Shown here one piece after another: positions 1 through 64,000 of a DNA stretch of 64,000 bases. The translations under genes and the position numbers were made by a program. The number at the start of each line of letters is the position of its first letter. Positions within the stretch are counted from its first letter, which is position 1. The stretch is from an uncultured virus (IMG/VR IMGVR_UViG_3300020049_001894) (Duplodnaviria; Heunggongvirae; Uroviricota; Caudoviricetes), in IMG/VR virus record IMGVR_UViG_3300020049_001894. One strand, written 5' to 3'. Below the pieces are notes generated by a model that saw nothing but the letters and a program-made list of their open reading frames with translations, was not told the DNA's origin and searched no databases.

Positions 1-221
1 ACAGGGAATCAAAGCTGTACACGCCATGTGTGCACATCTCCCCTACGGATCGGGCCATGCAAATCGTTGCAGGGCGTGACATGACTGATGACGACATGGA
101 CACAGAAATTGCATTCCCAGAATTCCAAGGATGGGACATTGCCGTGTCGGATTGCAACCGATACACCCTGAGCGTGTGCTTCACAAAACGGGCTGGTACA
201 AATATAGGAGATAAGCAGTGA
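1..221 (+). CDS. Hypothetical protein, 5'-truncated by the window edge; near-identical to 59578..59973
   Basis: Translation matches the C-terminal part of ORF 59578..59973. Confidence 0.75.
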   Translation, partial: RESKLYTPCVHISPTDRAMQIVAGRDMTDDDMDTEIAFPEFQGWDIAVSDCNRYTLSVCFTKRAGTNIGDKQ

Positions 222-310
222 GCAAGCAATCGAACGCCAAAGAAGCCCAGCAATATGTGGCAAAAGCACCCCCGCAAACGTGCGGGGTGTGCAGGAATTG
301 CGTGCCCGTG
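1..310 (+). repeat. Long direct repeat, copy 1 (copy 2 at 59753-60062)
   Basis: 1-130 identical to 59753-59882; about 16 mismatches in 131-226; identical again 227-310. Confidence 0.95.
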
Positions 311-340
311 CTGTGGGAGGCATTCGGAGAAATCACATGA
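218..340 (+). pseudogene. Truncated (40 aa) copy of the Cys-rich ORF 59970..60221
   Basis: GTG start; first 31 codons match MSKQSNAKEAQQYVAKAPPQTCGVCRNCVPV, then unrelated sequence from 311. Confidence 0.65.
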
Positions 341-681
341 CAACTAAAACAACTGGTGCTGAGTGGTCTGCTTTCTACGCTGACAAAAGCGCATGGCCGG
401 ATCATGCATGGCATGAAGAGGAGACAGTGACTGTAGATGGCGCTGAGGTCGATAACCTAGAGTTTGACCCGGCGAATCTGCCGCCGAACGCAAGGGTCAC
501 AGTCTCGGGGGGCGTAGTATTTTTGAATGAGGAATCGACCAACGGCCCGACGCTAGAGGCGTATTTCAAAAGCTGGCGCAAGAAACAAAACACAGTCTTT
601 ATGACGGTGGAAGTGCGCAGGGCCGATGCCGAAAAAGTGCAGGCGGCTATCACTGCCGCTGGTGGCAAGTGGACGGCATGA
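337..681 (+). CDS. Hypothetical phage protein (114 aa)
   Basis: GGAGA RBS then ATG at 337, overlapping the upstream TGA. Confidence 0.75.
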   Translation: MTTKTTGAEWSAFYADKSAWPDHAWHEEETVTVDGAEVDNLEFDPANLPPNARVTVSGGVVFLNEESTNGPTLEAYFKSWRKKQNTVFMTVEVRRADAEKVQAAITAAGGKWTA

Positions 682-691
682 CCTGTTAGGG
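680..691 (-). repeat. Remnant right half of an attC-like site (GACCT-GTTAGGG)
   Basis: Same GACCTGTTA end as sites 57119 and 58269; no left arm. Confidence 0.5.
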
Positions 692-711
692 TGCAACACA
701 AAGAGGTAAAA

Positions 712-945
712 ATGGCAAAAGGAATTAAGCAGCGCATCAAGGCTGCACTCAAGAATGTGGATAGAGAAATTACCGGGAACGCATCGCTCAGCAGATATGG
801 CGCAGCCATGTCAGGAGAAGGATACGCGGGCGGGTACAGACAGGCGCTTTACGATGTGCTGGTGCTACTTGATGGACATTGGGAGCCGGACACACGCGGA
901 TACTGGGAGAAAAAGTCATCTAACGCAAAGCTGCCCAGCGCGTAG
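712..945 (+). CDS. Cassette-borne hypothetical protein
   Basis: GAGG RBS; C-terminus SNAKLPSA encoded inside attC-like site 918. Confidence 0.75.
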   Translation: MAKGIKQRIKAALKNVDREITGNASLSRYGAAMSGEGYAGGYRQALYDVLVLLDGHWEPDTRGYWEKKSSNAKLPSA

Positions 946-971
946 CGTCTGCGCCGAGCGTTGAGTTAAAC
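918..971 (-). repeat. attC-like site (54 bp)
   Basis: ATCTAAC GCAAA GCTGCCCAGCGC GTA GCG T CTGCGCC G AGC GTTGA GTTAAAC. Confidence 0.8.
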
Positions 972-988
972 AGAACTTGGAGAAGACT

Positions 989-1240
989 ATGAGGCTAGTA
1001 AAACTTGAAATTGAGCTTGTGCAGTACGGCGAGGATAAGGGTCAATACAAGGGCGTGGCCCGATTCGACGGAAGCACAGGGAACATCGCGCTAAAACTGA
1101 ACCAGCACCACTGTGAGCAGATGTTTTTGACATGCGCCGAAGGCATCGTTGATGTTGCCAAAGCTGCGGCCAGGATGTTTGTGGCCGAGGCGATGGGCAC
1201 GATTGAAGAAGTGAAGACGAAGCAGCTGAGTACGGTTTAA
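989..1240 (+). CDS. Cassette-borne hypothetical protein
   Basis: GGAGA RBS; stop is the TAA of the GTTTAAC box. Confidence 0.8.
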   Translation: MRLVKLEIELVQYGEDKGQYKGVARFDGSTGNIALKLNQHHCEQMFLTCAEGIVDVAKAAARMFVAEAMGTIEEVKTKQLSTV

Positions 1241-1286
1241 CGCCGAATTGTGCGGCGGTACGTCCGCCACGAATGCCGTGTTAAAC
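1235..1286 (-). repeat. attC-like site (52 bp)
   Basis: GTTTAAC GCCGA ATTGTGCGGCGG TACG T CCGCCAC G AAT GCCGT GTTAAAC. Confidence 0.85.
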
Positions 1287-1310
1287 GGCAAAACTTAACC
1301 GGAGAAAGCG

Positions 1311-1670
1311 ATGTTGAAGGGCTGCGAATACATAGACCTGTTGTTTGACGAACCAAAAGACCACCCCTATTACGTGACGGGGCATGTGCAAAAAGACGAA
1401 GCGCAGCACGTACTGGACAGCAACGAGTGCGAGATGAACATTAAGTCCATAAAGCACCGGTACGGGCGACTTGTGCGCGTTGGCCCTGACCACCCCGATG
1501 CAATAGACGGGCTTGAGTCCATTTTCCGCGTGATCGACACGCCACGGCGCAGCTACTACGCGGTGACAGAGTGCGAGCCTCTTTTGCCATTTAACGCAGA
1601 GTCGAACGGTGCGAAGCATCCGACTCGGACGCCCGGTTATCTGGCTGGAACACAAACAGGAGAAGGATGA
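1311..1670 (+). CDS. Cassette-borne hypothetical protein
   Basis: GGAGA RBS; reads through the whole attC-like site 1589. Confidence 0.75.
   Translation: MLKGCEYIDLLFDEPKDHPYYVTGHVQKDEAQHVLDSNECEMNIKSIKHRYGRLVRVGPDHPDAIDGLESIFRVIDTPRRSYYAVTECEPLLPFNAESNGAKHPTRTPGYLAGTQTGEG
1589..1642 (-). repeat. attC-like site (54 bp)
   Basis: ATTTAAC GCAGA GTCGAACGG TGC GAA GCA T CCGACTC G GAC GCCCG GTTATCT. Confidence 0.85.
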
Positions 1671-1912
1671 TGAAAGCACCAATCACGTCTGCGCAAGCCA
1701 TGTCGCACCCAACTGTTGTTGAAACAATAAACGCGCTCGGAGCGATTGCAGATGAGCAGCGGGAGCATAAAGAGCGGCTTCGGGGCCTGCTGTTTGAAGT
1801 TGCTGCGAATTACACGCGGGATGATGACTTGCCGAACGACTTGCTACCTCGAATTGACGCGGCGCTGGCCCTGCCATTTAACGCAATATATCCCGCAAAA
1901 CCTGCAAATTAA
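1667..1912 (+). CDS. Cassette-borne hypothetical protein
   Basis: AGGAG RBS; C-terminus FNAIYPAKPAN encoded in the attI-like site. Confidence 0.75.
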   Translation: MMKAPITSAQAMSHPTVVETINALGAIADEQREHKERLRGLLFEVAANYTRDDDLPNDLLPRIDAALALPFNAIYPAKPAN

Positions 1913-2004
1913 TGTGGCAGCTTGCGACATTAAAACAGCCTCTAGCCCTCGTAAACACTAGCTTTGTTGCTCATCTAAAAATAGCATGAAAGGATGCGGA
2001 AATG
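1876..2004 (-). promoter_or_regulatory. attI-like site plus conserved ~125 bp block, copy 1 (copy 2 at 59452-59580)
   Basis: Minus strand GGGATAT-ATTGC-GTTAAAT (box, 5 nt, GTTRRRY) with no hairpin partner; colinear and gap-free with copy 2. Confidence 0.6.
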
Positions 2005-2289
2005 ACACCCAGACAACGAGAAATCCTTGAGACCATGCGCTACGGTCCGACGACTGCGATGGAGGTTGCCCTTGCTACCGGCAGAGAGCACCGGACAGTT
2101 GGCAACCTCTTTACGCAGGTCCACAGGGCTGGATGGACTGAACGCTGCGAGCGCAAGAACGGCAACCTGTACGAGTACGTCTACGAGTTGTCAGATGCTG
2201 GGCGCAAAGAAATCGGGCCGGGTCCAGATGGGAACAATCCGTTCCTGTGGCGAACGTACAAGCAACCTGTGGCTATGGGGGCACTTTGA
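2002..2289 (+). CDS. Winged helix-turn-helix DNA-binding protein; paralog of 60566..60862
   Basis: MTPRQREILETM...TAMEVALATG HTH-like pattern, wing YEYVYELSDAG. Confidence 0.7.
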   Translation: MTPRQREILETMRYGPTTAMEVALATGREHRTVGNLFTQVHRAGWTERCERKNGNLYEYVYELSDAGRKEIGPGPDGNNPFLWRTYKQPVAMGAL

Positions 2290-2435
2290 GCTGGCTACTT
2301 GCTGTTTTTGCAAAGCCATTTGTCGCCACAGGGGTTACCTACGCTCTGAGCCGTGTTCGAGCAGTCGTGTCAAAACGATTACCCTCGTCACGACTAAAAC
2401 GACTTCTGCTATTGTCCGTTTTCAAGCGCAAGTAG
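2286..2435 (+). CDS. Small hydrophobic/basic protein
   Basis: TTG start overlapping the upstream TGA; SWLLAVFAKPFVATGVTYAL...RLKRLLL. Confidence 0.5.
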   Translation: MSWLLAVFAKPFVATGVTYALSRVRAVVSKRLPSSRLKRLLLLSVFKRK

Positions 2436-4175
2436 GCCAGGAAGCATCATGTATTTTTCGGCTTCCGCCGCATATCTATTCACAGCTGGGCGAGCATTTG
2501 CCAACCGCATCAAATCGGCCCCGCGCCCAGCTGGGTCAGTCATTGCTTCGGCCAGCGCTCCAAGAACCTTGGGTTCTGCAGACTTCATCACAAACTCGTA
2601 GGGTCGAGTCAGATAGCTAGCCAATGCCCCTTGCGCGAACGACCCAGGCGCTCCAAGCGGCCCCAGCGTGCGTTGTAGCAGGTTCTGACCAAGCATGTTC
2701 TGCATAGTAGGCGACCCGACGGCACGTCCGGCCATTTGTGCATTTTCCTTGCGCGCTAAATCGCGAGCGACGCTTTCAAGCACATTCAAATCCCCGCGCG
2801 GCATGACATCAGACAACCCTCTATCTTGACCGGTTGCTTTTTTGATAGATTCGAGGGCCTTGGACAACTCTGCCATGTAGGTTGCGCCCATCTCCTTACC
2901 ACTGCCCCACTCGGCATTCTTGTAGAGTCTACTTTGCAAATCCGCTGCAACGTCCGAGGCATTAACTTGGCGCGACATTGCTGCGTAGTTGTCATTTGCT
3001 GCTTTGTAAGCCGGAGCGAGCTGCTCCATTGTGTTCATTAAGTCGGCTTTGGTCTGCACTAATGCTCGCAACTTGTCTTTGCCGATGCTGCTAGCCCCAC
3101 TTGTCGCAGCGCTTATCTGATTGTCCAACCCTTTCTTAAGCCAGTCCAACCCCTCGATTGACCCAAAGTTAGTCAATGCAATGTCTTGCTCAGCCGCTAG
3201 ATCAGTCGCAACCTGCTTTGCGTCCTGAATTGACGGACGGCGCAAAAGACTTTCAATCTGCGGCTGCAACGCTTTGGCCATGTCGGGGTCAACCCCCTGC
3301 GCAACCGCCTTAGCGTAGTCTTCATTTGCAAACACACGCCGACCTTCACGGACAGCAGTGCGATGCTCAGGAGTTCCAGCAACCTCAGCGATGGCGGCGC
3401 GGCGTGCGTCACCTTGCTGGCGGTATGCGCGAGCTATTGGCCCCTGCGCTTCCGGATTGTTGTAGAGAGTGCGTTCGAGTTGAGCTAGTCCGGGGTCGTC
3501 TGCGATTTGACCGATTGTGGGGTTAGACCCTTTTACCAGCGCCCGACCCTTAGCCATATTCTGTGCAGCTTGCACGGGATCGGTTGCACTCGCGGCAAAC
3601 AGCTCTGCTGCAATTTGCCGTTGGCCCTTTTCAGTCAAAGGGCGCACTAGCCCGGTGCCCATCTGATAAGTCGCCCCTGCAAGCCGTCCGAGTGCGAGCC
3701 CTGCAGGGCCTGCCGCGCCACCCATCCCTGTATTTGTTAACGTCTCGCTGGTGCTGGCGCTGGGTTGCATCAATCCGGTTCCCGCCCCGATTAGCGCCGC
3801 GCCTTTCATCGTATTGGCGCCCGGCACAAACGCCAATGGTAACGTGGTGACAACATTACCCGCAAATTCACCAATCTTGGCAGGGGTGTGTTTCATCAAG
3901 TCTGCGTCCAACCTGCGCGACTCTGCGACATCTGTCCTGTCAACCAGCCCCACCATTTGCCCAGCGCCGCGTGCTGTGTCTGAAAACGCCTTTCCCACCC
4001 CCGCCAATACCTTTTGCGTTGTAGACATGCCTTCAGTCGGGTCTGGACGCGCAGCGGTCGCCATCAGTCTGCGCACGTCATACCCATTAGCCGACAATTT
4101 AGCCAACAATTCCGCACGCGTAGTGTCGTCCGGCACACCCTCAAGCACCGTCCCATCAGGCAAAGTCACATTCAT
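2409..4175 (-). CDS. Internal virion / DNA ejection protein
   Basis: Ala/Gly-rich helical protein starting MNVTLPDG, last gene of the virion operon. Confidence 0.6.
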   Translation of the reverse strand: MNVTLPDGTVLEGVPDDTTRAELLAKLSANGYDVRRLMATAARPDPTEGMSTTQKVLAGVGKAFSDTARGAGQMVGLVDRTDVAESRRLDADLMKHTPAKIGEFAGNVVTTLPLAFVPGANTMKGAALIGAGTGLMQPSASTSETLTNTGMGGAAGPAGLALGRLAGATYQMGTGLVRPLTEKGQRQIAAELFAASATDPVQAAQNMAKGRALVKGSNPTIGQIADDPGLAQLERTLYNNPEAQGPIARAYRQQGDARRAAIAEVAGTPEHRTAVREGRRVFANEDYAKAVAQGVDPDMAKALQPQIESLLRRPSIQDAKQVATDLAAEQDIALTNFGSIEGLDWLKKGLDNQISAATSGASSIGKDKLRALVQTKADLMNTMEQLAPAYKAANDNYAAMSRQVNASDVAADLQSRLYKNAEWGSGKEMGATYMAELSKALESIKKATGQDRGLSDVMPRGDLNVLESVARDLARKENAQMAGRAVGSPTMQNMLGQNLLQRTLGPLGAPGSFAQGALASYLTRPYEFVMKSAEPKVLGALAEAMTDPAGRGADLMRLANARPAVNRYAAEAEKYMMLPGLLALENGQ

Positions 4176-5512
4176 TTCAAGTCCCCCCATGAAACAGACT
4201 TAGTGCCACTTTGCGGCTGAGGCTCTACCCCTTGCGTCAAATACGAGCCGTCACGTATTGCTTGCGCTTTCTTAGCGGCGTACCCTGCACGGGTTTGTGC
4301 TGCTGCAATGGCTCGCTCTATGATTTGCCTGCGCTGAGCGGGGGTCTTGTCTGCTGAGGCTTGAATGTCCATTAATATCTTGCGCTCGCCTTCCGTCGGT
4401 GCCGCGCCGAATGTGGACTTGAGGCTTTCCAGGGCTTGCCCCGTCATGATGTTGTCGAGGTTGATTGTGGCGTCTGCCTCCGGGCTTTGCCCTGGCAAGT
4501 TGCTGCGCAGAACAGCTCGGGGTTTTGCACCGTAACCGCTGTATGCCACGTCGTTCAACTCTAACGCTTTGCCGAGCAACCCGGTCACGACCTTGCCTGA
4601 CTGCACTGCGTCGTCGCTTTCCAACAGCTCTTTTTGCATTGCTGGGGGCATTGACGTTTGCAGAGTCTTTGTTTTTACAGGCGCATTGTCAGCCCCTAGG
4701 ACGGGGCGAGCCCTGCCGGACTTGTCCACAATAAGCTGCGTGCCGTCAGCGCCTACAATGTAGTGCGGTGCAGGCTCAGGTCTGTTTTCACGCGCTGACA
4801 TTGCCATCGCCTCTCGGCTAGCCCGGTCCGCAGCTGCTCGTTCATTCATCGCCGCCTGATTCTGCGCAGCCAAGTCCATGCGCCCCTGCTGTGCTTGCTG
4901 TGCCGCGAGTCTCTGCGCAATAAGTGCTTGCTGCTGTGCTTCCATACGGTAAGCTGCTTGTTCTTCGCGGGTCTGCTGGGCAGCAATCTGCTGCATGATG
5001 AGCGGCGTGTACTGAGCGCGCAGCTTCTGCTGGTTGTCCTTTTCCTGCATCATGGCACTGGCCACGTTATGCATGGTTTCACCAAACGAACCTGTGCGAG
5101 TCGGCATTGTGAGGGCCGCAGCCAGTGCCAAGTACCTACGGCTGGAGTCGTCTTTGGGAACGTGTCGCTGGAGCATCTCTTCAAAATCCAACGGGCGCGG
5201 GCGCGTAGGCGCTTCGCGCCCCATTACTGCGCTCAAGGCACCCGACTTCGGCTCCGCCGCTGGGCGCTCCGGCATAACGTCGGCCACGGTCAGTGGCCCA
5301 ACTGTGCCGTTGTACGCAGGCATGTCATCTTTGAACACAGTCCCTTGTACGGCACGCGGAATGCCTTCACCCGGCGACATGCTAAAGGAAAACGGGGTCG
5401 CCCCGTTGTCAGCAGATCCATTGGTCATCATGTCTTGATTGATGAGGTCTTGGATGTGCTGTGGCAGCATCTTAAACTGCGATGAGGTTTCGACACTTTT
5501 TGCCATGTTCAT
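4172..5512 (-). CDS. Internal virion / DNA ejection protein
   Basis: Gln/Ala-rich coiled coil; ends SWGDLK; position in operon. Confidence 0.6.
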   Translation of the reverse strand: MNMAKSVETSSQFKMLPQHIQDLINQDMMTNGSADNGATPFSFSMSPGEGIPRAVQGTVFKDDMPAYNGTVGPLTVADVMPERPAAEPKSGALSAVMGREAPTRPRPLDFEEMLQRHVPKDDSSRRYLALAAALTMPTRTGSFGETMHNVASAMMQEKDNQQKLRAQYTPLIMQQIAAQQTREEQAAYRMEAQQQALIAQRLAAQQAQQGRMDLAAQNQAAMNERAAADRASREAMAMSARENRPEPAPHYIVGADGTQLIVDKSGRARPVLGADNAPVKTKTLQTSMPPAMQKELLESDDAVQSGKVVTGLLGKALELNDVAYSGYGAKPRAVLRSNLPGQSPEADATINLDNIMTGQALESLKSTFGAAPTEGERKILMDIQASADKTPAQRRQIIERAIAAAQTRAGYAAKKAQAIRDGSYLTQGVEPQPQSGTKSVSWGDLK

Positions 5513-6630
5513 TGCCCCAGTAAGGACGCGCCAGTGAGTAGCCCCGCGCCCAGTTGTTGCAAGCCGTTTGCCTGAACCGCCCCTGCGCCGCTAGACGCCG
5601 TGGCTGTGGTCCCTGGTAGGCGAATACCGTTAATGATGCTCGCAGCGTTACCCAATTGCTTCCATGGATCATCTCGCGCGGCCTGCGCATTGGCGTAAGC
5701 TGCGGCAAGCGCGGCCTGTTGATGCTCCTGCTGGAGCTTGCCGATATTGAGCAGCGATTGTGCGTCGGAGTTTGCCAGCTCTTGGTGCGTCTTGGACAAC
5801 GCGCCGAGCGAGTCAATTCCGGTGCGCATAGTGTTGGCAGCAGTGGTTGCGCCTTGTAGCGCAGTGTTTGCTTGCAATTGACCCTGCTGCTGGACACGAT
5901 TCGCATCACCAGACAGGGCGCTATGCATGAGCTGCCCACCTTGCAACGCCGCATTGCTTTGGAGCTGCTGTTGCTGTTGGGAGCGGTTGGCATCTTGCCC
6001 AAAAATCTGTGCACTCGCGTTGTAACCAGCTTGCAATGCGCCGGACTGCTGTCCCGTAATGTCATTGGCTGCGTTCACCCCGGCACGGCTCAGAATGTCT
6101 GCGTTACGCGTGGACCCAAATTGACCGGAGCCAATCATGCTAGAGTTCACCCCTGGCATGATTGTGTTTTCCCAATTACGCTGCCCCAACCGTGCGATGT
6201 TGTCTACCACCTGCTGGGTGTAGGGGTTCATGTACTTGTTGGCGTTGGCAGTCCACTCCTGAGACTGCCCAGCCATTGCGTCCTGCGCGCCTTGCGCCCA
6301 CGGCTGTACGGACGATGCGGTTTCCATGGCGGGGCCACCAACCGCCCCCTGCGCATAGTCTACGAACTTTGCCGCAGTTGGGGCAATCTGATTAGCCAAC
6401 CCCGTTGCCTGATTGATGTTCTCTTTCCACAGGCCCTGATTCTTGCGGACATTCTCAAACGCGCTAGTTTGATCCGAGTTGAACCCTGCAACGCTCTGCG
6501 CAGGCAGGGGTTGCTGGTTGTTGGTCTGCGCGATGTTCATCGCCTGCGTGCCCAGGTTCTGGGTGTAGGCTTGGTACCATGCAGGCAGGTCTGTTGTGGT
6601 TACGCTCAGATTTGCAGTGGGGGTTGCCAT
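5509..6630 (-). CDS. Internal virion / DNA pilot-like protein
   Basis: LPAWY, YMNPY, GQFGSTR motifs, Gln-rich, hydrophobic C-terminus. Confidence 0.6.
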   Translation of the reverse strand: MATPTANLSVTTTDLPAWYQAYTQNLGTQAMNIAQTNNQQPLPAQSVAGFNSDQTSAFENVRKNQGLWKENINQATGLANQIAPTAAKFVDYAQGAVGGPAMETASSVQPWAQGAQDAMAGQSQEWTANANKYMNPYTQQVVDNIARLGQRNWENTIMPGVNSSMIGSGQFGSTRNADILSRAGVNAANDITGQQSGALQAGYNASAQIFGQDANRSQQQQQLQSNAALQGGQLMHSALSGDANRVQQQGQLQANTALQGATTAANTMRTGIDSLGALSKTHQELANSDAQSLLNIGKLQQEHQQAALAAAYANAQAARDDPWKQLGNAASIINGIRLPGTTATASSGAGAVQANGLQQLGAGLLTGASLLGQ

Positions 6631-6633
6631 AGC

Positions 6634-7503
6634 TTAGGCTCCTTGAATGTAGGACAGCGGGCCTTGTGCTGGCGGTGGAATCTCGCCCAGCGGGGCCGAA
6701 CGCTTCTGGGCGCGAAGTTGCTCGCGCAGTTCATCGAGTTTGGCAATTCCAGCTTCTGTATTGCCATCGCCCAGCGCAGACACAGACTCGGCGTCAAAGA
6801 CGTATTCACCTGGGGACACATTGATATTGATGAGGTCAGATTGACCGCCATCTGCACCGCGTACTCCGCCAGCAAAAGCAGATGCCAGTGCGCCCTCCAT
6901 ATCACCTTCAATCTCGCCGCCATCAGCGTAGTTCTTTCCAGGGGTGACGGGCGAAGGCATGTCTGCTGCGTAGATGCGTTGCAAGTCAGTGCCTGTTTGC
7001 ATGGGCCGACGCCCAAAAGCCAGTTCGGCCTCGGTCCACATGGGCGCGGTGTTGCTCTTAGGCATCATGGCCATGAGTTCTTCCATGGTGGCTTGCCGCT
7101 GTGGGGTCTGCGTCATTGCTCCGACCGTGCCGATTGCGGTGCCTGCAAGTCCGAGTATCTTTTCCCAGTCGTAATCACCGTTGGGTTTTTTGACGCCTAG
7201 GGCGCTGGCTATTTGTGCCAGCATTGACGGGCCTTCAATATCAGACCCAGGAGATATATTACCGAGTCCATATTCACTAGGATTTTGCGCCATGCCAATA
7301 AGGCGATTGGTTTCCGCATCCGATTGGTTTTCGTCGGATTGGAGTCCTGATATGCCAGGATAATGAGCACCTTCATGCGAGTAATTCTCGTCATCTGCGC
7401 CCACCGCCTCGATACTACCCCCCTCGTTGGAGTAGTCCTCGTCAAAGTACCCGTCGACCGGGTTGCCCTCATCGTCCCATTCAGTTACTACATAGTCTGC
7501 CAT
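6634..7503 (-). CDS. Putative virion protein
   Basis: Acidic N-terminus; YADGG and DGGQSD..SPGEYVFDA..VSALGDG motifs. Confidence 0.55.
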   Translation of the reverse strand: MADYVVTEWDDEGNPVDGYFDEDYSNEGGSIEAVGADDENYSHEGAHYPGISGLQSDENQSDAETNRLIGMAQNPSEYGLGNISPGSDIEGPSMLAQIASALGVKKPNGDYDWEKILGLAGTAIGTVGAMTQTPQRQATMEELMAMMPKSNTAPMWTEAELAFGRRPMQTGTDLQRIYAADMPSPVTPGKNYADGGEIEGDMEGALASAFAGGVRGADGGQSDLININVSPGEYVFDAESVSALGDGNTEAGIAKLDELREQLRAQKRSAPLGEIPPPAQGPLSYIQGA

Positions 7504-7508
7504 AATTG

Positions 7509-7751
7509 TTACCTCACTGAGCCGATGAATTGATTGGCCCACTCCTGCCAGGTGCTGAACCCTTCTGCGGACGGGATGTTCATTTCGACAAGTTCAGGCA
7601 CATAGAACAGCGCGCACACCCAAGTCTTCCAACTGTCACTATTATAAGGGGCGCTCACTCCAAACTGGGCCAATTGTTCGGCGACAAGCGCGCCCCATTG
7701 GGTGAAGTCAAGCCCCTCTACCTGCGGCAAGAACGCTGCGTTTTTAATCAC
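7509..7751 (-). CDS. Small Trp-rich tail-region protein
   Basis: ORF coupled to the upstream tail gene. Confidence 0.6.
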   Translation of the reverse strand: MIKNAAFLPQVEGLDFTQWGALVAEQLAQFGVSAPYNSDSWKTWVCALFYVPELVEMNIPSAEGFSTWQEWANQFIGSVR

Positions 7752-9712
7752 TTGGTTGACCTCTCGTCGCCCGGTTCAATGCTCACGTGCATTTGACCGA
7801 GTTCGTAAAACCCGCCCGGGGTGTTGCTGATGAATTTGAGCTTCATGATGCGTGCTTGCTCCCCCATGTTTTGAAACGAGTCGCCAGGTTGCAGCGTGTA
7901 GGTGTCTAGCACTTCATCGGAGTCCTGCGCGAATGATCGCCCAATGACATCAACCGACATCTCGCCCACCTGATTCATATCGGGCTCTAGGCGCAAAATA
8001 CGGGTCATTGAATCAAGCATCTTGGGGGCATCGTCAAATGGGGCACCCACAGCAAAGCCAAAGTTCTGCGATGTGAACGAGCTAACGATTGGCAGCGCGT
8101 CCTGCCCCACAACTTTGTCCCAGCCATATTCATGCTGGTACTGCGTTACAAGAGTTTGGTCCTCTGGTGTGGACTGTACCGTAGCCGTGGCGCTGGATGT
8201 TGGGGTGGTCAGCACGTCAGTGCTTTGGAATGTGCCGGTCACGTCTGTGACGTTAAGCGATGTTGTCAGCACCCTGGACACTGTGCCCGTAGCGCCAGAC
8301 ACAGACCCAGTGACGGGGTTATTCGCAGCAAACGCAACGGTCATTGAAGTGAATGTAATGGTCGCATCAGCCGCTACACCCGTCGTATTGGTGTCTAGCG
8401 TCACAGTTGTACCCGTGTGTGACAACACTAATGAGCCGTAGACAACCCCTGTTCCCGCCGCAACCATGCCATCCACCACCCCTGTAGTCGCTGCGAAGTT
8501 GAGCACGGGCGACGCAGCTAGTGTCAGGGCGGAGGTGGCAAGCGCCACACCGGTTGTGAGCTTGATCGTGTCATCCGAGTCCTCATGCCCCACAAACACC
8601 GGGTACTTGAATACGCCCGTTGGGGCTGCTGCTGTGCGCTCTTTCACTGCGTCATACCATGTGTTTTCGCGGTAATTGAAGATGATAGCGTTGCCGCACT
8701 CAGTGTCTGTGCCGCGCGGGTAAAACCACCATATCTCGCCCCAGCGGCCAACTTTGACGCCGAACACTTTGTTTTGGTGGGCGTAGTTGAGCCCGTCAAA
8801 AAAGTAGTTGCAGTTCATCTGGTTGGGCAGTTCCTGCACGACACCGTTGTAGAACAGGAAGCGATCCGTGCCCGGCCAAAAGAATTTGCCATCATGCTCA
8901 ACCACTGCGTTTTTGGCAAGGATCGTTGACGGACTGGCCAGCAGGTCGTACTGCCACAGTCGCGTGTCATTGGTGAAGGAAACACGGATGAGGCTGTCCA
9001 GGCTCCAGAACAACCCTGAAGGCGCTTGCGAGCCGCCACGGATGGGAGCGCCGTAGACAATCTTTTGTGCCCCTATATTGTTGATTGACGCGTAGCTTGA
9101 CCCGCCAACAGTCCAGCCACTGGCAGTGCTGTAGTTGTTGGCATCACTATTGCGGATCAATCCATTGGAGCCATAGACAAACAGGAAAGGCTGTAGTACA
9201 CAAACCCCGCCCGACGTGCGGATGGGGCCAGATCCGTCAGCTACTTGCGTGAGGGGTGCGTTGCTGGTGATGTCGCCCGCGTAGACGTAGCCCTCGTCAT
9301 CATTGGCGATGTCTTCGGCATCCGGCGAGCTGGCTGCAATGATTGCCGAGTACGTACCGCCAGTGCTTGAGTACATGGACGCAAATGACCAGTTTAGCAG
9401 CGGGTTAGTGGCGAACCCGGCAGGGGTGCGATCTTCGATACTTCCTGTTGTACCGTCCAGTGCGAATTCAACTCGCTGTATTCCCCACTGGCTGAACAAG
9501 TGGGTGGAATTGACCCCGCCGCGCGAATCCAGCATGACTGCCCGTACGGGGCCATTGACTTGTTGGTTCATCGCGCGGTAGCCGCCCATTTTGCGAGGCT
9601 TGCCGCGCTGCCACCGCACCCACACGCCATCTGCGTAATACGACGAGTCTAGCTCTGTGCCATCACGCCGAACGCCGGGCTGCGACTGAAATAGGTAGAT
9701 TGGATCAGCCAT
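7748..9712 (-). CDS. Tail nozzle / packaged-DNA stabilisation protein (podovirus type)
   Basis: 654 aa beta-rich; QPGVRRDGT start; EIWWFYP and FNYRENTWY motifs. Confidence 0.65.
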   Translation of the reverse strand: MADPIYLFQSQPGVRRDGTELDSSYYADGVWVRWQRGKPRKMGGYRAMNQQVNGPVRAVMLDSRGGVNSTHLFSQWGIQRVEFALDGTTGSIEDRTPAGFATNPLLNWSFASMYSSTGGTYSAIIAASSPDAEDIANDDEGYVYAGDITSNAPLTQVADGSGPIRTSGGVCVLQPFLFVYGSNGLIRNSDANNYSTASGWTVGGSSYASINNIGAQKIVYGAPIRGGSQAPSGLFWSLDSLIRVSFTNDTRLWQYDLLASPSTILAKNAVVEHDGKFFWPGTDRFLFYNGVVQELPNQMNCNYFFDGLNYAHQNKVFGVKVGRWGEIWWFYPRGTDTECGNAIIFNYRENTWYDAVKERTAAAPTGVFKYPVFVGHEDSDDTIKLTTGVALATSALTLAASPVLNFAATTGVVDGMVAAGTGVVYGSLVLSHTGTTVTLDTNTTGVAADATITFTSMTVAFAANNPVTGSVSGATGTVSRVLTTSLNVTDVTGTFQSTDVLTTPTSSATATVQSTPEDQTLVTQYQHEYGWDKVVGQDALPIVSSFTSQNFGFAVGAPFDDAPKMLDSMTRILRLEPDMNQVGEMSVDVIGRSFAQDSDEVLDTYTLQPGDSFQNMGEQARIMKLKFISNTPGGFYELGQMHVSIEPGDERSTK

Positions 9713-9716
9713 ACGC

Positions 9717-10340
9717 CTACGGCCTCGTGAACACGGTAGTGCGATCGGCTTGCCGCTCGGAGTTCTCCTGCTTCAACCCACCAACTGACGACTGGTACAT
9801 ATCCTCCCACACTGGCTGGCGGGGCGATTTGATGTACCGGCACGCCTCAACCATGATTGCCGCGAGCAGTGCTTGCGGGGCGTTGAGTGTGAGCCAGTTG
9901 GTTTCGTTCGACTCACTCAGGGGTTGCAAACGGGCATAGTAGACCAGCTCGAAATCCAGCGCAGCAGCAGGTGTTGGACCTAGCAAGAAGTGCGTTGCGT
10001 TGTAATCTGCGTAGAACTTGGGAGTGTCTTGTAGAGACGAGTTGGGCCAGTAGTTACGCACATATTCCAAGGGGCGCAACAGCAACGGATGCCGTTCACC
10101 TGTGGCGTCGGTGAAGTAAAAAGAGATCGTTTCTTTCCAGAAGCTGGGTTTTTCCAACGCGGGGGTTGTGGGCAGGGTGCCGCTGACCACGGCTTGGAAC
10201 CCCTGTTGCTTCATCTCCGTGGCTAGACGGTTTTCCGCCAGCGCCACAAAAGTTGGAATCTGGTCTGCGAACGCAGTGTCAGTGCGTTCCGCGTATTGCG
10301 GGACCAGCGTCGCTAGTTGTGAGTATGTAAAATTCTGCAC
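9717..10340 (-). CDS. Head-tail adaptor / tail tubular protein
   Basis: IPTFVALAENR, PKFYA, LGPTP, TNWLT..AP motifs. Confidence 0.7.
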   Translation of the reverse strand: MQNFTYSQLATLVPQYAERTDTAFADQIPTFVALAENRLATEMKQQGFQAVVSGTLPTTPALEKPSFWKETISFYFTDATGERHPLLLRPLEYVRNYWPNSSLQDTPKFYADYNATHFLLGPTPAAALDFELVYYARLQPLSESNETNWLTLNAPQALLAAIMVEACRYIKSPRQPVWEDMYQSSVGGLKQENSERQADRTTVFTRP

Positions 10341-10341
10341 G

Positions 10342-11799
10342 CTAGCGACCTTGGATTGCTCGGGTCAACGCGCCGCCCTGCGCAAAGTTACGCCCCCATG
10401 ACGTAGGAGTCGGCCGGACTTCGGGCGTCGGAATCGACGCGCTGGGGTGCTTCTCATTCCCGGCAACCCCCGGTTTTATTCCTCCTGAGCCGCTTGCAAC
10501 CCAACCGTTGCTGACGTAGGGGTTCGGTTCACTGCCGCCTGTTTGCCAACCGCCTGGGCCGCGATAAACTGGTTGCGTTGTGACGTACCCGTTGTCGACT
10601 GGGTTTGGGCCGCTCCCGCCGCTGCCGCCAGATGCGTAACCGTTCTGCTTCATCCAAGCAATTTCGGAATCCGTAACGCCATTCTGCCGCATGGCGTCTA
10701 CACTGACGTTGTTCTGGTTGAACCAATCGATCTTTTCAGCAGCGCCCATGCCGCCCCAAACGGATGGGAGCGTGAGCGAGGTGCCTTGAATAACGTCACC
10801 GCCGCCAGGCTGGCTGGATCCAGCGCCAGGGTTGCGCATAGTCGGATCGTCTTTGCCGTTTATAAAGCCAGGCTGTCCAGGGCTCGTGCCTGCAGGCATA
10901 GGCTCCAATCCGCCTGTTCCCGGTGGCGTGATGGGATGCTGACTGTTCGGCACACCCCCGTATGGATTGGGAGGTGGTTGAATCTGCGGAGGCAACGCGG
11001 GCATAGCGCCTTGCACGGGCGGCTGCGCAACTTGTGTCAGAGGTCCGGTCGTGCCTGTGGGCTGCGCTTGCATCCCGTTCTGAAAATTGAACGTTGGCGC
11101 GGGGGACAGCATACGTTGTTGCTGGGCTGCGTACAAGGCATTCAGCACAGGGGTGGGGAACGAGTTTGTAGGCGGTTGCAACGGGGTCTGCGCAATGGCG
11201 GGGGTCTGTGCAATGGCGGGGTTGCCAAACACTTGCCCGGGTGTTACCACGGGCACAGTCGTCTGCGTTGGGCGGGTCCAAGGCTGGTAGGTTTCTGCGG
11301 GCTGGCGCTCAGGCGTGGGAATAGCTGCTGCGGTTCCGCCCGTCTGACCTTTAACTGTATTAAAGTCATTCAGCGCCTGCTGATAGGTTTCCACAGGCCT
11401 GCCATTGACCACGTTAACGGAGTGCATTGACCCGTCAGGCATCTTGTACTGGGTGTTCCCAGCACCGGCGGACAGAGCGGTTGTACTAGCATTCGGGCTT
11501 GACCAGTTATCAACCCCGTAGCCGCTGTCCCCTCGCCATTGGCTAGCTTCTAATTCGTGCACAAGCTGCGCGTATGCTGGGTCTCGCGGGCCTTTCGAGC
11601 CTGTGCCAACATTCGCAGCGTAGTTGATGGCATAGGGGTTCATCCCCAGATTGCCTGCAAGTCTGTTCATTTCGGTTGCCGACATATTTGGGTTGGCTGC
11701 GAAGAAGTTCTGAATCTCTGCGTTTGAAATCCAGCGATTCTCAGTTGGGGACCACACGCCTTGTGCGGTGTCGACTTGATTTACACCTGTATTTGCCAT
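10342..11799 (-). CDS. Pro/Gln/Gly-rich putative virion protein
   Basis: 485 aa ORF with RBS; ends FAQGGALT. Confidence 0.6.
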   Translation of the reverse strand: MANTGVNQVDTAQGVWSPTENRWISNAEIQNFFAANPNMSATEMNRLAGNLGMNPYAINYAANVGTGSKGPRDPAYAQLVHELEASQWRGDSGYGVDNWSSPNASTTALSAGAGNTQYKMPDGSMHSVNVVNGRPVETYQQALNDFNTVKGQTGGTAAAIPTPERQPAETYQPWTRPTQTTVPVVTPGQVFGNPAIAQTPAIAQTPLQPPTNSFPTPVLNALYAAQQQRMLSPAPTFNFQNGMQAQPTGTTGPLTQVAQPPVQGAMPALPPQIQPPPNPYGGVPNSQHPITPPGTGGLEPMPAGTSPGQPGFINGKDDPTMRNPGAGSSQPGGGDVIQGTSLTLPSVWGGMGAAEKIDWFNQNNVSVDAMRQNGVTDSEIAWMKQNGYASGGSGGSGPNPVDNGYVTTQPVYRGPGGWQTGGSEPNPYVSNGWVASGSGGIKPGVAGNEKHPSASIPTPEVRPTPTSWGRNFAQGGALTRAIQGR

Positions 11800-11816
11800 T
11801 TCGTACTCCTTGTCAA

Positions 11817-12263
11817 TCAGTCAATTTTAAGCGGTACCGGCCATGCGGCACTAAGTGTTTCGGCGTCTAAGGCGTGACGGTCAGCTTTTTCCGCCATGCT
11901 TCGGCCAGCTTCCTCCACTGTTCCGAGTAGCTCTCCGATGGCACCGATTCGCTCAGTGCAGGCCGCGTGGGAGACTGCGGCGTCTCGCATGGCTGCTGCG
12001 GCTGCGTCGTGCAAGCTGATAGCAGCAGAGCGAGCACCAGTAGCAGCCATCCGCAGGCCGCGAGCGCGAACTTCAGCTTTGTTCTGCGCTTCAATGACCC
12101 GATCCGCGTTGCGGAGAGCCCCCTTGGCGGCAAGGCGTTCGTTTTCAAGCTGCTGTTCTGCATGTTCCGCTTTCTCCGCGCCGTAGCGCCAGTCTTGCAC
12201 TTTCCAAGCGCCCGTAGCTGCTACGGTTGCTGCTATCAATCCTGTAGCCACGTAGGTGTACAT
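11817..12263 (-). CDS. Rz-like inner-membrane spanin
   Basis: N-terminal TM segment (MYTYVATGLIAATVAATGAWKVQDWR) plus coiled coil, directly after the endolysin. Confidence 0.75.
   Translation of the reverse strand: MYTYVATGLIAATVAATGAWKVQDWRYGAEKAEHAEQQLENERLAAKGALRNADRVIEAQNKAEVRARGLRMAATGARSAAISLHDAAAAAMRDAAVSHAACTERIGAIGELLGTVEEAGRSMAEKADRHALDAETLSAAWPVPLKID
11867..12163 (-). CDS. Rz1-like outer-membrane lipoprotein spanin embedded in Rz (start uncertain)
   Basis: Lipobox LLLSAC followed by a Pro-rich segment, in a different frame inside Rz. Confidence 0.7.
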   Translation of the reverse strand: MQNSSLKTNALPPRGLSATRIGSLKRRTKLKFALAACGWLLLVLALLLSACTTQPQQPCETPQSPTRPALSESVPSESYSEQWRKLAEAWRKKLTVTP

Positions 12264-12973
12264 CACGCCCACCCGCCCCGGCGCTGGCTGATACGCTGCC
12301 ACACCATGTAGCCACACAGTCCGACCACGCACAGCAGCAAGACAGGCACAAGCCAGTCTCCCAATGCCTGGGTGCTGTACTTCACGTCGGCGACGGTCCG
12401 GGCTGTCTCGGACACGGTGGCCACCGCAGCAGTGCCGCCCGCGACAACCCCCGCCCGATTGATGGGGCTTGCGACCATCGAGGTTTCTGCGTCCACGGTC
12501 TGCGGCATCTCTGGCAAAACCGGGTCGCTCACATCGTCGGGTACAGGCGTGAGGTACAGCGCGGCCTCTTCGGCGCGGCGACGGGTCAGGCCGGTGTACA
12601 CCTTGCCCCCGCTCTTGTTCCACAGCGCGAAGGCACGCGCAGCCGCCTGGTGGTCGCCAGCGTTGTGGCAACGTAGCACGGTGGACTTTTTGAACCCGCC
12701 TATGCCGATGTTGAAACACAGGAGGACCATCGCGTCAAACTCGTTCTGGTTCGGCGGGCTGGTGCAGGCTGCGAGTACCGCAGACTCGTAGGGCACGAGG
12801 ATGCGCAGCAACCTGCGGTCGGCCTCTTCGCGTGTGATCGTGTCGCCCATCCGCACGCCCTCGGTGAAGCCGTAACCGATGGTCGGCACGTCGCCAGGCA
12901 CCGGGATGTAAGCGACTGCGCTGAATCCTTCAAGGCGTTTCAAAATCGTCTTGCCGTTGGTGGATAGTTTCAT
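12263..12973 (-). CDS. Endolysin, GH24 lysozyme with hydrophobic C-terminal extension
   Basis: EG-x7-VPGDVPTIGYG catalytic region, FNIG, GLTRRRAEE. Confidence 0.9.
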   Translation of the reverse strand: MKLSTNGKTILKRLEGFSAVAYIPVPGDVPTIGYGFTEGVRMGDTITREEADRRLLRILVPYESAVLAACTSPPNQNEFDAMVLLCFNIGIGGFKKSTVLRCHNAGDHQAAARAFALWNKSGGKVYTGLTRRRAEEAALYLTPVPDDVSDPVLPEMPQTVDAETSMVASPINRAGVVAGGTAAVATVSETARTVADVKYSTQALGDWLVPVLLLCVVGLCGYMVWQRISQRRGGWA

Positions 12974-13071
12974 TCTTCGCCCTCTCGGTCACACATTACC
13001 ACTGCAATAATCGCCCCGGCAGCCGCCACGCCAGCCATTGCAAAGCCAATCAGGATCAATGCTTCGTTCAC
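12970..13071 (-). CDS. 33-aa single-TM peptide in the lysis cassette
   Basis: Own translation: MNEALILIGFAMAGVAAAGAIIAVVMCDREGEE; overlaps both neighbours by 4 nt. Confidence 0.55.
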   Translation of the reverse strand: MNEALILIGFAMAGVAAAGAIIAVVMCDREGEE

Positions 13072-13469
13072 CGAATCTGCCCCTTGATCGTCACCCACAA
13101 ACCGATGCAAGCAGCCGCAATACCGGTTCCCCACTTGATGGCAGAGCCGATAGCACCAGCGACTCGAAAGAAGCCTTTGGCGGCGCTGATAATGTCGAGA
13201 ATGTCCGCAGTGGCTTGCGTGTTTTCCTCGAGCGCCTTTTCAAATTTGATCTGGTGAGCCAGCGCCGCATCGTTGTTGGCTTTGATGCAAGCATTCACCT
13301 CAGTCACCGATTCCTCAATGCGTGACATGCGTTTAGCGCCATCGTCGAGCCGGGTATTGACCGCGCTCATGGCTTCTTGTACTGTGATCATGTTTTCGCA
13401 GTCACTTGGGGTATGCCAGTCAGAACGTCGCTCAGGGCCGTGGTAAAACTTGACGGGGTGTTCTGTCAT
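13068..13469 (-). CDS. Putative holin-like protein (coiled coil plus C-terminal TM)
   Basis: Upstream of the endolysin; C-terminal hydrophobic helix. Confidence 0.5.
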   Translation of the reverse strand: MTEHPVKFYHGPERRSDWHTPSDCENMITVQEAMSAVNTRLDDGAKRMSRIEESVTEVNACIKANNDAALAHQIKFEKALEENTQATADILDIISAAKGFFRVAGAIGSAIKWGTGIAAACIGLWVTIKGQIR

Positions 13470-13708
13470 CGCATGTCCTCTGGCAGGTTGTGTTTCGCGG
13501 AAAAGTAGGCTTTCTTGCAATGCTCTGTCTGGCCCAACCAGCTAAACAGCCAGTCAATTGCAGGACGTGCTTTGCCGTAGAACTTGCCCATCGTTTCAGC
13601 GCGGTAGGCTGCTGACGAGAACGACTCAGACGGATATGCTTTGCCAAGCGTCAGGACGCTAAAGACAAAGCAGTCGAAGGTCAGCAGAATGTTGATGATG
13701 CGTTTCAC
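13466..13708 (-). CDS. Hypothetical phage protein
   Basis: ESFSSAAYR...IDWLF...HC pattern typical of small tail/lysis-region genes. Confidence 0.65.
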   Translation of the reverse strand: MKRIINILLTFDCFVFSVLTLGKAYPSESFSSAAYRAETMGKFYGKARPAIDWLFSWLGQTEHCKKAYFSAKHNLPEDMR

Positions 13709-14148
13709 TTGATCTCGCCAGTCAGGATTTCAGCCTTGCGCCCAACAGCAATCAAGCCTAGTCCGGTCATGTAGTCCAGCGCATCGCTGATCGACTGAAG
13801 CGACAAGTCCACGTTCACTGTGCGCGGGTCGTTCATCAGCTCTTGCAGGTCGATGATTACAGGGTCTACGGATGCTTTCACCGCAATGCGCTCGGCGCTG
13901 GTGAACAGCATCTTGTACTCGATGACCGTGACCTTGGGTGGCTTCGCAACGACGGGTTCAGGCGTCTGCGCAACGACTTCAGGGATGGGCCGATTGGTCA
14001 GCACACCATTGGTGAACGTATCACCATTCTCTGCGTCATCAGGCACTTCGGTGTCGTAGTTTGCGGCGACTGACGGGTGATAGAACTGCTCCGGTGCACC
14101 GGGGGCAATGTCGCGAATGATGTCGTTTTCAATCCATGCGTATTTCAT
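13705..14148 (-). CDS. Tail fibre-associated (assembly/chaperone-like) protein
   Basis: Follows the Gly-rich fibre gene. Confidence 0.55.
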   Translation of the reverse strand: MKYAWIENDIIRDIAPGAPEQFYHPSVAANYDTEVPDDAENGDTFTNGVLTNRPIPEVVAQTPEPVVAKPPKVTVIEYKMLFTSAERIAVKASVDPVIIDLQELMNDPRTVNVDLSLQSISDALDYMTGLGLIAVGRKAEILTGEIK

Positions 14149-14150
14149 GA

Positions 14151-15605
14151 TTAGTAGCCCTCAGTGAATGCGAAAACTACGAAGCCGTTGCCACCAGCCC
14201 CAGCTATTGCGGTGGAACCTCCGCCTCCGCCTCCGCCTCCGCCTCCTCCGAAGCCGCCAGTGCCGGACTCACGGTAGTGGCTGCCGCCACCGCCACCGCC
14301 AAAACCGCCGTTTCCGCCTTTCCCGCGACCGGCGGATGAGGCGTCACCACTGCCGCCGCCGCCGCCGCCGAACCCACCAGCCCCTGCATTACCACCACTC
14401 CCTGCACCACCACCACCACCACCGTACCCGCCGGTGCCTGCGTTGTGTATAGAGCTGGACGCCCCGCCGCCACCGCCACCGAAGCCTCCGCCTCCGCCGT
14501 TTGAGCCAGGATTGTTATACCCCGCGCCGCCGCCGCCGCCTAGCGGCACAACACGGTTGATGTATAACAGGGCTTCTGAGTCGGCGTAAATTAACGTCGA
14601 CCCCGTACCACCAGCTTGCGCAACAACGGATGGTGTGGCTGCTGTGCCGTATTGCGCACCATTCCCGCCAAACGGGCCTCCACCAACCGGAGCCATAGCA
14701 CCCGCCGTAAGTGTTGCACTAGACTGATCTGCTGAACCGTCACTTTGTGAGCCACCGCCACTGCCCGGAATAGCAGAGCTGGCTACGTTTGCAGAAAAGC
14801 CCCCACCAGCGCCACGGTATCCTCCGCCACCTCCGCCTCCGCTGTTACTGCCGCCGCCTGTCGATGCAATGCTTCCGCCAGCGCCGTAGAAGCCTCCGCC
14901 CCCACCGCCAGCACTATTGCTAGACGTACCACTTGATGTTGCTGTACTTCCGCCAGCCGCCGCCCAGCCGCCGCCTCCCCCAGCTCCACTGTTATTTCCG
15001 TTGTTTGTGGCGCTAGTTGACCCGCCTACGCCAGCGGAAGTCACGCCGCCTCCGCCAGACCCGCCGTACGTAGTTCCAGTGCTTGTTGTTATAACAGCAC
15101 CCGCCGCGCCGCCCGACCATGTTTGTAACAGCCGAACATTGCTAGCAGCAGACACTGTACCTCCCGCAGCTCCTGTTAAAGTGCCAGTGCCCGCCCCAAC
15201 GTTCTTAGAACCCCCCGCCCCGCCCGTAATAGACACGATTGATCCGATGGACGTTGTGCCGCCCGCACTACCGTTAGTAGCCGACGCGGGCGTTGCGTTA
15301 TACACACCAGCAGCGCCGCCTGTTCCAATAGTCCCGGTCACAGTCTGCCCTGGCACCACATCTAGGATGCCTTCAGCTAACCCACCCCCACCCCCGCCAC
15401 TTGCTCCCGCGCGTGGAGTTGCTGTGCCACCGCCACCGCCGCCACCAGCCCCCGCAGCAAGGAAGTAAAGCTGATATACATTCTGTGGGACGGTGAAGCT
15501 GAACGCGCCTGCTGTCGTGAATGTGCGTGAATGCTTCCACTCAGGAGGAGCAACCCGAGTCGGTGCGCTGGGTGGCAGTGGATAACCGTATGTACCTTTG
15601 TTCAT
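14151..15605 (-). CDS. Glycine-rich tail fibre / receptor-binding protein
   Basis: Extensive GGGGG and GGFGGGGG repeats; FSFTVP start motif. Confidence 0.75.
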   Translation of the reverse strand: MNKGTYGYPLPPSAPTRVAPPEWKHSRTFTTAGAFSFTVPQNVYQLYFLAAGAGGGGGGGTATPRAGASGGGGGGLAEGILDVVPGQTVTGTIGTGGAAGVYNATPASATNGSAGGTTSIGSIVSITGGAGGSKNVGAGTGTLTGAAGGTVSAASNVRLLQTWSGGAAGAVITTSTGTTYGGSGGGGVTSAGVGGSTSATNNGNNSGAGGGGGWAAAGGSTATSSGTSSNSAGGGGGGFYGAGGSIASTGGGSNSGGGGGGGYRGAGGGFSANVASSAIPGSGGGSQSDGSADQSSATLTAGAMAPVGGGPFGGNGAQYGTAATPSVVAQAGGTGSTLIYADSEALLYINRVVPLGGGGGAGYNNPGSNGGGGGFGGGGGGASSSIHNAGTGGYGGGGGGAGSGGNAGAGGFGGGGGGSGDASSAGRGKGGNGGFGGGGGGSHYRESGTGGFGGGGGGGGGGGSTAIAGAGGNGFVVFAFTEGY

Positions 15606-15618
15606 GTTTCAGTACTCC

Positions 15619-16017
15619 TTAGAAATCACCACCAACCGCTAGGACATTAAATGTCTCTGCGTTGTTGGTGGATGCTCGAAGTGAAAAGCCTGTTGGCAGG
15701 ATGATGGGGAATAGCTGCGACATAGTGCTGGCATTCATTTGCACCTCCCACGCCGGGGCTGTGCTGCTCGGGGTGTTTGCCAGTACGGGGATTTCGTTCA
15801 ACAGATACGCGGTTGTGCCGTTGTGTACGAACAGCCGGATCATACCGGCTGTGGTAGTGCCGGTGGCTTTGAGCATCACCGCATCAATACGGGAGCCGGA
15901 TGCGCCAGCGGTCAGGACTGTGCCGATGGTGCCTGTACCGTCACGATTGGTGTTGGCTGTTGAGATTGCAGCGATGCCTAGATTCGGCGTTGCTGCGTAG
16001 TTTGCTGAGGTTGACAT
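15619..16017 (-). CDS. Tail-associated protein
   Basis: Beta-rich 132 aa protein between fibre genes. Confidence 0.6.
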   Translation of the reverse strand: MSTSANYAATPNLGIAAISTANTNRDGTGTIGTVLTAGASGSRIDAVMLKATGTTTAGMIRLFVHNGTTAYLLNEIPVLANTPSSTAPAWEVQMNASTMSQLFPIILPTGFSLRASTNNAETFNVLAVGGDF

Positions 16018-17697
16018 TTAAATGACTCCTACGTTCATGAACAACAAAGATTCTGGCGGGACTTGCTCAGGCACCGGTTCCCAGCTTGCGTTTACACCAT
16101 CAGTCTTGACGTACTTTCCGGCATTGCCGGTTTGTGCAGGGAGGGCTGCAGAGAACGCAGTAGCTCCCACAAACGCAGTGGTGGCAAGCTGTGTTGTGCT
16201 GGTTCCTGTAGTGGCAGTTGGGGCTATTGGAATGCCTGTTAGGGTAGGCGATGCAAGAGGCGCGTAGGCAGTAAGCGCAGTGGCTACAGCCGCAGGCACC
16301 GTATCCTGCACCCATGCGGTGGTCGCAACCAATGTGCTGTCGTCCAGCAGCGCGGGTGTAGGTGCATTGACCGAGCCTGTGAACGTCGGGCTATTAATCG
16401 GCGCGCCGGTTAGGGTTGTGAGCAGGGTACTGCTGGCCGGGATAGTTGTACCGTTCAGCGTGGTCGTACTGCTAGAAACCAGCGTCGTGAAGTCGCCTGT
16501 GGACCCGCTGACGGGACCATTCCAGCCGGTTGACGTGAATTCACCTAGGTAAACGCCATTGATCGTCACGCCGATCTTGTGCGAGCCGGACTGGTAAAAG
16601 CCCGTTGCCACTTCATTGAACGCGACCGACGGCGCGGTAACACTGCCTGGGCCAAACTGCAACGTGCTGATGCCGCCTTGCAGTGAGGTATTAGCGTTGA
16701 CGATATTAGTACCGTCACAGAATAAAATAGCTGCTTGATTCTGTGTGACTTGGACCGTGCTGCCGCCTGCTGCACAACTGAATGTTGTCGTGTACAACCC
16801 CGATGTTTCGTTGCTAACGTAGTACACCTGCACTACCGCAGGGAGCACGATGGTCGCATTGCTGACGAGTACGCCAGTGTACTTCTGCACCACATTGCTT
16901 GCTTCCGTGAGTGTGAGCGTGGTCGTGCCGCCCGTGGTGCTTTTGGTCAGCTGGGTGAAATTGAACGCTGTGTTACGCCCACGCCCGACTGTGTACCAGT
17001 CGTTCAGGCCCATGTGAACAAAGCAGCTTTCCTGCACAGACAGTGTGATGGTTGCAGAACCGTCAATCGTAGCCCCGCCTACCGGGGCAAGGGTCAAAGT
17101 GCCGGTACCTTGATTGCGCACCTCAATCACAAAGTCGCTTGTCGAACCTACTGTAGTGGGCAGGGTCAACGTGCCACTACCGCCTGTCCACAGATGCAAC
17201 TTCGCCCGGTCTGCAGCAACGATCGTTGCGCTACCGCCAACCACTGTAACTACAGGGGCAGCGTTGAGCGTGCTACCGATGGCACTCAGGCCGTAACCCG
17301 CCAGTTGTGCGGCGTCGAGCGATGATGACCCAACGCCGAAGAGCGTAATGCGCCATGTACCCGCTTGTGTTGTGTTGTCGCTCAGGTAGAAGTATTTGAC
17401 TTGCCCGGCTTCAACTGTGCCCAGCGTGCTGCCGTCAAAATCCAAGACCGTGAACGTCTCAGCTCCCGCGCCGTCAAACAGTATGTCCTGACCTTCACCC
17501 ACCAGCGTTGCATCGGGCAGGGTGATGGTCTTGCTGGCAACCGTAGCGTTGACCTTCATGATGCGAGAGAGCACCTGCCCCGTGGTCGCGTAAGGCGGCC
17601 AGTATGTCAGGATGCTGTCCGTCAGAGCAACCGCGCTGAACCCCACATCAGTGGGTTGAACAGTGGACCCTCCGAATACATCTGTGTAAGTTGCCAT
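16018..17697 (-). CDS. Tail fibre protein
   Basis: Thr-rich; APLASPTLTG.P.APT..ATTAFV fibre repeats. Confidence 0.75.
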   Translation of the reverse strand: MATYTDVFGGSTVQPTDVGFSAVALTDSILTYWPPYATTGQVLSRIMKVNATVASKTITLPDATLVGEGQDILFDGAGAETFTVLDFDGSTLGTVEAGQVKYFYLSDNTTQAGTWRITLFGVGSSSLDAAQLAGYGLSAIGSTLNAAPVVTVVGGSATIVAADRAKLHLWTGGSGTLTLPTTVGSTSDFVIEVRNQGTGTLTLAPVGGATIDGSATITLSVQESCFVHMGLNDWYTVGRGRNTAFNFTQLTKSTTGGTTTLTLTEASNVVQKYTGVLVSNATIVLPAVVQVYYVSNETSGLYTTTFSCAAGGSTVQVTQNQAAILFCDGTNIVNANTSLQGGISTLQFGPGSVTAPSVAFNEVATGFYQSGSHKIGVTINGVYLGEFTSTGWNGPVSGSTGDFTTLVSSSTTTLNGTTIPASSTLLTTLTGAPINSPTFTGSVNAPTPALLDDSTLVATTAWVQDTVPAAVATALTAYAPLASPTLTGIPIAPTATTGTSTTQLATTAFVGATAFSAALPAQTGNAGKYVKTDGVNASWEPVPEQVPPESLLFMNVGVI

Positions 17698-17707
17698 TCT
17701 CTTTCCT

Positions 17708-17935
17708 CTATGCGCTCATCACGTCGTCGGGACGCGGATATTGCAACGTGATATTTTCGCTCATCCGCGCAGGCAACCGCCACGGGTCCAATCGGTCCGA
17801 ACACTCAGGACAAACGCGTAAACCGGGGGAGTTACCGTCAGCCACGAGCGTGCTGTAGGGCACTTTGACATGACAACGGTCGCACAGCGCAACCGCGCGT
17901 GACGCGTGGCCAGAGGTGTCTAAGTAGAGGCTCAT
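17708..17935 (-). CDS. Small Cys4 zinc-binding phage protein
   Basis: CDRC...CPEC, ending PRPD. Confidence 0.7.
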   Translation of the reverse strand: MSLYLDTSGHASRAVALCDRCHVKVPYSTLVADGNSPGLRVCPECSDRLDPWRLPARMSENITLQYPRPDDVMSA

Positions 17936-18942
17936 CGGGTGTACCCGCTGATGTTCGGAGCCAGTCGGATCGGAGAACCATCAGACTCGCCATCTTCGGC
18001 TTGCGCAAGGTGCTCGGCGCTCTTTTGCTCAAGGTAGGCCAATCGCCCGTCTGGTAGTTCGCCTGCTGGTAGCTCTACTGCGCAACGGCAAGCGAGCAGT
18101 AGGATGATTGATTCGAGCCATCGCTGTGGCACGTCCAACGTGTTAGTCAATGCACCAACGTCTTGAATATGGCGCTGTGCCCACACCACAATCTGATCGG
18201 TGTCACCCTGCGAACCGGGCCAAATCCAAAGACGGGGCGCAGTCTGTTTGTCAAACCAGAACTGCAGGCTTTTGGAGCCTGTAGGCACTGTGAATGTCTT
18301 GTTGGGCAGCGCTGCGTAGTCGTCATTAGACAACTTAGACATTGGGATCTCGTACGGCGCATTGCTGAACGTCAGTGAACCGACGGTTGGTAGCGTACCT
18401 GACGTGTCCCGAATGCGCCAATAGCGATATGCTTGCGCGTTGTCAGCGTCCGCACAAATCCATGTGTTTGCAGCAACCGCAACGCCCGATGGGAATGCAG
18501 CCTGTTGCACCCATGTAGCGCCGTCGCTGCTGGCTTCTAGAAGCAGGGTAGGGGTCGTTGCCCCGGTAAAAGTGATTGCGGCGTTATAGACGGCAGTTTC
18601 ATTGCCTGCGCCTAGGTCGAGACCTTGGTACCCCGCGCCGCTGATTGTGTCACCCGTCAGGTCGGTCTTGGTGCGGTAGAGCGTGGTTTTGACGTCTACG
18701 GTGCCGACCTGCAAGGGGTACTGAATTTGATTGGCCTGCATGCCTAGCACTTGCTTTTGCAAGCACCACAGTGATAAGCCGCGATTGGCTAAATCACTTA
18801 GCAGGAAATACAAGTTCTCCCGAGCCGACAACTGCAGCTCGGAAGAAATTGTGGGGGCTAGCTTCCCGCACCGCCGATATGCGTGCTCTATCAGCGTGGT
18901 AACGTTGATGGGGGTAGCCCCAACGGTGCCGGAAGTAGCCAT
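17932..18942 (-). CDS. Head-tail connector / virion structural protein
   Basis: MATSGT start, LANRGLSLW, LWIWP; downstream of capsid genes. Confidence 0.6.
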   Translation of the reverse strand: MATSGTVGATPINVTTLIEHAYRRCGKLAPTISSELQLSARENLYFLLSDLANRGLSLWCLQKQVLGMQANQIQYPLQVGTVDVKTTLYRTKTDLTGDTISGAGYQGLDLGAGNETAVYNAAITFTGATTPTLLLEASSDGATWVQQAAFPSGVAVAANTWICADADNAQAYRYWRIRDTSGTLPTVGSLTFSNAPYEIPMSKLSNDDYAALPNKTFTVPTGSKSLQFWFDKQTAPRLWIWPGSQGDTDQIVVWAQRHIQDVGALTNTLDVPQRWLESIILLLACRCAVELPAGELPDGRLAYLEQKSAEHLAQAEDGESDGSPIRLAPNISGYTR

Positions 18943-18964
18943 TTGCTAAGCCCTCGGTGCGGGG

Positions 18965-19702
18965 TTAGACTTGCGTAACGCCAACTGCACCCACGCGGGT
19001 CGCATCAGGACCCACAGCCAGCGCAGGCAGGGCGATAGTCATAACCAACCGGCGCGTACCGTTGGCAGCGCTGGAAGGCGTGTAGCAGCCGCGCACGTCG
19101 GTTGTGCTGGTTGTTGCGGGGCTGGTGGTGTCAGCTGCCACGAACGTACCTGCATCAGCGGCCAGCGTTGCAGCCCACTTAACCGACGTGACGTAGCCGA
19201 CGTCTGTTACGCGCAGGGGCAGACCCAACTTGTCGTTGAAGCCAACGGTCAAGTTGTTGGTGCCAGCGGTCGCATTGGCGTTGGTCACGCTTGTGACGGT
19301 CTTGAAGGCTTTGGTCGTGGCGACGGTGCTGGTGGACGGGGCCGCGAGCAATGCGCTCATGTGCTGACCGTACACGTCGTAGCCGCTCACCAAGTACGTT
19401 GCTGTGTTGGCACCAGTGGCCGTGATGGTCACGCAACGGGGCGTATCCAGCACGATTTCGTTTGTACCGTCGGGGCGCACGCGCAGTGTGGTGCCTGTGC
19501 CAGCGGTCAGCGTGAACGACGCGCCGGAGGTCGGATTCTGCGAAGTTGCCAGACCGGCAGTTTGCAGCGTGACGGGCACCACGTCGAAGACGTAAACGCG
19601 ACCCAGCGGGCCCACGCCTTGCGTCATGGGGGCAGGGTTGCCACTAGACGTTGAAGGGATTTGGGCTGTGCCCAGATAGAGATCATCACCAAAAGCTGGC
19701 AT
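18965..19702 (-). CDS. Thr-rich virion structural (decoration-like) protein
   Basis: Immediately after the MCP; beta-rich. Confidence 0.55.
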   Translation of the reverse strand: MPAFGDDLYLGTAQIPSTSSGNPAPMTQGVGPLGRVYVFDVVPVTLQTAGLATSQNPTSGASFTLTAGTGTTLRVRPDGTNEIVLDTPRCVTITATGANTATYLVSGYDVYGQHMSALLAAPSTSTVATTKAFKTVTSVTNANATAGTNNLTVGFNDKLGLPLRVTDVGYVTSVKWAATLAADAGTFVAADTTSPATTSTTDVRGCYTPSSAANGTRRLVMTIALPALAVGPDATRVGAVGVTQV

Positions 19703-19737
19703 TTAAATACTCCTTACGGCTTGAACCGAATTGGATT

Positions 19738-19761
19738 AAAAAGAACCCCGCCGAAGCGGGG
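19738..19761 (-). terminator. Rho-independent terminator after the major capsid gene
   Basis: CCCCGC-TTCG-GCGGGG-TTCTTTTT on the minus strand. Confidence 0.85.
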
Positions 19762-19769
19762 CGATTTGC

Positions 19770-20690
19770 TTAGGCGCCAGCGGTGCCGAACACAGCGCGA
19801 GGGTCAGTCCAACCCTCAATGTAACGCTCGGTCGCTTTGTAGCGCACGCTGTCAGTCTCGAAGTCGCCTTCCATAGACTTGCTCAGCTTGCGACGCACAA
19901 TCAACTTCAGGCCTTCAGGGGCGTCAGTCGACACCCACCAGGCGGTGGAGGAGGTCAAGCGGGACAGCACTGCGGGATCAGAATCCACTGTGTTAGTCAT
20001 AGACTTGATCGGGTTGATGTCGTTGTTGCTGGTACCTGCGCGCAGGACCGACTTCAACAGCACTTCTGCCTGGAACGTGTTGTCAGGGGACACAATCAAC
20101 TTCTGACCCTGTAGGCGAATCTTCTTGCCGTTGTTGTCCACTGCCTTGCGGACTTGGATCAACATCTGCTCGAGAGACGTCTGTGACAGTGCCGCAGGGG
20201 TCGCCAGAACGTTGCTGAACGTACCGCCCACGATTGGGTGCGATGCATTCGACAAGCTCACACCGTCGCCGCCCAGATAGGACGCATTGAAGGCCCGGTT
20301 CAACACGTTAGCGCAACGCGTCTCCTTGGTCTCGATCAGGGACTGAGCGAGATGCTTGGAGAATGTAGCGCCGATGTTGATGTGGTCACCGTCTTCAACC
20401 AGCACCTTGGTCAAGGCAAAAGCCAGACCGAACACCTTGTAGGTGTAGCGCTTGTTGAAGAGTACCCCGCCTTGCTGGTAGGTGACAGGCATGCCGTCGG
20501 GCAGCTCAGGCGCGGCACCAAAGCCGTAGCCCACGGGCTCCTCGAAATAGGCACGCTCGATGGTCGCAGCGACTTCACGGAAGACTTGCTTCCACTCGTC
20601 CTTGCGTTGGCTATAAACGCCGTCAAAGTACTGATTGAGAATCGGCTCGACGATGGGCCGAAAGTCCGTACTGCGCATTGGGGTTGCCAT
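19770..20690 (-). CDS. Major capsid protein
   Basis: 306 aa; DGVSL...HP, DFETDSVRYKATERY..GWTDPR motifs; followed by a terminator. Confidence 0.85.
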   Translation of the reverse strand: MATPMRSTDFRPIVEPILNQYFDGVYSQRKDEWKQVFREVAATIERAYFEEPVGYGFGAAPELPDGMPVTYQQGGVLFNKRYTYKVFGLAFALTKVLVEDGDHINIGATFSKHLAQSLIETKETRCANVLNRAFNASYLGGDGVSLSNASHPIVGGTFSNVLATPAALSQTSLEQMLIQVRKAVDNNGKKIRLQGQKLIVSPDNTFQAEVLLKSVLRAGTSNNDINPIKSMTNTVDSDPAVLSRLTSSTAWWVSTDAPEGLKLIVRRKLSKSMEGDFETDSVRYKATERYIEGWTDPRAVFGTAGA

Positions 20691-20703
20691 GATTAATTAC
20701 TCC

Positions 20704-21288
20704 TTAGACTGCTGTTGTGGGCGCACGGAACTGGGTGTTAGCCAGGGTGACGCGGACGGTTGGGTACAGGTCGGTGGGAGCGTTGTCCGGGGCCAAACCA
20801 AAACCAATGATACGGAACTGTTTCTGCGCGCCAGCACCTGCCAGCGTTGTGTTCAGTGCGCATCCAGAAATACCGGTGGACGTAGAGCCCGCTGTGTACA
20901 CAATGTCGGCCTCGTCACCAATTGCAGCCATCGCGGTTGCAAGTGTGGCGGACAGCTGGCCGGTCATTTGCACTTCAAACACTGTTTCCAGATCAGTAAT
21001 GACCCAGGCGGTAATGACCGATCCTGATTGAACCGATACAGACGCGGGATAGTAGTTGCTGTACGTGGGCTTGCCTGTGCTGTCCACATACTCGCAACCA
21101 ACAAACACGCCCAGCAGTGTGGCTGCTGGGGTGCCGACTGTTACGGTGCCGTTGGCGTTCAAGATTACGGGGTCGCCCTTGAAGATGGACGTGCCGTAGG
21201 TGGGATTGATTGTGTAGGCCGACGCACGGTCGAGGCCAGAAGGGTGGTACGAAGGTACCAAGCCCATTGGGGCTGCTGTTGCACTCAT
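20704..21288 (-). CDS. Capsid-associated / cement protein
   Basis: Directly upstream of the MCP; IFKGDPV, LGVFVGCEY. Confidence 0.6.
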   Translation of the reverse strand: MSATAAPMGLVPSYHPSGLDRASAYTINPTYGTSIFKGDPVILNANGTVTVGTPAATLLGVFVGCEYVDSTGKPTYSNYYPASVSVQSGSVITAWVITDLETVFEVQMTGQLSATLATAMAAIGDEADIVYTAGSTSTGISGCALNTTLAGAGAQKQFRIIGFGLAPDNAPTDLYPTVRVTLANTQFRAPTTAV

Positions 21289-21477
21289 GTTGAGCACTCC
21301 TTGTTAAAAATGAAGAAACGACAATGACCTTTCGGTCTGTGGCGGGTCAACAAATCAACTGTGGGAGGCCTGAGCGCTCAACCTGTGTGATTTTCAGACT
21401 CGGGAGGCATCCAATGGCAAATTACTGTTGCAGCAATTCGGCATTAAATGCCACCTGAGGCAAATTATAAGCGTGAA

Positions 21478-22035
21478 TTATGAGAACGAGGGCATCTTGC
21501 GACGCTGCAATGCCATTTCTTTTTCCATTGCGTCGATTCCGTCGTCGCGGTCGTTCAAGCGCTCGCCTTGGTCGTTGAACTTGCCGACAATGCCTTCTTC
21601 CTCTTCCAAAGGCTTTTTGTGGTGGTAGAAGCCCATGATCTTTTGGTAACGATCTTGCGCAATCTTGAACAGCACCATTTCATTGCAAGTCACAAACCCG
21701 TCATATCCTGCGAGTGATTGGCCGTTAGACGCATCAAACCCAGGCATCTCAGACTGGCGAACCGCTGTGTAGCCTAGGCGCTGGCGCTTTTGGATGCTGT
21801 CGTACTGACTGGAGGTTGTGAGCCACACCAGGTGGTAGCCCTGTAGTGCGGGCGGGTTGGGGAGCGCGGTCTGTGTGAATTCAGCTTCCATGAACTTTTC
21901 GAAGTCATCATCGGAAGTCAGGCCTGAGGTTCCGCGCTCGTCATCTTCTGCACCTCGGTCGCCGCGAATGTCCAATGCTCCGCCGATTTTGGTGCGGTCG
22001 TCTTCTGAAGCTGCGGGTTTAGTGGTAGTTGCCAT
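21478..22035 (-). CDS. Head-region phage protein
   Basis: GYHLVWL...RLGY...EMVLFKI. Confidence 0.6.
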   Translation of the reverse strand: MATTTKPAASEDDRTKIGGALDIRGDRGAEDDERGTSGLTSDDDFEKFMEAEFTQTALPNPPALQGYHLVWLTTSSQYDSIQKRQRLGYTAVRQSEMPGFDASNGQSLAGYDGFVTCNEMVLFKIAQDRYQKIMGFYHHKKPLEEEEGIVGKFNDQGERLNDRDDGIDAMEKEMALQRRKMPSFS

Positions 22036-22037
22036 GA

Positions 22038-22952
22038 TTAGTTCCGTCCATTCTGTTTGTCATAGTCACGATAGCTTTTAATCATCTTTGCCCGAGCTGC
22101 GGTGTCATCCCACATGCCTGCGGACTTGATAGCCTGCACTCTGTCGGGGGAGAGCTTAAAAGTCTCCCCACCGCTGGCCGACGGCGTACTGCCACCGGCC
22201 ACAGGGCTACGGGTGCGGCCAGCCGGGGCTTGCTTCGCTGCGCGATGTGGTAGGTAACGGGCAGCGCGGGATTCCAGTTCATTCCAGTACGCATCCGTCG
22301 TCGGGTCCCAGCCCTCAGCGGTCAGGCTGTTGTCAAGGGCTGTGAGCACCTTGCTGTCCGGGTCCGCGCTGGTTGGACCACCATACCATTGGTTTTTGCC
22401 CAGGAACTGCTGGCTCTTGCTGACAAGCCGAGTATCCAGGGGTTTTGGCGCATTCAGGTTACGGACTGCTGTGTTTTTGAACTCGGACAGCTGCTGTGCG
22501 CGAGTGCGGGCAGCAATCATGTACTCGGTCGCCTCAGCCAGTGTGCGGCCATCGTTCTTGCTAGCTGCGTTGGCAATAATGCCTTTGAAGTGCTCAGCCG
22601 CCTGATTGGCCTGCGCAATGGCTTGGTCAACCTGGGCTAACTGGCTGCCTGCGTTAACGTCCTGAATGGAACTGACTTGCTGGTGTAGCGCGCGGTTTTG
22701 TTCTGTGAGCGCTTGCAAGTTGCGCTCAAGGGCCTCCACGCGTTCGCGGTTACGTTGACCACGCGACTTGCGTTCAGCACGACGTCGCGCGCGGATCTCT
22801 TCTCTGGCTTCATCGGTTTCTGCATCTTCTAGTTCTGTGTCGACCTTGGCGGTCTTTTCGTCTTCACTGTCGTCAGTCTCAATCGGGTCGTGCTCATCGG
22901 CTTCTGCGGACTGCTTCAGGTCTTCGTCAACGGGTTCGTTTTCGGTGGTCAT
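22038..22952 (-). CDS. Putative capsid scaffolding protein
   Basis: Acidic N-terminus, long coiled coil, upstream of capsid genes. Confidence 0.6.
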   Translation of the reverse strand: MTTENEPVDEDLKQSAEADEHDPIETDDSEDEKTAKVDTELEDAETDEAREEIRARRRAERKSRGQRNRERVEALERNLQALTEQNRALHQQVSSIQDVNAGSQLAQVDQAIAQANQAAEHFKGIIANAASKNDGRTLAEATEYMIAARTRAQQLSEFKNTAVRNLNAPKPLDTRLVSKSQQFLGKNQWYGGPTSADPDSKVLTALDNSLTAEGWDPTTDAYWNELESRAARYLPHRAAKQAPAGRTRSPVAGGSTPSASGGETFKLSPDRVQAIKSAGMWDDTAARAKMIKSYRDYDKQNGRN

Positions 22953-23401
22953 ACTAGGTGGCTCCTTACTTTGGTGACGTCGCCCGTGTAGGCTCCGAGC
23001 AAATCGGAGTCAGCGAACAGGACGAGGTGAACAGGCTCCAGGCCGTCATCAAGCGAGACGCTCCAGCGGTCGCCGCCATAGCGCGGGATGCGCACGTACT
23101 CACCAACAGCGGTCCAAGTTCCTTCTGGCCATTCCTCGCCCGTGGTTCGCTTTTTGAACGCCAACGGACCAACCGCCAGGACCTTACCGACCGTGTTGTT
23201 ATACGCCTCGGTCTCCTTGGCTTCTTTGGGTAAATAGATGCCGCTCTTTGTTTTTGCAACAACGCGACGGACTTGCACAATCACTCTGTGTCCAAACGGG
23301 CGAAATTCCGGATCTATTTCCGGGAACATTTCTTTAAGTGGAACGTGTGATGTGTCGAGCCCCATTCCAAAAGGCGCGATCACACTGCCTGCTTCTGACA
23401 T
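22949..23401 (-). CDS. GroES/Cpn10-like co-chaperonin
   Basis: RPFGHRVIV, KTKSGIYLP, GKVLAVGP, RYGG motifs. Confidence 0.8.
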   Translation of the reverse strand: MSEAGSVIAPFGMGLDTSHVPLKEMFPEIDPEFRPFGHRVIVQVRRVVAKTKSGIYLPKEAKETEAYNNTVGKVLAVGPLAFKKRTTGEEWPEGTWTAVGEYVRIPRYGGDRWSVSLDDGLEPVHLVLFADSDLLGAYTGDVTKVRSHLV

Positions 23402-23458
23402 CTAATTCTCCTTACAGAACCACACTGATATGGCCGCAGTGCGCTCGGCATTGGACGA

Positions 23459-23638
23459 CTATTCGTCCCGTTCTTCCCCAGACATTGCCGTTTTCACAAT
23501 GTCTATCAACTCCGCGAGCTCCTGATATTGCCCCAATCGGCGTTGAAATGCGGGCCAGTCTTGCGGGGGTGAATCAAACACCTCCAAGGCCATAGCGGCC
23601 CTGCGCTCAATCAGCTCACGGTAAATCTTCTCTAACAC
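23459..23638 (-). CDS. Small hypothetical protein (59 aa)
   Basis: Own translation from GTG: MLEKIYRELIERR...DWPAFQRRLGQYQEL. Confidence 0.6.
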   Translation of the reverse strand: MLEKIYRELIERRAAMALEVFDSPPQDWPAFQRRLGQYQELAELIDIVKTAMSGEERDE

Positions 23639-23808
23639 TTTTTGACTTTGCCGCCGTCTTTGTAGCCAGGTATGCCGTTGTTGCGCTTGGCCTTCTCTAA
23701 CGGATTCAGCTTCTGGCCCTTGATGGTGGGCATGACGCCACCGGGCACGCGAGGCAGCTTAACGATACCCCCTTTGGCGTAGCAGGCTTGTTTGGACTGG
23801 CTACCCAT
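23632..23808 (-). CDS. Small basic protein (58 aa) with two (F/Y)xxGGxV motifs
   Basis: Own translation: MGSQSKQACYAKGGIV...GYKDGGKVKKC. Confidence 0.6.
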   Translation of the reverse strand: MGSQSKQACYAKGGIVKLPRVPGGVMPTIKGQKLNPLEKAKRNNGIPGYKDGGKVKKC

Positions 23809-23813
23809 GACTA

Positions 23814-24059
23814 CTATCGACGGGCTTTGGTTTTCACTGCTGGGCGCTTTGCGGGGGCTTTCTTAGCCACCGCACCGCCGCGTTTGAAGGTGATCTCGCT
23901 CACCTTCTTACGCGCAGCTTCTGCCTCTGCACGGGCTTTTGCTTCAGCTTCCGCTTTGGCCCGTTCGGCTGCCAACCGGGCTTCTTCTCGCTTCATTTGT
24001 TCAGATGAAGCGTTTTTGCGGGAATTGCCCGTGACTACGTCCCAAAGTGATGTTGCCAT
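23814..24059 (-). CDS. Small basic Ala/Lys-rich protein
   Basis: GGAGG RBS; FKRGGAV motif. Confidence 0.65.
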   Translation of the reverse strand: MATSLWDVVTGNSRKNASSEQMKREEARLAAERAKAEAEAKARAEAEAARKKVSEITFKRGGAVAKKAPAKRPAVKTKARR

Positions 24060-24236
24060 TTAGGCCTCCGAGTTAACAACCATGCGGTAAGCAGACCGGC
24101 TGGAATCACCACGCTCATGTTGACAAAGCACATGTAGTCGTACCCTAGCAGGGTGAACCACGCAAACACAGTAGAGAATCGCAACATGATAGGGCTCCAG
24201 CAAAGCAATTGCAGCTTTATGCCTGAATTATAGGCG

Positions 24237-24704
24237 TTAAATTGCAAAAGCCAAAAGCAATAAATCCTCGTCCTCGCGACGCAGCTTGTTGCGGTACCGC
24301 TCTGCTGCGCTCATAAAGTCTATCAACTCAGGCGCGGGGTAATCCAAGGCAAAATTTAGTAGGTTGAATATGAACTGCTGAGAGGCTGACACATCGGTAG
24401 CCTCTTGCGCGAGTCTATCAAGGTCAGCTTCGGCCTTGTCAACAAGTGCCTGAACTTCTTTCGGCACGGCTTTGCGTTTTTTGCGCTTCGGAGGGGCTTT
24501 TGCCTCGATTGTTTCAAGTTGCTCAACAATCGCAGGTTGCAACTCAGCCTCGCGCTCTGCTTTGTTCTTGGCCCATTCCTGGGTGTAATACTCAATCAGC
24601 CACAACCGGGACACGCCTGAGCGTTTGGTAGGTTCAGGCTCGCCGTCCATCTTCCACGAGTACGTGGAAAACGAACGCGGGTCAAACGACTCAACCTGGA
24701 ACAC
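24237..24704 (-). CDS. Hypothetical protein
   Basis: ORF ending EDEDLLLL, co-oriented with the operon. Confidence 0.6.
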   Translation of the reverse strand: MFQVESFDPRSFSTYSWKMDGEPEPTKRSGVSRLWLIEYYTQEWAKNKAEREAELQPAIVEQLETIEAKAPPKRKKRKAVPKEVQALVDKAEADLDRLAQEATDVSASQQFIFNLLNFALDYPAPELIDFMSAAERYRNKLRREDEDLLLLAFAI

Positions 24705-25596
24705 CTACGCCTCGCCAGGTGTCACCAATCTCACCGGTGCCAATCACGTCTGAGCCGTTCATTTTGCGGGTGTCAGCGTAAATTGGAGCGAGCTGGGCGG
24801 CAGCTAGCACAGCGGCAGCCACATCACCCGGTGTAGCATTCTGGAGCAGTGCCCCCATTGAACCGGGCACGTTGGCGTCCGCGAGCAAGATTGCCCAAAC
24901 GGCCTCGCCGAGTGCTTGATAATCTACGCCCCCAGAGCCTGCGAGCTCGAGTGTCTTACCAGCACTGCCAGCAATCTGGTAATTAGATAGTGCAGCGTCC
25001 CATACCGCATCTCGCAGCCCCTCGGGCGTTAGATCGCCGTAACCTCGGATGGTTGCAACAATATCCATGAGCGCGGTATTGTTTGCGGATACAGCCCCAG
25101 AGCCAGTCAATGCAGCGCCCAAATCAGCAAGCCCCGCAGCGGTAGCCGTCACGCTGCCTGAGCCGGTGATGGTTGCCACCATTGAAGCAAGGGCGTCCAC
25201 CTGTGCGCTGCTGATACCACCAGATGCAACCAATGTTGCGGCAATGGACACAATCAGCCCAACGCTACCTGTGATTCCACCCGTTCCCGTGAGATCGGCT
25301 TCAATGTTGTAGCCCGATTGCGCTGTTCCTGAGATTGATCCGCTACCGGTGATGGTGTTGCGTGCAGATATTGCCCCGGCTTTTTGCGGCATCATCCAAG
25401 CGGCCGGGTGACGGTAGCCCGAAGGCAGTCCAACCAACTCGCTTGTGATGCCCTGGCCTGCGGTCAGGTTACGTTGGCGGTTGGTCTGCCTGAAGTTCTG
25501 TTGAAGCTGCGATGGGATTGCGCTCAGGTACGCAGTCACCCCAAAGTGCTGCACGCCTCGGCTGAAGTTTTGCGCCCCATTACAAGCGATTGCCAT
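24691..25596 (-). CDS. Gly/Ala/Thr-rich virion appendage protein
   Basis: Repeated A.LTG.G.(I/V) units; AVW motifs. Confidence 0.55.
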   Translation of the reverse strand: MAIACNGAQNFSRGVQHFGVTAYLSAIPSQLQQNFRQTNRQRNLTAGQGITSELVGLPSGYRHPAAWMMPQKAGAISARNTITGSGSISGTAQSGYNIEADLTGTGGITGSVGLIVSIAATLVASGGISSAQVDALASMVATITGSGSVTATAAGLADLGAALTGSGAVSANNTALMDIVATIRGYGDLTPEGLRDAVWDAALSNYQIAGSAGKTLELAGSGGVDYQALGEAVWAILLADANVPGSMGALLQNATPGDVAAAVLAAAQLAPIYADTRKMNGSDVIGTGEIGDTWRGVGVPG

Positions 25597-25748
25597 CAAA
25601 GCACCTCAGCGGCATCCGTGAACCCAGCAGCGATAAGAGCTAATCGGTCTGCTTCTTTCTGAGCTTCGACAATCAGCATAGCCAATCGGTAGGTATCGCC
25701 CTTCCACAAGTGGAAATCAGCAATCATGGCAAGAATGCGGGGGTCCAC
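25596..25748 (-). CDS. Small hypothetical protein (50 aa)
   Basis: Own translation from GTG: MDPRILAMIADFHLWKGDTY...; fills the gap exactly. Confidence 0.5.
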   Translation of the reverse strand: MDPRILAMIADFHLWKGDTYRLAMLIVEAQKEADRLALIAAGFTDAAEVL

Positions 25749-25749
25749 A

Positions 25750-26649
25750 TCAACCTCCGTATCCGTAGTCAAAATCTACATTGATCGTGCCAGCCGATGT
25801 TGTCGCGCCGGTTTGGAACAGTAAGAATTGAATGTTCGCCCCGTCCTTGATTTGCCGCATTGATGGGAAGCTGTTGACCAAATCCATCTTGGAATACAGG
25901 CCAGTCGCCGGTAGCGGAATGCACCACAGTGGTTTACACAAACCAATGATGACCGAGCCGGATGCATGAGCAGTTCCCGCCCACACCAGCGAGACAATAT
26001 CGCTCACACCAGTGTCACCCGCAGCTAACGGTAGGAACGGGTTGTATTTGTTAGCCGCTGCTCCGGTGTTCAGAATCTGCCCAACACCCATAGATGCGGT
26101 GGATGTGAACGTGGTCGTAGCGCCAGCGCCGCCACCAGTGTCAAGGTAGTTGACGATGCAAGTCGGAGCGTTTGCACCCATCGCAGTTGTCGAGCAACCC
26201 ACGAACATCCTCAAGCCCACGCCGTTAGCGTAGCGGTCACCCTTGGATGCCGTTGCGCCAATGGCGGTCATGGTCACGGTCTTGGTGCCTGTTGTGCTGA
26301 CATTGGTGGTAGTCAGTGGTACGTAGCCAACCAAGTCGATTGCCATGATGTACCAGGGCGCACCCGCAGCAGCTACAGCGCAAGCGCCAGCGGTCAGGAA
26401 GTGCTTGGTTGCAGGTGATACATCGCCGCCTGTGTAAATCGTGCCTGCGGCCCATGTGTCATCCGTTGGGACATAGGTTAAATCCGTGCCGCCAAAGGTT
26501 GATGCAATCGGCCATCCATTATGCGGAGCAAGCAGTGTCCACGCGCCAGCAGTGCCAGCGGAGTTAAGCGTCTTGGTCATAGTGACCACATCGCCCTTGC
26601 CGTTGGTGGTCAACTGCGTTATCAGGTCGTCTTGCGAAGTCCAGCCCAT
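25750..26649 (-). CDS. Beta-rich virion protein; paralog of 26660..27562
   Basis: Shared YNP(F/Y)LPLA.GDTGV and IKDGA motifs. Confidence 0.6.
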   Translation of the reverse strand: MGWTSQDDLITQLTTNGKGDVVTMTKTLNSAGTAGAWTLLAPHNGWPIASTFGGTDLTYVPTDDTWAAGTIYTGGDVSPATKHFLTAGACAVAAAGAPWYIMAIDLVGYVPLTTTNVSTTGTKTVTMTAIGATASKGDRYANGVGLRMFVGCSTTAMGANAPTCIVNYLDTGGGAGATTTFTSTASMGVGQILNTGAAANKYNPFLPLAAGDTGVSDIVSLVWAGTAHASGSVIIGLCKPLWCIPLPATGLYSKMDLVNSFPSMRQIKDGANIQFLLFQTGATTSAGTINVDFDYGYGG

Positions 26650-26659
26650 GATCGGCTCC

Positions 26660-27562
26660 TTAGTTCCAAAGTGTTTCAATAACGCCGACAAGCTGCGACG
26701 AAGCCAGAGAGCCTTGCGTACCCTCTGCAAAAATATTTAGCACTGCACCATCCTTGATTCGCGGTGCGCCTGCGCTGTGAATGATTGACAAGAATTCGTC
26801 AGCAGCCCCATAGGCGACGCCTGTAGTGGTGCGGCACTCCTGCGTGACGTAACCATTGAACAATGGCTTGACAATTACCAGAGCCATCAGCCCACCACCT
26901 GCACCTGTGAAGGTCACGGACTGAATGGACTGCACGCCTGTATCACCCAACGCCAAAGGAAGGTACGGGTTGTAACTAGCACCCGATCCGTTGGCTGAAA
27001 CAACTTGCCCACCACCGGCCACAATGAACGTGCTAGATGCTTGGCTAATCTTCCCGGCCACGCCGTTTTGATTGGTGTAGTTAAAGGTGAATGTGCCAAT
27101 CGCTGATGCAGCAGACTGCGCAACAGCAATCACGCGGCCGCTGGTGTACCTTGGCAGACTTGGGACCAGCGGGTCGTCTGCCGTGTTTGTCATTAGCTGC
27201 TCTTCGCCAATCGCGTCCGTGTCGATAAACGGGTAGTACAGCAAGTAATCGCACAGAACCAATCGTTGCCTAGCGTTCACCGCTGTGGCGGTGTTGGCAG
27301 TCATCACATTCAGACTCTTGAGATGTTGCGTTGCTGGCGAAACACTAGGCACTTTGAAGCCCTTGTCAGGCTCAATCACTGCGGCAACGCTAGGGGCGCT
27401 TGCGTAGAAGTTTGCTGGCGGGCTTCCTGCAAAGTACGAGTAGTCAATCCATGCGTTTGTCGTAGTCGCAGCAGACGCAACTGTCTTTCTGAATGAGGTC
27501 AACCAGCACTGGCCGATAAGGTCAGCATTGGCGTACTCTCCGACATTAGCGAAACCGCTCAT
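26660..27562 (-). CDS. Beta-rich virion protein; paralog of 25750..26649
   Basis: Shared YNP(F/Y)LPLA.GDTGV and IKDGA motifs. Confidence 0.6.
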   Translation of the reverse strand: MSGFANVGEYANADLIGQCWLTSFRKTVASAATTTNAWIDYSYFAGSPPANFYASAPSVAAVIEPDKGFKVPSVSPATQHLKSLNVMTANTATAVNARQRLVLCDYLLYYPFIDTDAIGEEQLMTNTADDPLVPSLPRYTSGRVIAVAQSAASAIGTFTFNYTNQNGVAGKISQASSTFIVAGGGQVVSANGSGASYNPYLPLALGDTGVQSIQSVTFTGAGGGLMALVIVKPLFNGYVTQECRTTTGVAYGAADEFLSIIHSAGAPRIKDGAVLNIFAEGTQGSLASSQLVGVIETLWN

Positions 27563-27623
27563 GCAGCCATCCCGCCTTTGCCAAAGAGCCGTGCAGACAT
27601 GTTTACAGGTTTCCCCGGCTCTG

Positions 27624-27857
27624 CTAGATGCACCGGCCTGTTAAGGCTGTCAGCAGCTTTCTGAAATGCCACCCAAACCTCACCGAGCGGGGTAGCCCGT
27701 TCATGGTCCCATCGCCGGTCAATATCACCTTCCGGGGTGCGTTGATGTTCGCTTGGTTGTGATTGCATGATCGTGTTACCTCGCCTTGTTTATTGACCTT
27801 GGCCTTTGCCCCACACTGAGAGCAGCTATAGAGATACGGGTATTTAGCGAACAGCAT
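27624..27857 (-). CDS. Small Cys/His protein
   Basis: CSQC...CNH. Confidence 0.5.
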   Translation of the reverse strand: MLFAKYPYLYSCSQCGAKAKVNKQGEVTRSCNHNQANINAPRKVILTGDGTMNGLPRSVRFGWHFRKLLTALTGRCI

Positions 27858-28298
27858 TTACGTCTCTGTGATCGTCAACGCCGCCGCGAGGAATTGCGGG
27901 GTAATCGAAGCAGCCGCCCCAATGGTGATCGGGCTGTTGAGAGCGCCGTAATGCCAAACAGGGGTAGCACCAGACACGGTTGTCCCGGTAGATACAGCAA
28001 ACAGCGTTGCGCCTGTAGCGCCAGACTGTGGGAATTGCAGCAGAGCGACGTTATTTGTCGAGCCGCCAGACCCCGCAGCCCAGCCGGTAGAGCGTGCAAC
28101 TGCTTGCCGTGCATAGTTTGTATAGGCAACTTCGCTCTCGGCCTGCGAGTTCGTCGCAGCAGTCAGAAGCGCGGTGTGCAACCCAACATATACATTGGTC
28201 AATGGGGTTGAAGCAGCGTTGTCTGCCACCGTGGCCCACGCTGTTGCGCTATACATTAGGTTGAGAACTCGGTTGCAAGCGTCGGTTGATTTAGGCAT
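27858..28298 (-). CDS. Virion/tail-fibre-like structural protein
   Basis: VYVGLHTA..E..YTNYARQAV..FPQ motif. Confidence 0.6.
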   Translation of the reverse strand: MPKSTDACNRVLNLMYSATAWATVADNAASTPLTNVYVGLHTALLTAATNSQAESEVAYTNYARQAVARSTGWAAGSGGSTNNVALLQFPQSGATGATLFAVSTGTTVSGATPVWHYGALNSPITIGAAASITPQFLAAALTITET

Positions 28299-28308
28299 GT
28301 CATTCTCC

Positions 28309-28629
28309 TTAAATTCCGGCTTGCAGCACGATGACAGCAGAGCTGCCCGCGCCTGCGGTCTGATTAATTCGTACCCCCGTGACCGGCCATGTAATTGCAC
28401 AGTCCTTTGTAGTGGTTTGCCCAGCAGCTAGCGTTGGGTGATTGAACCAGGTTGCGCCGACTTGCGTAAACGCTGGGTCAAAGATGTCATTTAGCGTGTA
28501 CTCGACGTTGTAAGTGCAAGCGCCGGTCACTTTGACTGCGACTGTCAAGTTAACAGGAGTTACGTTGTTGTTGATTGCGGCCACGCTTGAGGTCGAAACC
28601 CCAGAAGTGGACAGGCTCATAGATTTCAT
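28309..28629 (-). CDS. Small beta-sandwich virion protein
   Basis: YNVEYT.ND, WFNHP, PVTGVRI, VLQAG. Confidence 0.6.
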   Translation of the reverse strand: MKSMSLSTSGVSTSSVAAINNNVTPVNLTVAVKVTGACTYNVEYTLNDIFDPAFTQVGATWFNHPTLAAGQTTTKDCAITWPVTGVRINQTAGAGSSAVIVLQAGI

Positions 28630-31466
28630 GGCTGGGTTCCTTTCACGATTGATTCAACTCCGATATTGTTGCCGAATTCGTCTTTGATGTATCGCGCAAC
28701 GCGCGGAGCGGTGGAGGCTAACTGCAAATCAGCCAACGATTTGAGCATCTGATCCATCATCACGGTCGTGCCTGCTTGAGCCTGTTCAATTATAGGCGCG
28801 ATCAACGCCAACGGGTCCGGTGTTTCGGCCACAGGCATGGCGACTGCGTCGGGTGCGGTCGCTGCAGTTCTGGACAAAACAGACTGCATTAGCGCAAAAC
28901 GCATATCGTTCTCTGCCTTCAACTGATCCCGCTGCAACTGCGAGGCCGCTGCCTCTGCGTCCCGTGCGGCTTGCTGAGTGGCGTTGAACTGAGCAAGCAT
29001 TTTCTGAGTCTCAATTGCTTGATTCTCAATGCTCGTAGCCATGACAGTAGCGCGATCGTTGCTTTCCTGCTTGTATTGCTCAAGCCAGTGCTTGAATTGC
29101 AACTCTTGGGAGTCTTTGGCTTGTTGGGCTGCGCGGTCCTTGTCGGCCTCAGCAGCTTGGAACTGCAGTTCTTGCATCTTGAACTGCAACGCCTGAGCCT
29201 CGGACTTGGCTTTTGCCTCAGCTTGCATCGCGGCCAGCTCTTTTTGGCTTGCGAGTTGGGCCTGAACCGCTGGGTCCACAGGGGGCTTAGGTGCAAATTG
29301 CTGCGCGAGCTTTTGAGCCTGCTCCATTTGCGGCATGATGACAGGCGCGAGCAATTGGGCCATGATCTGGTCAGCAAACGCTGCGCCCTTTGCCTCTGCC
29401 ATTTCACGCGGCATAGGGCCGCCCACAGCGGGAGCCACAGCCTCCAAGGCATCCGCAGCACCTTTAGTGTGCTTTTTGTAGAACGCCATCAAGTGGTCCT
29501 TGATGTGGGGCATCATCGCGGGGTACGCTTGCGATCCAATCATTGGGTTAGCCCCGTACATTGGGCTAGTCAGAAAGTGCAAATGCGTTTCCAAGTGCGC
29601 AACGTCATCCTGCTCGCCGTAGACCTTGAGCGGGGCTGGGTCTGGCGAGCACACCATGTAGTTCTCGTCTAGTGCCCCTAAACGGGTCGGATCTTTGGGC
29701 AGCTTTGCCAGGTCCTCAGGCGACGCTATTTGCAGCAGCCGAAGTGAGCGTTGCAGCAGCCTATCCGCTTTGAAGTACGGCGCAAAGGCCGGGTTAGCTG
29801 CGAGTTGCATAACAGCCTGCAACTGCGCGTAGCGCTGGGCTTCGCTGAAGACGTTGGGGTCACTGACAGGGATGATGTCTAGAGGACCCTGAAAGTCCTC
29901 GCGACTCACAACTAGTGAACCCAGCTCCTCCACGGTCGCCTCGTCCGTCATGTTTTCTGCGTCCAAGCGGTGCAGAATCTCCAGCTCTTTCTTAAGCGAG
30001 GCATGACAGCGGGCGTGGATGGCGGAGAAATTGACCGAGCCATGCTCTATCAATGCGAGCGCCGTGCCGACCGGCATATTTGCCGAACTTTGGCTGATCG
30101 CCTCACTCGCGGTGCTGATGACGCCTTCCGCTTGTTGTGTCAGCCACTCGAGCAGGTTGAAGAGCACTGGGGACGGTCCCGCAAACGGGAACGGCATCAC
30201 CATCTTACGGATGTCGTCCACACCTGCGGGCGCGTCAATCTCGGCCAGCTCTGTGGCATTGACCTGAATAGACTGGCCAGCGGTGCGACCCCCTTTGAGC
30301 TTCAAGCCACCGGGGAAGTTCTGGATCATTGCGCTGTCTAGCAACGCCCGTAACGCACCGGTGCCACCAGCAGACAGCGATCCAATTAGGTGAAACAACC
30401 CCACCCCAGGACCGCCTCGCCATGGGATGAAGATGTATTCCACCATCCAATGCTTCTTGCGCATTGACTCATCGTCCTGCGCCCAGTTTCTATACAACCC
30501 AAGAACCTTCTGGGTGTCGTTTTCGATGTGCAGAATGTACGGGGCTGTCTTGCCTTGTGTGATGGGGTCGTCGTCAATCGCCAGGTCTGCATACGACATG
30601 TAGACTTCACGCAGGCCCTCATCGTTGTAGGCTGCGTCGTCTTCCTCAACGCCCTCAATCTTGTCGGTTGCGGTCTGAGATGCAGACTGGTCGCTCCAGC
30701 CCTGCGACACGTTGGGCAGGTGTAAGTCCCGGTAAAGCCCGCTTGCAATACGCGAGTCGTACTCGTCACGCGCAACCCACTGGCGATGCGTCACGCGGTA
30801 CGCGGTGTAAAAGTCCGAGCACCCGTAGGGGGTGAACACGTCATCAGTGAACACCGTCTCGGTGCGTGGGCGACCCATTGCGGCATCCCACCACCAGCGT
30901 TTGTATTGCGAGCCGCCCAATGGGAGTTGGCTCAGCAAACGCTCAAACTCGGCCCGTTGCTCACCAATTTCAGTGGTCAACTGCCAATTCATGTAAGTCT
31001 TTTTGCGCTCCGCCTTGTCTAGCTTTGCGTCATCCGCCTCGCCCACAATTTGTGTCTTGCATGGGCCTGCGGAGGGGAACAATTCCTTGATCGCCCGGCT
31101 CGCAAAGTCCACACAGCCCTTGGCCAGCATAGGGTGAACGGCGGTACTAGCGCCGTCGAACGCTGCACCTCCAGGGGCGTCAGCACCCAAGCCCGTACGA
31201 CGGATACCGTCAGCTTGTTGTTTGTCGCGAGGCTCGCGGGAGCGGCGGTCCGAGTCGATGAGGTCAGCTTGCTCGGAGCCCAGCGAGTCTAAGAACCCCT
31301 GTGGTAAGGACTCGGCCAGATTCTCTCCGAAGTCCGGGTCCTCTGGGTCCAAATCGTCCTCGTCATCCCCTGTGAGGCTCACAACTGCAGAACCGTCGTC
31401 TTGCTCTTCGACCTCGAACTCCTCGGGCGCTTCGACTAGTTCGACAGGTTGTAGTGGTTCATCCAT
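28626..31466 (-). CDS. Portal protein (long podovirus type with C-terminal coiled coil)
   Basis: ENLAE, HPML...F..RA..ELFP..GP.KT, YMNWQL, PVSDPN motifs; downstream of terminase. Confidence 0.85.
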   Translation of the reverse strand: MDEPLQPVELVEAPEEFEVEEQDDGSAVVSLTGDDEDDLDPEDPDFGENLAESLPQGFLDSLGSEQADLIDSDRRSREPRDKQQADGIRRTGLGADAPGGAAFDGASTAVHPMLAKGCVDFASRAIKELFPSAGPCKTQIVGEADDAKLDKAERKKTYMNWQLTTEIGEQRAEFERLLSQLPLGGSQYKRWWWDAAMGRPRTETVFTDDVFTPYGCSDFYTAYRVTHRQWVARDEYDSRIASGLYRDLHLPNVSQGWSDQSASQTATDKIEGVEEDDAAYNDEGLREVYMSYADLAIDDDPITQGKTAPYILHIENDTQKVLGLYRNWAQDDESMRKKHWMVEYIFIPWRGGPGVGLFHLIGSLSAGGTGALRALLDSAMIQNFPGGLKLKGGRTAGQSIQVNATELAEIDAPAGVDDIRKMVMPFPFAGPSPVLFNLLEWLTQQAEGVISTASEAISQSSANMPVGTALALIEHGSVNFSAIHARCHASLKKELEILHRLDAENMTDEATVEELGSLVVSREDFQGPLDIIPVSDPNVFSEAQRYAQLQAVMQLAANPAFAPYFKADRLLQRSLRLLQIASPEDLAKLPKDPTRLGALDENYMVCSPDPAPLKVYGEQDDVAHLETHLHFLTSPMYGANPMIGSQAYPAMMPHIKDHLMAFYKKHTKGAADALEAVAPAVGGPMPREMAEAKGAAFADQIMAQLLAPVIMPQMEQAQKLAQQFAPKPPVDPAVQAQLASQKELAAMQAEAKAKSEAQALQFKMQELQFQAAEADKDRAAQQAKDSQELQFKHWLEQYKQESNDRATVMATSIENQAIETQKMLAQFNATQQAARDAEAAASQLQRDQLKAENDMRFALMQSVLSRTAATAPDAVAMPVAETPDPLALIAPIIEQAQAGTTVMMDQMLKSLADLQLASTAPRVARYIKDEFGNNIGVESIVKGTQP

Positions 31467-31503
31467 GGCGATAGGCCTTTGTGTGCTTTGGGGATTGGGC
31501 GAA

Positions 31504-34500
31504 TTATAAGCGTGAATACTTTGCAAGGGCGCTTAATGCCCCGGTAGCGGAGGGACGCTTGCGTTTTGCCAGGTTGACCACAATGCCTGCGACACTGGGG
31601 TCCAGGCCAGACAGGTCAGTGAGCTTGCCAGTGGCGTATTGGGTGGCCAGTGCGTCTATGCTCAGGGGCTTGCCGCGTAGAGCGGACTGGGTGACGGAAC
31701 TAGCAACCTTGCCCGCAAATTTATTGCCAGTGAGCCCCGTCGTCTTGCCCCCAATGTAATTGCCCGCCGAAGCCACAATCCCATTCACCGCACCGTCAAT
31801 AAACCCTCGCCCTAATGGTTTACCCGACGCAACCGCTTGCGCTCCGCCCGTTGCCGCGCTGCCAACGGTTGTCCCAAGCGCTTTGAGCAACTCAGGACTA
31901 AGACCGGAGCCGGAAAACGCCGAGGTCGCCGCAGTGTTAGCCATTGATCCGATGGGCGACAGTAGCGCGGAGGTTGCGCCCCCTCTAAGCGCATCGCCAA
32001 TGTTCTGCCCACGCAGTAGCCCCATTCCAGTATTGAGCGCGCCGGTATTTAACGCCGTTGCCGCCATGCCAGGGGCCATCCCCATCGTTCCAGCCAGTCC
32101 GGATGCAGTACCACTAGCCCCCGCAGCTCCACCGAAAGCGCCGCCAAGCATTCCAGCGCCCACACCCATTGCAGCCATTGCCGCAAACGGTCGGGCTTGT
32201 CTCACAAATTCCTGAAATCCGTTACCCAACTGGCTCTCAGGATGCGGCTTCACGTTGTCCCACGCGTCAAAGTACGGATGCGCGTCGCTGTACTTACCGC
32301 CCCCGAAATCCGGCATCTGGTAGGTGCCATCAGGATTCGGGCCATCAAAAAAGCCACGGACCAGGTCGCCCTTTGCACCCGGGGCCAAATACTTATCGTA
32401 GTACTCAGCAACATCCTGCCCAGCAACCTCAGACGCAGCATTCCCGCCCTTGTCATCCGCTACAAACGTAGTTCCGTATTTTTTCAGGAAGTCATCGCGG
32501 GACATTCGATTTCCAGCAGTGTGCTGGGCTTGCGACACGGATCGCCACAATTTATCACGTGCCGTTTCAGGGTCATAGGGCGTAAAGTTGTCTCCGCCAC
32601 CATAACTTGGTTCCGGTGCTAGTGCTTCCGGTGTTAGTGCGGCGTCAATACGCTCACGGGTCAGTCCGGTGTCACGCATCGCGTTAAAGGCCTGCTCACC
32701 GAAGTTGGCATCACCCTTGTGCTGCGCGTAGTACTCACGGATCTGCTGGTCAGTTGGGCCTACTGCACCTCCTTCGGCAAAGTTAGGCTTGTTGCCCGAG
32801 CGCTCTTGCCATTGCCTCATCAGGTTCAGCAACTCGTCTTCAGCATAGTAGCCTTCTGGTATTCCAACCTCGTCAAACGGAACTCCCATTGGGGTGCGTC
32901 CTGTCAGTCCGCGAGGCACATGCTGCTTGCCCCGAGTGTAAGGCACCAGCCCCGTGTTCTGCAGGTCACCCACATCAGACCACTTGCCCGACTTGACAAA
33001 GTCCTGGACAAACGGCAGGTACTCGTCGTTGGGCTTTTTGTTGCCCTTGCCTTTGATTTGGGTAATACTAGGGGTGAGCAGGTCGGGCTCTTCTTCAAAT
33101 GCTTCAGCATACGCAGGGTCATCGCGCATCTTGTTGTACTCAGACGGCCTTTCATGAATCTGCACATGCGCCTTGCCGTTCTTATCTACAAGCACGTGCA
33201 GCCGTCCCCCTTCGCCTCCGCCATAGTGCTTGGCGGTTGACTCGCCTTGCGTACACCATCCGCCTTCACAACCAACATCCATCGCGTACTTCAGAGCTTT
33301 CTTGTCAGCTTCTGTGTCTGGAATGGACAGCCACTTGAATCCCTCTTTGTATTCTTTGTGCACGGGAATGCCTTCAGCTGCCGCAGCTTTAGCTAATATC
33401 GCTTGTTGCTCGCGCCATGCGTTGATCTTTGCTACATGCTCCACAGCCTGCGGCACAGACACGCGGTCCAGCGATTCGGGCGTGAGGAGCAGCTCACGCG
33501 GAAGGCCGGACGCGGGGTTGGTGGCGTTACGGAGCTCGTCTATGAGGTGGTCGAAGCCTAAGTCCTGTGGCATCATACGCTCACGAACAGCTATAACCTC
33601 AGTGCCTTCAGGCTTTGTGGCCAGCCACGGATTGCGTTCAGCCGCGTTGCTTATGGCTGCGGTGTCTGGGAACCAGCCGTCACCTTTCAGCAACTCCCCG
33701 GCTTTCATCTTTGCAATCTGCATGTCAGAGGAGCCCTCCCAAGCCTTGGCTGCGTCCGACTTTGCCACAGCTGTTTGGCCTTCTTCAAGATACTTACCGT
33801 GCATAGGAATTTGGAAGTTCAACTGCTCGGGGTTCACATGCAACGTCCCCCTCTCAGCCAGCGCACGTATCGGATCGCGCTCGGTGGCCATGTCGTTCTT
33901 GACGTAGCGGGTGAGTTGTTTGTCGATGAAGGCGTTGAGTGCGGTGTCTTTCGGGTCGACGGGGACAGCTTGAATGAATGCGCGCGCATCTTCCACAGAC
34001 AGCTCTGGTCGAACGGCGCGTATCGCGCGCACAGCTTCATTCTCGTGTTCGCCACGCTTCAACCCCTTCAGCGCATCCTCCACCGACCCGGTAAGCCAAT
34101 TACCGCCAGGAGCCTTGATGACACCAGCTTGCGCGCTTAGTTGACGTGGCATTGCTGCGTTCCGAGCCATCTGGGTTAGTGCACCGGGAGCGGCTTTTGC
34201 GGCATTGCGCACGACCTGACGGGCGGTACCTACACCCACGCCCCCCAGCATAGACCCTACGGTTGCCACATTCTCATCCCCAGTTTGCTTGCCCGGGAGC
34301 CACTCCTTGAGGAAGTCTGTGGTGGGGAGCGCTGCATGCTTGTCCACCCCAGCGCCCAGTGCGTTTAGCCCTGCGCGCCCCAAGCCCTCAAGGTCTCCAG
34401 GCATGCCGATGGTGCCCGCGAGCCACCCGCGTGCGAGTGCTTGCATTGCGGAGCCGGTAAGGGGATTGTCGCGTGCGGATTGGTTGATGGCGCCCGTTTT

Positions 34501-34533
34501 GTGCTCCATCTCGGGGTGTTTTGAGGTCGCCAT
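31504..34533 (-). CDS. Large multidomain (polyvalent-like) protein with a PcfJ-like segment
   Basis: GWCT...LHVLVDKNGKAHVQI...ITQIKGKGN..P; Gly/Ala-rich hydrophobic C-terminus. Confidence 0.55.
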   Translation of the reverse strand: MATSKHPEMEHKTGAINQSARDNPLTGSAMQALARGWLAGTIGMPGDLEGLGRAGLNALGAGVDKHAALPTTDFLKEWLPGKQTGDENVATVGSMLGGVGVGTARQVVRNAAKAAPGALTQMARNAAMPRQLSAQAGVIKAPGGNWLTGSVEDALKGLKRGEHENEAVRAIRAVRPELSVEDARAFIQAVPVDPKDTALNAFIDKQLTRYVKNDMATERDPIRALAERGTLHVNPEQLNFQIPMHGKYLEEGQTAVAKSDAAKAWEGSSDMQIAKMKAGELLKGDGWFPDTAAISNAAERNPWLATKPEGTEVIAVRERMMPQDLGFDHLIDELRNATNPASGLPRELLLTPESLDRVSVPQAVEHVAKINAWREQQAILAKAAAAEGIPVHKEYKEGFKWLSIPDTEADKKALKYAMDVGCEGGWCTQGESTAKHYGGGEGGRLHVLVDKNGKAHVQIHERPSEYNKMRDDPAYAEAFEEEPDLLTPSITQIKGKGNKKPNDEYLPFVQDFVKSGKWSDVGDLQNTGLVPYTRGKQHVPRGLTGRTPMGVPFDEVGIPEGYYAEDELLNLMRQWQERSGNKPNFAEGGAVGPTDQQIREYYAQHKGDANFGEQAFNAMRDTGLTRERIDAALTPEALAPEPSYGGGDNFTPYDPETARDKLWRSVSQAQHTAGNRMSRDDFLKKYGTTFVADDKGGNAASEVAGQDVAEYYDKYLAPGAKGDLVRGFFDGPNPDGTYQMPDFGGGKYSDAHPYFDAWDNVKPHPESQLGNGFQEFVRQARPFAAMAAMGVGAGMLGGAFGGAAGASGTASGLAGTMGMAPGMAATALNTGALNTGMGLLRGQNIGDALRGGATSALLSPIGSMANTAATSAFSGSGLSPELLKALGTTVGSAATGGAQAVASGKPLGRGFIDGAVNGIVASAGNYIGGKTTGLTGNKFAGKVASSVTQSALRGKPLSIDALATQYATGKLTDLSGLDPSVAGIVVNLAKRKRPSATGALSALAKYSRL

Positions 34534-34578
34534 ACCGATGTTTCCTCGTCAAAATATTGACGCAATTATAGGTCTGAA

Positions 34579-36144
34579 TCATCCGTAGGGGTTGATTCTC
34601 TGCTTCTTCCTGGCGTCGTAGTCTATCTCGTCTGGCTCATCACGAGGTGCAACTTCAACCTCAAGTTGTTGAGTGTCCTTAAGATAAATCATCATCTGGG
34701 TGAATGTGTCAACATAGTCGTCATGTGCTCCCATTGGGAACCGCTCACACTGAGCCAGGAATGGCTGAGCCCATGTGCGGGGCTTGCCCGGGTTTTTGTT
34801 TGATTCAAGTATCCACACGCATCCGCTCTCAAGCAGCGGAGCTACCATATGCGCTCTTGCTAGCTTGTCGGCGCGACCGGGGTTGTAAGACACTACAGGT
34901 ATGTTTGACTGACGCATATCTTGAATGAGTGACTGACCTGAGCCTTTGTTTTCGATCAACATAATGTCGGGCCTGCGACTTGGCTTCATCACGTTGTCCT
35001 TTTCCCCTCCGTAGCGGGCTCCCCAGTCCGCAATCACTCGCTCCTTCAACTTAGGATAACCCAGCTGCTCCTGCCAGCAGTCTAGCAGCAGAACATGTCT
35101 ACGCTTTTCATACTCAAAGATACCCCAGCACGTGAACGCGGTCGGGTCGCCGGTCGTCTTTTCTGTGAAAGCTGTGTCAAGTGATTGCCCCACCCAGAAT
35201 AGATCCGGCAAGGACTTTGACGCAGGCCACAGTCTGAAACAGTCTGTCTTCAGTATTCCTCCACCTGCCGGCGTGGGTGTCTGCTGGAATTGGCCGCTGA
35301 CGCCGTAGGCCCCTAGCAACACCTTAAGCTGTTCAACGGATGAACTAGGAAACAACTCAGGCCATAACAACTCACCCTCGTAGGTTCTAGGATCAGACCA
35401 GCCGATTGATGTCTTCCTGTCTGTCTTTTCGTATTCCATAGGGATGCACAGATAGTCGTACCCCTTAATGTCGGCCAGTATGTGTCCTGTCAAGTCTCGT
35501 TCATGAAAGCGCTGAGCCACCACTATGGTCTTAGCCCCACGAGACTGACCCCGTGTTGACAGCGTGCGGTCGAACCACGTGAGGGCTGCTTCCCGTTCAA
35601 GGTCAGACTCCGCCTGCTTTGCGTTGTGGGGGTCATCAACAATCTTCCTGTCAGGGTGCTCACCCGTAGCCCGACCGCCGACTGACGTAGCCATGCGCCA
35701 TCCGCCTGCAGTCAAGGAGTACTTGGTCTTCTGATCCTCTCCGGGCTTTATCTGCACGTGCGGCCAGTAGTTCTGATACCACTCAGACGTTATGATGTCA
35801 CGACACTTCTGTGAGTCTCGTATTGAAAGGTCAACACCGTAACTTGCACCCATGTAGCGCAGCTCAGGCCGACGTATCCACTCCCATGCAGGAAGGGCAA
35901 CAGACACCAAGATTGACTTCATGCAACCTGGAGGTATGGCTATCACCAGATTCTCGATCTCATCATTTGATAGCGCTTCAAGATGAGAGGCAATTGCGTG
36001 CAAGTGCCAGTTATCAACAAACTCCGTTCCTGGCTCAATCACTGACCACGCGTTCTTGATGAAGCAGATGAGTGACTTCTCACATTCGCGCTTGATCTTC
36101 TCTTTACGCACCAGATCAAGTAGGACCACCGGAGACATTGTCAT
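34579..36144 (-). CDS. terL: Terminase large subunit
   Basis: IPPGCMKS Walker A variant, IVDDPH Walker B, SLDTA nuclease, HDDYVD. Confidence 0.95.
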   Translation of the reverse strand: MTMSPVVLLDLVRKEKIKRECEKSLICFIKNAWSVIEPGTEFVDNWHLHAIASHLEALSNDEIENLVIAIPPGCMKSILVSVALPAWEWIRRPELRYMGASYGVDLSIRDSQKCRDIITSEWYQNYWPHVQIKPGEDQKTKYSLTAGGWRMATSVGGRATGEHPDRKIVDDPHNAKQAESDLEREAALTWFDRTLSTRGQSRGAKTIVVAQRFHERDLTGHILADIKGYDYLCIPMEYEKTDRKTSIGWSDPRTYEGELLWPELFPSSSVEQLKVLLGAYGVSGQFQQTPTPAGGGILKTDCFRLWPASKSLPDLFWVGQSLDTAFTEKTTGDPTAFTCWGIFEYEKRRHVLLLDCWQEQLGYPKLKERVIADWGARYGGEKDNVMKPSRRPDIMLIENKGSGQSLIQDMRQSNIPVVSYNPGRADKLARAHMVAPLLESGCVWILESNKNPGKPRTWAQPFLAQCERFPMGAHDDYVDTFTQMMIYLKDTQQLEVEVAPRDEPDEIDYDARKKQRINPYG

Positions 36145-36854
36145 AATGTAGCGCGGGCTTTGCGCTCAGCCCATCTCATTCTCTGAATCAAGCTCACTCT
36201 TTCCCGGTGCTCAGGAGAAGCCCACGCTGCTTTTGCAATGTCTGATTTTACTTTACGGGCTTCCGGTGTAGAGCACGCTGCTTTTGCTGCTTCAGACAGT
36301 CTCTGTCGTGCTTCAGGTGACGCGTATGCGGCAATCACGCCATCTGACATCTTTTTCCTCACCTCCGGTGGTTCAAGGGATAATCTAGCCGCTTCAGACA
36401 TCCTAGCAACGCGTTCGGGCGGCAGTATCTTACCCTTATTGATAGCGCTCAGCATTGCTCTGCGCTCCGGGGTCATGGAAGCTGACATCTTGGCTCGTGT
36501 TTCATCACTGGCAATATTCCCTTTGTGTGAATCGCTCATACGCTGTAAGTCTTCTTGCGTGTACACGTACCCTGATGTACCTTCACCCCCGTCTGTTTTG
36601 TTTATCAACGGGCCTAAGCCTAAGTTTTTACGACCATGATACGCAATCAAATCCATTTCCAGTTCGTGCGCGTACCATTCTTGCAATCCGGTTTGCACAA
36701 ACTCAACCGTGCGGCCATGCTTCTTAGCTACCCTGTTCCAATGAATTGATCTATCTACTCCTGTATCATAGGCTCTTTCGTCACGCCCTTTACCGACGTA
36801 AAAGATTTCGCCAGTGGTAGCTTTTCTGTGCAGATAGACGTAGAAGTCTGCCAT
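36141..36854 (-). CDS. GIY-YIG-like homing endonuclease with NUMOD3-like repeats
   Basis: FYVYLH..FYVGKG..RA, N.TDGGEG, ETRAKMS repeats. Confidence 0.8.
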   Translation of the reverse strand: MADFYVYLHRKATTGEIFYVGKGRDERAYDTGVDRSIHWNRVAKKHGRTVEFVQTGLQEWYAHELEMDLIAYHGRKNLGLGPLINKTDGGEGTSGYVYTQEDLQRMSDSHKGNIASDETRAKMSASMTPERRAMLSAINKGKILPPERVARMSEAARLSLEPPEVRKKMSDGVIAAYASPEARQRLSEAAKAACSTPEARKVKSDIAKAAWASPEHRERVSLIQRMRWAERKARATL

Positions 36855-36859
36855 TTCAA

Positions 36860-36955
36860 TCTCCATCAAAGATTCATCGTAAAGAACTGCGACATGTTTG
36901 GGTGATGAGATCCAAACGAACCTGGCCGGGTCCTGTCGCAGCTGGTTCAATTATA
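36860..36955 (-). ncRNA. c4-like antisense/leader RNA upstream of the endonuclease
   Basis: TATAAT, closing stem CTGCGACA/TGTCGCAG, two inner hairpins, loop ATCTCATCA complementary to TGATG(G)AGAT over the RBS. Confidence 0.55.
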
Positions 36956-36958
36956 ACC

Positions 36959-37507
36959 TCATTTGGCCGTTGTAGACCGCGTCAGCATCTCTTCCATTTT
37001 CAGCAATTCAGTGTCTGATAAGCCCTTGAAGTCCACAGCGGCAATGGCTATAGCCCCGCCGTCCTTACCCGTGTGCTCCTGCGTGACCTTGTCTCCGTAC
37101 ACACGGGGCTTCAACTTTGATGCAGCCCACTTGCGTGCGTCAACGCGCAATCTGTTCCTAGCAACCGCAGTCGCATCCAGGGCCAGCGTGACTTCCTCAC
37201 CGTTGTAGTTGGCCTTTACTTCCTGTTCATCACTGATGGAAACGATCTCATCGGCAAGTGCGTCGGCTCTTTCTTCACGACTCCGCGCGTACATCCCGGC
37301 ACGGTCTGAATCCTTATAGATCCAATCTGACAGAGTCTGATACGCAAGACCGCGTTCCTTGCAGAACCCGGCCATGTGCCCGCCTTGGCATATGTACGCG
37401 CAGAACTCACCCATTGAGCCCTCCGCCGTGTAAAACGGGTCGCGCTTCGGCTTGACGTCTTGCACAACAACGAGTGCTTTCTTAACCGGGGTCTTTTTTG
37501 TAGCCAT
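36959..37507 (-). CDS. terS: Terminase small subunit
   Basis: YARSRE..AD..ADEI..I.D, RLRVDARKW.ASKLKP..YGDK, HTGKDGG. Confidence 0.9.
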   Translation of the reverse strand: MATKKTPVKKALVVVQDVKPKRDPFYTAEGSMGEFCAYICQGGHMAGFCKERGLAYQTLSDWIYKDSDRAGMYARSREERADALADEIVSISDEQEVKANYNGEEVTLALDATAVARNRLRVDARKWAASKLKPRVYGDKVTQEHTGKDGGAIAIAAVDFKGLSDTELLKMEEMLTRSTTAK

Positions 37508-37723
37508 GGTGCGATTATACCTTTCATTATACACAGCCGTGTGTTACGGCGGAGTTACTCAAAACAGACTTCTTTTCAACCACTTTCTGATACCCAGCCT
37601 CAAACTCCGCCGATAAACCCCGCCGCCTTATAGAGAGATCATTTACCGCTGGGTAGCGTAAATGACCCTCTTTCAGCGCCCTATCAATACTCAGCCGCAA
37701 TATGTTCGCTGACTTGCGCTGAG

Positions 37724-39802
37724 TTAGCCGGGTATTGCATACTTGGATTTATCAGCCTCATCAACAAACACAGGCTCAAGCCCACTACGGTTGCCCCGCC
37801 CGCCTTTGGTGTCATGCTGCAGCACCTGACCGTCACGCTTCAACCGGCCCAGCGACTCAAGTGTCTGAGCACGTGTCAGCTGGCCGTACAACAGCGCCTT
37901 AAAGTCATCACGCAGGTTTTGAAAAGACAACGGCTGATTACGCAGCCATGCTTCTTTAATAACTGAAAACACTGACGCATCATTCTGTTTTTCAACGTCA
38001 GTCTGTGACGGCTGCGCAATTGGTATAACCTGAGTAAAGGTGTAGCCCTTGCGCACCACGTAGACGGGGTCCTGAGCGCGGCAGTAGCTCATCTTAGGCA
38101 TAGCCATCACAATGCCCGTAGAGTCCGGCTCCAGGTGCTCTCCGGTGGCGTCCAACCACTCCTTTGCCTCCAGCGGTTGCATCACACAGACCATACGCGC
38201 CCCGTCCGCCATTGCGGAGCCCCCACGCCCGGAGTATTGGTCCAGGGTCTTCTCACGGGCGTTAGCCTTACCTGAGTGGTGTATACCCTCAACACAGCAT
38301 TTGAACTCCGATTTGAGTATGCGCATGGCCTCTATGAGCCCCTGCTCGGCATCGTTGACCCGTTGCTCGCCTACCCCAAAGGAGACCAACGGGTCCAGTA
38401 TCAACCAGTCAGGCTTGAAGTCAGCTAGCAGGTTGTTCAACCACTTCAGGTTTGCGTTGTGCGGCTGCACTACATCACCCACCACGGCTGATATCCTGAA
38501 TGAAACGCCTGACAAGTCCACTATGATGACGTTGCTGAGCACCTGGGCCACTTCGGTAATGTTAAGCCCAAGCCCTTTCATTATCTCCCGCGCCCGCGCC
38601 ACTAGTATCTCCCGAGTGTCCTCACGAGTAACGATGCAAGTGCGCACCGGGTGTTCAGGCTGACGCCCCCAGAGCTCCCGCCCTAGCGCTAGCACTATGG
38701 CCTCGTACAGCGCAACAGTGGTCTTGCCCGTGCCCCCGGCTGAGATGCGAGTGCGTACGTCAGCGTACAACATAAACGGCAACACGATGCGTGGATTGAG
38801 CTGCGCATTTTTCAGCTCTTCAATGCTTAGAGGGTTGAGCTTGAACGACGCTAACGCGTCGGTGGTAGGCTTGAGCTTGAGTCGCTCATCAGCGCGTTGC
38901 CTCCATGCTCTGTCTTGTGCGTCAGCCAGTGTAAATATTGATTTGTAGGTGAGCGGGCCGGGTTCGTTCAGGTCCCGTGTCCACTTGCGTTCAAACACTT
39001 CAAGAGTGTCCTCAGGGTCAGTGCTGGTGGCGCTCCACTCACGAGCTATTGTGTATGCTTTCTCAGTGTCACTTAGCCGTTTGAGCGCCTGCAGTATGTT
39101 GTACCACTGGTTGTAGTCATCTGCAGGTATGACCTTCAGCGCTTCTTCAATTTCAAGGTAGGTGTCAGGTGAAATGACTATTGACGCCGCAGCTAGTTTA
39201 GCCACCGCGTAGGGGTTTTCAGCCCTGGTGCGCACAATAGCGGGTGAATCAACAGGTAGTGCACCTTGCAGCGGGTTCTTACCCCCTTGCCACTTGTAGA
39301 GCCCGGATTCACCTTGCGACGGTTCAACTAGTATGTACCCCCGGTGCTTGACGTCCAGCCCGGCTCCCAGGGTTCCCGGGTACGTGGCTCCGGGCTCCGC
39401 TTTGAACACTCGGTGTTCTCCGCCAGACTGGGTCACGGAGGCTATAGCTGAATAGATGACCCCGTGTTCAGCCTCAAGCTGCGCCAGCGTCTCACGCCCC
39501 CCGTTGCGCGGGTCAATGTCAAGCACCACCAGGCCGGACTTCTCACAGGCTATGGCTATGCCGGCAGTGGGGTATTGTGTCCAGATGTTGCGGATAACAG
39601 CCGGGTCTTTTGTGGCGCTGTTTAGGCCGTAGCCGTCGACAGGTTTTTTGTCACGTCGGACTGGGATGACGTACCACCCCAGGTCTGCGTAACGGAGCGC
39701 GTAATCCAGCAAAGTGTCCCCTATCTCCGGGGTTTGTTCTATTGCCGACGCGGTGACGAGTGAAAGCCTTACGGCCTCAGAATCAAAGCCGAATTTACTC
39801 AC
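37724..39802 (-). CDS. Primase-helicase: Prim-Pol, PriCT-2-like and RecA-like AAA domains
   Basis: ALRYA..GWYVIP, LVVLDIDPRNGG, GGTGKT, LILDPL, HHSGK. Confidence 0.88.
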   Translation of the reverse strand: MSKFGFDSEAVRLSLVTASAIEQTPEIGDTLLDYALRYADLGWYVIPVRRDKKPVDGYGLNSATKDPAVIRNIWTQYPTAGIAIACEKSGLVVLDIDPRNGGRETLAQLEAEHGVIYSAIASVTQSGGEHRVFKAEPGATYPGTLGAGLDVKHRGYILVEPSQGESGLYKWQGGKNPLQGALPVDSPAIVRTRAENPYAVAKLAAASIVISPDTYLEIEEALKVIPADDYNQWYNILQALKRLSDTEKAYTIAREWSATSTDPEDTLEVFERKWTRDLNEPGPLTYKSIFTLADAQDRAWRQRADERLKLKPTTDALASFKLNPLSIEELKNAQLNPRIVLPFMLYADVRTRISAGGTGKTTVALYEAIVLALGRELWGRQPEHPVRTCIVTREDTREILVARAREIMKGLGLNITEVAQVLSNVIIVDLSGVSFRISAVVGDVVQPHNANLKWLNNLLADFKPDWLILDPLVSFGVGEQRVNDAEQGLIEAMRILKSEFKCCVEGIHHSGKANAREKTLDQYSGRGGSAMADGARMVCVMQPLEAKEWLDATGEHLEPDSTGIVMAMPKMSYCRAQDPVYVVRKGYTFTQVIPIAQPSQTDVEKQNDASVFSVIKEAWLRNQPLSFQNLRDDFKALLYGQLTRAQTLESLGRLKRDGQVLQHDTKGGRGNRSGLEPVFVDEADKSKYAIPG

Positions 39803-39816
39803 GATGCAGCCCTGCG

Positions 39817-40014
39817 TTAGTTAGGAATGAGCGCTAAGTTGACCGTGCCGTTGCCGGACAAATATATGTCAAACAAGAATGAATGTTTGTTGCAGCATGT
39901 GTAAGTGTTGCCGCCGTAGTGACTCCAATTGTTGGTCTTGCACAGCGGGCAGTTAAAGCTGAGAGTTTGGTTGCGATCGGGCTCTACCACCAATATATTT
40001 TTTACGTAAGACAT
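39817..40014 (-). CDS. Small Cys-rich hypothetical protein
   Basis: CPLC...CCNKH. Confidence 0.5.
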   Translation of the reverse strand: MSYVKNILVVEPDRNQTLSFNCPLCKTNNWSHYGGNTYTCCNKHSFLFDIYLSGNGTVNLALIPN

Positions 40015-40125
40015 TGAATCACCTTTTCAAAGAATATCACCGGATAAAAGACTTGCCGGCAGGCGCTGGTGAGGCGCGGTTCAGGAGCTACCCTAGCCGG
40101 GGTCAAGAGGCCTATTATAGGCGTC

Positions 40126-40395
40126 TCATTTCTGATACGGGCGCACCGGGTGCAGCGCGCATGTTACAACCGTGCAGACCGAGATTTCCTCACGTTGATA
40201 CCCGCAACACTGGAGACATTTCTGCTTGAGCGCGGCGGCCTTTTGGGTCTGCCCGGTGAGCGCCCGCAATGTGGCAATCTTGTGCTTGTCCGGTACCGAA
40301 GCGCGCACATACTCCTCAATCCGGAGCAGGTCTTCGGGGGGCAGGGGCTTGGGGGGTTTGATGCGCGGGGGGCGGGGGGCGGTAGGTTCGGTCAT
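40126..40395 (-). CDS. Small zinc-binding phage protein
   Basis: KCLQCCG...C...C.LHPVRPY. Confidence 0.65.
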   Translation of the reverse strand: MTEPTAPRPPRIKPPKPLPPEDLLRIEEYVRASVPDKHKIATLRALTGQTQKAAALKQKCLQCCGYQREEISVCTVVTCALHPVRPYQK

Positions 40396-40589
40396 GGCTT
40401 TTTGTCCTTTACGTTGTGCACACACCCGAGGCATCCCGGGTCGGCGTAGTTGTCGTCCTTTTGGTACTGGCAGTCCGGGGCCATGCGGTTGCGCACAAAG
40501 GTCACCACGCTCAACCCTGTGCGGCTGTCCACCCCGTGGAGCCATTGCCCCGGGGTGAACGGTTTTCTGTTGTAACATCCATAGCTCAT
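40392..40589 (-). CDS. Small Cys-rich phage protein
   Basis: YGCYNR..DCQY..DPGCLGC. Confidence 0.65.
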   Translation of the reverse strand: MSYGCYNRKPFTPGQWLHGVDSRTGLSVVTFVRNRMAPDCQYQKDDNYADPGCLGCVHNVKDKKP

Positions 40590-42127
40590 AAAGGGGTTCC
40601 TTCAAAGTGTTCGATCACGGTGTTCCAGTATTTTCCTTGCTTACGCACCGTTATATGCGTGGGGCGGGCGCACTCTTTCAGCATCCACGTGAGTTTGCGG
40701 GCCTCGCCGGGGAGTTTGACCGCCAAACGACGGTGCATAAAGAACTCGGTGGATGCGGTGTTGGGGGCCTCGGTGTTGAGGAACAGCGTGGCATCAATAC
40801 GTGCCCCTTCAACGGTAGTGCACGCATAGGTTATCATCAGCACCGGCTTGGTGGGGTCGCGCCGGGTGGGTATGGCCACCGCGCTGACCGCGTGCACCTC
40901 CACCGTGAGCTGAGCGCCGTCGCGGGCTTGCTCCCCCGAGACCGGGTCTATGACCGCCAACGTGCGCACCCCGGGCAGCACTTTGCGCGGCTCACGTGGC
41001 TTGCGAGGAATGATTTCCCCAGGTTCAAGCGCCCCGTTAGGCTTCTGGCGGTAGAAGTTGTCTTCCTGAGACATAGAGCCCAGACGCTGGAGGTTTCCGC
41101 AGGCGTCCACGATCAAGCAGTTCTTCTTTCCGGGACTGATACGAGCACCCCTGCCAAGTTTCTGAATATGCTTACCCAGTGACTCAGTGGGTGCGCAATC
41201 AATGATGCAGTCGATGTCTGGTCTGTCATAGCCCGTTGTCAAGATCTGACAGTTGACCATCAGTTGCAATTCACCAGACTCCCAACGCTTGAGCTTGTCT
41301 GATCTTTCAGCGTCTCCGCCATGTACAAAATCAGCCTTGATACCCATCTCGTTGGCTATCCTGGACGCAAGCCCAGCAGCGCGGACAGACGAACAAAACA
41401 TCAGCCACGCCTTTCTGTCTGAGGCCATCATGATGACGTTTCTAATGAGCTCTGTAAGCCAGGGCTCAGTTATCAGCTGGTCCACCTGAGACGCATCGTA
41501 TTCCGAGCCGGACACATCAACCTTTTCAAGTTCTAGATGCGTCGCGGTCAGCACCCCGACCAGAGGACTGAGGTATCCTTCAGAAACCAGAGCGTTGAAC
41601 TTGATGTCAATTGCAAGGTCGTCGAACCAGCAACCCTCACCTTTGTAGATCAAACCTGAGTCGTACCTGTAAGGGGTGGCTGACAAGCCTACTCGCCTAG
41701 CATTAGGATATGCGGTCATCAGTGCGTTGTACATAACCGCGCTTGAATCAGAAGGCGTGACCAACTGAGCCTCATCAACGCAGATGACTGACGGTTCAGG
41801 TATTTTGTGCAGCTGTTTGTATATGCTCTGGATAGTAGCGTAAGTGGCCGCGCTGCCGACGTCCCATTTACCTAGCCCTGCACTGAATATCCCAACACCC
41901 TCAATGCTGGAATATCTTTCCAGCGTTTTAAAGTTCTGAGCAATCAATTCACGGTTGTGCGTAACGAGTAGTGTATATCCGCCGCGTGACCTGAACCTAT
42001 CCACCAGCATGGCTGAGATGATGCCTTTACCACCGCCTGTGGGTATCGCTATGACAGGGTTGTTGCCTTTGCGCAGGGAACCTATGGTAAGGTCAAAGGC
42101 GTCCTGTTGGTACTGACGGGGCTTCAT
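40586..42127 (-). CDS. SF2 DEAD/DEAH-box helicase (RadD/YejH-like)
   Basis: PRQYQ, PTGGGKG, VDEAQ, SATP, LTTGYD, QKLGRGAR. Confidence 0.92.
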   Translation of the reverse strand: MKPRQYQQDAFDLTIGSLRKGNNPVIAIPTGGGKGIISAMLVDRFRSRGGYTLLVTHNRELIAQNFKTLERYSSIEGVGIFSAGLGKWDVGSAATYATIQSIYKQLHKIPEPSVICVDEAQLVTPSDSSAVMYNALMTAYPNARRVGLSATPYRYDSGLIYKGEGCWFDDLAIDIKFNALVSEGYLSPLVGVLTATHLELEKVDVSGSEYDASQVDQLITEPWLTELIRNVIMMASDRKAWLMFCSSVRAAGLASRIANEMGIKADFVHGGDAERSDKLKRWESGELQLMVNCQILTTGYDRPDIDCIIDCAPTESLGKHIQKLGRGARISPGKKNCLIVDACGNLQRLGSMSQEDNFYRQKPNGALEPGEIIPRKPREPRKVLPGVRTLAVIDPVSGEQARDGAQLTVEVHAVSAVAIPTRRDPTKPVLMITYACTTVEGARIDATLFLNTEAPNTASTEFFMHRRLAVKLPGEARKLTWMLKECARPTHITVRKQGKYWNTVIEHFEGTPL

Positions 42128-42819
42128 TTGCGGACTCCAGAATGACCGCTATATTTTTGGTGTCTTCCTATTGCTCCTGGGTTTGAAACCATGCCGCATT
42201 CTACGCATTCCACTCTTAAACTGTTAACCGTTGACGCCAACCCTCCTATCCTACCTATTTCAGAAGATTTAATGGGGTCTTTTCTTAAATTTGTCATAAA
42301 TTCTGAGGCTTTTTTAGACCTCTTAGCAGAAATCAACGGGTCTGCATTGTTTATCTCTGCTTGCGTTTTACCGCGATGTTGAAGTTTCTTAAGATAGTCA
42401 GAATCCTCATTTATCATGGCGCTCCGTGTCAAGATTGATTTAATCTTAGCTTCCTGTGAGAACCAACCAGTGCTGTTTTCTTTATGCTTTTTAAAACTCG
42501 CTTTTCCGCCTAATCTTGATATTTCTTCATCAGGACCGTCACCGCCATCTGTTAAATTCACAAGCGGCCCTAACCCTAAATCGCATCTACCGTAGTAAGC
42601 TATTAGGTCTATTTCAAGTTCAAGCGCGTACCATTCCTGGAGCCCTGTTTCAATAATCTCAACTGATACCCCGTACTTTTTAGCGACCCTCCAATAATAG
42701 GGGTTGTATGCTCTACCATATTCAGATAAATCATAGGCCCGTTTGCCCTTGCCTTTACCAACGTAGAAAATCTCACCAGTGGTGGCTTTACGGTGAACGT
42801 AAACGTAGAAGTCTGTCAT
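42124..42819 (-). CDS. GIY-YIG-like homing endonuclease with C-terminal C2H2-like finger
   Basis: FYVYVH..FYVGKG, NLTDGGDG; CVECG..GRHQK..H. Confidence 0.8.
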   Translation of the reverse strand: MTDFYVYVHRKATTGEIFYVGKGKGKRAYDLSEYGRAYNPYYWRVAKKYGVSVEIIETGLQEWYALELEIDLIAYYGRCDLGLGPLVNLTDGGDGPDEEISRLGGKASFKKHKENSTGWFSQEAKIKSILTRSAMINEDSDYLKKLQHRGKTQAEINNADPLISAKRSKKASEFMTNLRKDPIKSSEIGRIGGLASTVNSLRVECVECGMVSNPGAIGRHQKYSGHSGVRK

Positions 42820-42918
42820 TTGTCGCACCTCATCAGAGTGGAAGACCATCGTTAAAAGTGTGGCAGGCGATGATGAGTCGCTCTTCAGGCTGCAGACCCT
42901 AGCCACCTTTGAATTATA
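42820..42918 (-). ncRNA. c4-like antisense/leader RNA upstream of the endonuclease
   Basis: TATAAT, GTGGC/GCCAC closing stem, loop CTCATCA complementary to TGATGAG overlapping the GAGGT RBS. Confidence 0.55.
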
Positions 42919-43016
42919 GGGGGTCGCCTGCGCCGACCAGCGATTGTTTTTGCCAATCGGTAACCGGAAAATACGTTCAAAATACAATCGTGAACGCTGA
43001 AATCTCGACCTATAAT
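42913..43016. promoter_or_regulatory. Divergent promoter region with palindrome CGATTG-N7-CAATCG
   Basis: TATAAT on the minus strand (42913-42918) and plus strand (43011-43016); strand switch of the genome. Confidence 0.7.
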
Positions 43017-43074
43017 TCTTTTACGGATGAGAAATCATCTGGTCCTCAAATAACTGTATAACTTGGAGTTTCAC

Positions 43075-43809
43075 ATGACTATCGCTATCCACCAAATCGA
43101 AACCGCAGTCGCTGTCAGCAAGAAGTTGATCGCCTTTTACAACGCCAACACCGGCGGAGCACAAGTCAAGAAGTTCTCTGACCGTGACACCGCTGAACGT
43201 CGCTGCGTGAAACTAGCCCAGGAACTTGAAGCAGAAGGCGTGTTGTCTTCCGAACTGTTCCTGGCTATTGCTAACGGCACAGAAGCTGTAGCGGGTTACA
43301 ACCCGGACCAACTGAACGGGTTCCAAGCTCGTGAAGCTGCTAAGGAGGCTGCTGTCGAAAGCGTTACGGGCGTAACTGAGGTTCTGAAAGGCTCATCAGA
43401 ACACCTGACACAGGAACGCGCCTGCCCCGGCTGTGGCGGCACACAGGACATTACCGCAGGTCGCATCGTCATCCGCGCTGGCCATCAGGTCCTGATCGAC
43501 GAAGACGTCTTCACATGCCACCCCTGCGGCCATGAGTGGGGCACCCCTGACGCACCCGCTAAGAAGTCCGTCTCCACCGGCCTGACCCGTCCCGAGATGG
43601 CCAAGAGCCTCAAGCTCGACCGTGCCATTCAGGAAGTCACCACCGGCCACATCTATGCCAACGCATGCCAGGTGTGGAAAGCGGGTCTGGTTTCCTCCGC
43701 CCAGTGCGACCGCTTGAGCGCTACGCTGTATGGTGCCGCAAAGGCTGGCAACCGTCTGATGAGCGTGACCGTCAATGGTCATGTGTTCACCCTAGCCAAC
43801 CGGGTCTAA
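43075..43809 (+). CDS. Hypothetical protein with zinc ribbon
   Basis: CPGC...CHPC; VKKFSDR.TA motif. Confidence 0.7.
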   Translation: MTIAIHQIETAVAVSKKLIAFYNANTGGAQVKKFSDRDTAERRCVKLAQELEAEGVLSSELFLAIANGTEAVAGYNPDQLNGFQAREAAKEAAVESVTGVTEVLKGSSEHLTQERACPGCGGTQDITAGRIVIRAGHQVLIDEDVFTCHPCGHEWGTPDAPAKKSVSTGLTRPEMAKSLKLDRAIQEVTTGHIYANACQVWKAGLVSSAQCDRLSATLYGAAKAGNRLMSVTVNGHVFTLANRV

Positions 43810-43810
43810 G

Positions 43811-44044
43811 GTGTTGGAGTCCCGAGTGGCAGGTATCCCCTGCCTCATCAAAGTGACTCACTACTTCAAACAGAAGCCCATGGGTCCTAGCGCAGACAGC
43901 GACTGGGACTGCTACGGCTACACCGAGGTAGAGTTTGAAGTCTGTGACCGCAGGGGTCGCCCCGCCCCATGGCTTGAGCGCAAGCTGACCCTTGAAGACA
44001 AGAACCGCATTGAGATTGAAATAGAGGAAGCTAACAATGACTGA
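43811..44044 (+). CDS. Hypothetical phage protein
   Basis: GIPC..SDWDCYG..DRRGRPAPWLERK. Confidence 0.7.
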   Translation: MLESRVAGIPCLIKVTHYFKQKPMGPSADSDWDCYGYTEVEFEVCDRRGRPAPWLERKLTLEDKNRIEIEIEEANND

Positions 44045-44999
44045 CACAATTTTCAAGACCCTCAGCTTGGACCGCGACCTGGTCCGCTGGGAAGACTCAC
44101 TTGGGGCACTCACCCCGTTCGAGAACCGAAAGGGTCTATGGGTAAAACGTGAGGATGTGTACGCGCCACTTGGCGTTGGTGGCCCTTCAGGGAGCAAGCT
44201 AAGGCAGCTGATCTGGCAGATGAACCGTCAGCGGGCCGGCAAGACTCATGTGCTCAGTGGTGCTAGCATTCAATCCCCTCAGCTGCTTATGTCAGCTATT
44301 GTGGGTGCACACTTTGGGCTACCGACTCGGTTGGTGGTTTACAGCAAACCAGAGACTGTACTGCGTCACACCAGCCCGCATATAGCTGCTGGATTCGGGG
44401 CAGTCTTCGAGTTTGTTCGTGGCCCGTATAACCCTATCATCCAGCGCCGGGTGCGGGAGCTGAAACGTGAAGACTCTTTGATGGTCGAGTACGGAATCAC
44501 GGTTGACCACACGACCCAACCCGCTGAGGAGGTTCTCAAGTTCCATGAAGTAGGCGCTCATCAGGTGTCTAACCTACCTGATTCGGTGCGTACACTTTAC
44601 ATGCCTGCCGGCAGTTGTAATTCATTGACCAGCGTTTTGCTCGGACTTAGCCGTGACAGCAAGAACCTTAACGAACTGCGGACCATCGGTATCGGCCCGG
44701 ACAAGAGAACATGGATGCGTGAGCGACTGGCTATCATGGGCGTGGACGTTGACCGTCTGCCGTTTAAATGGTCTCATCACAGCCTGCATGATTCCGGGTA
44801 TAGCAAGTACAGTGACCATTTCAATGGGGAGGCTATTGATGGAATCCCCATGCACCCCGTGTACGAAGGAAAAGTCTGGCGCTATCTCCGCCAACACGCG
44901 CCGCTACAAATGGACGACACCGAAGCGTTCTGGATAGTTGGAGCTGCTCCAAATGTTGAAACCATCAAACCTTTCTTTACACATGAGGTGGCGGTATGA
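44037..44999 (+). CDS. PLP-dependent enzyme (fold type II, ACC deaminase/D-Cys desulfhydrase-like); putative base-modification decarboxylase
   Basis: WVKRED, GGPSGSKLRQ (PLP lysine), PAGSCNS, HPVYEGK. Confidence 0.8.
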   Translation: MTDTIFKTLSLDRDLVRWEDSLGALTPFENRKGLWVKREDVYAPLGVGGPSGSKLRQLIWQMNRQRAGKTHVLSGASIQSPQLLMSAIVGAHFGLPTRLVVYSKPETVLRHTSPHIAAGFGAVFEFVRGPYNPIIQRRVRELKREDSLMVEYGITVDHTTQPAEEVLKFHEVGAHQVSNLPDSVRTLYMPAGSCNSLTSVLLGLSRDSKNLNELRTIGIGPDKRTWMRERLAIMGVDVDRLPFKWSHHSLHDSGYSKYSDHFNGEAIDGIPMHPVYEGKVWRYLRQHAPLQMDDTEAFWIVGAAPNVETIKPFFTHEVAV

Positions 45000-45193
45000 C
45001 TATCGAATGCTACAACTCTAAGTGCAAGAAGCACTCCTGCAACTCCGGAAATCCACGTGATGAAGGGCCGTTCTGTTTTGAAGCAGAATGCCAGTTCGAG
45101 CCACTGGTCCCTGCAGGTTACACCGCTGCTGAGCTTGAGCGCGACAACCCTTACAACGCTTGGATGTATGAAGACGGGACGGAAGCGCCATGA
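44996..45193 (+). CDS. Small Cys-rich protein
   Basis: Coupled by ATGA overlaps on both sides. Confidence 0.6.
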   Translation: MTIECYNSKCKKHSCNSGNPRDEGPFCFEAECQFEPLVPAGYTAAELERDNPYNAWMYEDGTEAP

Positions 45194-46203
45194 AAGATTA
45201 TAGGTTGAAAGAAAACAGGCTCGCGTACTTTACCGACCTGTACGACATGAACTTGATCCATGGGGTCATGCCAGGACTGGTTTATCTCTACATGCCCAAG
45301 TTGACCGAACACTTTGGCTGGAATGACGAACAGAAGCTGTGGTTCGCGACTATCAACGGCTTTACCCAATCACCCATCACATCTCTGCGTATATTCAATG
45401 AGTTACCCGCATGCAGAGTGACGGATAAGTTCGAGCAGTGGTTCAATGACCAATGGGAGACCCTGCACTTCGACAGCGACAGGCTCAAGAACAAGCGCAA
45501 CACCGTTGCAGGGCTCAAGAGCTATGCGCGGCTAGTGGCTGAGCATGGGGGATACCAGACCCTGCTCTGGGACGCGGGGCAGTCTTATTCCGACGCCTGG
45601 ACCAAGGCTAACTCGATACACTCGTTCGGGCGCCTGAGCACGTTCTCGTACCTTGAGTATGTGAAGATCATGGGCTTCGGGGCGCAGTGCACGGACCTGA
45701 TGTTTGAAGACCTTGACGGCTCACGCTCTCACCGTAACGGGGCGCTGTTCTTGAACGGCAAAGACGACCTCGTGTTTGACAAGCGGGCCGACAACGGGTT
45801 CGACGGAAAGTACGATAACTTCAAGCCAATGTGTGACTGGCTGCTGACGCAGTCCAATACCTTCCTGCGTGAGTTTTCCAGGCTACACCCTGACGTTCCT
45901 GACGTAGGCTATTTCACACTTGAAAGTTGCTATTGCCAATACAAAAACGGGTTCTTCAAACGGCGTTATCCCGGCGTCTACGCAGACATGGCATTGGACC
46001 GGATTAAGTGGTACGACGAACGAGGGTTTAGTGATTTGACAGAACCGTTTAAGGCTATCCGAGCTGCGCACCTGCCAATATGGCTGCGTGAGGAGTGTGA
46101 GGCTAAGCCGCTGGCGCGCGCCAAGAAAGCCGCCCAGTTCGCAGAGACAGGGCACCCGTACAGGGGTGAACACTTTTTGGAGGAAGTATGGCTGAAGAAC
46201 TAG
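45190..46203 (+). CDS. Amino acid:DNA transferase (aGPT-Pplase2-like), thymidine hypermodification
   Basis: PGLVY, LWFATING.TQ.P.TS, FGRLSTFSYLEY, SRSHRNG, TLES..C..K, RRYPGVY.D. Confidence 0.8.
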   Translation: MKDYRLKENRLAYFTDLYDMNLIHGVMPGLVYLYMPKLTEHFGWNDEQKLWFATINGFTQSPITSLRIFNELPACRVTDKFEQWFNDQWETLHFDSDRLKNKRNTVAGLKSYARLVAEHGGYQTLLWDAGQSYSDAWTKANSIHSFGRLSTFSYLEYVKIMGFGAQCTDLMFEDLDGSRSHRNGALFLNGKDDLVFDKRADNGFDGKYDNFKPMCDWLLTQSNTFLREFSRLHPDVPDVGYFTLESCYCQYKNGFFKRRYPGVYADMALDRIKWYDERGFSDLTEPFKAIRAAHLPIWLREECEAKPLARAKKAAQFAETGHPYRGEHFLEEVWLKN

Positions 46204-46427
46204 TAGAAGACTTCACACCTGAAGAAATGGCGGACTACGTTGTCTACGTCGAGAAGGTTGAAAATGTAATGGTTGTGCTTGACGACATGCTGGAGATCGG
46301 AACCACGCTTGAGGACCGTTTGTTGGTCATTGAAGCGGTGGCTAATGCGCTGGGAGTTGAAGCCGACTGCATGCAGCTCTGGCAACATGTGAACGGTCAA
46401 ATAAAAGAACAGGGGACACTGCAATGA
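46188..46427 (+). CDS. Small acidic hypothetical protein
   Basis: GGAGG RBS, coupled to neighbours. Confidence 0.6.
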   Translation: MAEELVEDFTPEEMADYVVYVEKVENVMVVLDDMLEIGTTLEDRLLVIEAVANALGVEADCMQLWQHVNGQIKEQGTLQ

Positions 46428-46999
46428 AACACGCCATACTACGCGTCTCAGGCACCTTCGGGTCCGGCAAGACCACTGCCGCACGGGACTTCCTCAAATA
46501 CCAGCACACCGCGCTGGAAAAGGACGGTAAAATTCAAGGCTACAAGATCGATGCGAGTTCGGTAGGGATTGCTGCCCCAATTTTTCTGTTGGGTTCCTAC
46601 AAGAACACGTGCGGAGGATGTGACGGCATAAAAACTCAAGCAGAGATTGCCGAACGTGCGCTCAAGGCGCACCCTCACGGGCATGTGCTGATGGAGGGGG
46701 CGTTGCTCTCAGGCTCTGGTATGGGCGGGGCAGTAACAATCGCCGTGGAGCCCACAGGCTGCGGAGTATACGCATTCCTGAACACCCCGCTGGAGGAGTG
46801 CATCACCCGTGTCAAGATTCGCCGTGCATCAGCCGGTAACGAGAAACCCTTCGACCCTAAGAACCTCATCAAGAAGTTTGAATCCGTGGTGGACTGCTAC
46901 CACAACATGAAGCGGGCCGGGTGCGACACGCGGCTGGTCGACTACACTGAAATACATCAACCGCTGCTGGATATTCTGAAGGAGTTTGAAAGTGCTTAG
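46424..46999 (+). CDS. P-loop nucleotide kinase associated with base modification
   Basis: GTFGSGKTT, GSY..TCGGCDGI, VLMEG. Confidence 0.8.
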   Translation: MKHAILRVSGTFGSGKTTAARDFLKYQHTALEKDGKIQGYKIDASSVGIAAPIFLLGSYKNTCGGCDGIKTQAEIAERALKAHPHGHVLMEGALLSGSGMGGAVTIAVEPTGCGVYAFLNTPLEECITRVKIRRASAGNEKPFDPKNLIKKFESVVDCYHNMKRAGCDTRLVDYTEIHQPLLDILKEFESA

Positions 47000-47237
47000 T
47001 TCGCAATTCAACGAATTGTTCTCCGAAATAAAGTTCACCACCTCGTACTTGTGTTCAGAATGCGGTGTTGAGGAACCGGGGACTACTGAGAGAGTGTCGA
47101 TAAACGTGCGAACTCCAACCGAGCTCGCCCGCGCGCTTGAAAATCGACGTCAGACCTCTGCTCATATGCCCAGGGGCTGGGGTTTTTCCGGTGTGTTCCG
47201 CTGCCCTGACTGTTTGAAGACTAACCATGTTGAATAA
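46986..47237 (+). CDS. Small Cys4 protein (start uncertain)
   Basis: CSEC...CPDC. Confidence 0.5.
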   Translation: MKVLSSQFNELFSEIKFTTSYLCSECGVEEPGTTERVSINVRTPTELARALENRRQTSAHMPRGWGFSGVFRCPDCLKTNHVE

Positions 47238-48150
47238 CCCCTATTCTCGCCCTTCCCCATGCCAGATAGCCAGCTGGCCAGGGTACCTGTACTTTGTGGC
47301 GGAGCGTGAGCGTATACGCTTGTTTAAGGACGCTGGGGACGTTGCTCCGTGGACCGACGACCCTATTCTGCAAAAATACAAGTTCACATGCGTGCGGCGC
47401 AAGGATGACCGAATGACAAAGTGGTTCATCAAGAACCTGATTGAGCCATACACCAATAGAACTGACCTCTGGTTCACACTGCTGGTGGCCCGGTTGATCA
47501 ACTGGCCTCCGATGATTCAACGGTTGATTGAACAAGGCGTGTTGCCGTGCTCACCGCATGAATTCGATGCCTCTCGCTTTGTGGCCACCATCGAGAACTA
47601 CAAAGACGGGGGTGGAAAAGTCTTCGGCGACGCTTACATGGTTTACCCAACCATGAAAGACCCAGGAGGAAACAAGTCTGAGAGCCTGGCAAAGTGGATC
47701 ATCGGCGACGTCATCAAGCATCATGATGCAATTAATTTCTCGCTGTGGGATGCCGATATGGGTCAGCCGTCAATAGCCAGATTTGTAACAGAACTCAGCG
47801 AGTGTTTCGGTATAAGTACTTTTATTGCTGGCCAGGTGGCAGCTGATTTGGCGCTGAGCCTGGGACACCTGGGAAACGCAGAGGATCTGTATACTTGGGC
47901 ACCGTTAGGCCCTGGATCGCAAGCCGGATTGAATTATTTGTTTGGTAAACCTGTCAGTGTGAAGTGGGACCAGTCCGACTTTAATTACGCGTTATTGGAT
48001 GCTAAAGAGCGTGTTGAAGAAGAACTTGGTCTGACTGACTTGACGCTACATTGCGTTCAAAATACATTCTGTGAGTACGGAAAGTATGCACGCACCGTGC
48101 TGGCGACCGGCAAACCGAAATCACTTTATAAACCACAGAAAGCATACTGA
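47227..48150 (+). CDS. 5-hmU DNA kinase-like helical protein (aGPT-Pplase1-like)
   Basis: ERERIR..PWTDDPILQKYKF..V.R.DDR, F.AGQVAADL, GPGS..GL, QN..CE..KY. Confidence 0.8.
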   Translation: MLNNPYSRPSPCQIASWPGYLYFVAERERIRLFKDAGDVAPWTDDPILQKYKFTCVRRKDDRMTKWFIKNLIEPYTNRTDLWFTLLVARLINWPPMIQRLIEQGVLPCSPHEFDASRFVATIENYKDGGGKVFGDAYMVYPTMKDPGGNKSESLAKWIIGDVIKHHDAINFSLWDADMGQPSIARFVTELSECFGISTFIAGQVAADLALSLGHLGNAEDLYTWAPLGPGSQAGLNYLFGKPVSVKWDQSDFNYALLDAKERVEEELGLTDLTLHCVQNTFCEYGKYARTVLATGKPKSLYKPQKAY

Positions 48151-48152
48151 TC

Positions 48153-49151
48153 ATGGAAATCGTTACCACAAACGCGAACACACTGTTCAGCGACGGATTT
48201 TGGAAATTGAAAACCAGCGGGGTCAAGTCTGATTCACGCAACGGTCCGGTTATTCGCATTGAGGAGCCTGTAATGATTACAGTGAACAACCCGACAGAAC
48301 GGGTGCTGTTTCATGGAGGCCGGGATGCCCCGCACATATTCCACCTGCTGGAAGCGGTGTGGGTTCTTGCTGGAAGGAATGATGTAGGATTCCTGCAGCA
48401 GTTTAACAGCAAAATAGGCTCGTATTCTGACAATGGTGAAACATTCAATGCCAGCTACGGCTTCAGAATGCGATATCACTTTGGGCAAGATCAACTGGCT
48501 TCAGTTATAGAGATTCTGCACAACGACCCAAACTCCCGTCAAGCTGTAATTCAGCTGTGGGATTCTGATGACCTGACCAAGAAAACCCTTGACAAATGTT
48601 GCAATACGCAGTTGACATTCGCCATAGTGAATGGAAAGATGAACCTAACCGTCAGCTGCCGAAGTAATGATTTTCTCTGGGGTAATTCAGGCGCCAATAT
48701 TGTTCACTTTTCGTTCATGTTGGAATTCGTTTCAGCGGCTGTCAGTGTTCCTGTTGGCAAGATGTACACGCTGATAAACAACTTACATCTTTACACTGAA
48801 CTTTACTCAGCTTCTCAGTACCTGGACAACCCTCCCAACCCGGAGGAGTACGACCTCTACGCCACCGGCCAAGTCACCCCCGAGCCTATAATGCAGGACA
48901 ATCGCTACCTGCAATTCCTGGATGACTGCGAGCGGTTCTGCGACAACCCCTTTGACCCGGATCGGTTGTATCACCACCCGTTCTTCCACAATGTAGCGCA
49001 CCCCATGGCGATGGTGTCTCGCACGCGTAAGCTAGGAATGGGAACCGGGGAGGAATGGGCCGCTAAGGTCACCGCACCCGACTGGCGCCGCGCTGCTCAG
49101 GACTGGATTGCCAGACGTGAGGCCAAAAAGCAATCGGCTTCTAAAGTCTGA
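48153..49151 (+). CDS. Thymidylate synthase family; probable dUMP hydroxymethylase
   Basis: SRNG, SRQAV, CCN (catalytic Cys), RSND, GANIVHFS (Asn, dUMP-type), NLHLY. Confidence 0.85.
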   Translation: MEIVTTNANTLFSDGFWKLKTSGVKSDSRNGPVIRIEEPVMITVNNPTERVLFHGGRDAPHIFHLLEAVWVLAGRNDVGFLQQFNSKIGSYSDNGETFNASYGFRMRYHFGQDQLASVIEILHNDPNSRQAVIQLWDSDDLTKKTLDKCCNTQLTFAIVNGKMNLTVSCRSNDFLWGNSGANIVHFSFMLEFVSAAVSVPVGKMYTLINNLHLYTELYSASQYLDNPPNPEEYDLYATGQVTPEPIMQDNRYLQFLDDCERFCDNPFDPDRLYHHPFFHNVAHPMAMVSRTRKLGMGTGEEWAAKVTAPDWRRAAQDWIARREAKKQSASKV

Positions 49152-49227
49152 TTGGCAAATACAATCGACAGCCTGCTTTTTGTGGGCTAAAATTCAAAGC
49201 ATAACTAGATAACTATTGAGATTATTC

Positions 49228-49716
49228 ATGAAAAAGCCTCTACTATTCTCCCAGGCCGGTTCCGAGGTCGTACGGTATCACACCCTAACCACTCTGGTCA
49301 GGGAAACCGTCGGTCACCACTCCCACATGGTGGCGATGATCTGCTACATATTGCATCCGCAGTGTTCTCGTGACCTACTGCTGGCAGCGCTTACGCATGA
49401 TCTCGCCGAGCAAGCCACGGGAGACATTCCGTCGACCGCTAAGCGCCTGTACGGTGTTGATGACCAGGTGTCCTCTCTTGAAGACTCCGTAATGCGGGCC
49501 GCTGGGCTGGAGTTTCCACACCTAACGGACTACGAGAAGCGTATTCTCAAGCTAGCCGACGTTGCGCAGGGCGCGTTGTACTGCGTGCGTGAAATGCAGC
49601 TGGGTAACCGCATGATGCGCAAAGTGTTTGACCGCTACATGTCCTACGCTGCGGACATGGGCCTGATTGGTGTTGAAGAAGAACTGTTTGAAATCATCCG
49701 AGGAGAATCACTGTGA
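49228..49716 (+). CDS. HD-domain (YfbR-like) nucleotide phosphohydrolase
   Basis: RYH, ETVGHHS, HDLAE..TGDIP, KLAD. Confidence 0.85.
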   Translation: MKKPLLFSQAGSEVVRYHTLTTLVRETVGHHSHMVAMICYILHPQCSRDLLLAALTHDLAEQATGDIPSTAKRLYGVDDQVSSLEDSVMRAAGLEFPHLTDYEKRILKLADVAQGALYCVREMQLGNRMMRKVFDRYMSYAADMGLIGVEEELFEIIRGESL

Positions 49717-50129
49717 GCGAAGCAAATAATATTCAGGTGGGTGGGTCTCACTACAAGACTGAGGGTATGCAGCACTGGGATATTGTAGACGAGTTTGAAG
49801 TCTGCTACCTGGCGGGCAATGCCACCAAGTACCTCACCCGGTTCCGCCGCAAAAACGGTGTTCAAGACCTGCAAAAAGCTCAGCACTATATTGAGAAAAT
49901 GATTGAGGCTCGAGGTAAGTATGCTAGGCGCGCTGAGGGTGACGTACCATTGCCAGTGCTTGACACGTTCTTTGCTGACAACGGTATTACCGGTCCCGAG
50001 CGCGAGCCTATCCGCTTGGTGTTCAACTGGCTCACTCCACACGACCTACGCAGCGCCTCAGTTTGGGTCAAGGCTCTGATTGATGAGTTCGAGGCCGGGC
50101 CGACCTCCGCGTACGTCAAGCAAGACTGA
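49713..50129 (+). CDS. DUF3310-like protein
   Basis: QVGGSHY, GNATKY..R..KNG.QDL.KA.HY. Confidence 0.8.
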   Translation: MSEANNIQVGGSHYKTEGMQHWDIVDEFEVCYLAGNATKYLTRFRRKNGVQDLQKAQHYIEKMIEARGKYARRAEGDVPLPVLDTFFADNGITGPEREPIRLVFNWLTPHDLRSASVWVKALIDEFEAGPTSAYVKQD

Positions 50130-50130
50130 A

Positions 50131-51966
50131 ATGGGTACTTTTGTGTTCGATAGCGAGGTTTTGCCAAACTATACCCTGTTCGCGTTTAAGAACGTGGATA
50201 CGGGTGAGTACTGGCGGGTACGGCGTCACGAGGACCGCGCGCCGGAGCGCCTAATGGCCTTCCTGCATCAGCCTGATTCCACGTTTGTCGGGTTCAACAA
50301 TAAGAGCTTCGACGATGTCATCGCGTCTGCGTTCTGCGTCGGACGCACTGAACAAGAAATCAAACGTATCGCCACTGACATTATTGAAAATAGGCTGCAG
50401 CCCTGGGCCGCGCGGCGCAAGTACTCCCTGCCGGACATTGGTTTCGATTCAATCGACTTGATAGAGGTGGCCCCCTCGTTCGTGGGTTTGAAAGCCTATG
50501 GCGCTCGCATGCATATGCCGCTGTTGCAGGACATGCCTATAGCACACGACGAGGACATAACGCCTGAGCAGCGTCCAATTGTAGACTCATACTGCGACAA
50601 CGACTTGGACACCACTGAAGAGCTGCTCAAACGGCTAGACGCTCAGCTGCTGCTCAGGGTGCAGATGTCTCGTCAGTATGGTGTAGACATGCGCAGCAAG
50701 TCGGACTCCCAGATGGCTGAGCAGGCGTACATCAAGACCCTGAAGCTAGAGCGCCGGGAAAACAAGATCCCCGTAGCTATCACCTACACCCCGCCCGCGT
50801 TCTTGGTGTTCAAAGACCCCGCGTTACAGGCCCTGCTGGAGCGCACCTCAGCGCACGTGTTTGAGATGAATAAGAGCACGGGGCACGTTATTCTGCCGGG
50901 GTTCCTGGGCGAGGAAGTCATCAAGTTCGGCTCAGGCTCTTACCAGCTGGGTGTGGGCGGTATACACAGCACCCACGACAAGTCGGTTTGTCATGTAGCC
51001 GGTGACGGTGCGCTGTTTGACATTGACGTCACCTCGTATTACCCGTCCATCATCTTGAATTGCGGGCTGGTGCCCGAGGGGTTGGGGCAACCGTTCCTGG
51101 ATGAGTATCGTCGCATCTATAACACTCGGGTTGCCGCTAAGCGTGCAGGTGACAAGGTCACTATGGACACACTACGGATTGCCCTGAATGGCACCTTTGG
51201 CAAGCTCGCAAGCCGCTGGTCAGTGCTCTACGCGCCGGACTTGATGCTGGCAGTGACACTGACCGGGCAGTTCACGCTGCTCATGCTGATTGAGAAGCTG
51301 GAGGAAGTCGAGGCTGCTATCCTGTCAGCTAACACCGACGGTATCGCCATCGGCTGCTCTCGGGAGGTGTTCCCTCTAGTTGAAAAAACAGTTGCTGACT
51401 TCACGCAGTTGTCAGGCTACAACTTCGAGTACACGCACTACCGCGCGCTGGCGATGAAGGACGTAAATTCATATTTCGCCGTCAAAGCGGATCGTTCGCT
51501 CAAAGTCAAGGGTATCTATGCCCCGTTGAGCCTGTCGAAAAACGTCTCTGCGCAGGTTTGTTCTGACGCTGTAGGCCAGTGGCTAGCTAATGGTGTTTCG
51601 TTCCGCGAAACCATTCAAAACGCTCCCTTTACGGCGTTCTTGAGCGCTCGCAACGTCACTGGCGGTGGAGAACAGTCCGGCCAGTACTTGGGCAAGGTGG
51701 TTCGGTGGTATCAGACTACTGACACAACCCTTGAGCCGTTGAAGTACGTCAAGAACGGAAACAAGGTGCCTAAGACCGATGGCGCGCGGGCATGCATGGA
51801 CATTTCGGGTATAGTTGGACACCCGGAGGACTTGCACTACGGGTGGTACTACCGTGAAGCGATCAAGATCGCTGTGGCGGTGGGTGCTTCTAACTATCTA
51901 ATTGAAGAACAACGCCAGCTCGTGGCCCCCACACCTAAGAAAGCTAAAAATGGAAAACGGAAATAG
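50131..51966 (+). CDS. DNA polymerase, B-family-like with N-terminal 3'-5' exonuclease
   Basis: FDSE, GFNNKSFD, YCDND (exonuclease); DVTSYYPSII, RIALNGTFGK, NTDG (polymerase). Confidence 0.88.
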   Translation: MGTFVFDSEVLPNYTLFAFKNVDTGEYWRVRRHEDRAPERLMAFLHQPDSTFVGFNNKSFDDVIASAFCVGRTEQEIKRIATDIIENRLQPWAARRKYSLPDIGFDSIDLIEVAPSFVGLKAYGARMHMPLLQDMPIAHDEDITPEQRPIVDSYCDNDLDTTEELLKRLDAQLLLRVQMSRQYGVDMRSKSDSQMAEQAYIKTLKLERRENKIPVAITYTPPAFLVFKDPALQALLERTSAHVFEMNKSTGHVILPGFLGEEVIKFGSGSYQLGVGGIHSTHDKSVCHVAGDGALFDIDVTSYYPSIILNCGLVPEGLGQPFLDEYRRIYNTRVAAKRAGDKVTMDTLRIALNGTFGKLASRWSVLYAPDLMLAVTLTGQFTLLMLIEKLEEVEAAILSANTDGIAIGCSREVFPLVEKTVADFTQLSGYNFEYTHYRALAMKDVNSYFAVKADRSLKVKGIYAPLSLSKNVSAQVCSDAVGQWLANGVSFRETIQNAPFTAFLSARNVTGGGEQSGQYLGKVVRWYQTTDTTLEPLKYVKNGNKVPKTDGARACMDISGIVGHPEDLHYGWYYREAIKIAVAVGASNYLIEEQRQLVAPTPKKAKNGKRK

Positions 51967-52294
51967 CCGAACGGTATTTGTCGTTTGCGTGGACAATGCA
52001 AAGGATGTGTCGGACGCGAAGCGCTTCGGCAAGCTGCGCGGAATCTTCTCAAACATGCGCAAACCGTATAACACCATGGGCATGATTAGACATGCCCGTT
52101 CGATTTTGAAAGATTGGCATCAGGGTGACTATCTACTGTTCATGGGGGACCCAGTTCTCTGCGCAGTGGCTATGATCGTTGTAGCCGAGTACGATGACGT
52201 TGTCAACGTATTGCAGTGGGATCGCTTGGGTTACCACTACGTGCCAGAAAGCTGGAACTTCGACGCGATAAATTCGACTCATGGTGAGTCATAA
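51950..52294 (+). CDS. Hypothetical replication-module protein
   Basis: AKRFG, DYLLFMGDP, LQWD. Confidence 0.7.
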   Translation: MENGNSRTVFVVCVDNAKDVSDAKRFGKLRGIFSNMRKPYNTMGMIRHARSILKDWHQGDYLLFMGDPVLCAVAMIVVAEYDDVVNVLQWDRLGYHYVPESWNFDAINSTHGES

Positions 52295-52316
52295 CTTGAA
52301 AACTGGAGAACTTTAA

Positions 52317-53087
52317 ATGGCAAAAGCTGAACAGAAACCTGCGGCCCCCGAGTGGCAAGCCGCGCTGCGTGTGGGCAAACAAAAAGTGCCCCCGCGCATT
52401 TGCATCTACGGGGGCCACGGCATCGGCAAGAGCACTATCGCGAGCCAGTTCCCTCGGCCAATCTTCATCAGCACTGAAGAGGGTATTGACCAGTTGGACG
52501 TAACCAGTTTCCCCAAGGCTCAGACCATCGGGGATGTGGTCGCATCTATCAAGACGCTTCTGAAAGAAGACCATGAATTTAAGACTGTGGTCGTTGACAG
52601 CGTGGACTGGCTGGTTGAGCCGCTCATCGTGGACAGTGTCAACTCGCAGTATGACGAGAAAGCCCAGGCGTACGGCAAGGGCTCAATGTACATTGCAGAA
52701 GAGTTTCGTGAGATCCTGCAAGGGTTGGACGCGCTGCGGTTGAAGAAAGGTATGAACGTAGTGCTCATTGCTCACGCTGCCGTGGTCAAATATCTTGATC
52801 CTCGCACAGACGAGTACGACAAATTTCAACCTAAGCTGCCAAAGGCGTGCAACGCGCTATTGCAAGAATGGGTTGACATCATGGCGTTCGCTGCTTTCAA
52901 AATCATCATCAAAAAGAGCGATGCAAAGGGTTTTGACGCGGCACGCACACGCGGGGTGACTACCGGGGACCGACTGTTACACCTGGTTGAAAACCCAGCG
53001 TATGTCGCTAAGAACCGCTACAACTGCCCAGATGAAATCGAAATGACAATTGAAAACTTGTCGAAACTGCTCCCCCTCGCTAACTAA
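52317..53087 (+). CDS. AAA ATPase, Sak4-like single-strand annealing protein
   Basis: YGGHGIGKST, VVDSVDWL, YGKG, IAH, AKNRY. Confidence 0.8.
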   Translation: MAKAEQKPAAPEWQAALRVGKQKVPPRICIYGGHGIGKSTIASQFPRPIFISTEEGIDQLDVTSFPKAQTIGDVVASIKTLLKEDHEFKTVVVDSVDWLVEPLIVDSVNSQYDEKAQAYGKGSMYIAEEFREILQGLDALRLKKGMNVVLIAHAAVVKYLDPRTDEYDKFQPKLPKACNALLQEWVDIMAFAAFKIIIKKSDAKGFDAARTRGVTTGDRLLHLVENPAYVAKNRYNCPDEIEMTIENLSKLLPLAN

Positions 53088-53107
53088 ACTGTAAAGGAAA
53101 ACACACC

Positions 53108-53593
53108 ATGGCTAAATTTAATTTTGATGTTTCTGAAGTCGACGTCAACGCAACGGTCTCCCGTGACCCTGTCCCCGCTGGGGACTACGTACTCAAGTGC
53201 CTGGAGGCTGAGGAAAAGCAGACCCGGTCCGGCGGCACTATGATCAAAGCGAAGTTCGAGGTGGTCGGTGGCGACTACGACGGCAAGTGGATCTGGGAGA
53301 ACTACAACATCGTCAACGCGAGTGAGAAAGCCCAGAACATCGGGCGTCAGCAGTTGGTCTCATGGGCTACCGCGTGCGGCAAGCCGGACGCTGATGACAC
53401 TGACAAACTGATTGACCGTAAGTTCACTGCTACGGTGGGCATTGAGATGGGAACTGGCGGGTACTCAGACAGCAACAAGATCAAGTCCTACCTGATGCCG
53501 GAAGCGGCTGAAAAGCCTGCCAAGGCTCCGGCTAAGGCGGCTGCGCGAGCGGCTAAGCCCGCTGCTGGTAAGACAGCAAACCCATGGGACTAG
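53108..53593 (+). CDS. DUF669-like ssDNA-binding protein
   Basis: PVPAGDY, N.IK.Y, Ala/Pro/Lys tail ending PWD. Confidence 0.75.
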   Translation: MAKFNFDVSEVDVNATVSRDPVPAGDYVLKCLEAEEKQTRSGGTMIKAKFEVVGGDYDGKWIWENYNIVNASEKAQNIGRQQLVSWATACGKPDADDTDKLIDRKFTATVGIEMGTGGYSDSNKIKSYLMPEAAEKPAKAPAKAAARAAKPAAGKTANPWD

Positions 53594-53602
53594 TATGGTT
53601 AT

Positions 53603-53624
53603 AGGGGCTTAGGCCCCTTTTCTT
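53603..53624 (+). terminator. Rho-independent terminator
   Basis: AGGGGC-TTAG-GCCCCT-TTTCTT. Confidence 0.75.
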
Positions 53625-53647
53625 AACAACTCAATAAAGGAATAACT

Positions 53648-54493
53648 ATGGCTCTGATACCCCCCTCAAACACGCAGGAAATCATCAACCGGATTTACGC
53701 TGCAATCCACAAAGAAAAACAGGACAAAGAACTATACCTGGGTCGCCTGGGCTCATCCAGCATCGGCAACGAGTGCCCCCGGGCCACCTGGCTGAGCTGG
53801 CGCGCATTTGCCAAGTCTGAGTTCGAAGGCCGTATGCTGCGCCTGTTTGAGACCGGCCACCTGCAGGAAGCTCGCATCGTGGTTGACTTGAAGCGCGCGG
53901 GGTTCACGGTGTTTGAAGTTGACGCTGAAGGTAACCAGTTCCAGTACATTGACGAAACTGGCCACTTCACCACCAAGCTTGACGGTGTCATCAAAGGCGT
54001 GCCCGGGTCGTCTGATAAGCCGCACATTCTTGAGATCAAAACCCACAACAAGAACAGTTTTGCTGGGGTGGTGAAGCATGGGGTGCAGAAGTCCAAGCCG
54101 ATCCACTACGCTCAAGTGCAGTCTAGTATGAGCCTGAGCGGTATAGACCGCACCCTGTACGTGGCGCTCTGCAAGGACGACGAGCAGTTCTACGTAGAGC
54201 GTATCAAGGAAGACAAGACTGAGCAGAAGCTCATCGGTCGGCGCATTGTCAGCCTGGTAAATGCAACCATCCGCCCGGCTCGCATCAATGAAGACATTGA
54301 GTCTTTTGCGTGCAAGTTCTGCGACATGAAAGAAGTGTGTTTTGACAAAGTGGCCCCGCTGCGCAACTGCCGCACATGCCGCAACTGTTTTGCCGCCGAA
54401 GCAGGCTCATGGGAGTGCCGCCTAGGAGCTCCGCGTATCATTGACAAAGACATGCAGCGCTCTGGCTGCGGAGAGTACGAGGTTATATGCTAA
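53648..54493 (+). CDS. PD-(D/E)XK (Cas4-like) exonuclease
   Basis: SIGNEC.R, G...E, LDG, EIKT, YAQVQ, CKFC...C. Confidence 0.85.
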   Translation: MALIPPSNTQEIINRIYAAIHKEKQDKELYLGRLGSSSIGNECPRATWLSWRAFAKSEFEGRMLRLFETGHLQEARIVVDLKRAGFTVFEVDAEGNQFQYIDETGHFTTKLDGVIKGVPGSSDKPHILEIKTHNKNSFAGVVKHGVQKSKPIHYAQVQSSMSLSGIDRTLYVALCKDDEQFYVERIKEDKTEQKLIGRRIVSLVNATIRPARINEDIESFACKFCDMKEVCFDKVAPLRNCRTCRNCFAAEAGSWECRLGAPRIIDKDMQRSGCGEYEVIC

Positions 54494-54966
54494 TCGTCGC
54501 GATTGACCCTGGCCTTTCCGGCGCCATAGGGTTCCTCCGAAATGGCGTTTACGTAGCCGTAGAGGACATGCCGACCGTTGTCAAGGGGGTTGGCTCAGTC
54601 AAGCGCGAAGTCTCCCCTGCGGGGTTAAAACAGCTCATCCGTAAGCACCTAGTTGAAGGTGAGGAGGTTGTGGCAGTGTTGGAAAAGATAGGCCCTATGC
54701 CTGCCCAGGGCGTGTCATCAGTATTTAGTCTAGGAGACAGCTTCGGTTGCGCCAGGTCCATCCTGGTTAGCTTTGATTTTGAGCTACATCAAGTCACGCC
54801 GCAAGTATGGAAAAAGAGCTATAATCTAAGCTCGGACAAGGAGCAAGCGAGAGCCTTAGCTTCTCGTTTATTTCCAACTGCGCCTTTATACCTTAAAAAG
54901 CATGACGGTAGGGCAGAGGCGATTCTTATAGCTAAGTATCTGTATGAGTCAAAGTTCAAACGATAG
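54487..54966 (+). CDS. RuvC-like Holliday junction resolvase
   Basis: IDPGLSGA, LE, PQVWKK, DGRAEA. Confidence 0.85.
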   Translation: MLIVAIDPGLSGAIGFLRNGVYVAVEDMPTVVKGVGSVKREVSPAGLKQLIRKHLVEGEEVVAVLEKIGPMPAQGVSSVFSLGDSFGCARSILVSFDFELHQVTPQVWKKSYNLSSDKEQARALASRLFPTAPLYLKKHDGRAEAILIAKYLYESKFKR

Positions 54967-55687
54967 AATATATTATGTATATTCACATTCAAGAAATGAC
55001 ACGGGCGTGGTCTTTTATTATGGAAAAGGTAAAGGTGGCCGAGCTTATTACAAATATAGGAATAAATGGCACGACCACATAGTTAGCAAGGTTGGAATGA
55101 CTGTGACTATTTTATGCTCTGGGCTAACTGACGATGAAGCTAAGAAAGAAGAGATAAGATTGATACGTGAAGCCGCTAATTTAGGGTTTCCGCTAACTAA
55201 CCAAACCCCAGGGGGAGATGGTGTTGGAGGAGAAGCATCCCACCGAGGCGGGAGTAAGGCATTTGCTTTGAAACTAGGTATTCATGCCCCTGGCGTAGCT
55301 GCTAAAGGTGGAAGAGCGGGTGCCAAGACAATGATGGAGGCTAAGACTGGGTTGTTTGGTAGAAGTCCAGATGAGAGATCCAGAGACAGTAAAATTGCAG
55401 GACAGGTGGCGCATAATCGAAAGCTGGGTATATTTGCATATTCAGATGAAGAATTCAAAGAAGTGAGGTCACTGGGTGGTAAAAAAGCATCACGGATGCA
55501 GAAAGAAACTAAAACAGGAATATTTGGTCTTTCTAATGAAGAACTTTCTAAGAATGCGGTTAAAGCTGGTAAAGTTACCGGCTCTCAGCGTTGGAAATGT
55601 TTAGTATGCGGAATGACAACAACTCCTGGCAATTTAGGCAGGCACCAGAAAGACAGGGTGCACTCAGGTAAAGAGCGAATAGCGTGA
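54944..55687 (+). CDS. GIY-YIG-like homing endonuclease with internal repeats and C2H2-like finger
   Basis: YYVYSH..FYYGKG..RA, LTNQTPGGDG; K(L/T)G(I/L)(F/H) repeats; CLVCG..GRHQK..H; AT-rich. Confidence 0.75.
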   Translation: MSQSSNDRIYYVYSHSRNDTGVVFYYGKGKGGRAYYKYRNKWHDHIVSKVGMTVTILCSGLTDDEAKKEEIRLIREAANLGFPLTNQTPGGDGVGGEASHRGGSKAFALKLGIHAPGVAAKGGRAGAKTMMEAKTGLFGRSPDERSRDSKIAGQVAHNRKLGIFAYSDEEFKEVRSLGGKKASRMQKETKTGIFGLSNEELSKNAVKAGKVTGSQRWKCLVCGMTTTPGNLGRHQKDRVHSGKERIA

Positions 55688-55796
55688 TTGGCAAAAGCAA
55701 TCGATAACGCACTACCAGTTTGAAAATACAAACTGCTTGCCCGTTCTTTGCACTATACTTCAAAGTATAACTTAATAACTCTGAAAGGAAAATTGT

Positions 55797-55910
55797 ATGA
55801 CACCGCTAGAAAGACTTCACCGTGACCTCGGGGCACCTCGCTGGTTTTGGCCCGTGGTGCTAGTCGCGCTATTGCTAATTTTTGTCTTCGCGGGAGGGCT
55901 CATAGAATGA
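55797..55910 (+). CDS. 37-aa membrane peptide
   Basis: Own translation: MTPLERLHRDLGAPRWFWPVVLVALLLIFVFAGGLIE; AAAGGA RBS. Confidence 0.6.
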   Translation: MTPLERLHRDLGAPRWFWPVVLVALLLIFVFAGGLIE

Positions 55911-56020
55911 CTGATTGGTTTGACGAAATGGTCGGCACTTTGCGGGACTTTTTCACGGTCGTAGGCGTCGTATCAACGCTCGCATTTGTCCTTGGCTATT
56001 TTTGGGCGTTGCCGCTGTGA
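55907..56020 (+). CDS. 37-aa membrane peptide
   Basis: Own translation: MTDWFDEMVGTLRDFFTVVGVVSTLAFVLGYFWALPL; ATGA overlap. Confidence 0.55.
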   Translation: MTDWFDEMVGTLRDFFTVVGVVSTLAFVLGYFWALPL

Positions 56021-56214
56021 TGAACAAAATCTACCCATCCCGACTAACCACGGGCGAAGAGTACACCGGCAACCAGGCGTTCAAGGGTGCAGGCATCCAA
56101 CGCTGGTGCGCGAAGTGCGAAAGCCACCGGGCCACCGGCAACGGCTCGCATCAGCGCGTGCAGGGGGTTATGCAGTGGGTCTGCAAACAGCATCCGAAAG
56201 TGACCACAAAATGA
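56020..56214 (+). CDS. Small zinc-ribbon-like protein
   Basis: CAKC...CKQH. Confidence 0.55.
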   Translation: MNKIYPSRLTTGEEYTGNQAFKGAGIQRWCAKCESHRATGNGSHQRVQGVMQWVCKQHPKVTTK

Positions 56215-56281
56215 TCACTCTACGCTGCGGCAAATGTGGCCGCACATACCAAGGCTGGGGTCCATGCCCGTGGGGGTGCGT

Positions 56282-56728
56282 ATGACCCGCAAACGCAGCA
56301 ACTACCGCCCCCGTGCCGTCATCAAAGACGTCATGAGCTGGATCAAGCAGGGCCACGAACCCTTGACTGCGGACACAGACACCCACATGCGGATCGTTAC
56401 CCGCATACACGGCTCGGTGGTGGCCTTGCAAGGGGGCACTGCTGATGTCCACGACCTCAACGCACTTATCAGCGCGAGCAATATGGCGACGGGCTACAAG
56501 AACATCGACCTTGGACGCGACTATGAGCAAGAGATACGCGCAGGTGCACATGCCGTGGCTGCTGTGCGCGAGAGGTTGGTCAAGTGGCGCAAGGTGCAGG
56601 CCACTTCTACTGAGGTCGAAGCCGTCTCGCTCTTGGTGCAGATATGTCAAGCCCAGCTTGAGGCCAGCACGCGGGCTGATTTTGAGAAAGCAAGCGCCAT
56701 TGTGGCTCGGAACGGATGTGATGTATGA
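56282..56728 (+). CDS. Hypothetical phage protein
   Basis: MTRKRSNYRPR start; helical. Confidence 0.7.
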   Translation: MTRKRSNYRPRAVIKDVMSWIKQGHEPLTADTDTHMRIVTRIHGSVVALQGGTADVHDLNALISASNMATGYKNIDLGRDYEQEIRAGAHAVAAVRERLVKWRKVQATSTEVEAVSLLVQICQAQLEASTRADFEKASAIVARNGCDV

Positions 56729-56850
56729 CCACCCGACTAGCAGTTGCATTCGTTATCGGCATCCCCGTGCTGTGGGCCTGCTGGCTTGCATACAAGCTCG
56801 CTGAGTACGCGGTTCGGGGGTGGTATTGGATTAAAGGAGAAAAGACATGA
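56725..56850 (+). CDS. 41-aa membrane peptide
   Basis: Own translation: MTTRLAVAFVIGIPVLWACWLAYKLAEY...; ATGA overlaps. Confidence 0.5.
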   Translation: MTTRLAVAFVIGIPVLWACWLAYKLAEYAVRGWYWIKGEKT

Positions 56851-56942
56851 CAACAGGAGCCGAGCAATTGGCAAACGAACTCGTCGGTGGCTATTCTGAG
56901 TCTACATGGCCGCTCAGTGGTCGCCGCTTTTAGGAGTTGGTT

Positions 56943-57161
56943 ATGAGTGAACTACTAGAGGCCGCCAGAGCGGTCATTACCTGGCATGAACGTTGGCCTA
57001 AATTAGCGCCGATTCAGTGCCCACGCATGCCAGATGGGAGGGCACTTGCCTGCCGCTGCAACACGATTTGCTGCCATGAGCGTCTGCGCTTGGCAATCGC
57101 CACGGAAGACAGCATGCAACATAACGCCGGAGACAAGCCGCCGCAGGTCGGCCTTGATTGA
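56943..57161 (+). CDS. Cassette-borne Cys-rich hypothetical protein
   Basis: AGGAG RBS; ATG within GTTATG; ends HNAGDKPPQVGLD inside the attC-like site. Confidence 0.65.
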   Translation: MSELLEAARAVITWHERWPKLAPIQCPRMPDGRALACRCNTICCHERLRLAIATEDSMQHNAGDKPPQVGLD

Positions 57162-57171
57162 CCTGTTAAAT
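57119..57171 (-). repeat. attC-like site (53 bp)
   Basis: ACATAAC GCCGG AGACAAGCCG CC GCA GG T CGGCCTT G ATT GACCT GTTAAAT. Confidence 0.85.
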
Positions 57172-57194
57172 GACAAACCTTTGAACGGAGAAAG

Positions 57195-57401
57195 ATGATG
57201 CACACGATACCAAAACACTTGGGCGAATTTACCGCACTGGCCCAAGGTAAAACCGATTACACAGTGCAAGTGATACACACCAACCCCGAGTCGTATGGCG
57301 ACTTGATGACGATCTGCGCGACAGAGGGAGCGGTGTACATCACACGCGAGCAGGCGAAAGCGTTTTTTGGGTTGGTTGAACCTTTGCCATTTAACGCATA
57401 G
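57195..57401 (+). CDS. Cassette-borne hypothetical protein
   Basis: GGAGA RBS; ends LPFNA. Confidence 0.7.
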   Translation: MMHTIPKHLGEFTALAQGKTDYTVQVIHTNPESYGDLMTICATEGAVYITREQAKAFFGLVEPLPFNA

Positions 57402-57442
57402 CTGCCCGGTGCGAAGCATCCGCGCCGAGCGTTGAGTTAAAC
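57389..57442 (-). repeat. attC-like site (54 bp)
   Basis: ATTTAAC GCATA GCTGCCCGG TGC GAA GCA T CCGCGCC G AGC GTTGA GTTAAAC. Confidence 0.85.
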
Positions 57443-57470
57443 CGAATTTTTACCGGAGAAGGAATAGAAC

Positions 57471-57665
57471 ATGAAAGACAAGCTGATTGCAGCAGGCGTG
57501 AAAAACTTGCGCGAATTTGGCTACCCAAAATGCAACGCAGAAAACATTTTGACCGACATGGTTTACAAGGCATTTTTTGTCTCAATGCTTAAAGACAACA
57601 AGGGGCACTCGCCACAAGTAGACAAGGCCATTGACGAATTGTTGACGATCTGCAATGCGGTTTAA
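57471..57665 (+). CDS. Cassette-borne hypothetical protein
   Basis: Stop is the TAA of GTTTAAC. Confidence 0.75.
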   Translation: MKDKLIAAGVKNLREFGYPKCNAENILTDMVYKAFFVSMLKDNKGHSPQVDKAIDELLTICNAV

Positions 57666-57746
57666 CGCAGAAGTGAAAGGCGACACCAAATGACCACCGA
57701 ACAACCAACCCCGCCGCCAGTCGTCCTTTCGACTGCCCTGTTAAAC
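57660..57746 (-). repeat. attC-like site (87 bp) with a start codon in its loop
   Basis: GTTTAAC GCAGA AGTGAAAGG CGAC [loop] GTCG T CCTTTC G ACT GCCCT GTTAAAC. Confidence 0.85.
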
Positions 57747-57974
57747 CCTTTGCCGTGCCCATTTTGCGGCCATGTTGGGCTTGACTTCCGTGAAGGCACC
57801 ACGTTCCGCTGGATCATCGCGAAGTGCGGCGGCTGCGGTGCAACACGCGGAGAGACGTGCATACAGACCCTAGGCCAAGGGACAAAAGACGAGTGGATGC
57901 AGGAAGCGCAACAAGATGCCATTGCAATCTGGAACACGAGGTTTAACGCAGAAATAACCGGCTTGTCCGGTTGA
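57690..57974 (+). CDS. Lar-like restriction-alleviation family zinc-finger protein (cassette-borne)
   Basis: LPCPFCG...CGGCGA...AIAIWNTR signature. Confidence 0.75.
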   Translation: MTTEQPTPPPVVLSTALLNPLPCPFCGHVGLDFREGTTFRWIIAKCGGCGATRGETCIQTLGQGTKDEWMQEAQQDAIAIWNTRFNAEITGLSG

Positions 57975-57988
57975 TTGCCCGGTTATCG
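57941..57988 (-). repeat. attC-like site (48 bp, minimal)
   Basis: GTTTAAC GCAGA AATAACCGG CTTG T CCGGTT G ATT GCCCG GTTATCG. Confidence 0.85.
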
Positions 57989-58014
57989 GGCTGGAACAGA
58001 AATAGGAGATTGAA

Positions 58015-58311
58015 ATGCTGAATCCAGAAGACTCAAACATGGCAGCGAATGCAATTTGTCATGCCGCACTAATGTGTCAAGAGGCGTTCCGCCAAGCCAC
58101 TCACGGGTACGGAACCCCAAGCGCAATCTACAAGCCAAAGTTGTTTGTAGACGGAAACCAGTGGTGCGCGCTGCTTGGGGAAAACATCCAAGTAGGCGTG
58201 TGCGGGTTTGGATCCACGCCACACCATGCAATGGCTGCGTTTGACCGAGCGTGGTTTGCGCCTCTGCCAGATAACGCCGGAAATAAGCCGCCGCAGGTCG
58301 GCCTTGATTGA
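58015..58311 (+). CDS. Cassette-borne hypothetical phage protein
   Basis: DGNQWCALLGENIQ.GV.GFG.TP; ends DNAGNKPPQVGLD. Confidence 0.75.
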   Translation: MLNPEDSNMAANAICHAALMCQEAFRQATHGYGTPSAIYKPKLFVDGNQWCALLGENIQVGVCGFGSTPHHAMAAFDRAWFAPLPDNAGNKPPQVGLD

Positions 58312-58321
58312 CCTGTTATGT
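58269..58321 (-). repeat. attC-like site (53 bp)
   Basis: AGATAAC GCCGG AAATAAGCCG CC GCA GG T CGGCCTT G ATT GACCT GTTATGT. Confidence 0.88.
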
Positions 58322-58334
58322 GACGGGGTGAGCC

Positions 58335-58715
58335 ATGCCATACAAAGACAAAGCGAAAAAGGTAGCGAATGGGAAAGCCTACTACGCGGCCAACAAAGAG
58401 CGCATAGACGCACGAAACGCCGCGTATAGGGCTTTGCATCTTGACGAGGAACGTCAGCGGCAAATCGCATGGCGAACGGAAAACAGAGACAGAAGCAACG
58501 CAATAAAAGCGAAGCACAAGGCCGCAAACCCTGACAAGGTTGCCGCCCAAGCCAAGAAGGAACGCGACACGCTGGCCGATGGGTATGTGAGAAAAAAGAT
58601 AGCGCAGGTGTACGCAATACCTGCGGCGCAGATACCGGAGCCGCTGGTAGGCGCACACCGTGAATTATTAAAACTCAAACGGGAGATATGGAAATGCAGA
58701 ACTGTGACGAACTAA
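58335..58715 (+). CDS. Basic helical protein (first gene of a two-gene cassette)
   Basis: Lys/Arg-rich YYAANKER-type repeats. Confidence 0.7.
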   Translation: MPYKDKAKKVANGKAYYAANKERIDARNAAYRALHLDEERQRQIAWRTENRDRSNAIKAKHKAANPDKVAAQAKKERDTLADGYVRKKIAQVYAIPAAQIPEPLVGAHRELLKLKREIWKCRTVTN

Positions 58716-58909
58716 GGGCAGAACTGGCGCAGATCTTTGCGCAGCTAAAGGACGGTGCAATTAAGCCGAGCGAAGCCGCCGAACTGGCGAACCTAGCCGG
58801 GAAGATGATCGGCAGCGCGAAGGTGCAGGTTGAGTATTACGCGCTGCGAAAAGAACAGCCGCGTATAGAGTGGCTGGAGTCACATAACGCAGAGGTGAGT
58901 GGCGCGTAG
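58688..58909 (+). CDS. Hypothetical protein (second gene of a two-gene cassette)
   Basis: GGAG RBS; ends HNAEVSGA in the attC-like site. Confidence 0.7.
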   Translation: MEMQNCDELRAELAQIFAQLKDGAIKPSEAAELANLAGKMIGSAKVQVEYYALRKEQPRIEWLESHNAEVSGA

Positions 58910-58935
58910 CGTCCCGCTCGACTGCCCTGTTAAAC
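58882..58935 (-). repeat. attC-like site (54 bp)
   Basis: ACATAAC GCAGA GGTGAGTGG CGC GTA GCG T CCCGCTC G ACT GCCCT GTTAAAC. Confidence 0.85.
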
Positions 58936-58952
58936 AATACTGAAAGAAAGCA

Positions 58953-59129
58953 ATGTTCTCAATACATTTTCACAAGCCTCCGCAATGGCACTGGATGCCG
59001 AGCACACACCAAGTGGTGCAGTTTCTGCCAAACAGCAAGTATTGCCACGGGTGCTGCGTCTATCAGTGGCTTTTCATCGGCATTGAATTACGCCTCAAAG
59101 TTTTCGAGCAATCGAGGCTTGAGTGGTGA
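58953..59129 (+). CDS. Cassette-borne 58-aa protein (below the ORF-track cutoff)
   Basis: Own translation: MFSIHFHKPPQWHWM...SRLEW; fills the cassette exactly. Confidence 0.55.
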   Translation: MFSIHFHKPPQWHWMPSTHQVVQFLPNSKYCHGCCVYQWLFIGIELRLKVFEQSRLEW

Positions 59130-59130
59130 T

Positions 59131-59181
59131 GTTTAACGCAGAAATCAGCGCCCGTAGGTGCGATGGATTGCCCGGTTATCG
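59131..59181 (-). repeat. attC-like site (51 bp)
   Basis: GTTTAAC GCAGA AATCAGCGC CC GTA GG T GCGATG G ATT GCCCG GTTATCG. Confidence 0.82.
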
Positions 59182-59205
59182 GGCTGGAACAAATATAGGA
59201 GAGAA

Positions 59206-59301
59206 ATGATGAAACTTGTATGTATACACCGATGGACACTGATGACCGATTACCCGCCGCACTATTCGCGGTGCAGTAAATGCGGAGCAACTAAATCATG
59301 A
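59206..59301 (+). CDS. 31-aa zinc-finger-like peptide (cassette-borne)
   Basis: AGGAG RBS; CIHRW...CSKCG. Confidence 0.55.
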   Translation: MMKLVCIHRWTLMTDYPPHYSRCSKCGATKS

Positions 59302-59447
59302 AACCCAACATTTATTCAAAGATCATTTACATCGTTCTTTTCGGTTTCTTCGCTTCGCCATTTCTGCTGATCGGCCTGCTTGCCGGTGCTATATGGATTT
59401 CGCTTAGGACGGGCTGGTGGTGGGCAGAAAAGTTCGGCAACTTGTAA
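59298..59447 (+). CDS. 49-aa membrane peptide (cassette-borne)
   Basis: ATGA overlap; IIYIVLFGFFASPFLLIGLLAGAIWISL. Confidence 0.55.
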   Translation: MKPNIYSKIIYIVLFGFFASPFLLIGLLAGAIWISLRTGWWWAEKFGNL

Positions 59448-59451
59448 TGCC

Positions 59452-59580
59452 AGATAACGCGATGTATACCGCAAAACCTGCAATATAACGTGGCAACTTG
59501 CAGCATAAAAACAGCCTCTAGCCCATGCCAAATAAGGCTAGAGTGCTCATCTAAAAATAGCACGAAAGGATGTAGAAATG
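59452..59580 (-). promoter_or_regulatory. attI-like site plus conserved block, copy 2
   Basis: Minus strand GGTATAC-ATCGC-GTTATCT; homologous to 1876-2004. Confidence 0.6.
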
Positions 59581-59973
59581 AACCCAACAAAAATTGAGAT
59601 AATGAACCCAACAAAAATTAAGATCGTCGTCCAGGGCGTACCTGTGCCCACTGACGACGCTTGGGTAGTAACACGGCATGAGGATATTGCACTGGTAGTC
59701 TTGGACATGCAAACTAAATGGTGTGTACTCGGAGCAACCTCCGGCGTATACGACAGGGAATCAAAGCTGTACACGCCATGTGTGCACATCTCCCCTACGG
59801 ATCGGGCCATGCAAATCGTTGCAGGGCGTGACATGACTGATGACGACATGGACACAGAAATTGCATTCCCAGAATTCCAAGGCTGGGATATAGCTGTGTC
59901 GGATTGCCAGCGGTACACGCTGAGTGTGTGCTTCACAAAACGGGCCGGAACAAACGAAGGAGATAAGCAATGA
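59578..59973 (+). CDS. Hypothetical protein with a duplicated 8-codon N-terminus
   Basis: MNPTKIEI MNPTKIKI; C-terminal part matches 1..221. Confidence 0.7.
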   Translation: MNPTKIEIMNPTKIKIVVQGVPVPTDDAWVVTRHEDIALVVLDMQTKWCVLGATSGVYDRESKLYTPCVHISPTDRAMQIVAGRDMTDDDMDTEIAFPEFQGWDIAVSDCQRYTLSVCFTKRAGTNEGDKQ

Positions 59974-60062
59974 GCAAACAATCGAACGCCAAAGAAGCCC
60001 AGCAATATGTGGCAAAAGCACCCCCGCAAACGTGCGGGGTGTGCAGGAATTGCGTGCCCGTG
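59753..60062 (+). repeat. Long direct repeat, copy 2 of 1-310
   Basis: Direct alignment by eye. Confidence 0.95.
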
Positions 60063-60221
60063 ATTGGTGCAGTGCTGATCTATAAAAACCCTAAGTCAAT
60101 CGCCGATGGGACGCATTACGTGGATGCTCAGGTGGCCCAGAAGTGCGGCATTGGCGGCTTCGCGGTGAAGAAAATGGGCACTTGCCGCATGTGGTTGCCA
60201 CTTCTGCCAGATAACGACTGA
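59970..60221 (+). CDS. Cys-rich hypothetical protein (eroded cassette)
   Basis: CGVCRNC...CGIGGFAVKKMGTC; ends LPDND in the attC-like site. Confidence 0.7.
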   Translation: MSKQSNAKEAQQYVAKAPPQTCGVCRNCVPVIGAVLIYKNPKSIADGTHYVDAQVAQKCGIGGFAVKKMGTCRMWLPLLPDND

Positions 60222-60268
60222 AATAACCGGCACGCTTTAGCGTGTCCGGGTTGATTGACGGGTTAGCC
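60209..60268 (-). repeat. attC-like site (60 bp)
   Basis: AGATAAC GACTG AAATAACCGG CACGC TTTA GCGTG T CCGGGTT G ATT GACGG GTTAGCC. Confidence 0.85.
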
Positions 60269-60335
60269 GTGCGCCCGATGAATGCACGGCGACTGATGAG
60301 GATTTGAACATGACCGCAGTGGCCTGGGAACAGAA

Positions 60336-60569
60336 ATGAACTACATCACAAAGACGACGAGCGTGACAGTGCTGCCAGAAGGCGAGCCGCTGTACTCTGA
60401 AATGGCAACTGAAATCAAGATGACAGACGATGAAGGCGGCTGGGAGTTTGTTGAGGTGGTGCAGAGTGGCAGAACGGATGTCGGTAAGATATGCATTGCC
60501 CCCGAAGAGTGGCCTGCAATCCGCGATGCGGTTGACTCGATGATTAAACAATGTGGGGGCGCGAAATGA
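60336..60569 (+). CDS. Hypothetical phage protein
   Basis: DDEGG.EFVEV.Q..I.PEEWP..R.A motif. Confidence 0.7.
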   Translation: MNYITKTTSVTVLPEGEPLYSEMATEIKMTDDEGGWEFVEVVQSGRTDVGKICIAPEEWPAIRDAVDSMIKQCGGAK

Positions 60570-60862
60570 CGCCTCGCCAACGAGAAATCCTTGAAGCCAT
60601 GCGCCACGGGCCAATGACAGCAGTTGAGCTGTCAAAGACTACCAGCATAGGCCGCAGTTGGATGAGCGATCTGCTGGCCGCAGTACACAAAGCTGGGCTG
60701 ACTGAGCGCTACGAGCGCAAGCCCGGCGCTACGGGCAGCAACTGGGAGTACGTCTACAGCTTGTCTGACGCTGGGCGTAAAGCGATTGGGCTGGATACGA
60801 GCGGGAACAACCCGTTTTTATGGCGTAGCTTTAAGCAGCCTGTGGCGATGGGGGCGATATGA
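60566..60862 (+). CDS. Winged-HTH protein; paralog of 2002..2289
   Basis: Shares MTPRQREILE and GNNPFLWR..KQPVAMGA. Confidence 0.75.
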   Translation: MTPRQREILEAMRHGPMTAVELSKTTSIGRSWMSDLLAAVHKAGLTERYERKPGATGSNWEYVYSLSDAGRKAIGLDTSGNNPFLWRSFKQPVAMGAI

Positions 60863-60934
60863 TGAATCAATTTTCAAAAGGGTTTATGCGATGATTTACA
60901 TTCTAATCATGGTGATTTTTATTCTGGCTGACCT

Positions 60935-61156
60935 ATGACCACTCTACCCGACCACCTCAAGGCTCTGGAGTCTCGCTTGGGACTCACGGAGCCACAAGCG
61001 GCTAGGTACCTCGGGGTGCCTGTCACCACTTATCGCAAGTGGCGCAATGGGACACGGAAGCCGGGGAGTGTGGTGTATCGAGTGTTGTTTCTGGTGCAGT
61101 TGATTGAACGGGCTGCGCCAGATGCTCACAGGATTTTATTGGAGGATGTGAAATGA
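60935..61156 (+). CDS. XRE/Cro-like HTH protein
   Basis: LGLTEPQAARYLGVPVTTYRKWRNG.RKP. Confidence 0.8.
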   Translation: MTTLPDHLKALESRLGLTEPQAARYLGVPVTTYRKWRNGTRKPGSVVYRVLFLVQLIERAAPDAHRILLEDVK

Positions 61157-61158
61157 AC

Positions 61159-61179
61159 AAAGCCCCTCGCGGGGCTTTT
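61159..61179. terminator. Bidirectional terminator between convergent genes
   Basis: AAAGCCCC-TCGC-GGGGCTTTT. Confidence 0.75.
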
Positions 61180-61180
61180 C

Positions 61181-63649
61181 TCATTGTCCTCTGACTATTG
61201 GCCGACCATGCGGTGACAGTCGGTATATCTCCTCCAGTTGCCGCTGCTTCGCCTGAATCACACCTTCACGGTACTCTTGGAACATGGACATGAGAGCCGG
61301 GTTAATCGCCCATTCGGCATGGTGCTGGTGTTCCCGTGATCCGTCATCCACTCGCATAACCCAGCAGGCTTTCTCCATAGCGCTCATGGCTTGGATAACA
61401 GTGGTATCGTTTTGGAACGAGTTGCCCATCAGTTGCCGACGACCTGAGTTCTTGATTGTGGTCAGGGTCAGTGTGCCCTTGTCGCAGTTGTGGATGATGT
61501 AGTCGGTAAGCCACATATCGAAGTTGCTGACCTCACCGATCTCCCCAAGGGCGTACTTGAATGCCGGGATCAGGTAGGAGCGCACGAGGTGGACTACTCG
61601 CTCCACGACACCCTCCTCTACTTCGGTGCTGAACGGACTCTCTATCAGGTGGAACACCAGCACCAGACGGCCTACGGTGCCCTCCAGCTTGCCGTAGGCG
61701 GTCATGAACGAGTCAGTGGCTTGGAGTAGACGCTCGTCCTGCTTGCGCCCCTCGTACCACATTTGAAACTCGCGGAACTTAACATGTGCCCCGGCGCTCA
61801 GGCGGTATGTGGTCGGATTAAGCGCATAGACTATGCGCAGAGTTTGCTCCCATTGGTCCTTGTTCGTCAGGTAATCGGGAACCGGGTTATTCAGTTTGGT
61901 CTTGGTGTGGTGCAGCACAGCAGGCAGGAACCGCTGGATCAGACCATCGGTGGCCATGGCCTTGAGATGCTCCTTGAACACGGCTGGCTGGCAGTTGCCG
62001 TAGATCGAGACGGCGAAGTTGTCACAGTGGATGCTCCCTGTACCAACCCGGTCCATGTCATACGATTCAGACTCGTAACCTACGACCCATGCAGAACGAT
62101 CCTCGCCGCCCATCTTGTCGGTCAGCTTGCGAATCCATGAGTTCATCTCGTCGAGGTAGCACAGCAGCCCACGGGGGCGCTCTGCTGCGTGACGCACGAG
62201 CTTCTGACTGGTGATGTCCGAAACGGTGATCTTGACCGGCACTGGCTGCGGGGGCAGATCGGGGATCGGTGGGGGTTCACCACCCATCAGGAACTCAGGG
62301 GTTGCTGCGTACTCAAGCGATGCCTTCTTTGCCGCTGCGTAGCTGGCCTCTTTCAGTTCCCAATCGAGTAGGTCTTTACGAAACCGGGGGTGATCCTCGC
62401 CCTCCAAGTCCTTGAGTAGCGTCATCATGGGGCGGCTACCCGGCGACTTCTTGTCCCCTGGATCACCGATGGTCATTAGCCACAGGATGGGAGGGACGCG
62501 GAAGCCCTCCATTAGCTCCAGCCGTGTCCGGGCATCCACTACCCCACAGACAGCAGCCAGACCAGCCCAGAGGGGAACCAAGGGGTCGCAACCCACCGCG
62601 CTACTGATCTCAGACGAGCGGGTTGCCAGTACCTTTGGGACAAGGGTCATGTCCAGTTCAGGAGGAGTTGGGCGCATCCCGCTCAATACGGAGCCGGGAG
62701 CCGTGGGGATGGTGCCCGTGGCCTTGAACAGTCCTGCGATGTCGGGCATGGGGCGCACCCACCCGTGATCCCGCGCGATGTGAAACAAGGTGCCTACCTT
62801 GACACTGTTCACCTTGTCCGACTTAAAGCTGTTCCACTGTGTCAGCATCTCCCGCTCACCGGGGTACTTGGCTTCGCTCTGCTTGCTCCACTCGTTCCAC
62901 AGGTACAGTGCTTGGTCAAGCTGGTTTGTCTGTGTACCTGCCCACTGTAGCGCCATGCCCACGTTCACCCACTCGTCACGGGAGCAGTCAGCAGGGATGT
63001 GCTCCACAGCCTTGCGAATATCTTCCCATGTGGCACCCAGCGCATCCGTGGTGCCGTCGATCCGCACACGCTCTTGATTCAGGAGTCCTTGCCACAGTGC
63101 GAGGACAGACTCTGGAATCTGGGGGAGGCGCATCCAGTTACCACGACCTGCCCAGCGATAGGGTTGATTGGTCTGAGGGTGGATGCTTGGTGGCAAGACA
63201 TCCTGCACCGTGGCACCGTTCGATGTGGCACAGCGCAACTCGTACACCGTGGCCCCGCCGATGATGATCTTCTTGCTAGGTAACACGACACCCGGAGGCA
63301 TGGCATAGAGTAGCTTACCGTGCCCTGCCCTCCCGCTGTCCACGATGACCGCATCCTGTGCATCATAGAGAGCGTTCAGGTCTACACCGTGACCCAGCAA
63401 CACGTTGACCGCTACACCCCAATCGTCTATGTCCAGCGCCATCGTTCCGCTGTAAGCATGTGCCAACCCGATACCGAAGCCGGGGGGTAGCTCTGTCTGT
63501 GACTTGAGGGTGTTCTGTTGCAGGTTCCACCCGATAGTACGTGGACCTTTGGACGAGGGTGGGATCGGTACAAGTGCCCAGCCGTGTCGGAGGTATGCGT
63601 CTACGCTTGCGGGGTGCTGGGCAACTTGGGGGTGAAGGACTGCGTTCAT
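61181..63649 (-). CDS. Second primase: Prim-Pol, PriCT-2-like and DUF3987/YfjI-like helicase domains
   Basis: YLRHGWALVPIP, ALDID, VLPPSIHP, WVNVGMAL, GDPGDKKSP, DEM, DGLIQRF. Confidence 0.85.
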   Translation of the reverse strand: MNAVLHPQVAQHPASVDAYLRHGWALVPIPPSSKGPRTIGWNLQQNTLKSQTELPPGFGIGLAHAYSGTMALDIDDWGVAVNVLLGHGVDLNALYDAQDAVIVDSGRAGHGKLLYAMPPGVVLPSKKIIIGGATVYELRCATSNGATVQDVLPPSIHPQTNQPYRWAGRGNWMRLPQIPESVLALWQGLLNQERVRIDGTTDALGATWEDIRKAVEHIPADCSRDEWVNVGMALQWAGTQTNQLDQALYLWNEWSKQSEAKYPGEREMLTQWNSFKSDKVNSVKVGTLFHIARDHGWVRPMPDIAGLFKATGTIPTAPGSVLSGMRPTPPELDMTLVPKVLATRSSEISSAVGCDPLVPLWAGLAAVCGVVDARTRLELMEGFRVPPILWLMTIGDPGDKKSPGSRPMMTLLKDLEGEDHPRFRKDLLDWELKEASYAAAKKASLEYAATPEFLMGGEPPPIPDLPPQPVPVKITVSDITSQKLVRHAAERPRGLLCYLDEMNSWIRKLTDKMGGEDRSAWVVGYESESYDMDRVGTGSIHCDNFAVSIYGNCQPAVFKEHLKAMATDGLIQRFLPAVLHHTKTKLNNPVPDYLTNKDQWEQTLRIVYALNPTTYRLSAGAHVKFREFQMWYEGRKQDERLLQATDSFMTAYGKLEGTVGRLVLVFHLIESPFSTEVEEGVVERVVHLVRSYLIPAFKYALGEIGEVSNFDMWLTDYIIHNCDKGTLTLTTIKNSGRRQLMGNSFQNDTTVIQAMSAMEKACWVMRVDDGSREHQHHAEWAINPALMSMFQEYREGVIQAKQRQLEEIYRLSPHGRPIVRGQ

Positions 63650-63735
63650 GGAGCCTCTGAAAATAATTTCAAAAATGTTTTGCGTTGTGGTGCATTGTAG
63701 ACTAGAATTGCGTCAACCGATAGGAATTTAATTAA

Positions 63736-63930
63736 ATGGCATCCACTCAACTGTCAACCAACATAACGATCCGCGTTAGCGGAAAGTTGCGTACCCAATT
63801 CCACAAAAAGGCCGAGCGACACGGTACTCCGTCCGAGGTCTTGCGTGAAATCGTCCTTGCTTTCGTCGAGGATCGTCTTGTAATCCAACCACCAGCTAAA
63901 CCTAAAGAAAGTCTCTATCATGTCCCTTGA
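63736..63930 (+). CDS. Ribbon-helix-helix DNA-binding protein
   Basis: ITIRVS..LR..F...A....TPSEVLRE. Confidence 0.7.
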   Translation: MASTQLSTNITIRVSGKLRTQFHKKAERHGTPSEVLREIVLAFVEDRLVIQPPAKPKESLYHVP

Positions 63931-64000
63931 ATTGAACATCCAACAGCTCACTGACGCCGTGACACAACTGATCCTCGTGATTGAATCACAGAAGCTGCCT
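63920..64000 (+). CDS. Start of a hypothetical protein, cut by the window edge
   Basis: MSLELNIQQLTDAVTQLI, open to the end. Confidence 0.55.
   Translation, partial: MSLELNIQQLTDAVTQLILVIESQKLP

Follow-up and report, generated by a model that had tools for sequence, protein, structure and literature searches.

How can the same short sequences enclose genes that have nothing in common? The DNA analysed here (the window, 64,000 nucleotides from an uncultured virus of the Caudoviricetes, IMG/VR IMGVR_UViG_3300020049_001894) raises this question in two places, where an earlier sequence-only reading had described three families of leader and trailer around unrelated ORFs. It had proposed that new cassettes arise there by replacing the cargo of a reused frame. 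From sequence comparison, these places are probably two integron-type cassette arrays carried by a phage that has no integrase, i.e. CALINs.

Leader and trailer families are attC families

The three families are real, lie where they had been described and exceed chance by far. The family-1 leader, GTTATC(T/G)GGCTGGAACA..AGGAGA..ATG, begins at 1636, 57982 and 59175; these are its three matches in the window, against 0 expected from 100 shuffles. Its trailer TGCCAGATAAC ends the second and third of these units (58265-58275 and 59448-59458) and has a third copy at 60205-60215; the pattern TGCCAKWTAAC matches the window six times against 0.06 expected. The unit starting at 1636 closes with TGCCATTTAAC (1872-1882), which mismatches its own leader, and the earlier reading had rightly left it out of the leader/trailer match. 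Family 2 has leaders at 1280 and 57165 and trailers TTTGCCATTTAAC at 1583-1595 and 57383-57395. Family 3 has GTTGAGTTAAAC at 960 and 57431, with its GTTAAAC box at 965 and 57436, and trailers CGGTTTAAC at 1233-1241 and 57658-57666. The ORFs enclosed by family 1 (81, 98 and 31 aa) share no BLASTP similarity, in line with the earlier reading, remote homology among cargo ORFs being judged by BLASTP and tblastx only.

A further relation was absent from that reading: the trailer is the reverse complement of the first 10-13 nt of the leader. The two form the outer portions of hairpin sites of the attC type, a kinship that had been recognised only implicitly. The leader is composed of the R'' box (GTTRRRY), a stem extension of 5-6 nt and a Shine-Dalgarno sequence; the trailer, at the far end of the cassette, is composed of the complementary extension and the outer part of the R' box (RYYYAA|C). 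Each family of leader and trailer is an attC family.

Eleven attC-type hairpin sites, all on the + strand, form two arrays (Table 1): 918-1642, with three sites within 725 nt, and 57119-60268, with eight within 3150 nt. All eleven have the layout xxxTAAC, 5 nt, arm, loop, arm with one extra G, 5 nt, GTTxxxx, and in each the inverted core sites RYYYAAC ... GTTRRRY (R box) are present. The bulged G is invariant in an alignment of 10 sites and lies on the 3' arm of the + strand. Compared with studied attC sites, those of the window are short (48-60 nt, and one of 87) and have one bulged base instead of two or three.

Table 1 Features of the cassette arrays and related genes in the window.
Feature	Position	Strand	Remarks
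attC-type site E1 (ATCTAAC / GCAAA / hairpin with bulged G / GTTGA / GTTAAAC)	918..971	+	57.0 bits
attC-type site E2	1235..1286	+	61.5 bits; same centre and leader in L098, L129, L136
attC-type site E3	1589..1642	+	63.6 bits; 3' box GTTATCT = start of family-1 leader at 1636
Family-1 leader: R'' box, stem extension GGCTGG, A-rich spacer, AGGAGA, ATG	1636..1669	+	
81-aa cassette ORF	1667..1912	+	in L355 with different attC centre and Shine-Dalgarno
Left-array end: trailer and TAAC box, then conserved non-attC element	1872..1948	+	84% identical to 59448-59524
Sak4-like annealing protein, SSB, Cas4-type exonuclease, resolvase	52317..54966	+	no link to arrays found
attC-type site E5	57119..57171	+	52.9 bits
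Cassette ORF	57195..57401	+	99% identical in L358, behind other attC and leader
attC-type site E6	57389..57442	+	61.1 bits; L358 copy 96% identical, other cargo behind
attC-type site E7, long loop	57660..57746	+	39.5 bits, E 4e-9 though held out of model
Lar restriction-alleviation domain ORF	57690..57974	+	PF14354, E 2.3e-8, 34.6 bits (cut-off 28.6)
attC-type site E8	57941..57988	+	53.6 bits; 3' box = leader start at 57982; identical centre found in six contexts
98-aa cassette ORF (unit with leader at 57982)	58015..58311	+	
attC-type site E9	58269..58321	+	57.2 bits; 5' box = end of trailer CTGCCAGATAAC
attC-type site E10	58882..58935	+	58.9 bits
attC-type site E11	59131..59181	+	51.6 bits; 3' box = leader start at 59175
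Two small ORFs (31, 49 aa), family-1 unit with leader at 59175	59206..59447	+	
Right-array end: trailer TGCCAGATAAC and conserved non-attC element	59448..59524	+	
attC-type site E13	60209..60268	+	50.1 bits; follows ORF 59970-60221, which ends in CTGCCAGATAAC trailer

In a set of 77 distinct sites, drawn from the window, from 23 viral loci and from 5 loci of bacterial genomes or MAGs, each of the five L-box pairs covaries with changes on both sides, and 95.8% of the cells pair. The covariation score is 0.378 versus 0.164 in shuffles, none of 500 reaching 0.378; the alignment had been fitted to the model and is thereby biased towards the structure. Pairing of the inner TAAC/GTTA bases is retained in 74-77 of the 77 sites (about 97-100%), while the 5 + 5 nt spacers between R box and L helix are unpaired. 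The 17-nt array-end motif also matched two unrelated array-less contigs, which are unusable as empty sites.

Could the repeats have been made or misjoined by the metagenome assembler? The window is indeed self-repetitive, with a period near 59.7 kb and 95% identity, and a near-identical 62.4-kb record terminates in arrays. Such an artefact is nonetheless extremely improbable, because the sites covary, the ORFs are coherent and members of the same attC family are present at 25 of the 73 viral-record loci, in 2 metagenome contigs and in bacterial genomes.

The sites are kin to bacterial attC and carry genes on their bottom strand

We built a model, R1, from the window sites; it is distinct from the IntegronFinder model. 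R1 recovers the held-out E7 at E 4e-9, the remaining window matches being just two (E 1.5 and 3.8). It has matches in 36 of 151 genomes of the order of G010. In 12 genomes an R1 match shares a contig with an integrase match (TIGR02249), that of G122 being a sub-cut-off fragment, and all 14 R1 matches concerned are found upstream of intI and share its strand, the canonical bottom strand. Their scores are 31-54 bits beside bacterial integrases versus 40-64 in phages. By this measure, the window sites belong to the same family as attC sites adjoining integron integrase genes. A scan of bacterial genomes with a degenerate pattern gave mostly chance matches, with two clear sites only in L219, a 2.8-kb contig of a betaproteobacterial MAG; no integron integrase over the cut-off was found in the genome of L219 nor in G011, the genome holding L198.

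On the bottom strand of attC, AAC sits in R' and the extrahelical bases are on the opposite arm (Nivina 2016, PMC5027507). The + strand of the window fits the rule given there, its extrahelical G lying on the arm opposite AAC. R1 detects genuine attC sites beside intI on the bottom strand in every case, which places the phage genes on that strand of attC.

ORF length proved uninformative as a test of the coding strand, antisense frames being nearly as open as sense frames, so that the matter was settled by substitution counts per codon position. These peak at the third position of the + frame in 7/7 homologous cargo pairs. All six above-cut-off Pfam matches also fall on the + (attC bottom-strand) side. 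The canonical integron cassette has its ORF on the top strand and attC 3' of it, whereas in the window ORFs are on the bottom-strand side and attC precedes the gene.

Cassette ends are complementary

When the 3' box of one site is set against the 5' box of the following site, 6.12 of 8 positions pair (n=52), versus 3.87 within sites (n=83) and 4.06 in a shifted control (n=54); two near-duplicate contigs and five bacterial genome or MAG loci were part of this set. Over 1957 pairs, sites with similar centres tend to have similar downstream leaders (rho 0.22, p 2.5e-23), and the upstream trailers show no such correlation (rho 0.00); the pairs of both comparisons are not phylogenetically independent. 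Integron cassettes have complementary ends because the crossover lies in the R box, and the cassettes of the window share this split R box. It is the known mark of cassettes that circularise: leader matches trailer because the two would base-pair once the cassette is excised as a circle.

Of 51 clear-frame ORFs, 32 continue beyond the predicted TAA|C boundary and into the neighbour's attC; under the bottom-strand rule their tails would depend on the neighbour, which a unit of ORF and downstream attC fits better. Junctions of both kinds, attC+ORF (bottom-strand rule) and ORF+attC, occur. The last 15 residues of ORF 58015..58311 are encoded by its trailer and the next attC, and in L089 an unrelated ORF stands in its place. 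E7 carries the start codon of the Lar-like ORF in its loop. Relative to the TAAC box, the third reading frame is never used (0/51), and ATGATG starts are enriched (11/61 vs 2/49).

This arrangement also invites an explanation at the RNA level, with hairpins that resemble attC acting as operon signals (processing, stability, translational coupling) without site-specific recombination. They do lie on the transcribed strand between ORFs, with a Shine-Dalgarno sequence at a fixed short distance after each; upstream ORFs often enter them (the same 32/51), one stop overlaps the next start in the ATGA at 1667-1670, and the phages have no integrase. However, R1 also finds DNA attC sites beside bacterial integrase genes with strict strand polarity, complementarity of cassette ends across 200-800 nt has no obvious RNA role, and cassette-sized polymorphisms are bounded at TAAC. 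The hairpins match no Rfam family and terminator-like sites are not enriched (10 found vs 6.8 expected). Together these points make the RNA-level explanation improbable. Promoter-like sites number 5 vs 4.1 expected, in a scan that covers the sigma-70 type only.

The arrays occur in viruses without integrase

Neither the window nor 24 other array-bearing viral records yielded an integrase. The tyrosine recombinase domain PF00589 was not found in four of five records; the single hit, in G009, attains 34.6 bits (cut-off 265). The cut-off of the integron-integrase model TIGR02249 is reached by none of 20 records. A complete integron has intI, attI and Pc beside the array; the window has no integrase, and the arrays are therefore classed as CALINs, defined by at least two clustered attC sites without integrase.

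Since no relatives of the window's terminase or Sak4-like protein were found in five array-bearing records, the attC family must reside on two or more unrelated phage backbones. Against 50,697 phage records the cassette region gave no blastn match, and the DNA polymerase of the window is less than 40% identical to that of any cultured phage. The complete relative G003 ends exactly where the array would begin.

Cargo is exchanged between frames

Among 61 cassette ORFs we recognise three methylases and one Lar-like protein, and the identifiable cargo is enriched for putative anti-restriction functions. The 14 ORFs behind a GTTATCG/T leader fall into about 11 unrelated groups, their sole common feature being a trailer-encoded (L/V)PDNA ending.

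Comparison of related contigs reveals how cargo and frame are reassorted. In 13 of 15 between-contig pairs with the same centre and leader, the cargo is dissimilar; similarity in the 15 pairs stops 8-24 nt past the box (15-24 nt in 12 of them). Five of the six attC+leader modules seen carry more than one unrelated cargo. Conversely, the same gene, 97-99% identical, is found behind different attC+leaders in related contigs. Cargo 57198-57396 recurs in metagenome contig L358 with its left breakpoint exactly at the ATG and with identity ending at TTTAACG. In L358 the E6-type attC+leader is followed by the ORF that occupies 337-681 in the window, the two meeting in CGGAGAA. Cargo 1667-1912 and its leader are 94% identical in L355, where the outer box bases differ as well as the centre and Shine-Dalgarno. 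Sharp breakpoints at start codons, which the earlier reading had predicted, thus exist.

Other contigs differ in further ways. L088 equals L122 up to TAACGCCG, beyond which one whole cassette differs, the right end of the swap lying 13 nt beyond GCATAAC. The same leader and cargo are combined with different centres in L107 compared with L108 and L144, and in L088 compared with L153. Several junctions are not at TAA|C; some are at the Shine-Dalgarno sequence or the ATG.

Do these data mean that the phage's own recombination remakes cassettes, exchanging the cargo within a constant attC-plus-RBS frame of leader and trailer? The 13 of 15 pairs in which similarity ends just past the Shine-Dalgarno sequence, the five multi-cargo modules and the roughly 11 groups behind one leader speak for it, as do the ATG and CGGAGAA junctions with L358, the exchanged centre and Shine-Dalgarno in L355, the missing third frame and the ATGATG starts. 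Such a swap leaves unexplained, however, why the trailer is the reverse complement of the leader, which the R-box stem of attC explains, and the sequence shared at junctions is just 3-7 nt.

Of the proposed machinery, the Sak4-like annealing protein and the exonuclease, the former is dissociated from the arrays in both directions. All three array-bearing phage records with a completeness of 92% or more lack the Sak4-like family, and one complete close relative encodes Sak4 without any attC site. In 80 loci of phages with the same Cas4-type exonuclease family (three of which stop short of the array), 1.01 Mb gave 0 attC matches under default filters. We therefore consider the swap by phage recombination doubtful.

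What stands of the reused chassis is that the same attC+leader, through the Shine-Dalgarno sequence, precedes unrelated ORFs and that cargo moves behind different frames. The leader/trailer match falls as evidence, as it is the split R box of the attC site and requires no cargo replacement. The events seen are swaps of existing cargo from one frame to another and not the de novo birth of cassettes. Chromosomal integron arrays, too, usually have unrelated cargo behind similar attC sites.

Discussion

In the sedentary chromosomal arrays, such as the Vibrio cholerae repeats, near-identical attC sites flank many unrelated small ORFs. The window resembles them in having one attC family around unrelated small ORFs and complementary cassette ends. 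Unlike them, it has no intI, attI or Pc, its attC sites are shorter with one bulged base and stand upstream of the ORF, and the conserved unit extends through the ribosome site.

Phage attC arrays were first reported in 2023, from cultured phages, with 17 CALINs in 10,705 NCBI phage genomes and recombination of attC sites of virulent phages by IntI1 (Qi et al. 2023, Front Microbiol, PMC9892861). Like those CALINs, some of them in virulent phages, the arrays of the window combine attC sites with small ORFs in the absence of intI. The cargo reported there includes DNA methyltransferases, next to which we place three methylases and a Lar-like protein. That survey drew on NCBI phage genomes, and our attC family comes from uncultured viral and metagenome contigs. 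The main passages of PMC9892861 do not describe gene polarity relative to the attC strand, a conserved Shine-Dalgarno leader or start-codon breakpoints. To the 2023 work our analysis adds the occurrence of one attC family in viral records and metagenome contigs and on unrelated phage backbones, bottom-strand genes behind a conserved ribosome-site leader, the enrichment of putative anti-restriction cargo and exchange junctions at nucleotide resolution.

In T4-type phages, which are lytic, conserved PeSL stem-loop regulatory motifs flank variable small ORFs in plastic regions and have been proposed to drive modular shuffling by inter-motif recombination (PMC2839356, PMC4122927). PeSL is a promoter-terminator motif without attC kinship, whereas the motif of the window is an attC-type site.

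We now propose a scheme for these arrays. Each cassette would consist of an attC hairpin, a short leader with a Shine-Dalgarno sequence and one small ORF, attC coming before the gene. A host integron integrase would cut at TAA|C and move the cassettes. By a second, integrase-independent route, cargo may recombine with attC+leader frames through a few bases of shared sequence at the Shine-Dalgarno sequence or the ATG. The cargo would serve anti-restriction and other accessory functions.

To our knowledge, how an ORF becomes attached to an attC site is an unresolved question, and the start-codon junctions give a concrete, testable handle on it. We offer as an unlikely, speculative extension that phages keep a cassette pool of their own with reversed polarity, in which attC and the Shine-Dalgarno leader act as a portable adaptor for expression and mobility: any ORF joined to it, through a few shared bases at the ribosome site or start codon, before the next TAAC would become a mobile cassette. 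If so, phage arrays would be a site where new integron cassettes arise, and cassette genesis would become directly testable. If host integrases act on these sites, the cassettes would be a gene-exchange currency common to phages and bacterial integrons in their arms race.

Phage genome and cassette arrays

PHROG and Pfam scans identify the window as a phage genome and found no integrase in it. Its early block contains a family-A DNA polymerase, a Sak4-like annealing protein, an SSB, a Cas4-type exonuclease and a resolvase. Among 50,697 phage records, no match to the DNA polymerase reaches 40% identity and the cassette region gave no blastn match. A near-identical IMG/VR record of 62.4 kb has its end within the arrays. 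Stretches of the window recur at a period of about 59.7 kb, and its arrays may represent two variants of a single hypervariable locus that have been joined in one contig. The metagenome contig L358 carries one array only, mixing cassettes from both window arrays, and one IMG/VR contig of 101.8 kb carries the exonuclease twice, with about 57 kb between the copies (loci L019 and L047).

Features of the window and their positions
Feature	Position	Strand	Basis or remark
Cassette array, first	918-1642	+	
Cassette array, second	57119-60268	+	
Terminase, portal, head and tail genes	2409-43000	-	PHROG/Pfam
Early block	43063-61156	+	PHROG/Pfam
Sak4-like annealing protein	52317-53087	+	PHROG/Pfam
Thymidine hypermodification set	45190-49151		
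Amino acid:DNA transferase domain	45190-46203		PHROG/Pfam
5-hmdU DNA kinase domain (helical domain)	47227-48150		PHROG/Pfam
Thymidylate-synthase-like gene	48153-49151		PHROG/Pfam
Self-repeat pair	1-310 vs 59753-60062		95% identity
Self-repeat pair	1872-2016 vs 59448-59590		79% identity
Self-repeat pair	1999-2282 vs 60563-60855		69% identity
Family-1 leader (GGCTGGTACAAATATAGGAGA...) without any attC	189-214		inside end of preceding gene; upstream of ORF 218-340
Family-1 leader without any attC	59943-59969		inside end of preceding gene; upstream of ORF 59970-60221
ORF behind right-hand attC-less leader	59970-60221		ends in CTGCCAGATAAC trailer, then attC-type site E13
attC-type site E7	57660-57746	+	63-nt centre
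Homing-endonuclease-like gene	36141-36950		
Homing-endonuclease-like gene	54944-55687		
Third ORF	42124-42987		unannotated PHROG family shared with 36141-36950 gene
Stretch common to these two	36765-36856 vs 42730-42821		92 nt, 77% identity
Second primase-polymerase, with DUF3987	61181-63649	-	distinct from that at 37724-39802; past second array-end copy, adjoins two small HTH genes
Tail-fibre-like gene	14151-15605	-	long CCGCC-type repeat runs, glycine-rich on coding strand

Architecture of the attC-type sites

Eleven elements of the same design, all on the + strand, separate small + strand ORFs in the window. Each consists of a 7-nt box ending in TAAC, a 5-nt spacer, an arm, a loop and a return arm with one extra G, then a second 5-nt spacer and a 7-nt box starting with GTT; lengths are 48-60 nt, with a single exception of 87 nt. 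R1, a covariance model built from ten elements, recovered the held-out eleventh at 39.5 bits and gave only two further matches in the window (E 1.5 and 3.8). The elements matched no Rfam family. Scanning IMG/VR by pattern and then with R1 gave 62 sites, spread over 25 of 73 loci; the near-identical record is among the 25, and 16 of them have at least two sites at small-gene spacing.

We aligned 86 sites (77 distinct) from the window, 23 viral loci and five bacterial genome or MAG loci. Over the distinct sites, in an alignment fitted to the model and hence favouring structure, the inner helix covaries at all five pairs with 95.8% of cells paired, and the covariation score is 0.378 versus 0.164 when shuffled, a value reached by none of 500 shuffles. 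The TAAC/GTTA pairs are nearly invariant; the three outer box pairs are paired in just 34-51% of sites. The long loop of E7 includes a Shine-Dalgarno-like AAAGG and the ATG of a Lar-like ORF, whose first ~19 residues are thus encoded within the recombination site.

Strand assignment and gene polarity

The sole bacterial MAG with clear sites in the search, G010, provided the reference taxonomic order. An integron integrase above the TIGR02249 cut-off occurs in 87 of 201 genomes of this order (a tally that takes in the unpublished G037, on which no other result depends), and R1 matches in 36 of 151. Twelve genomes (G137, G087, G151, G041, G053, G119, G029, G124, G068, G156, G122 and G059) hold both on one contig, the integrase match of G122 being a fragment below the cut-off; their 14 R1 matches all lie upstream of intI, on its strand. 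Since integron cassettes are transcribed divergently from intI, the R1 strand is the attC bottom strand. In that strand, Nivina et al. 2016 (PMC5027507) place the AAC triplet in R' and the extrahelical bases on the facing arm, close to L'', with the cut between A and C; the + strand of the window is arranged in exactly this way. Given the intI-strand polarity and this matching layout, the + strand of the phage corresponds to attC in its bottom-strand form, with crossover predicted between TAA and C in the first box.

ORF length cannot decide the coding strand, because stop-free frames antisense to the cassette ORFs are nearly as long as sense: among 41 inter-site segments of the window and 18 viral loci, 26 are at least 85% open on the - strand and 33 on the +. 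By substitution pattern, coding is confined to the + frame: its third codon position is the most substituted in seven of seven homologous cargo pairs (e.g. 5, 1 and 26). Among 61 cassette ORFs, six Pfam matches exceed the cut-off, every one on the + strand: Lar restriction alleviation, C-5 methylase, two N6/N4 methylases, Phage_gp49_66 and HNH. This puts the genes on the bottom-strand side with attC ahead of its ORF, the reverse of the usual integron cassette.

Leaders and trailers are parts of attC

The sequence-only reading had described three families of leader and matching trailer and proposed a reused chassis in which unrelated genes replace one another. Reading the sequence directly, we confirmed all three where they had been placed: GTTATCKGGCTGGAACA has 3 matches in the window versus 0 expected, and TGCCAKWTAAC 6 versus 0.06. 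The unit starting at 1636 closes with TGCCATTTAAC, a mismatch to its own leader. These families are attC families: a leader opens on the second box (R'') of a site, and a trailer closes on the first box (R') of the site that follows. Counting the three outer box bases and five bases flanking them, adjacent sites (52 pairs) are complementary at 6.12 of 8 positions, versus 3.87 inside single sites (n=83) and 4.06 in a shifted control (n=54), with three partial matches left out and two near-duplicate contigs and five bacterial genome or MAG loci kept in. Leader and trailer match as is known for a crossover inside the R box: once integrated, a cassette carries at each end one strand of its circular form's R stem.

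Over 1957 between-contig pairs, centre similarity is correlated with that of the leader downstream (rho 0.22, p 2.5e-23) but shows no correlation for the trailer upstream (rho 0.00). Loci L088 and L122 are identical as far as TAACGCCG and different thereafter across one cassette. This linkage, this break and the start codon in the E7 loop fit the bottom-strand rule, by which attC belongs with the ORF downstream of it. Against this rule, 32 of 51 clear-frame ORFs (window and viral loci) continue across the TAAC box into the neighbouring attC, AAC being read as a codon; the other 19 stop at the TAA of the box, and none uses the third register, although it is free of stop codons. Certain junctions at the second box or other places also speak against it.

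Cargo and frames reassort

Fifteen between-contig pairs share a module (centre at least 0.9, leader at least 0.75), and just two have related cargo. Where cargo is unrelated, similarity runs out just beyond the Shine-Dalgarno, 8-24 nt past the box (12 of the 15 pairs: 15-24 nt). The pairs collapse to six modules, five of which hold more than one unrelated cargo. Behind GTTATCG/T leaders, 14 ORFs form about 11 unrelated groups whose sole common feature is a trailer-encoded (L/V)PDNA ending.

Metagenome contigs contain three clean recombinants, two in L358 and one in L355. Cargo 57198-57396 is 99% identical in L358, there behind a different attC and leader, with breakpoints at ATG on the left and TTTAACG on the right. 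The same contig has an attC and leader of E6 type, 96% identical, followed by window ORF 337-681 after a junction within CGGAGAA. In L355, cargo 1667-1912 follows a different centre and Shine-Dalgarno and its trailer is the matching TGCCAGATAAC. In locus L089, unrelated cargo replaces window 58022-58312 with leader and trailer unchanged, and the next attC is degenerate.

From these recombinants and the modules shared by unrelated cargo, cargo and attC-plus-leader frames reassort. The joins fall at the ribosome site or the start codon, where an integrase would not make them. The chassis proposal is partly supported: reassortment with such joins is seen; its leader-trailer match is accounted for by R-box crossover.

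Of 61 cassette ORFs, 11 begin with a double ATGATG, versus 2 of 49 other window genes. The first ATG of the ORF at 57195 is missing from the 99% identical L358 copy, as if it belonged to the frame and not to the cargo. Degenerate or half sites, in L089 (366-412) and on the reverse strand of L358 (about 2655-2685), have the TAAC box and first arm fused straight onto a GTTATGT box or the following start codon, and resemble scars left by recombination that used no integrase.

The Sak4-like protein had been suggested as a possible agent of exchange, together with the exonuclease; we found no link between it and the arrays. Its family, phrog_124, is present in window-type records G001 and G003; it was not found in any of the three array-bearing records at least 92% complete (G007, G008, G009), and G003, a complete close relative, gave no attC match. 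Five larger array-bearing records have no relatives of the window terminase or Sak4-like protein in searches run without a positive control, which the phrog_124 search supplies for the Sak4-like family. These absences place the attC family on unrelated phage backbones.

Discussion

Integrase-less attC arrays in phages are already a known kind. Qi et al. 2023 (PMC9892861) report 17 CALINs, attC clusters lacking an integron integrase, among 10,705 NCBI phage genomes, and recombination of virulent-phage attC sites by IntI1. Later, CALINs are mentioned in a 2026 survey of Acinetobacter phages, and integron-encoded phage defence is the subject of two 2024 preprints. No such attC family in uncultured phages is described in the titles or abstract openings of these works. 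The nearest phage analogue of motif-mediated shuffling is the PeSL cassettes of T4-type phages (PMC2839356, PMC4122927).

The best reading of the window is a phage carrying an array of integron-type cassettes without an integrase. The array would have been shaped by site-specific exchange at the R box, presumably through a host integrase, and as well by short-homology exchange at the ribosome site. Relative to the literature consulted, what appears to be new is that the genes have reversed polarity and a conserved leader with the ribosome site, that the family extends over uncultured phages, and that junctions lie at start codons.
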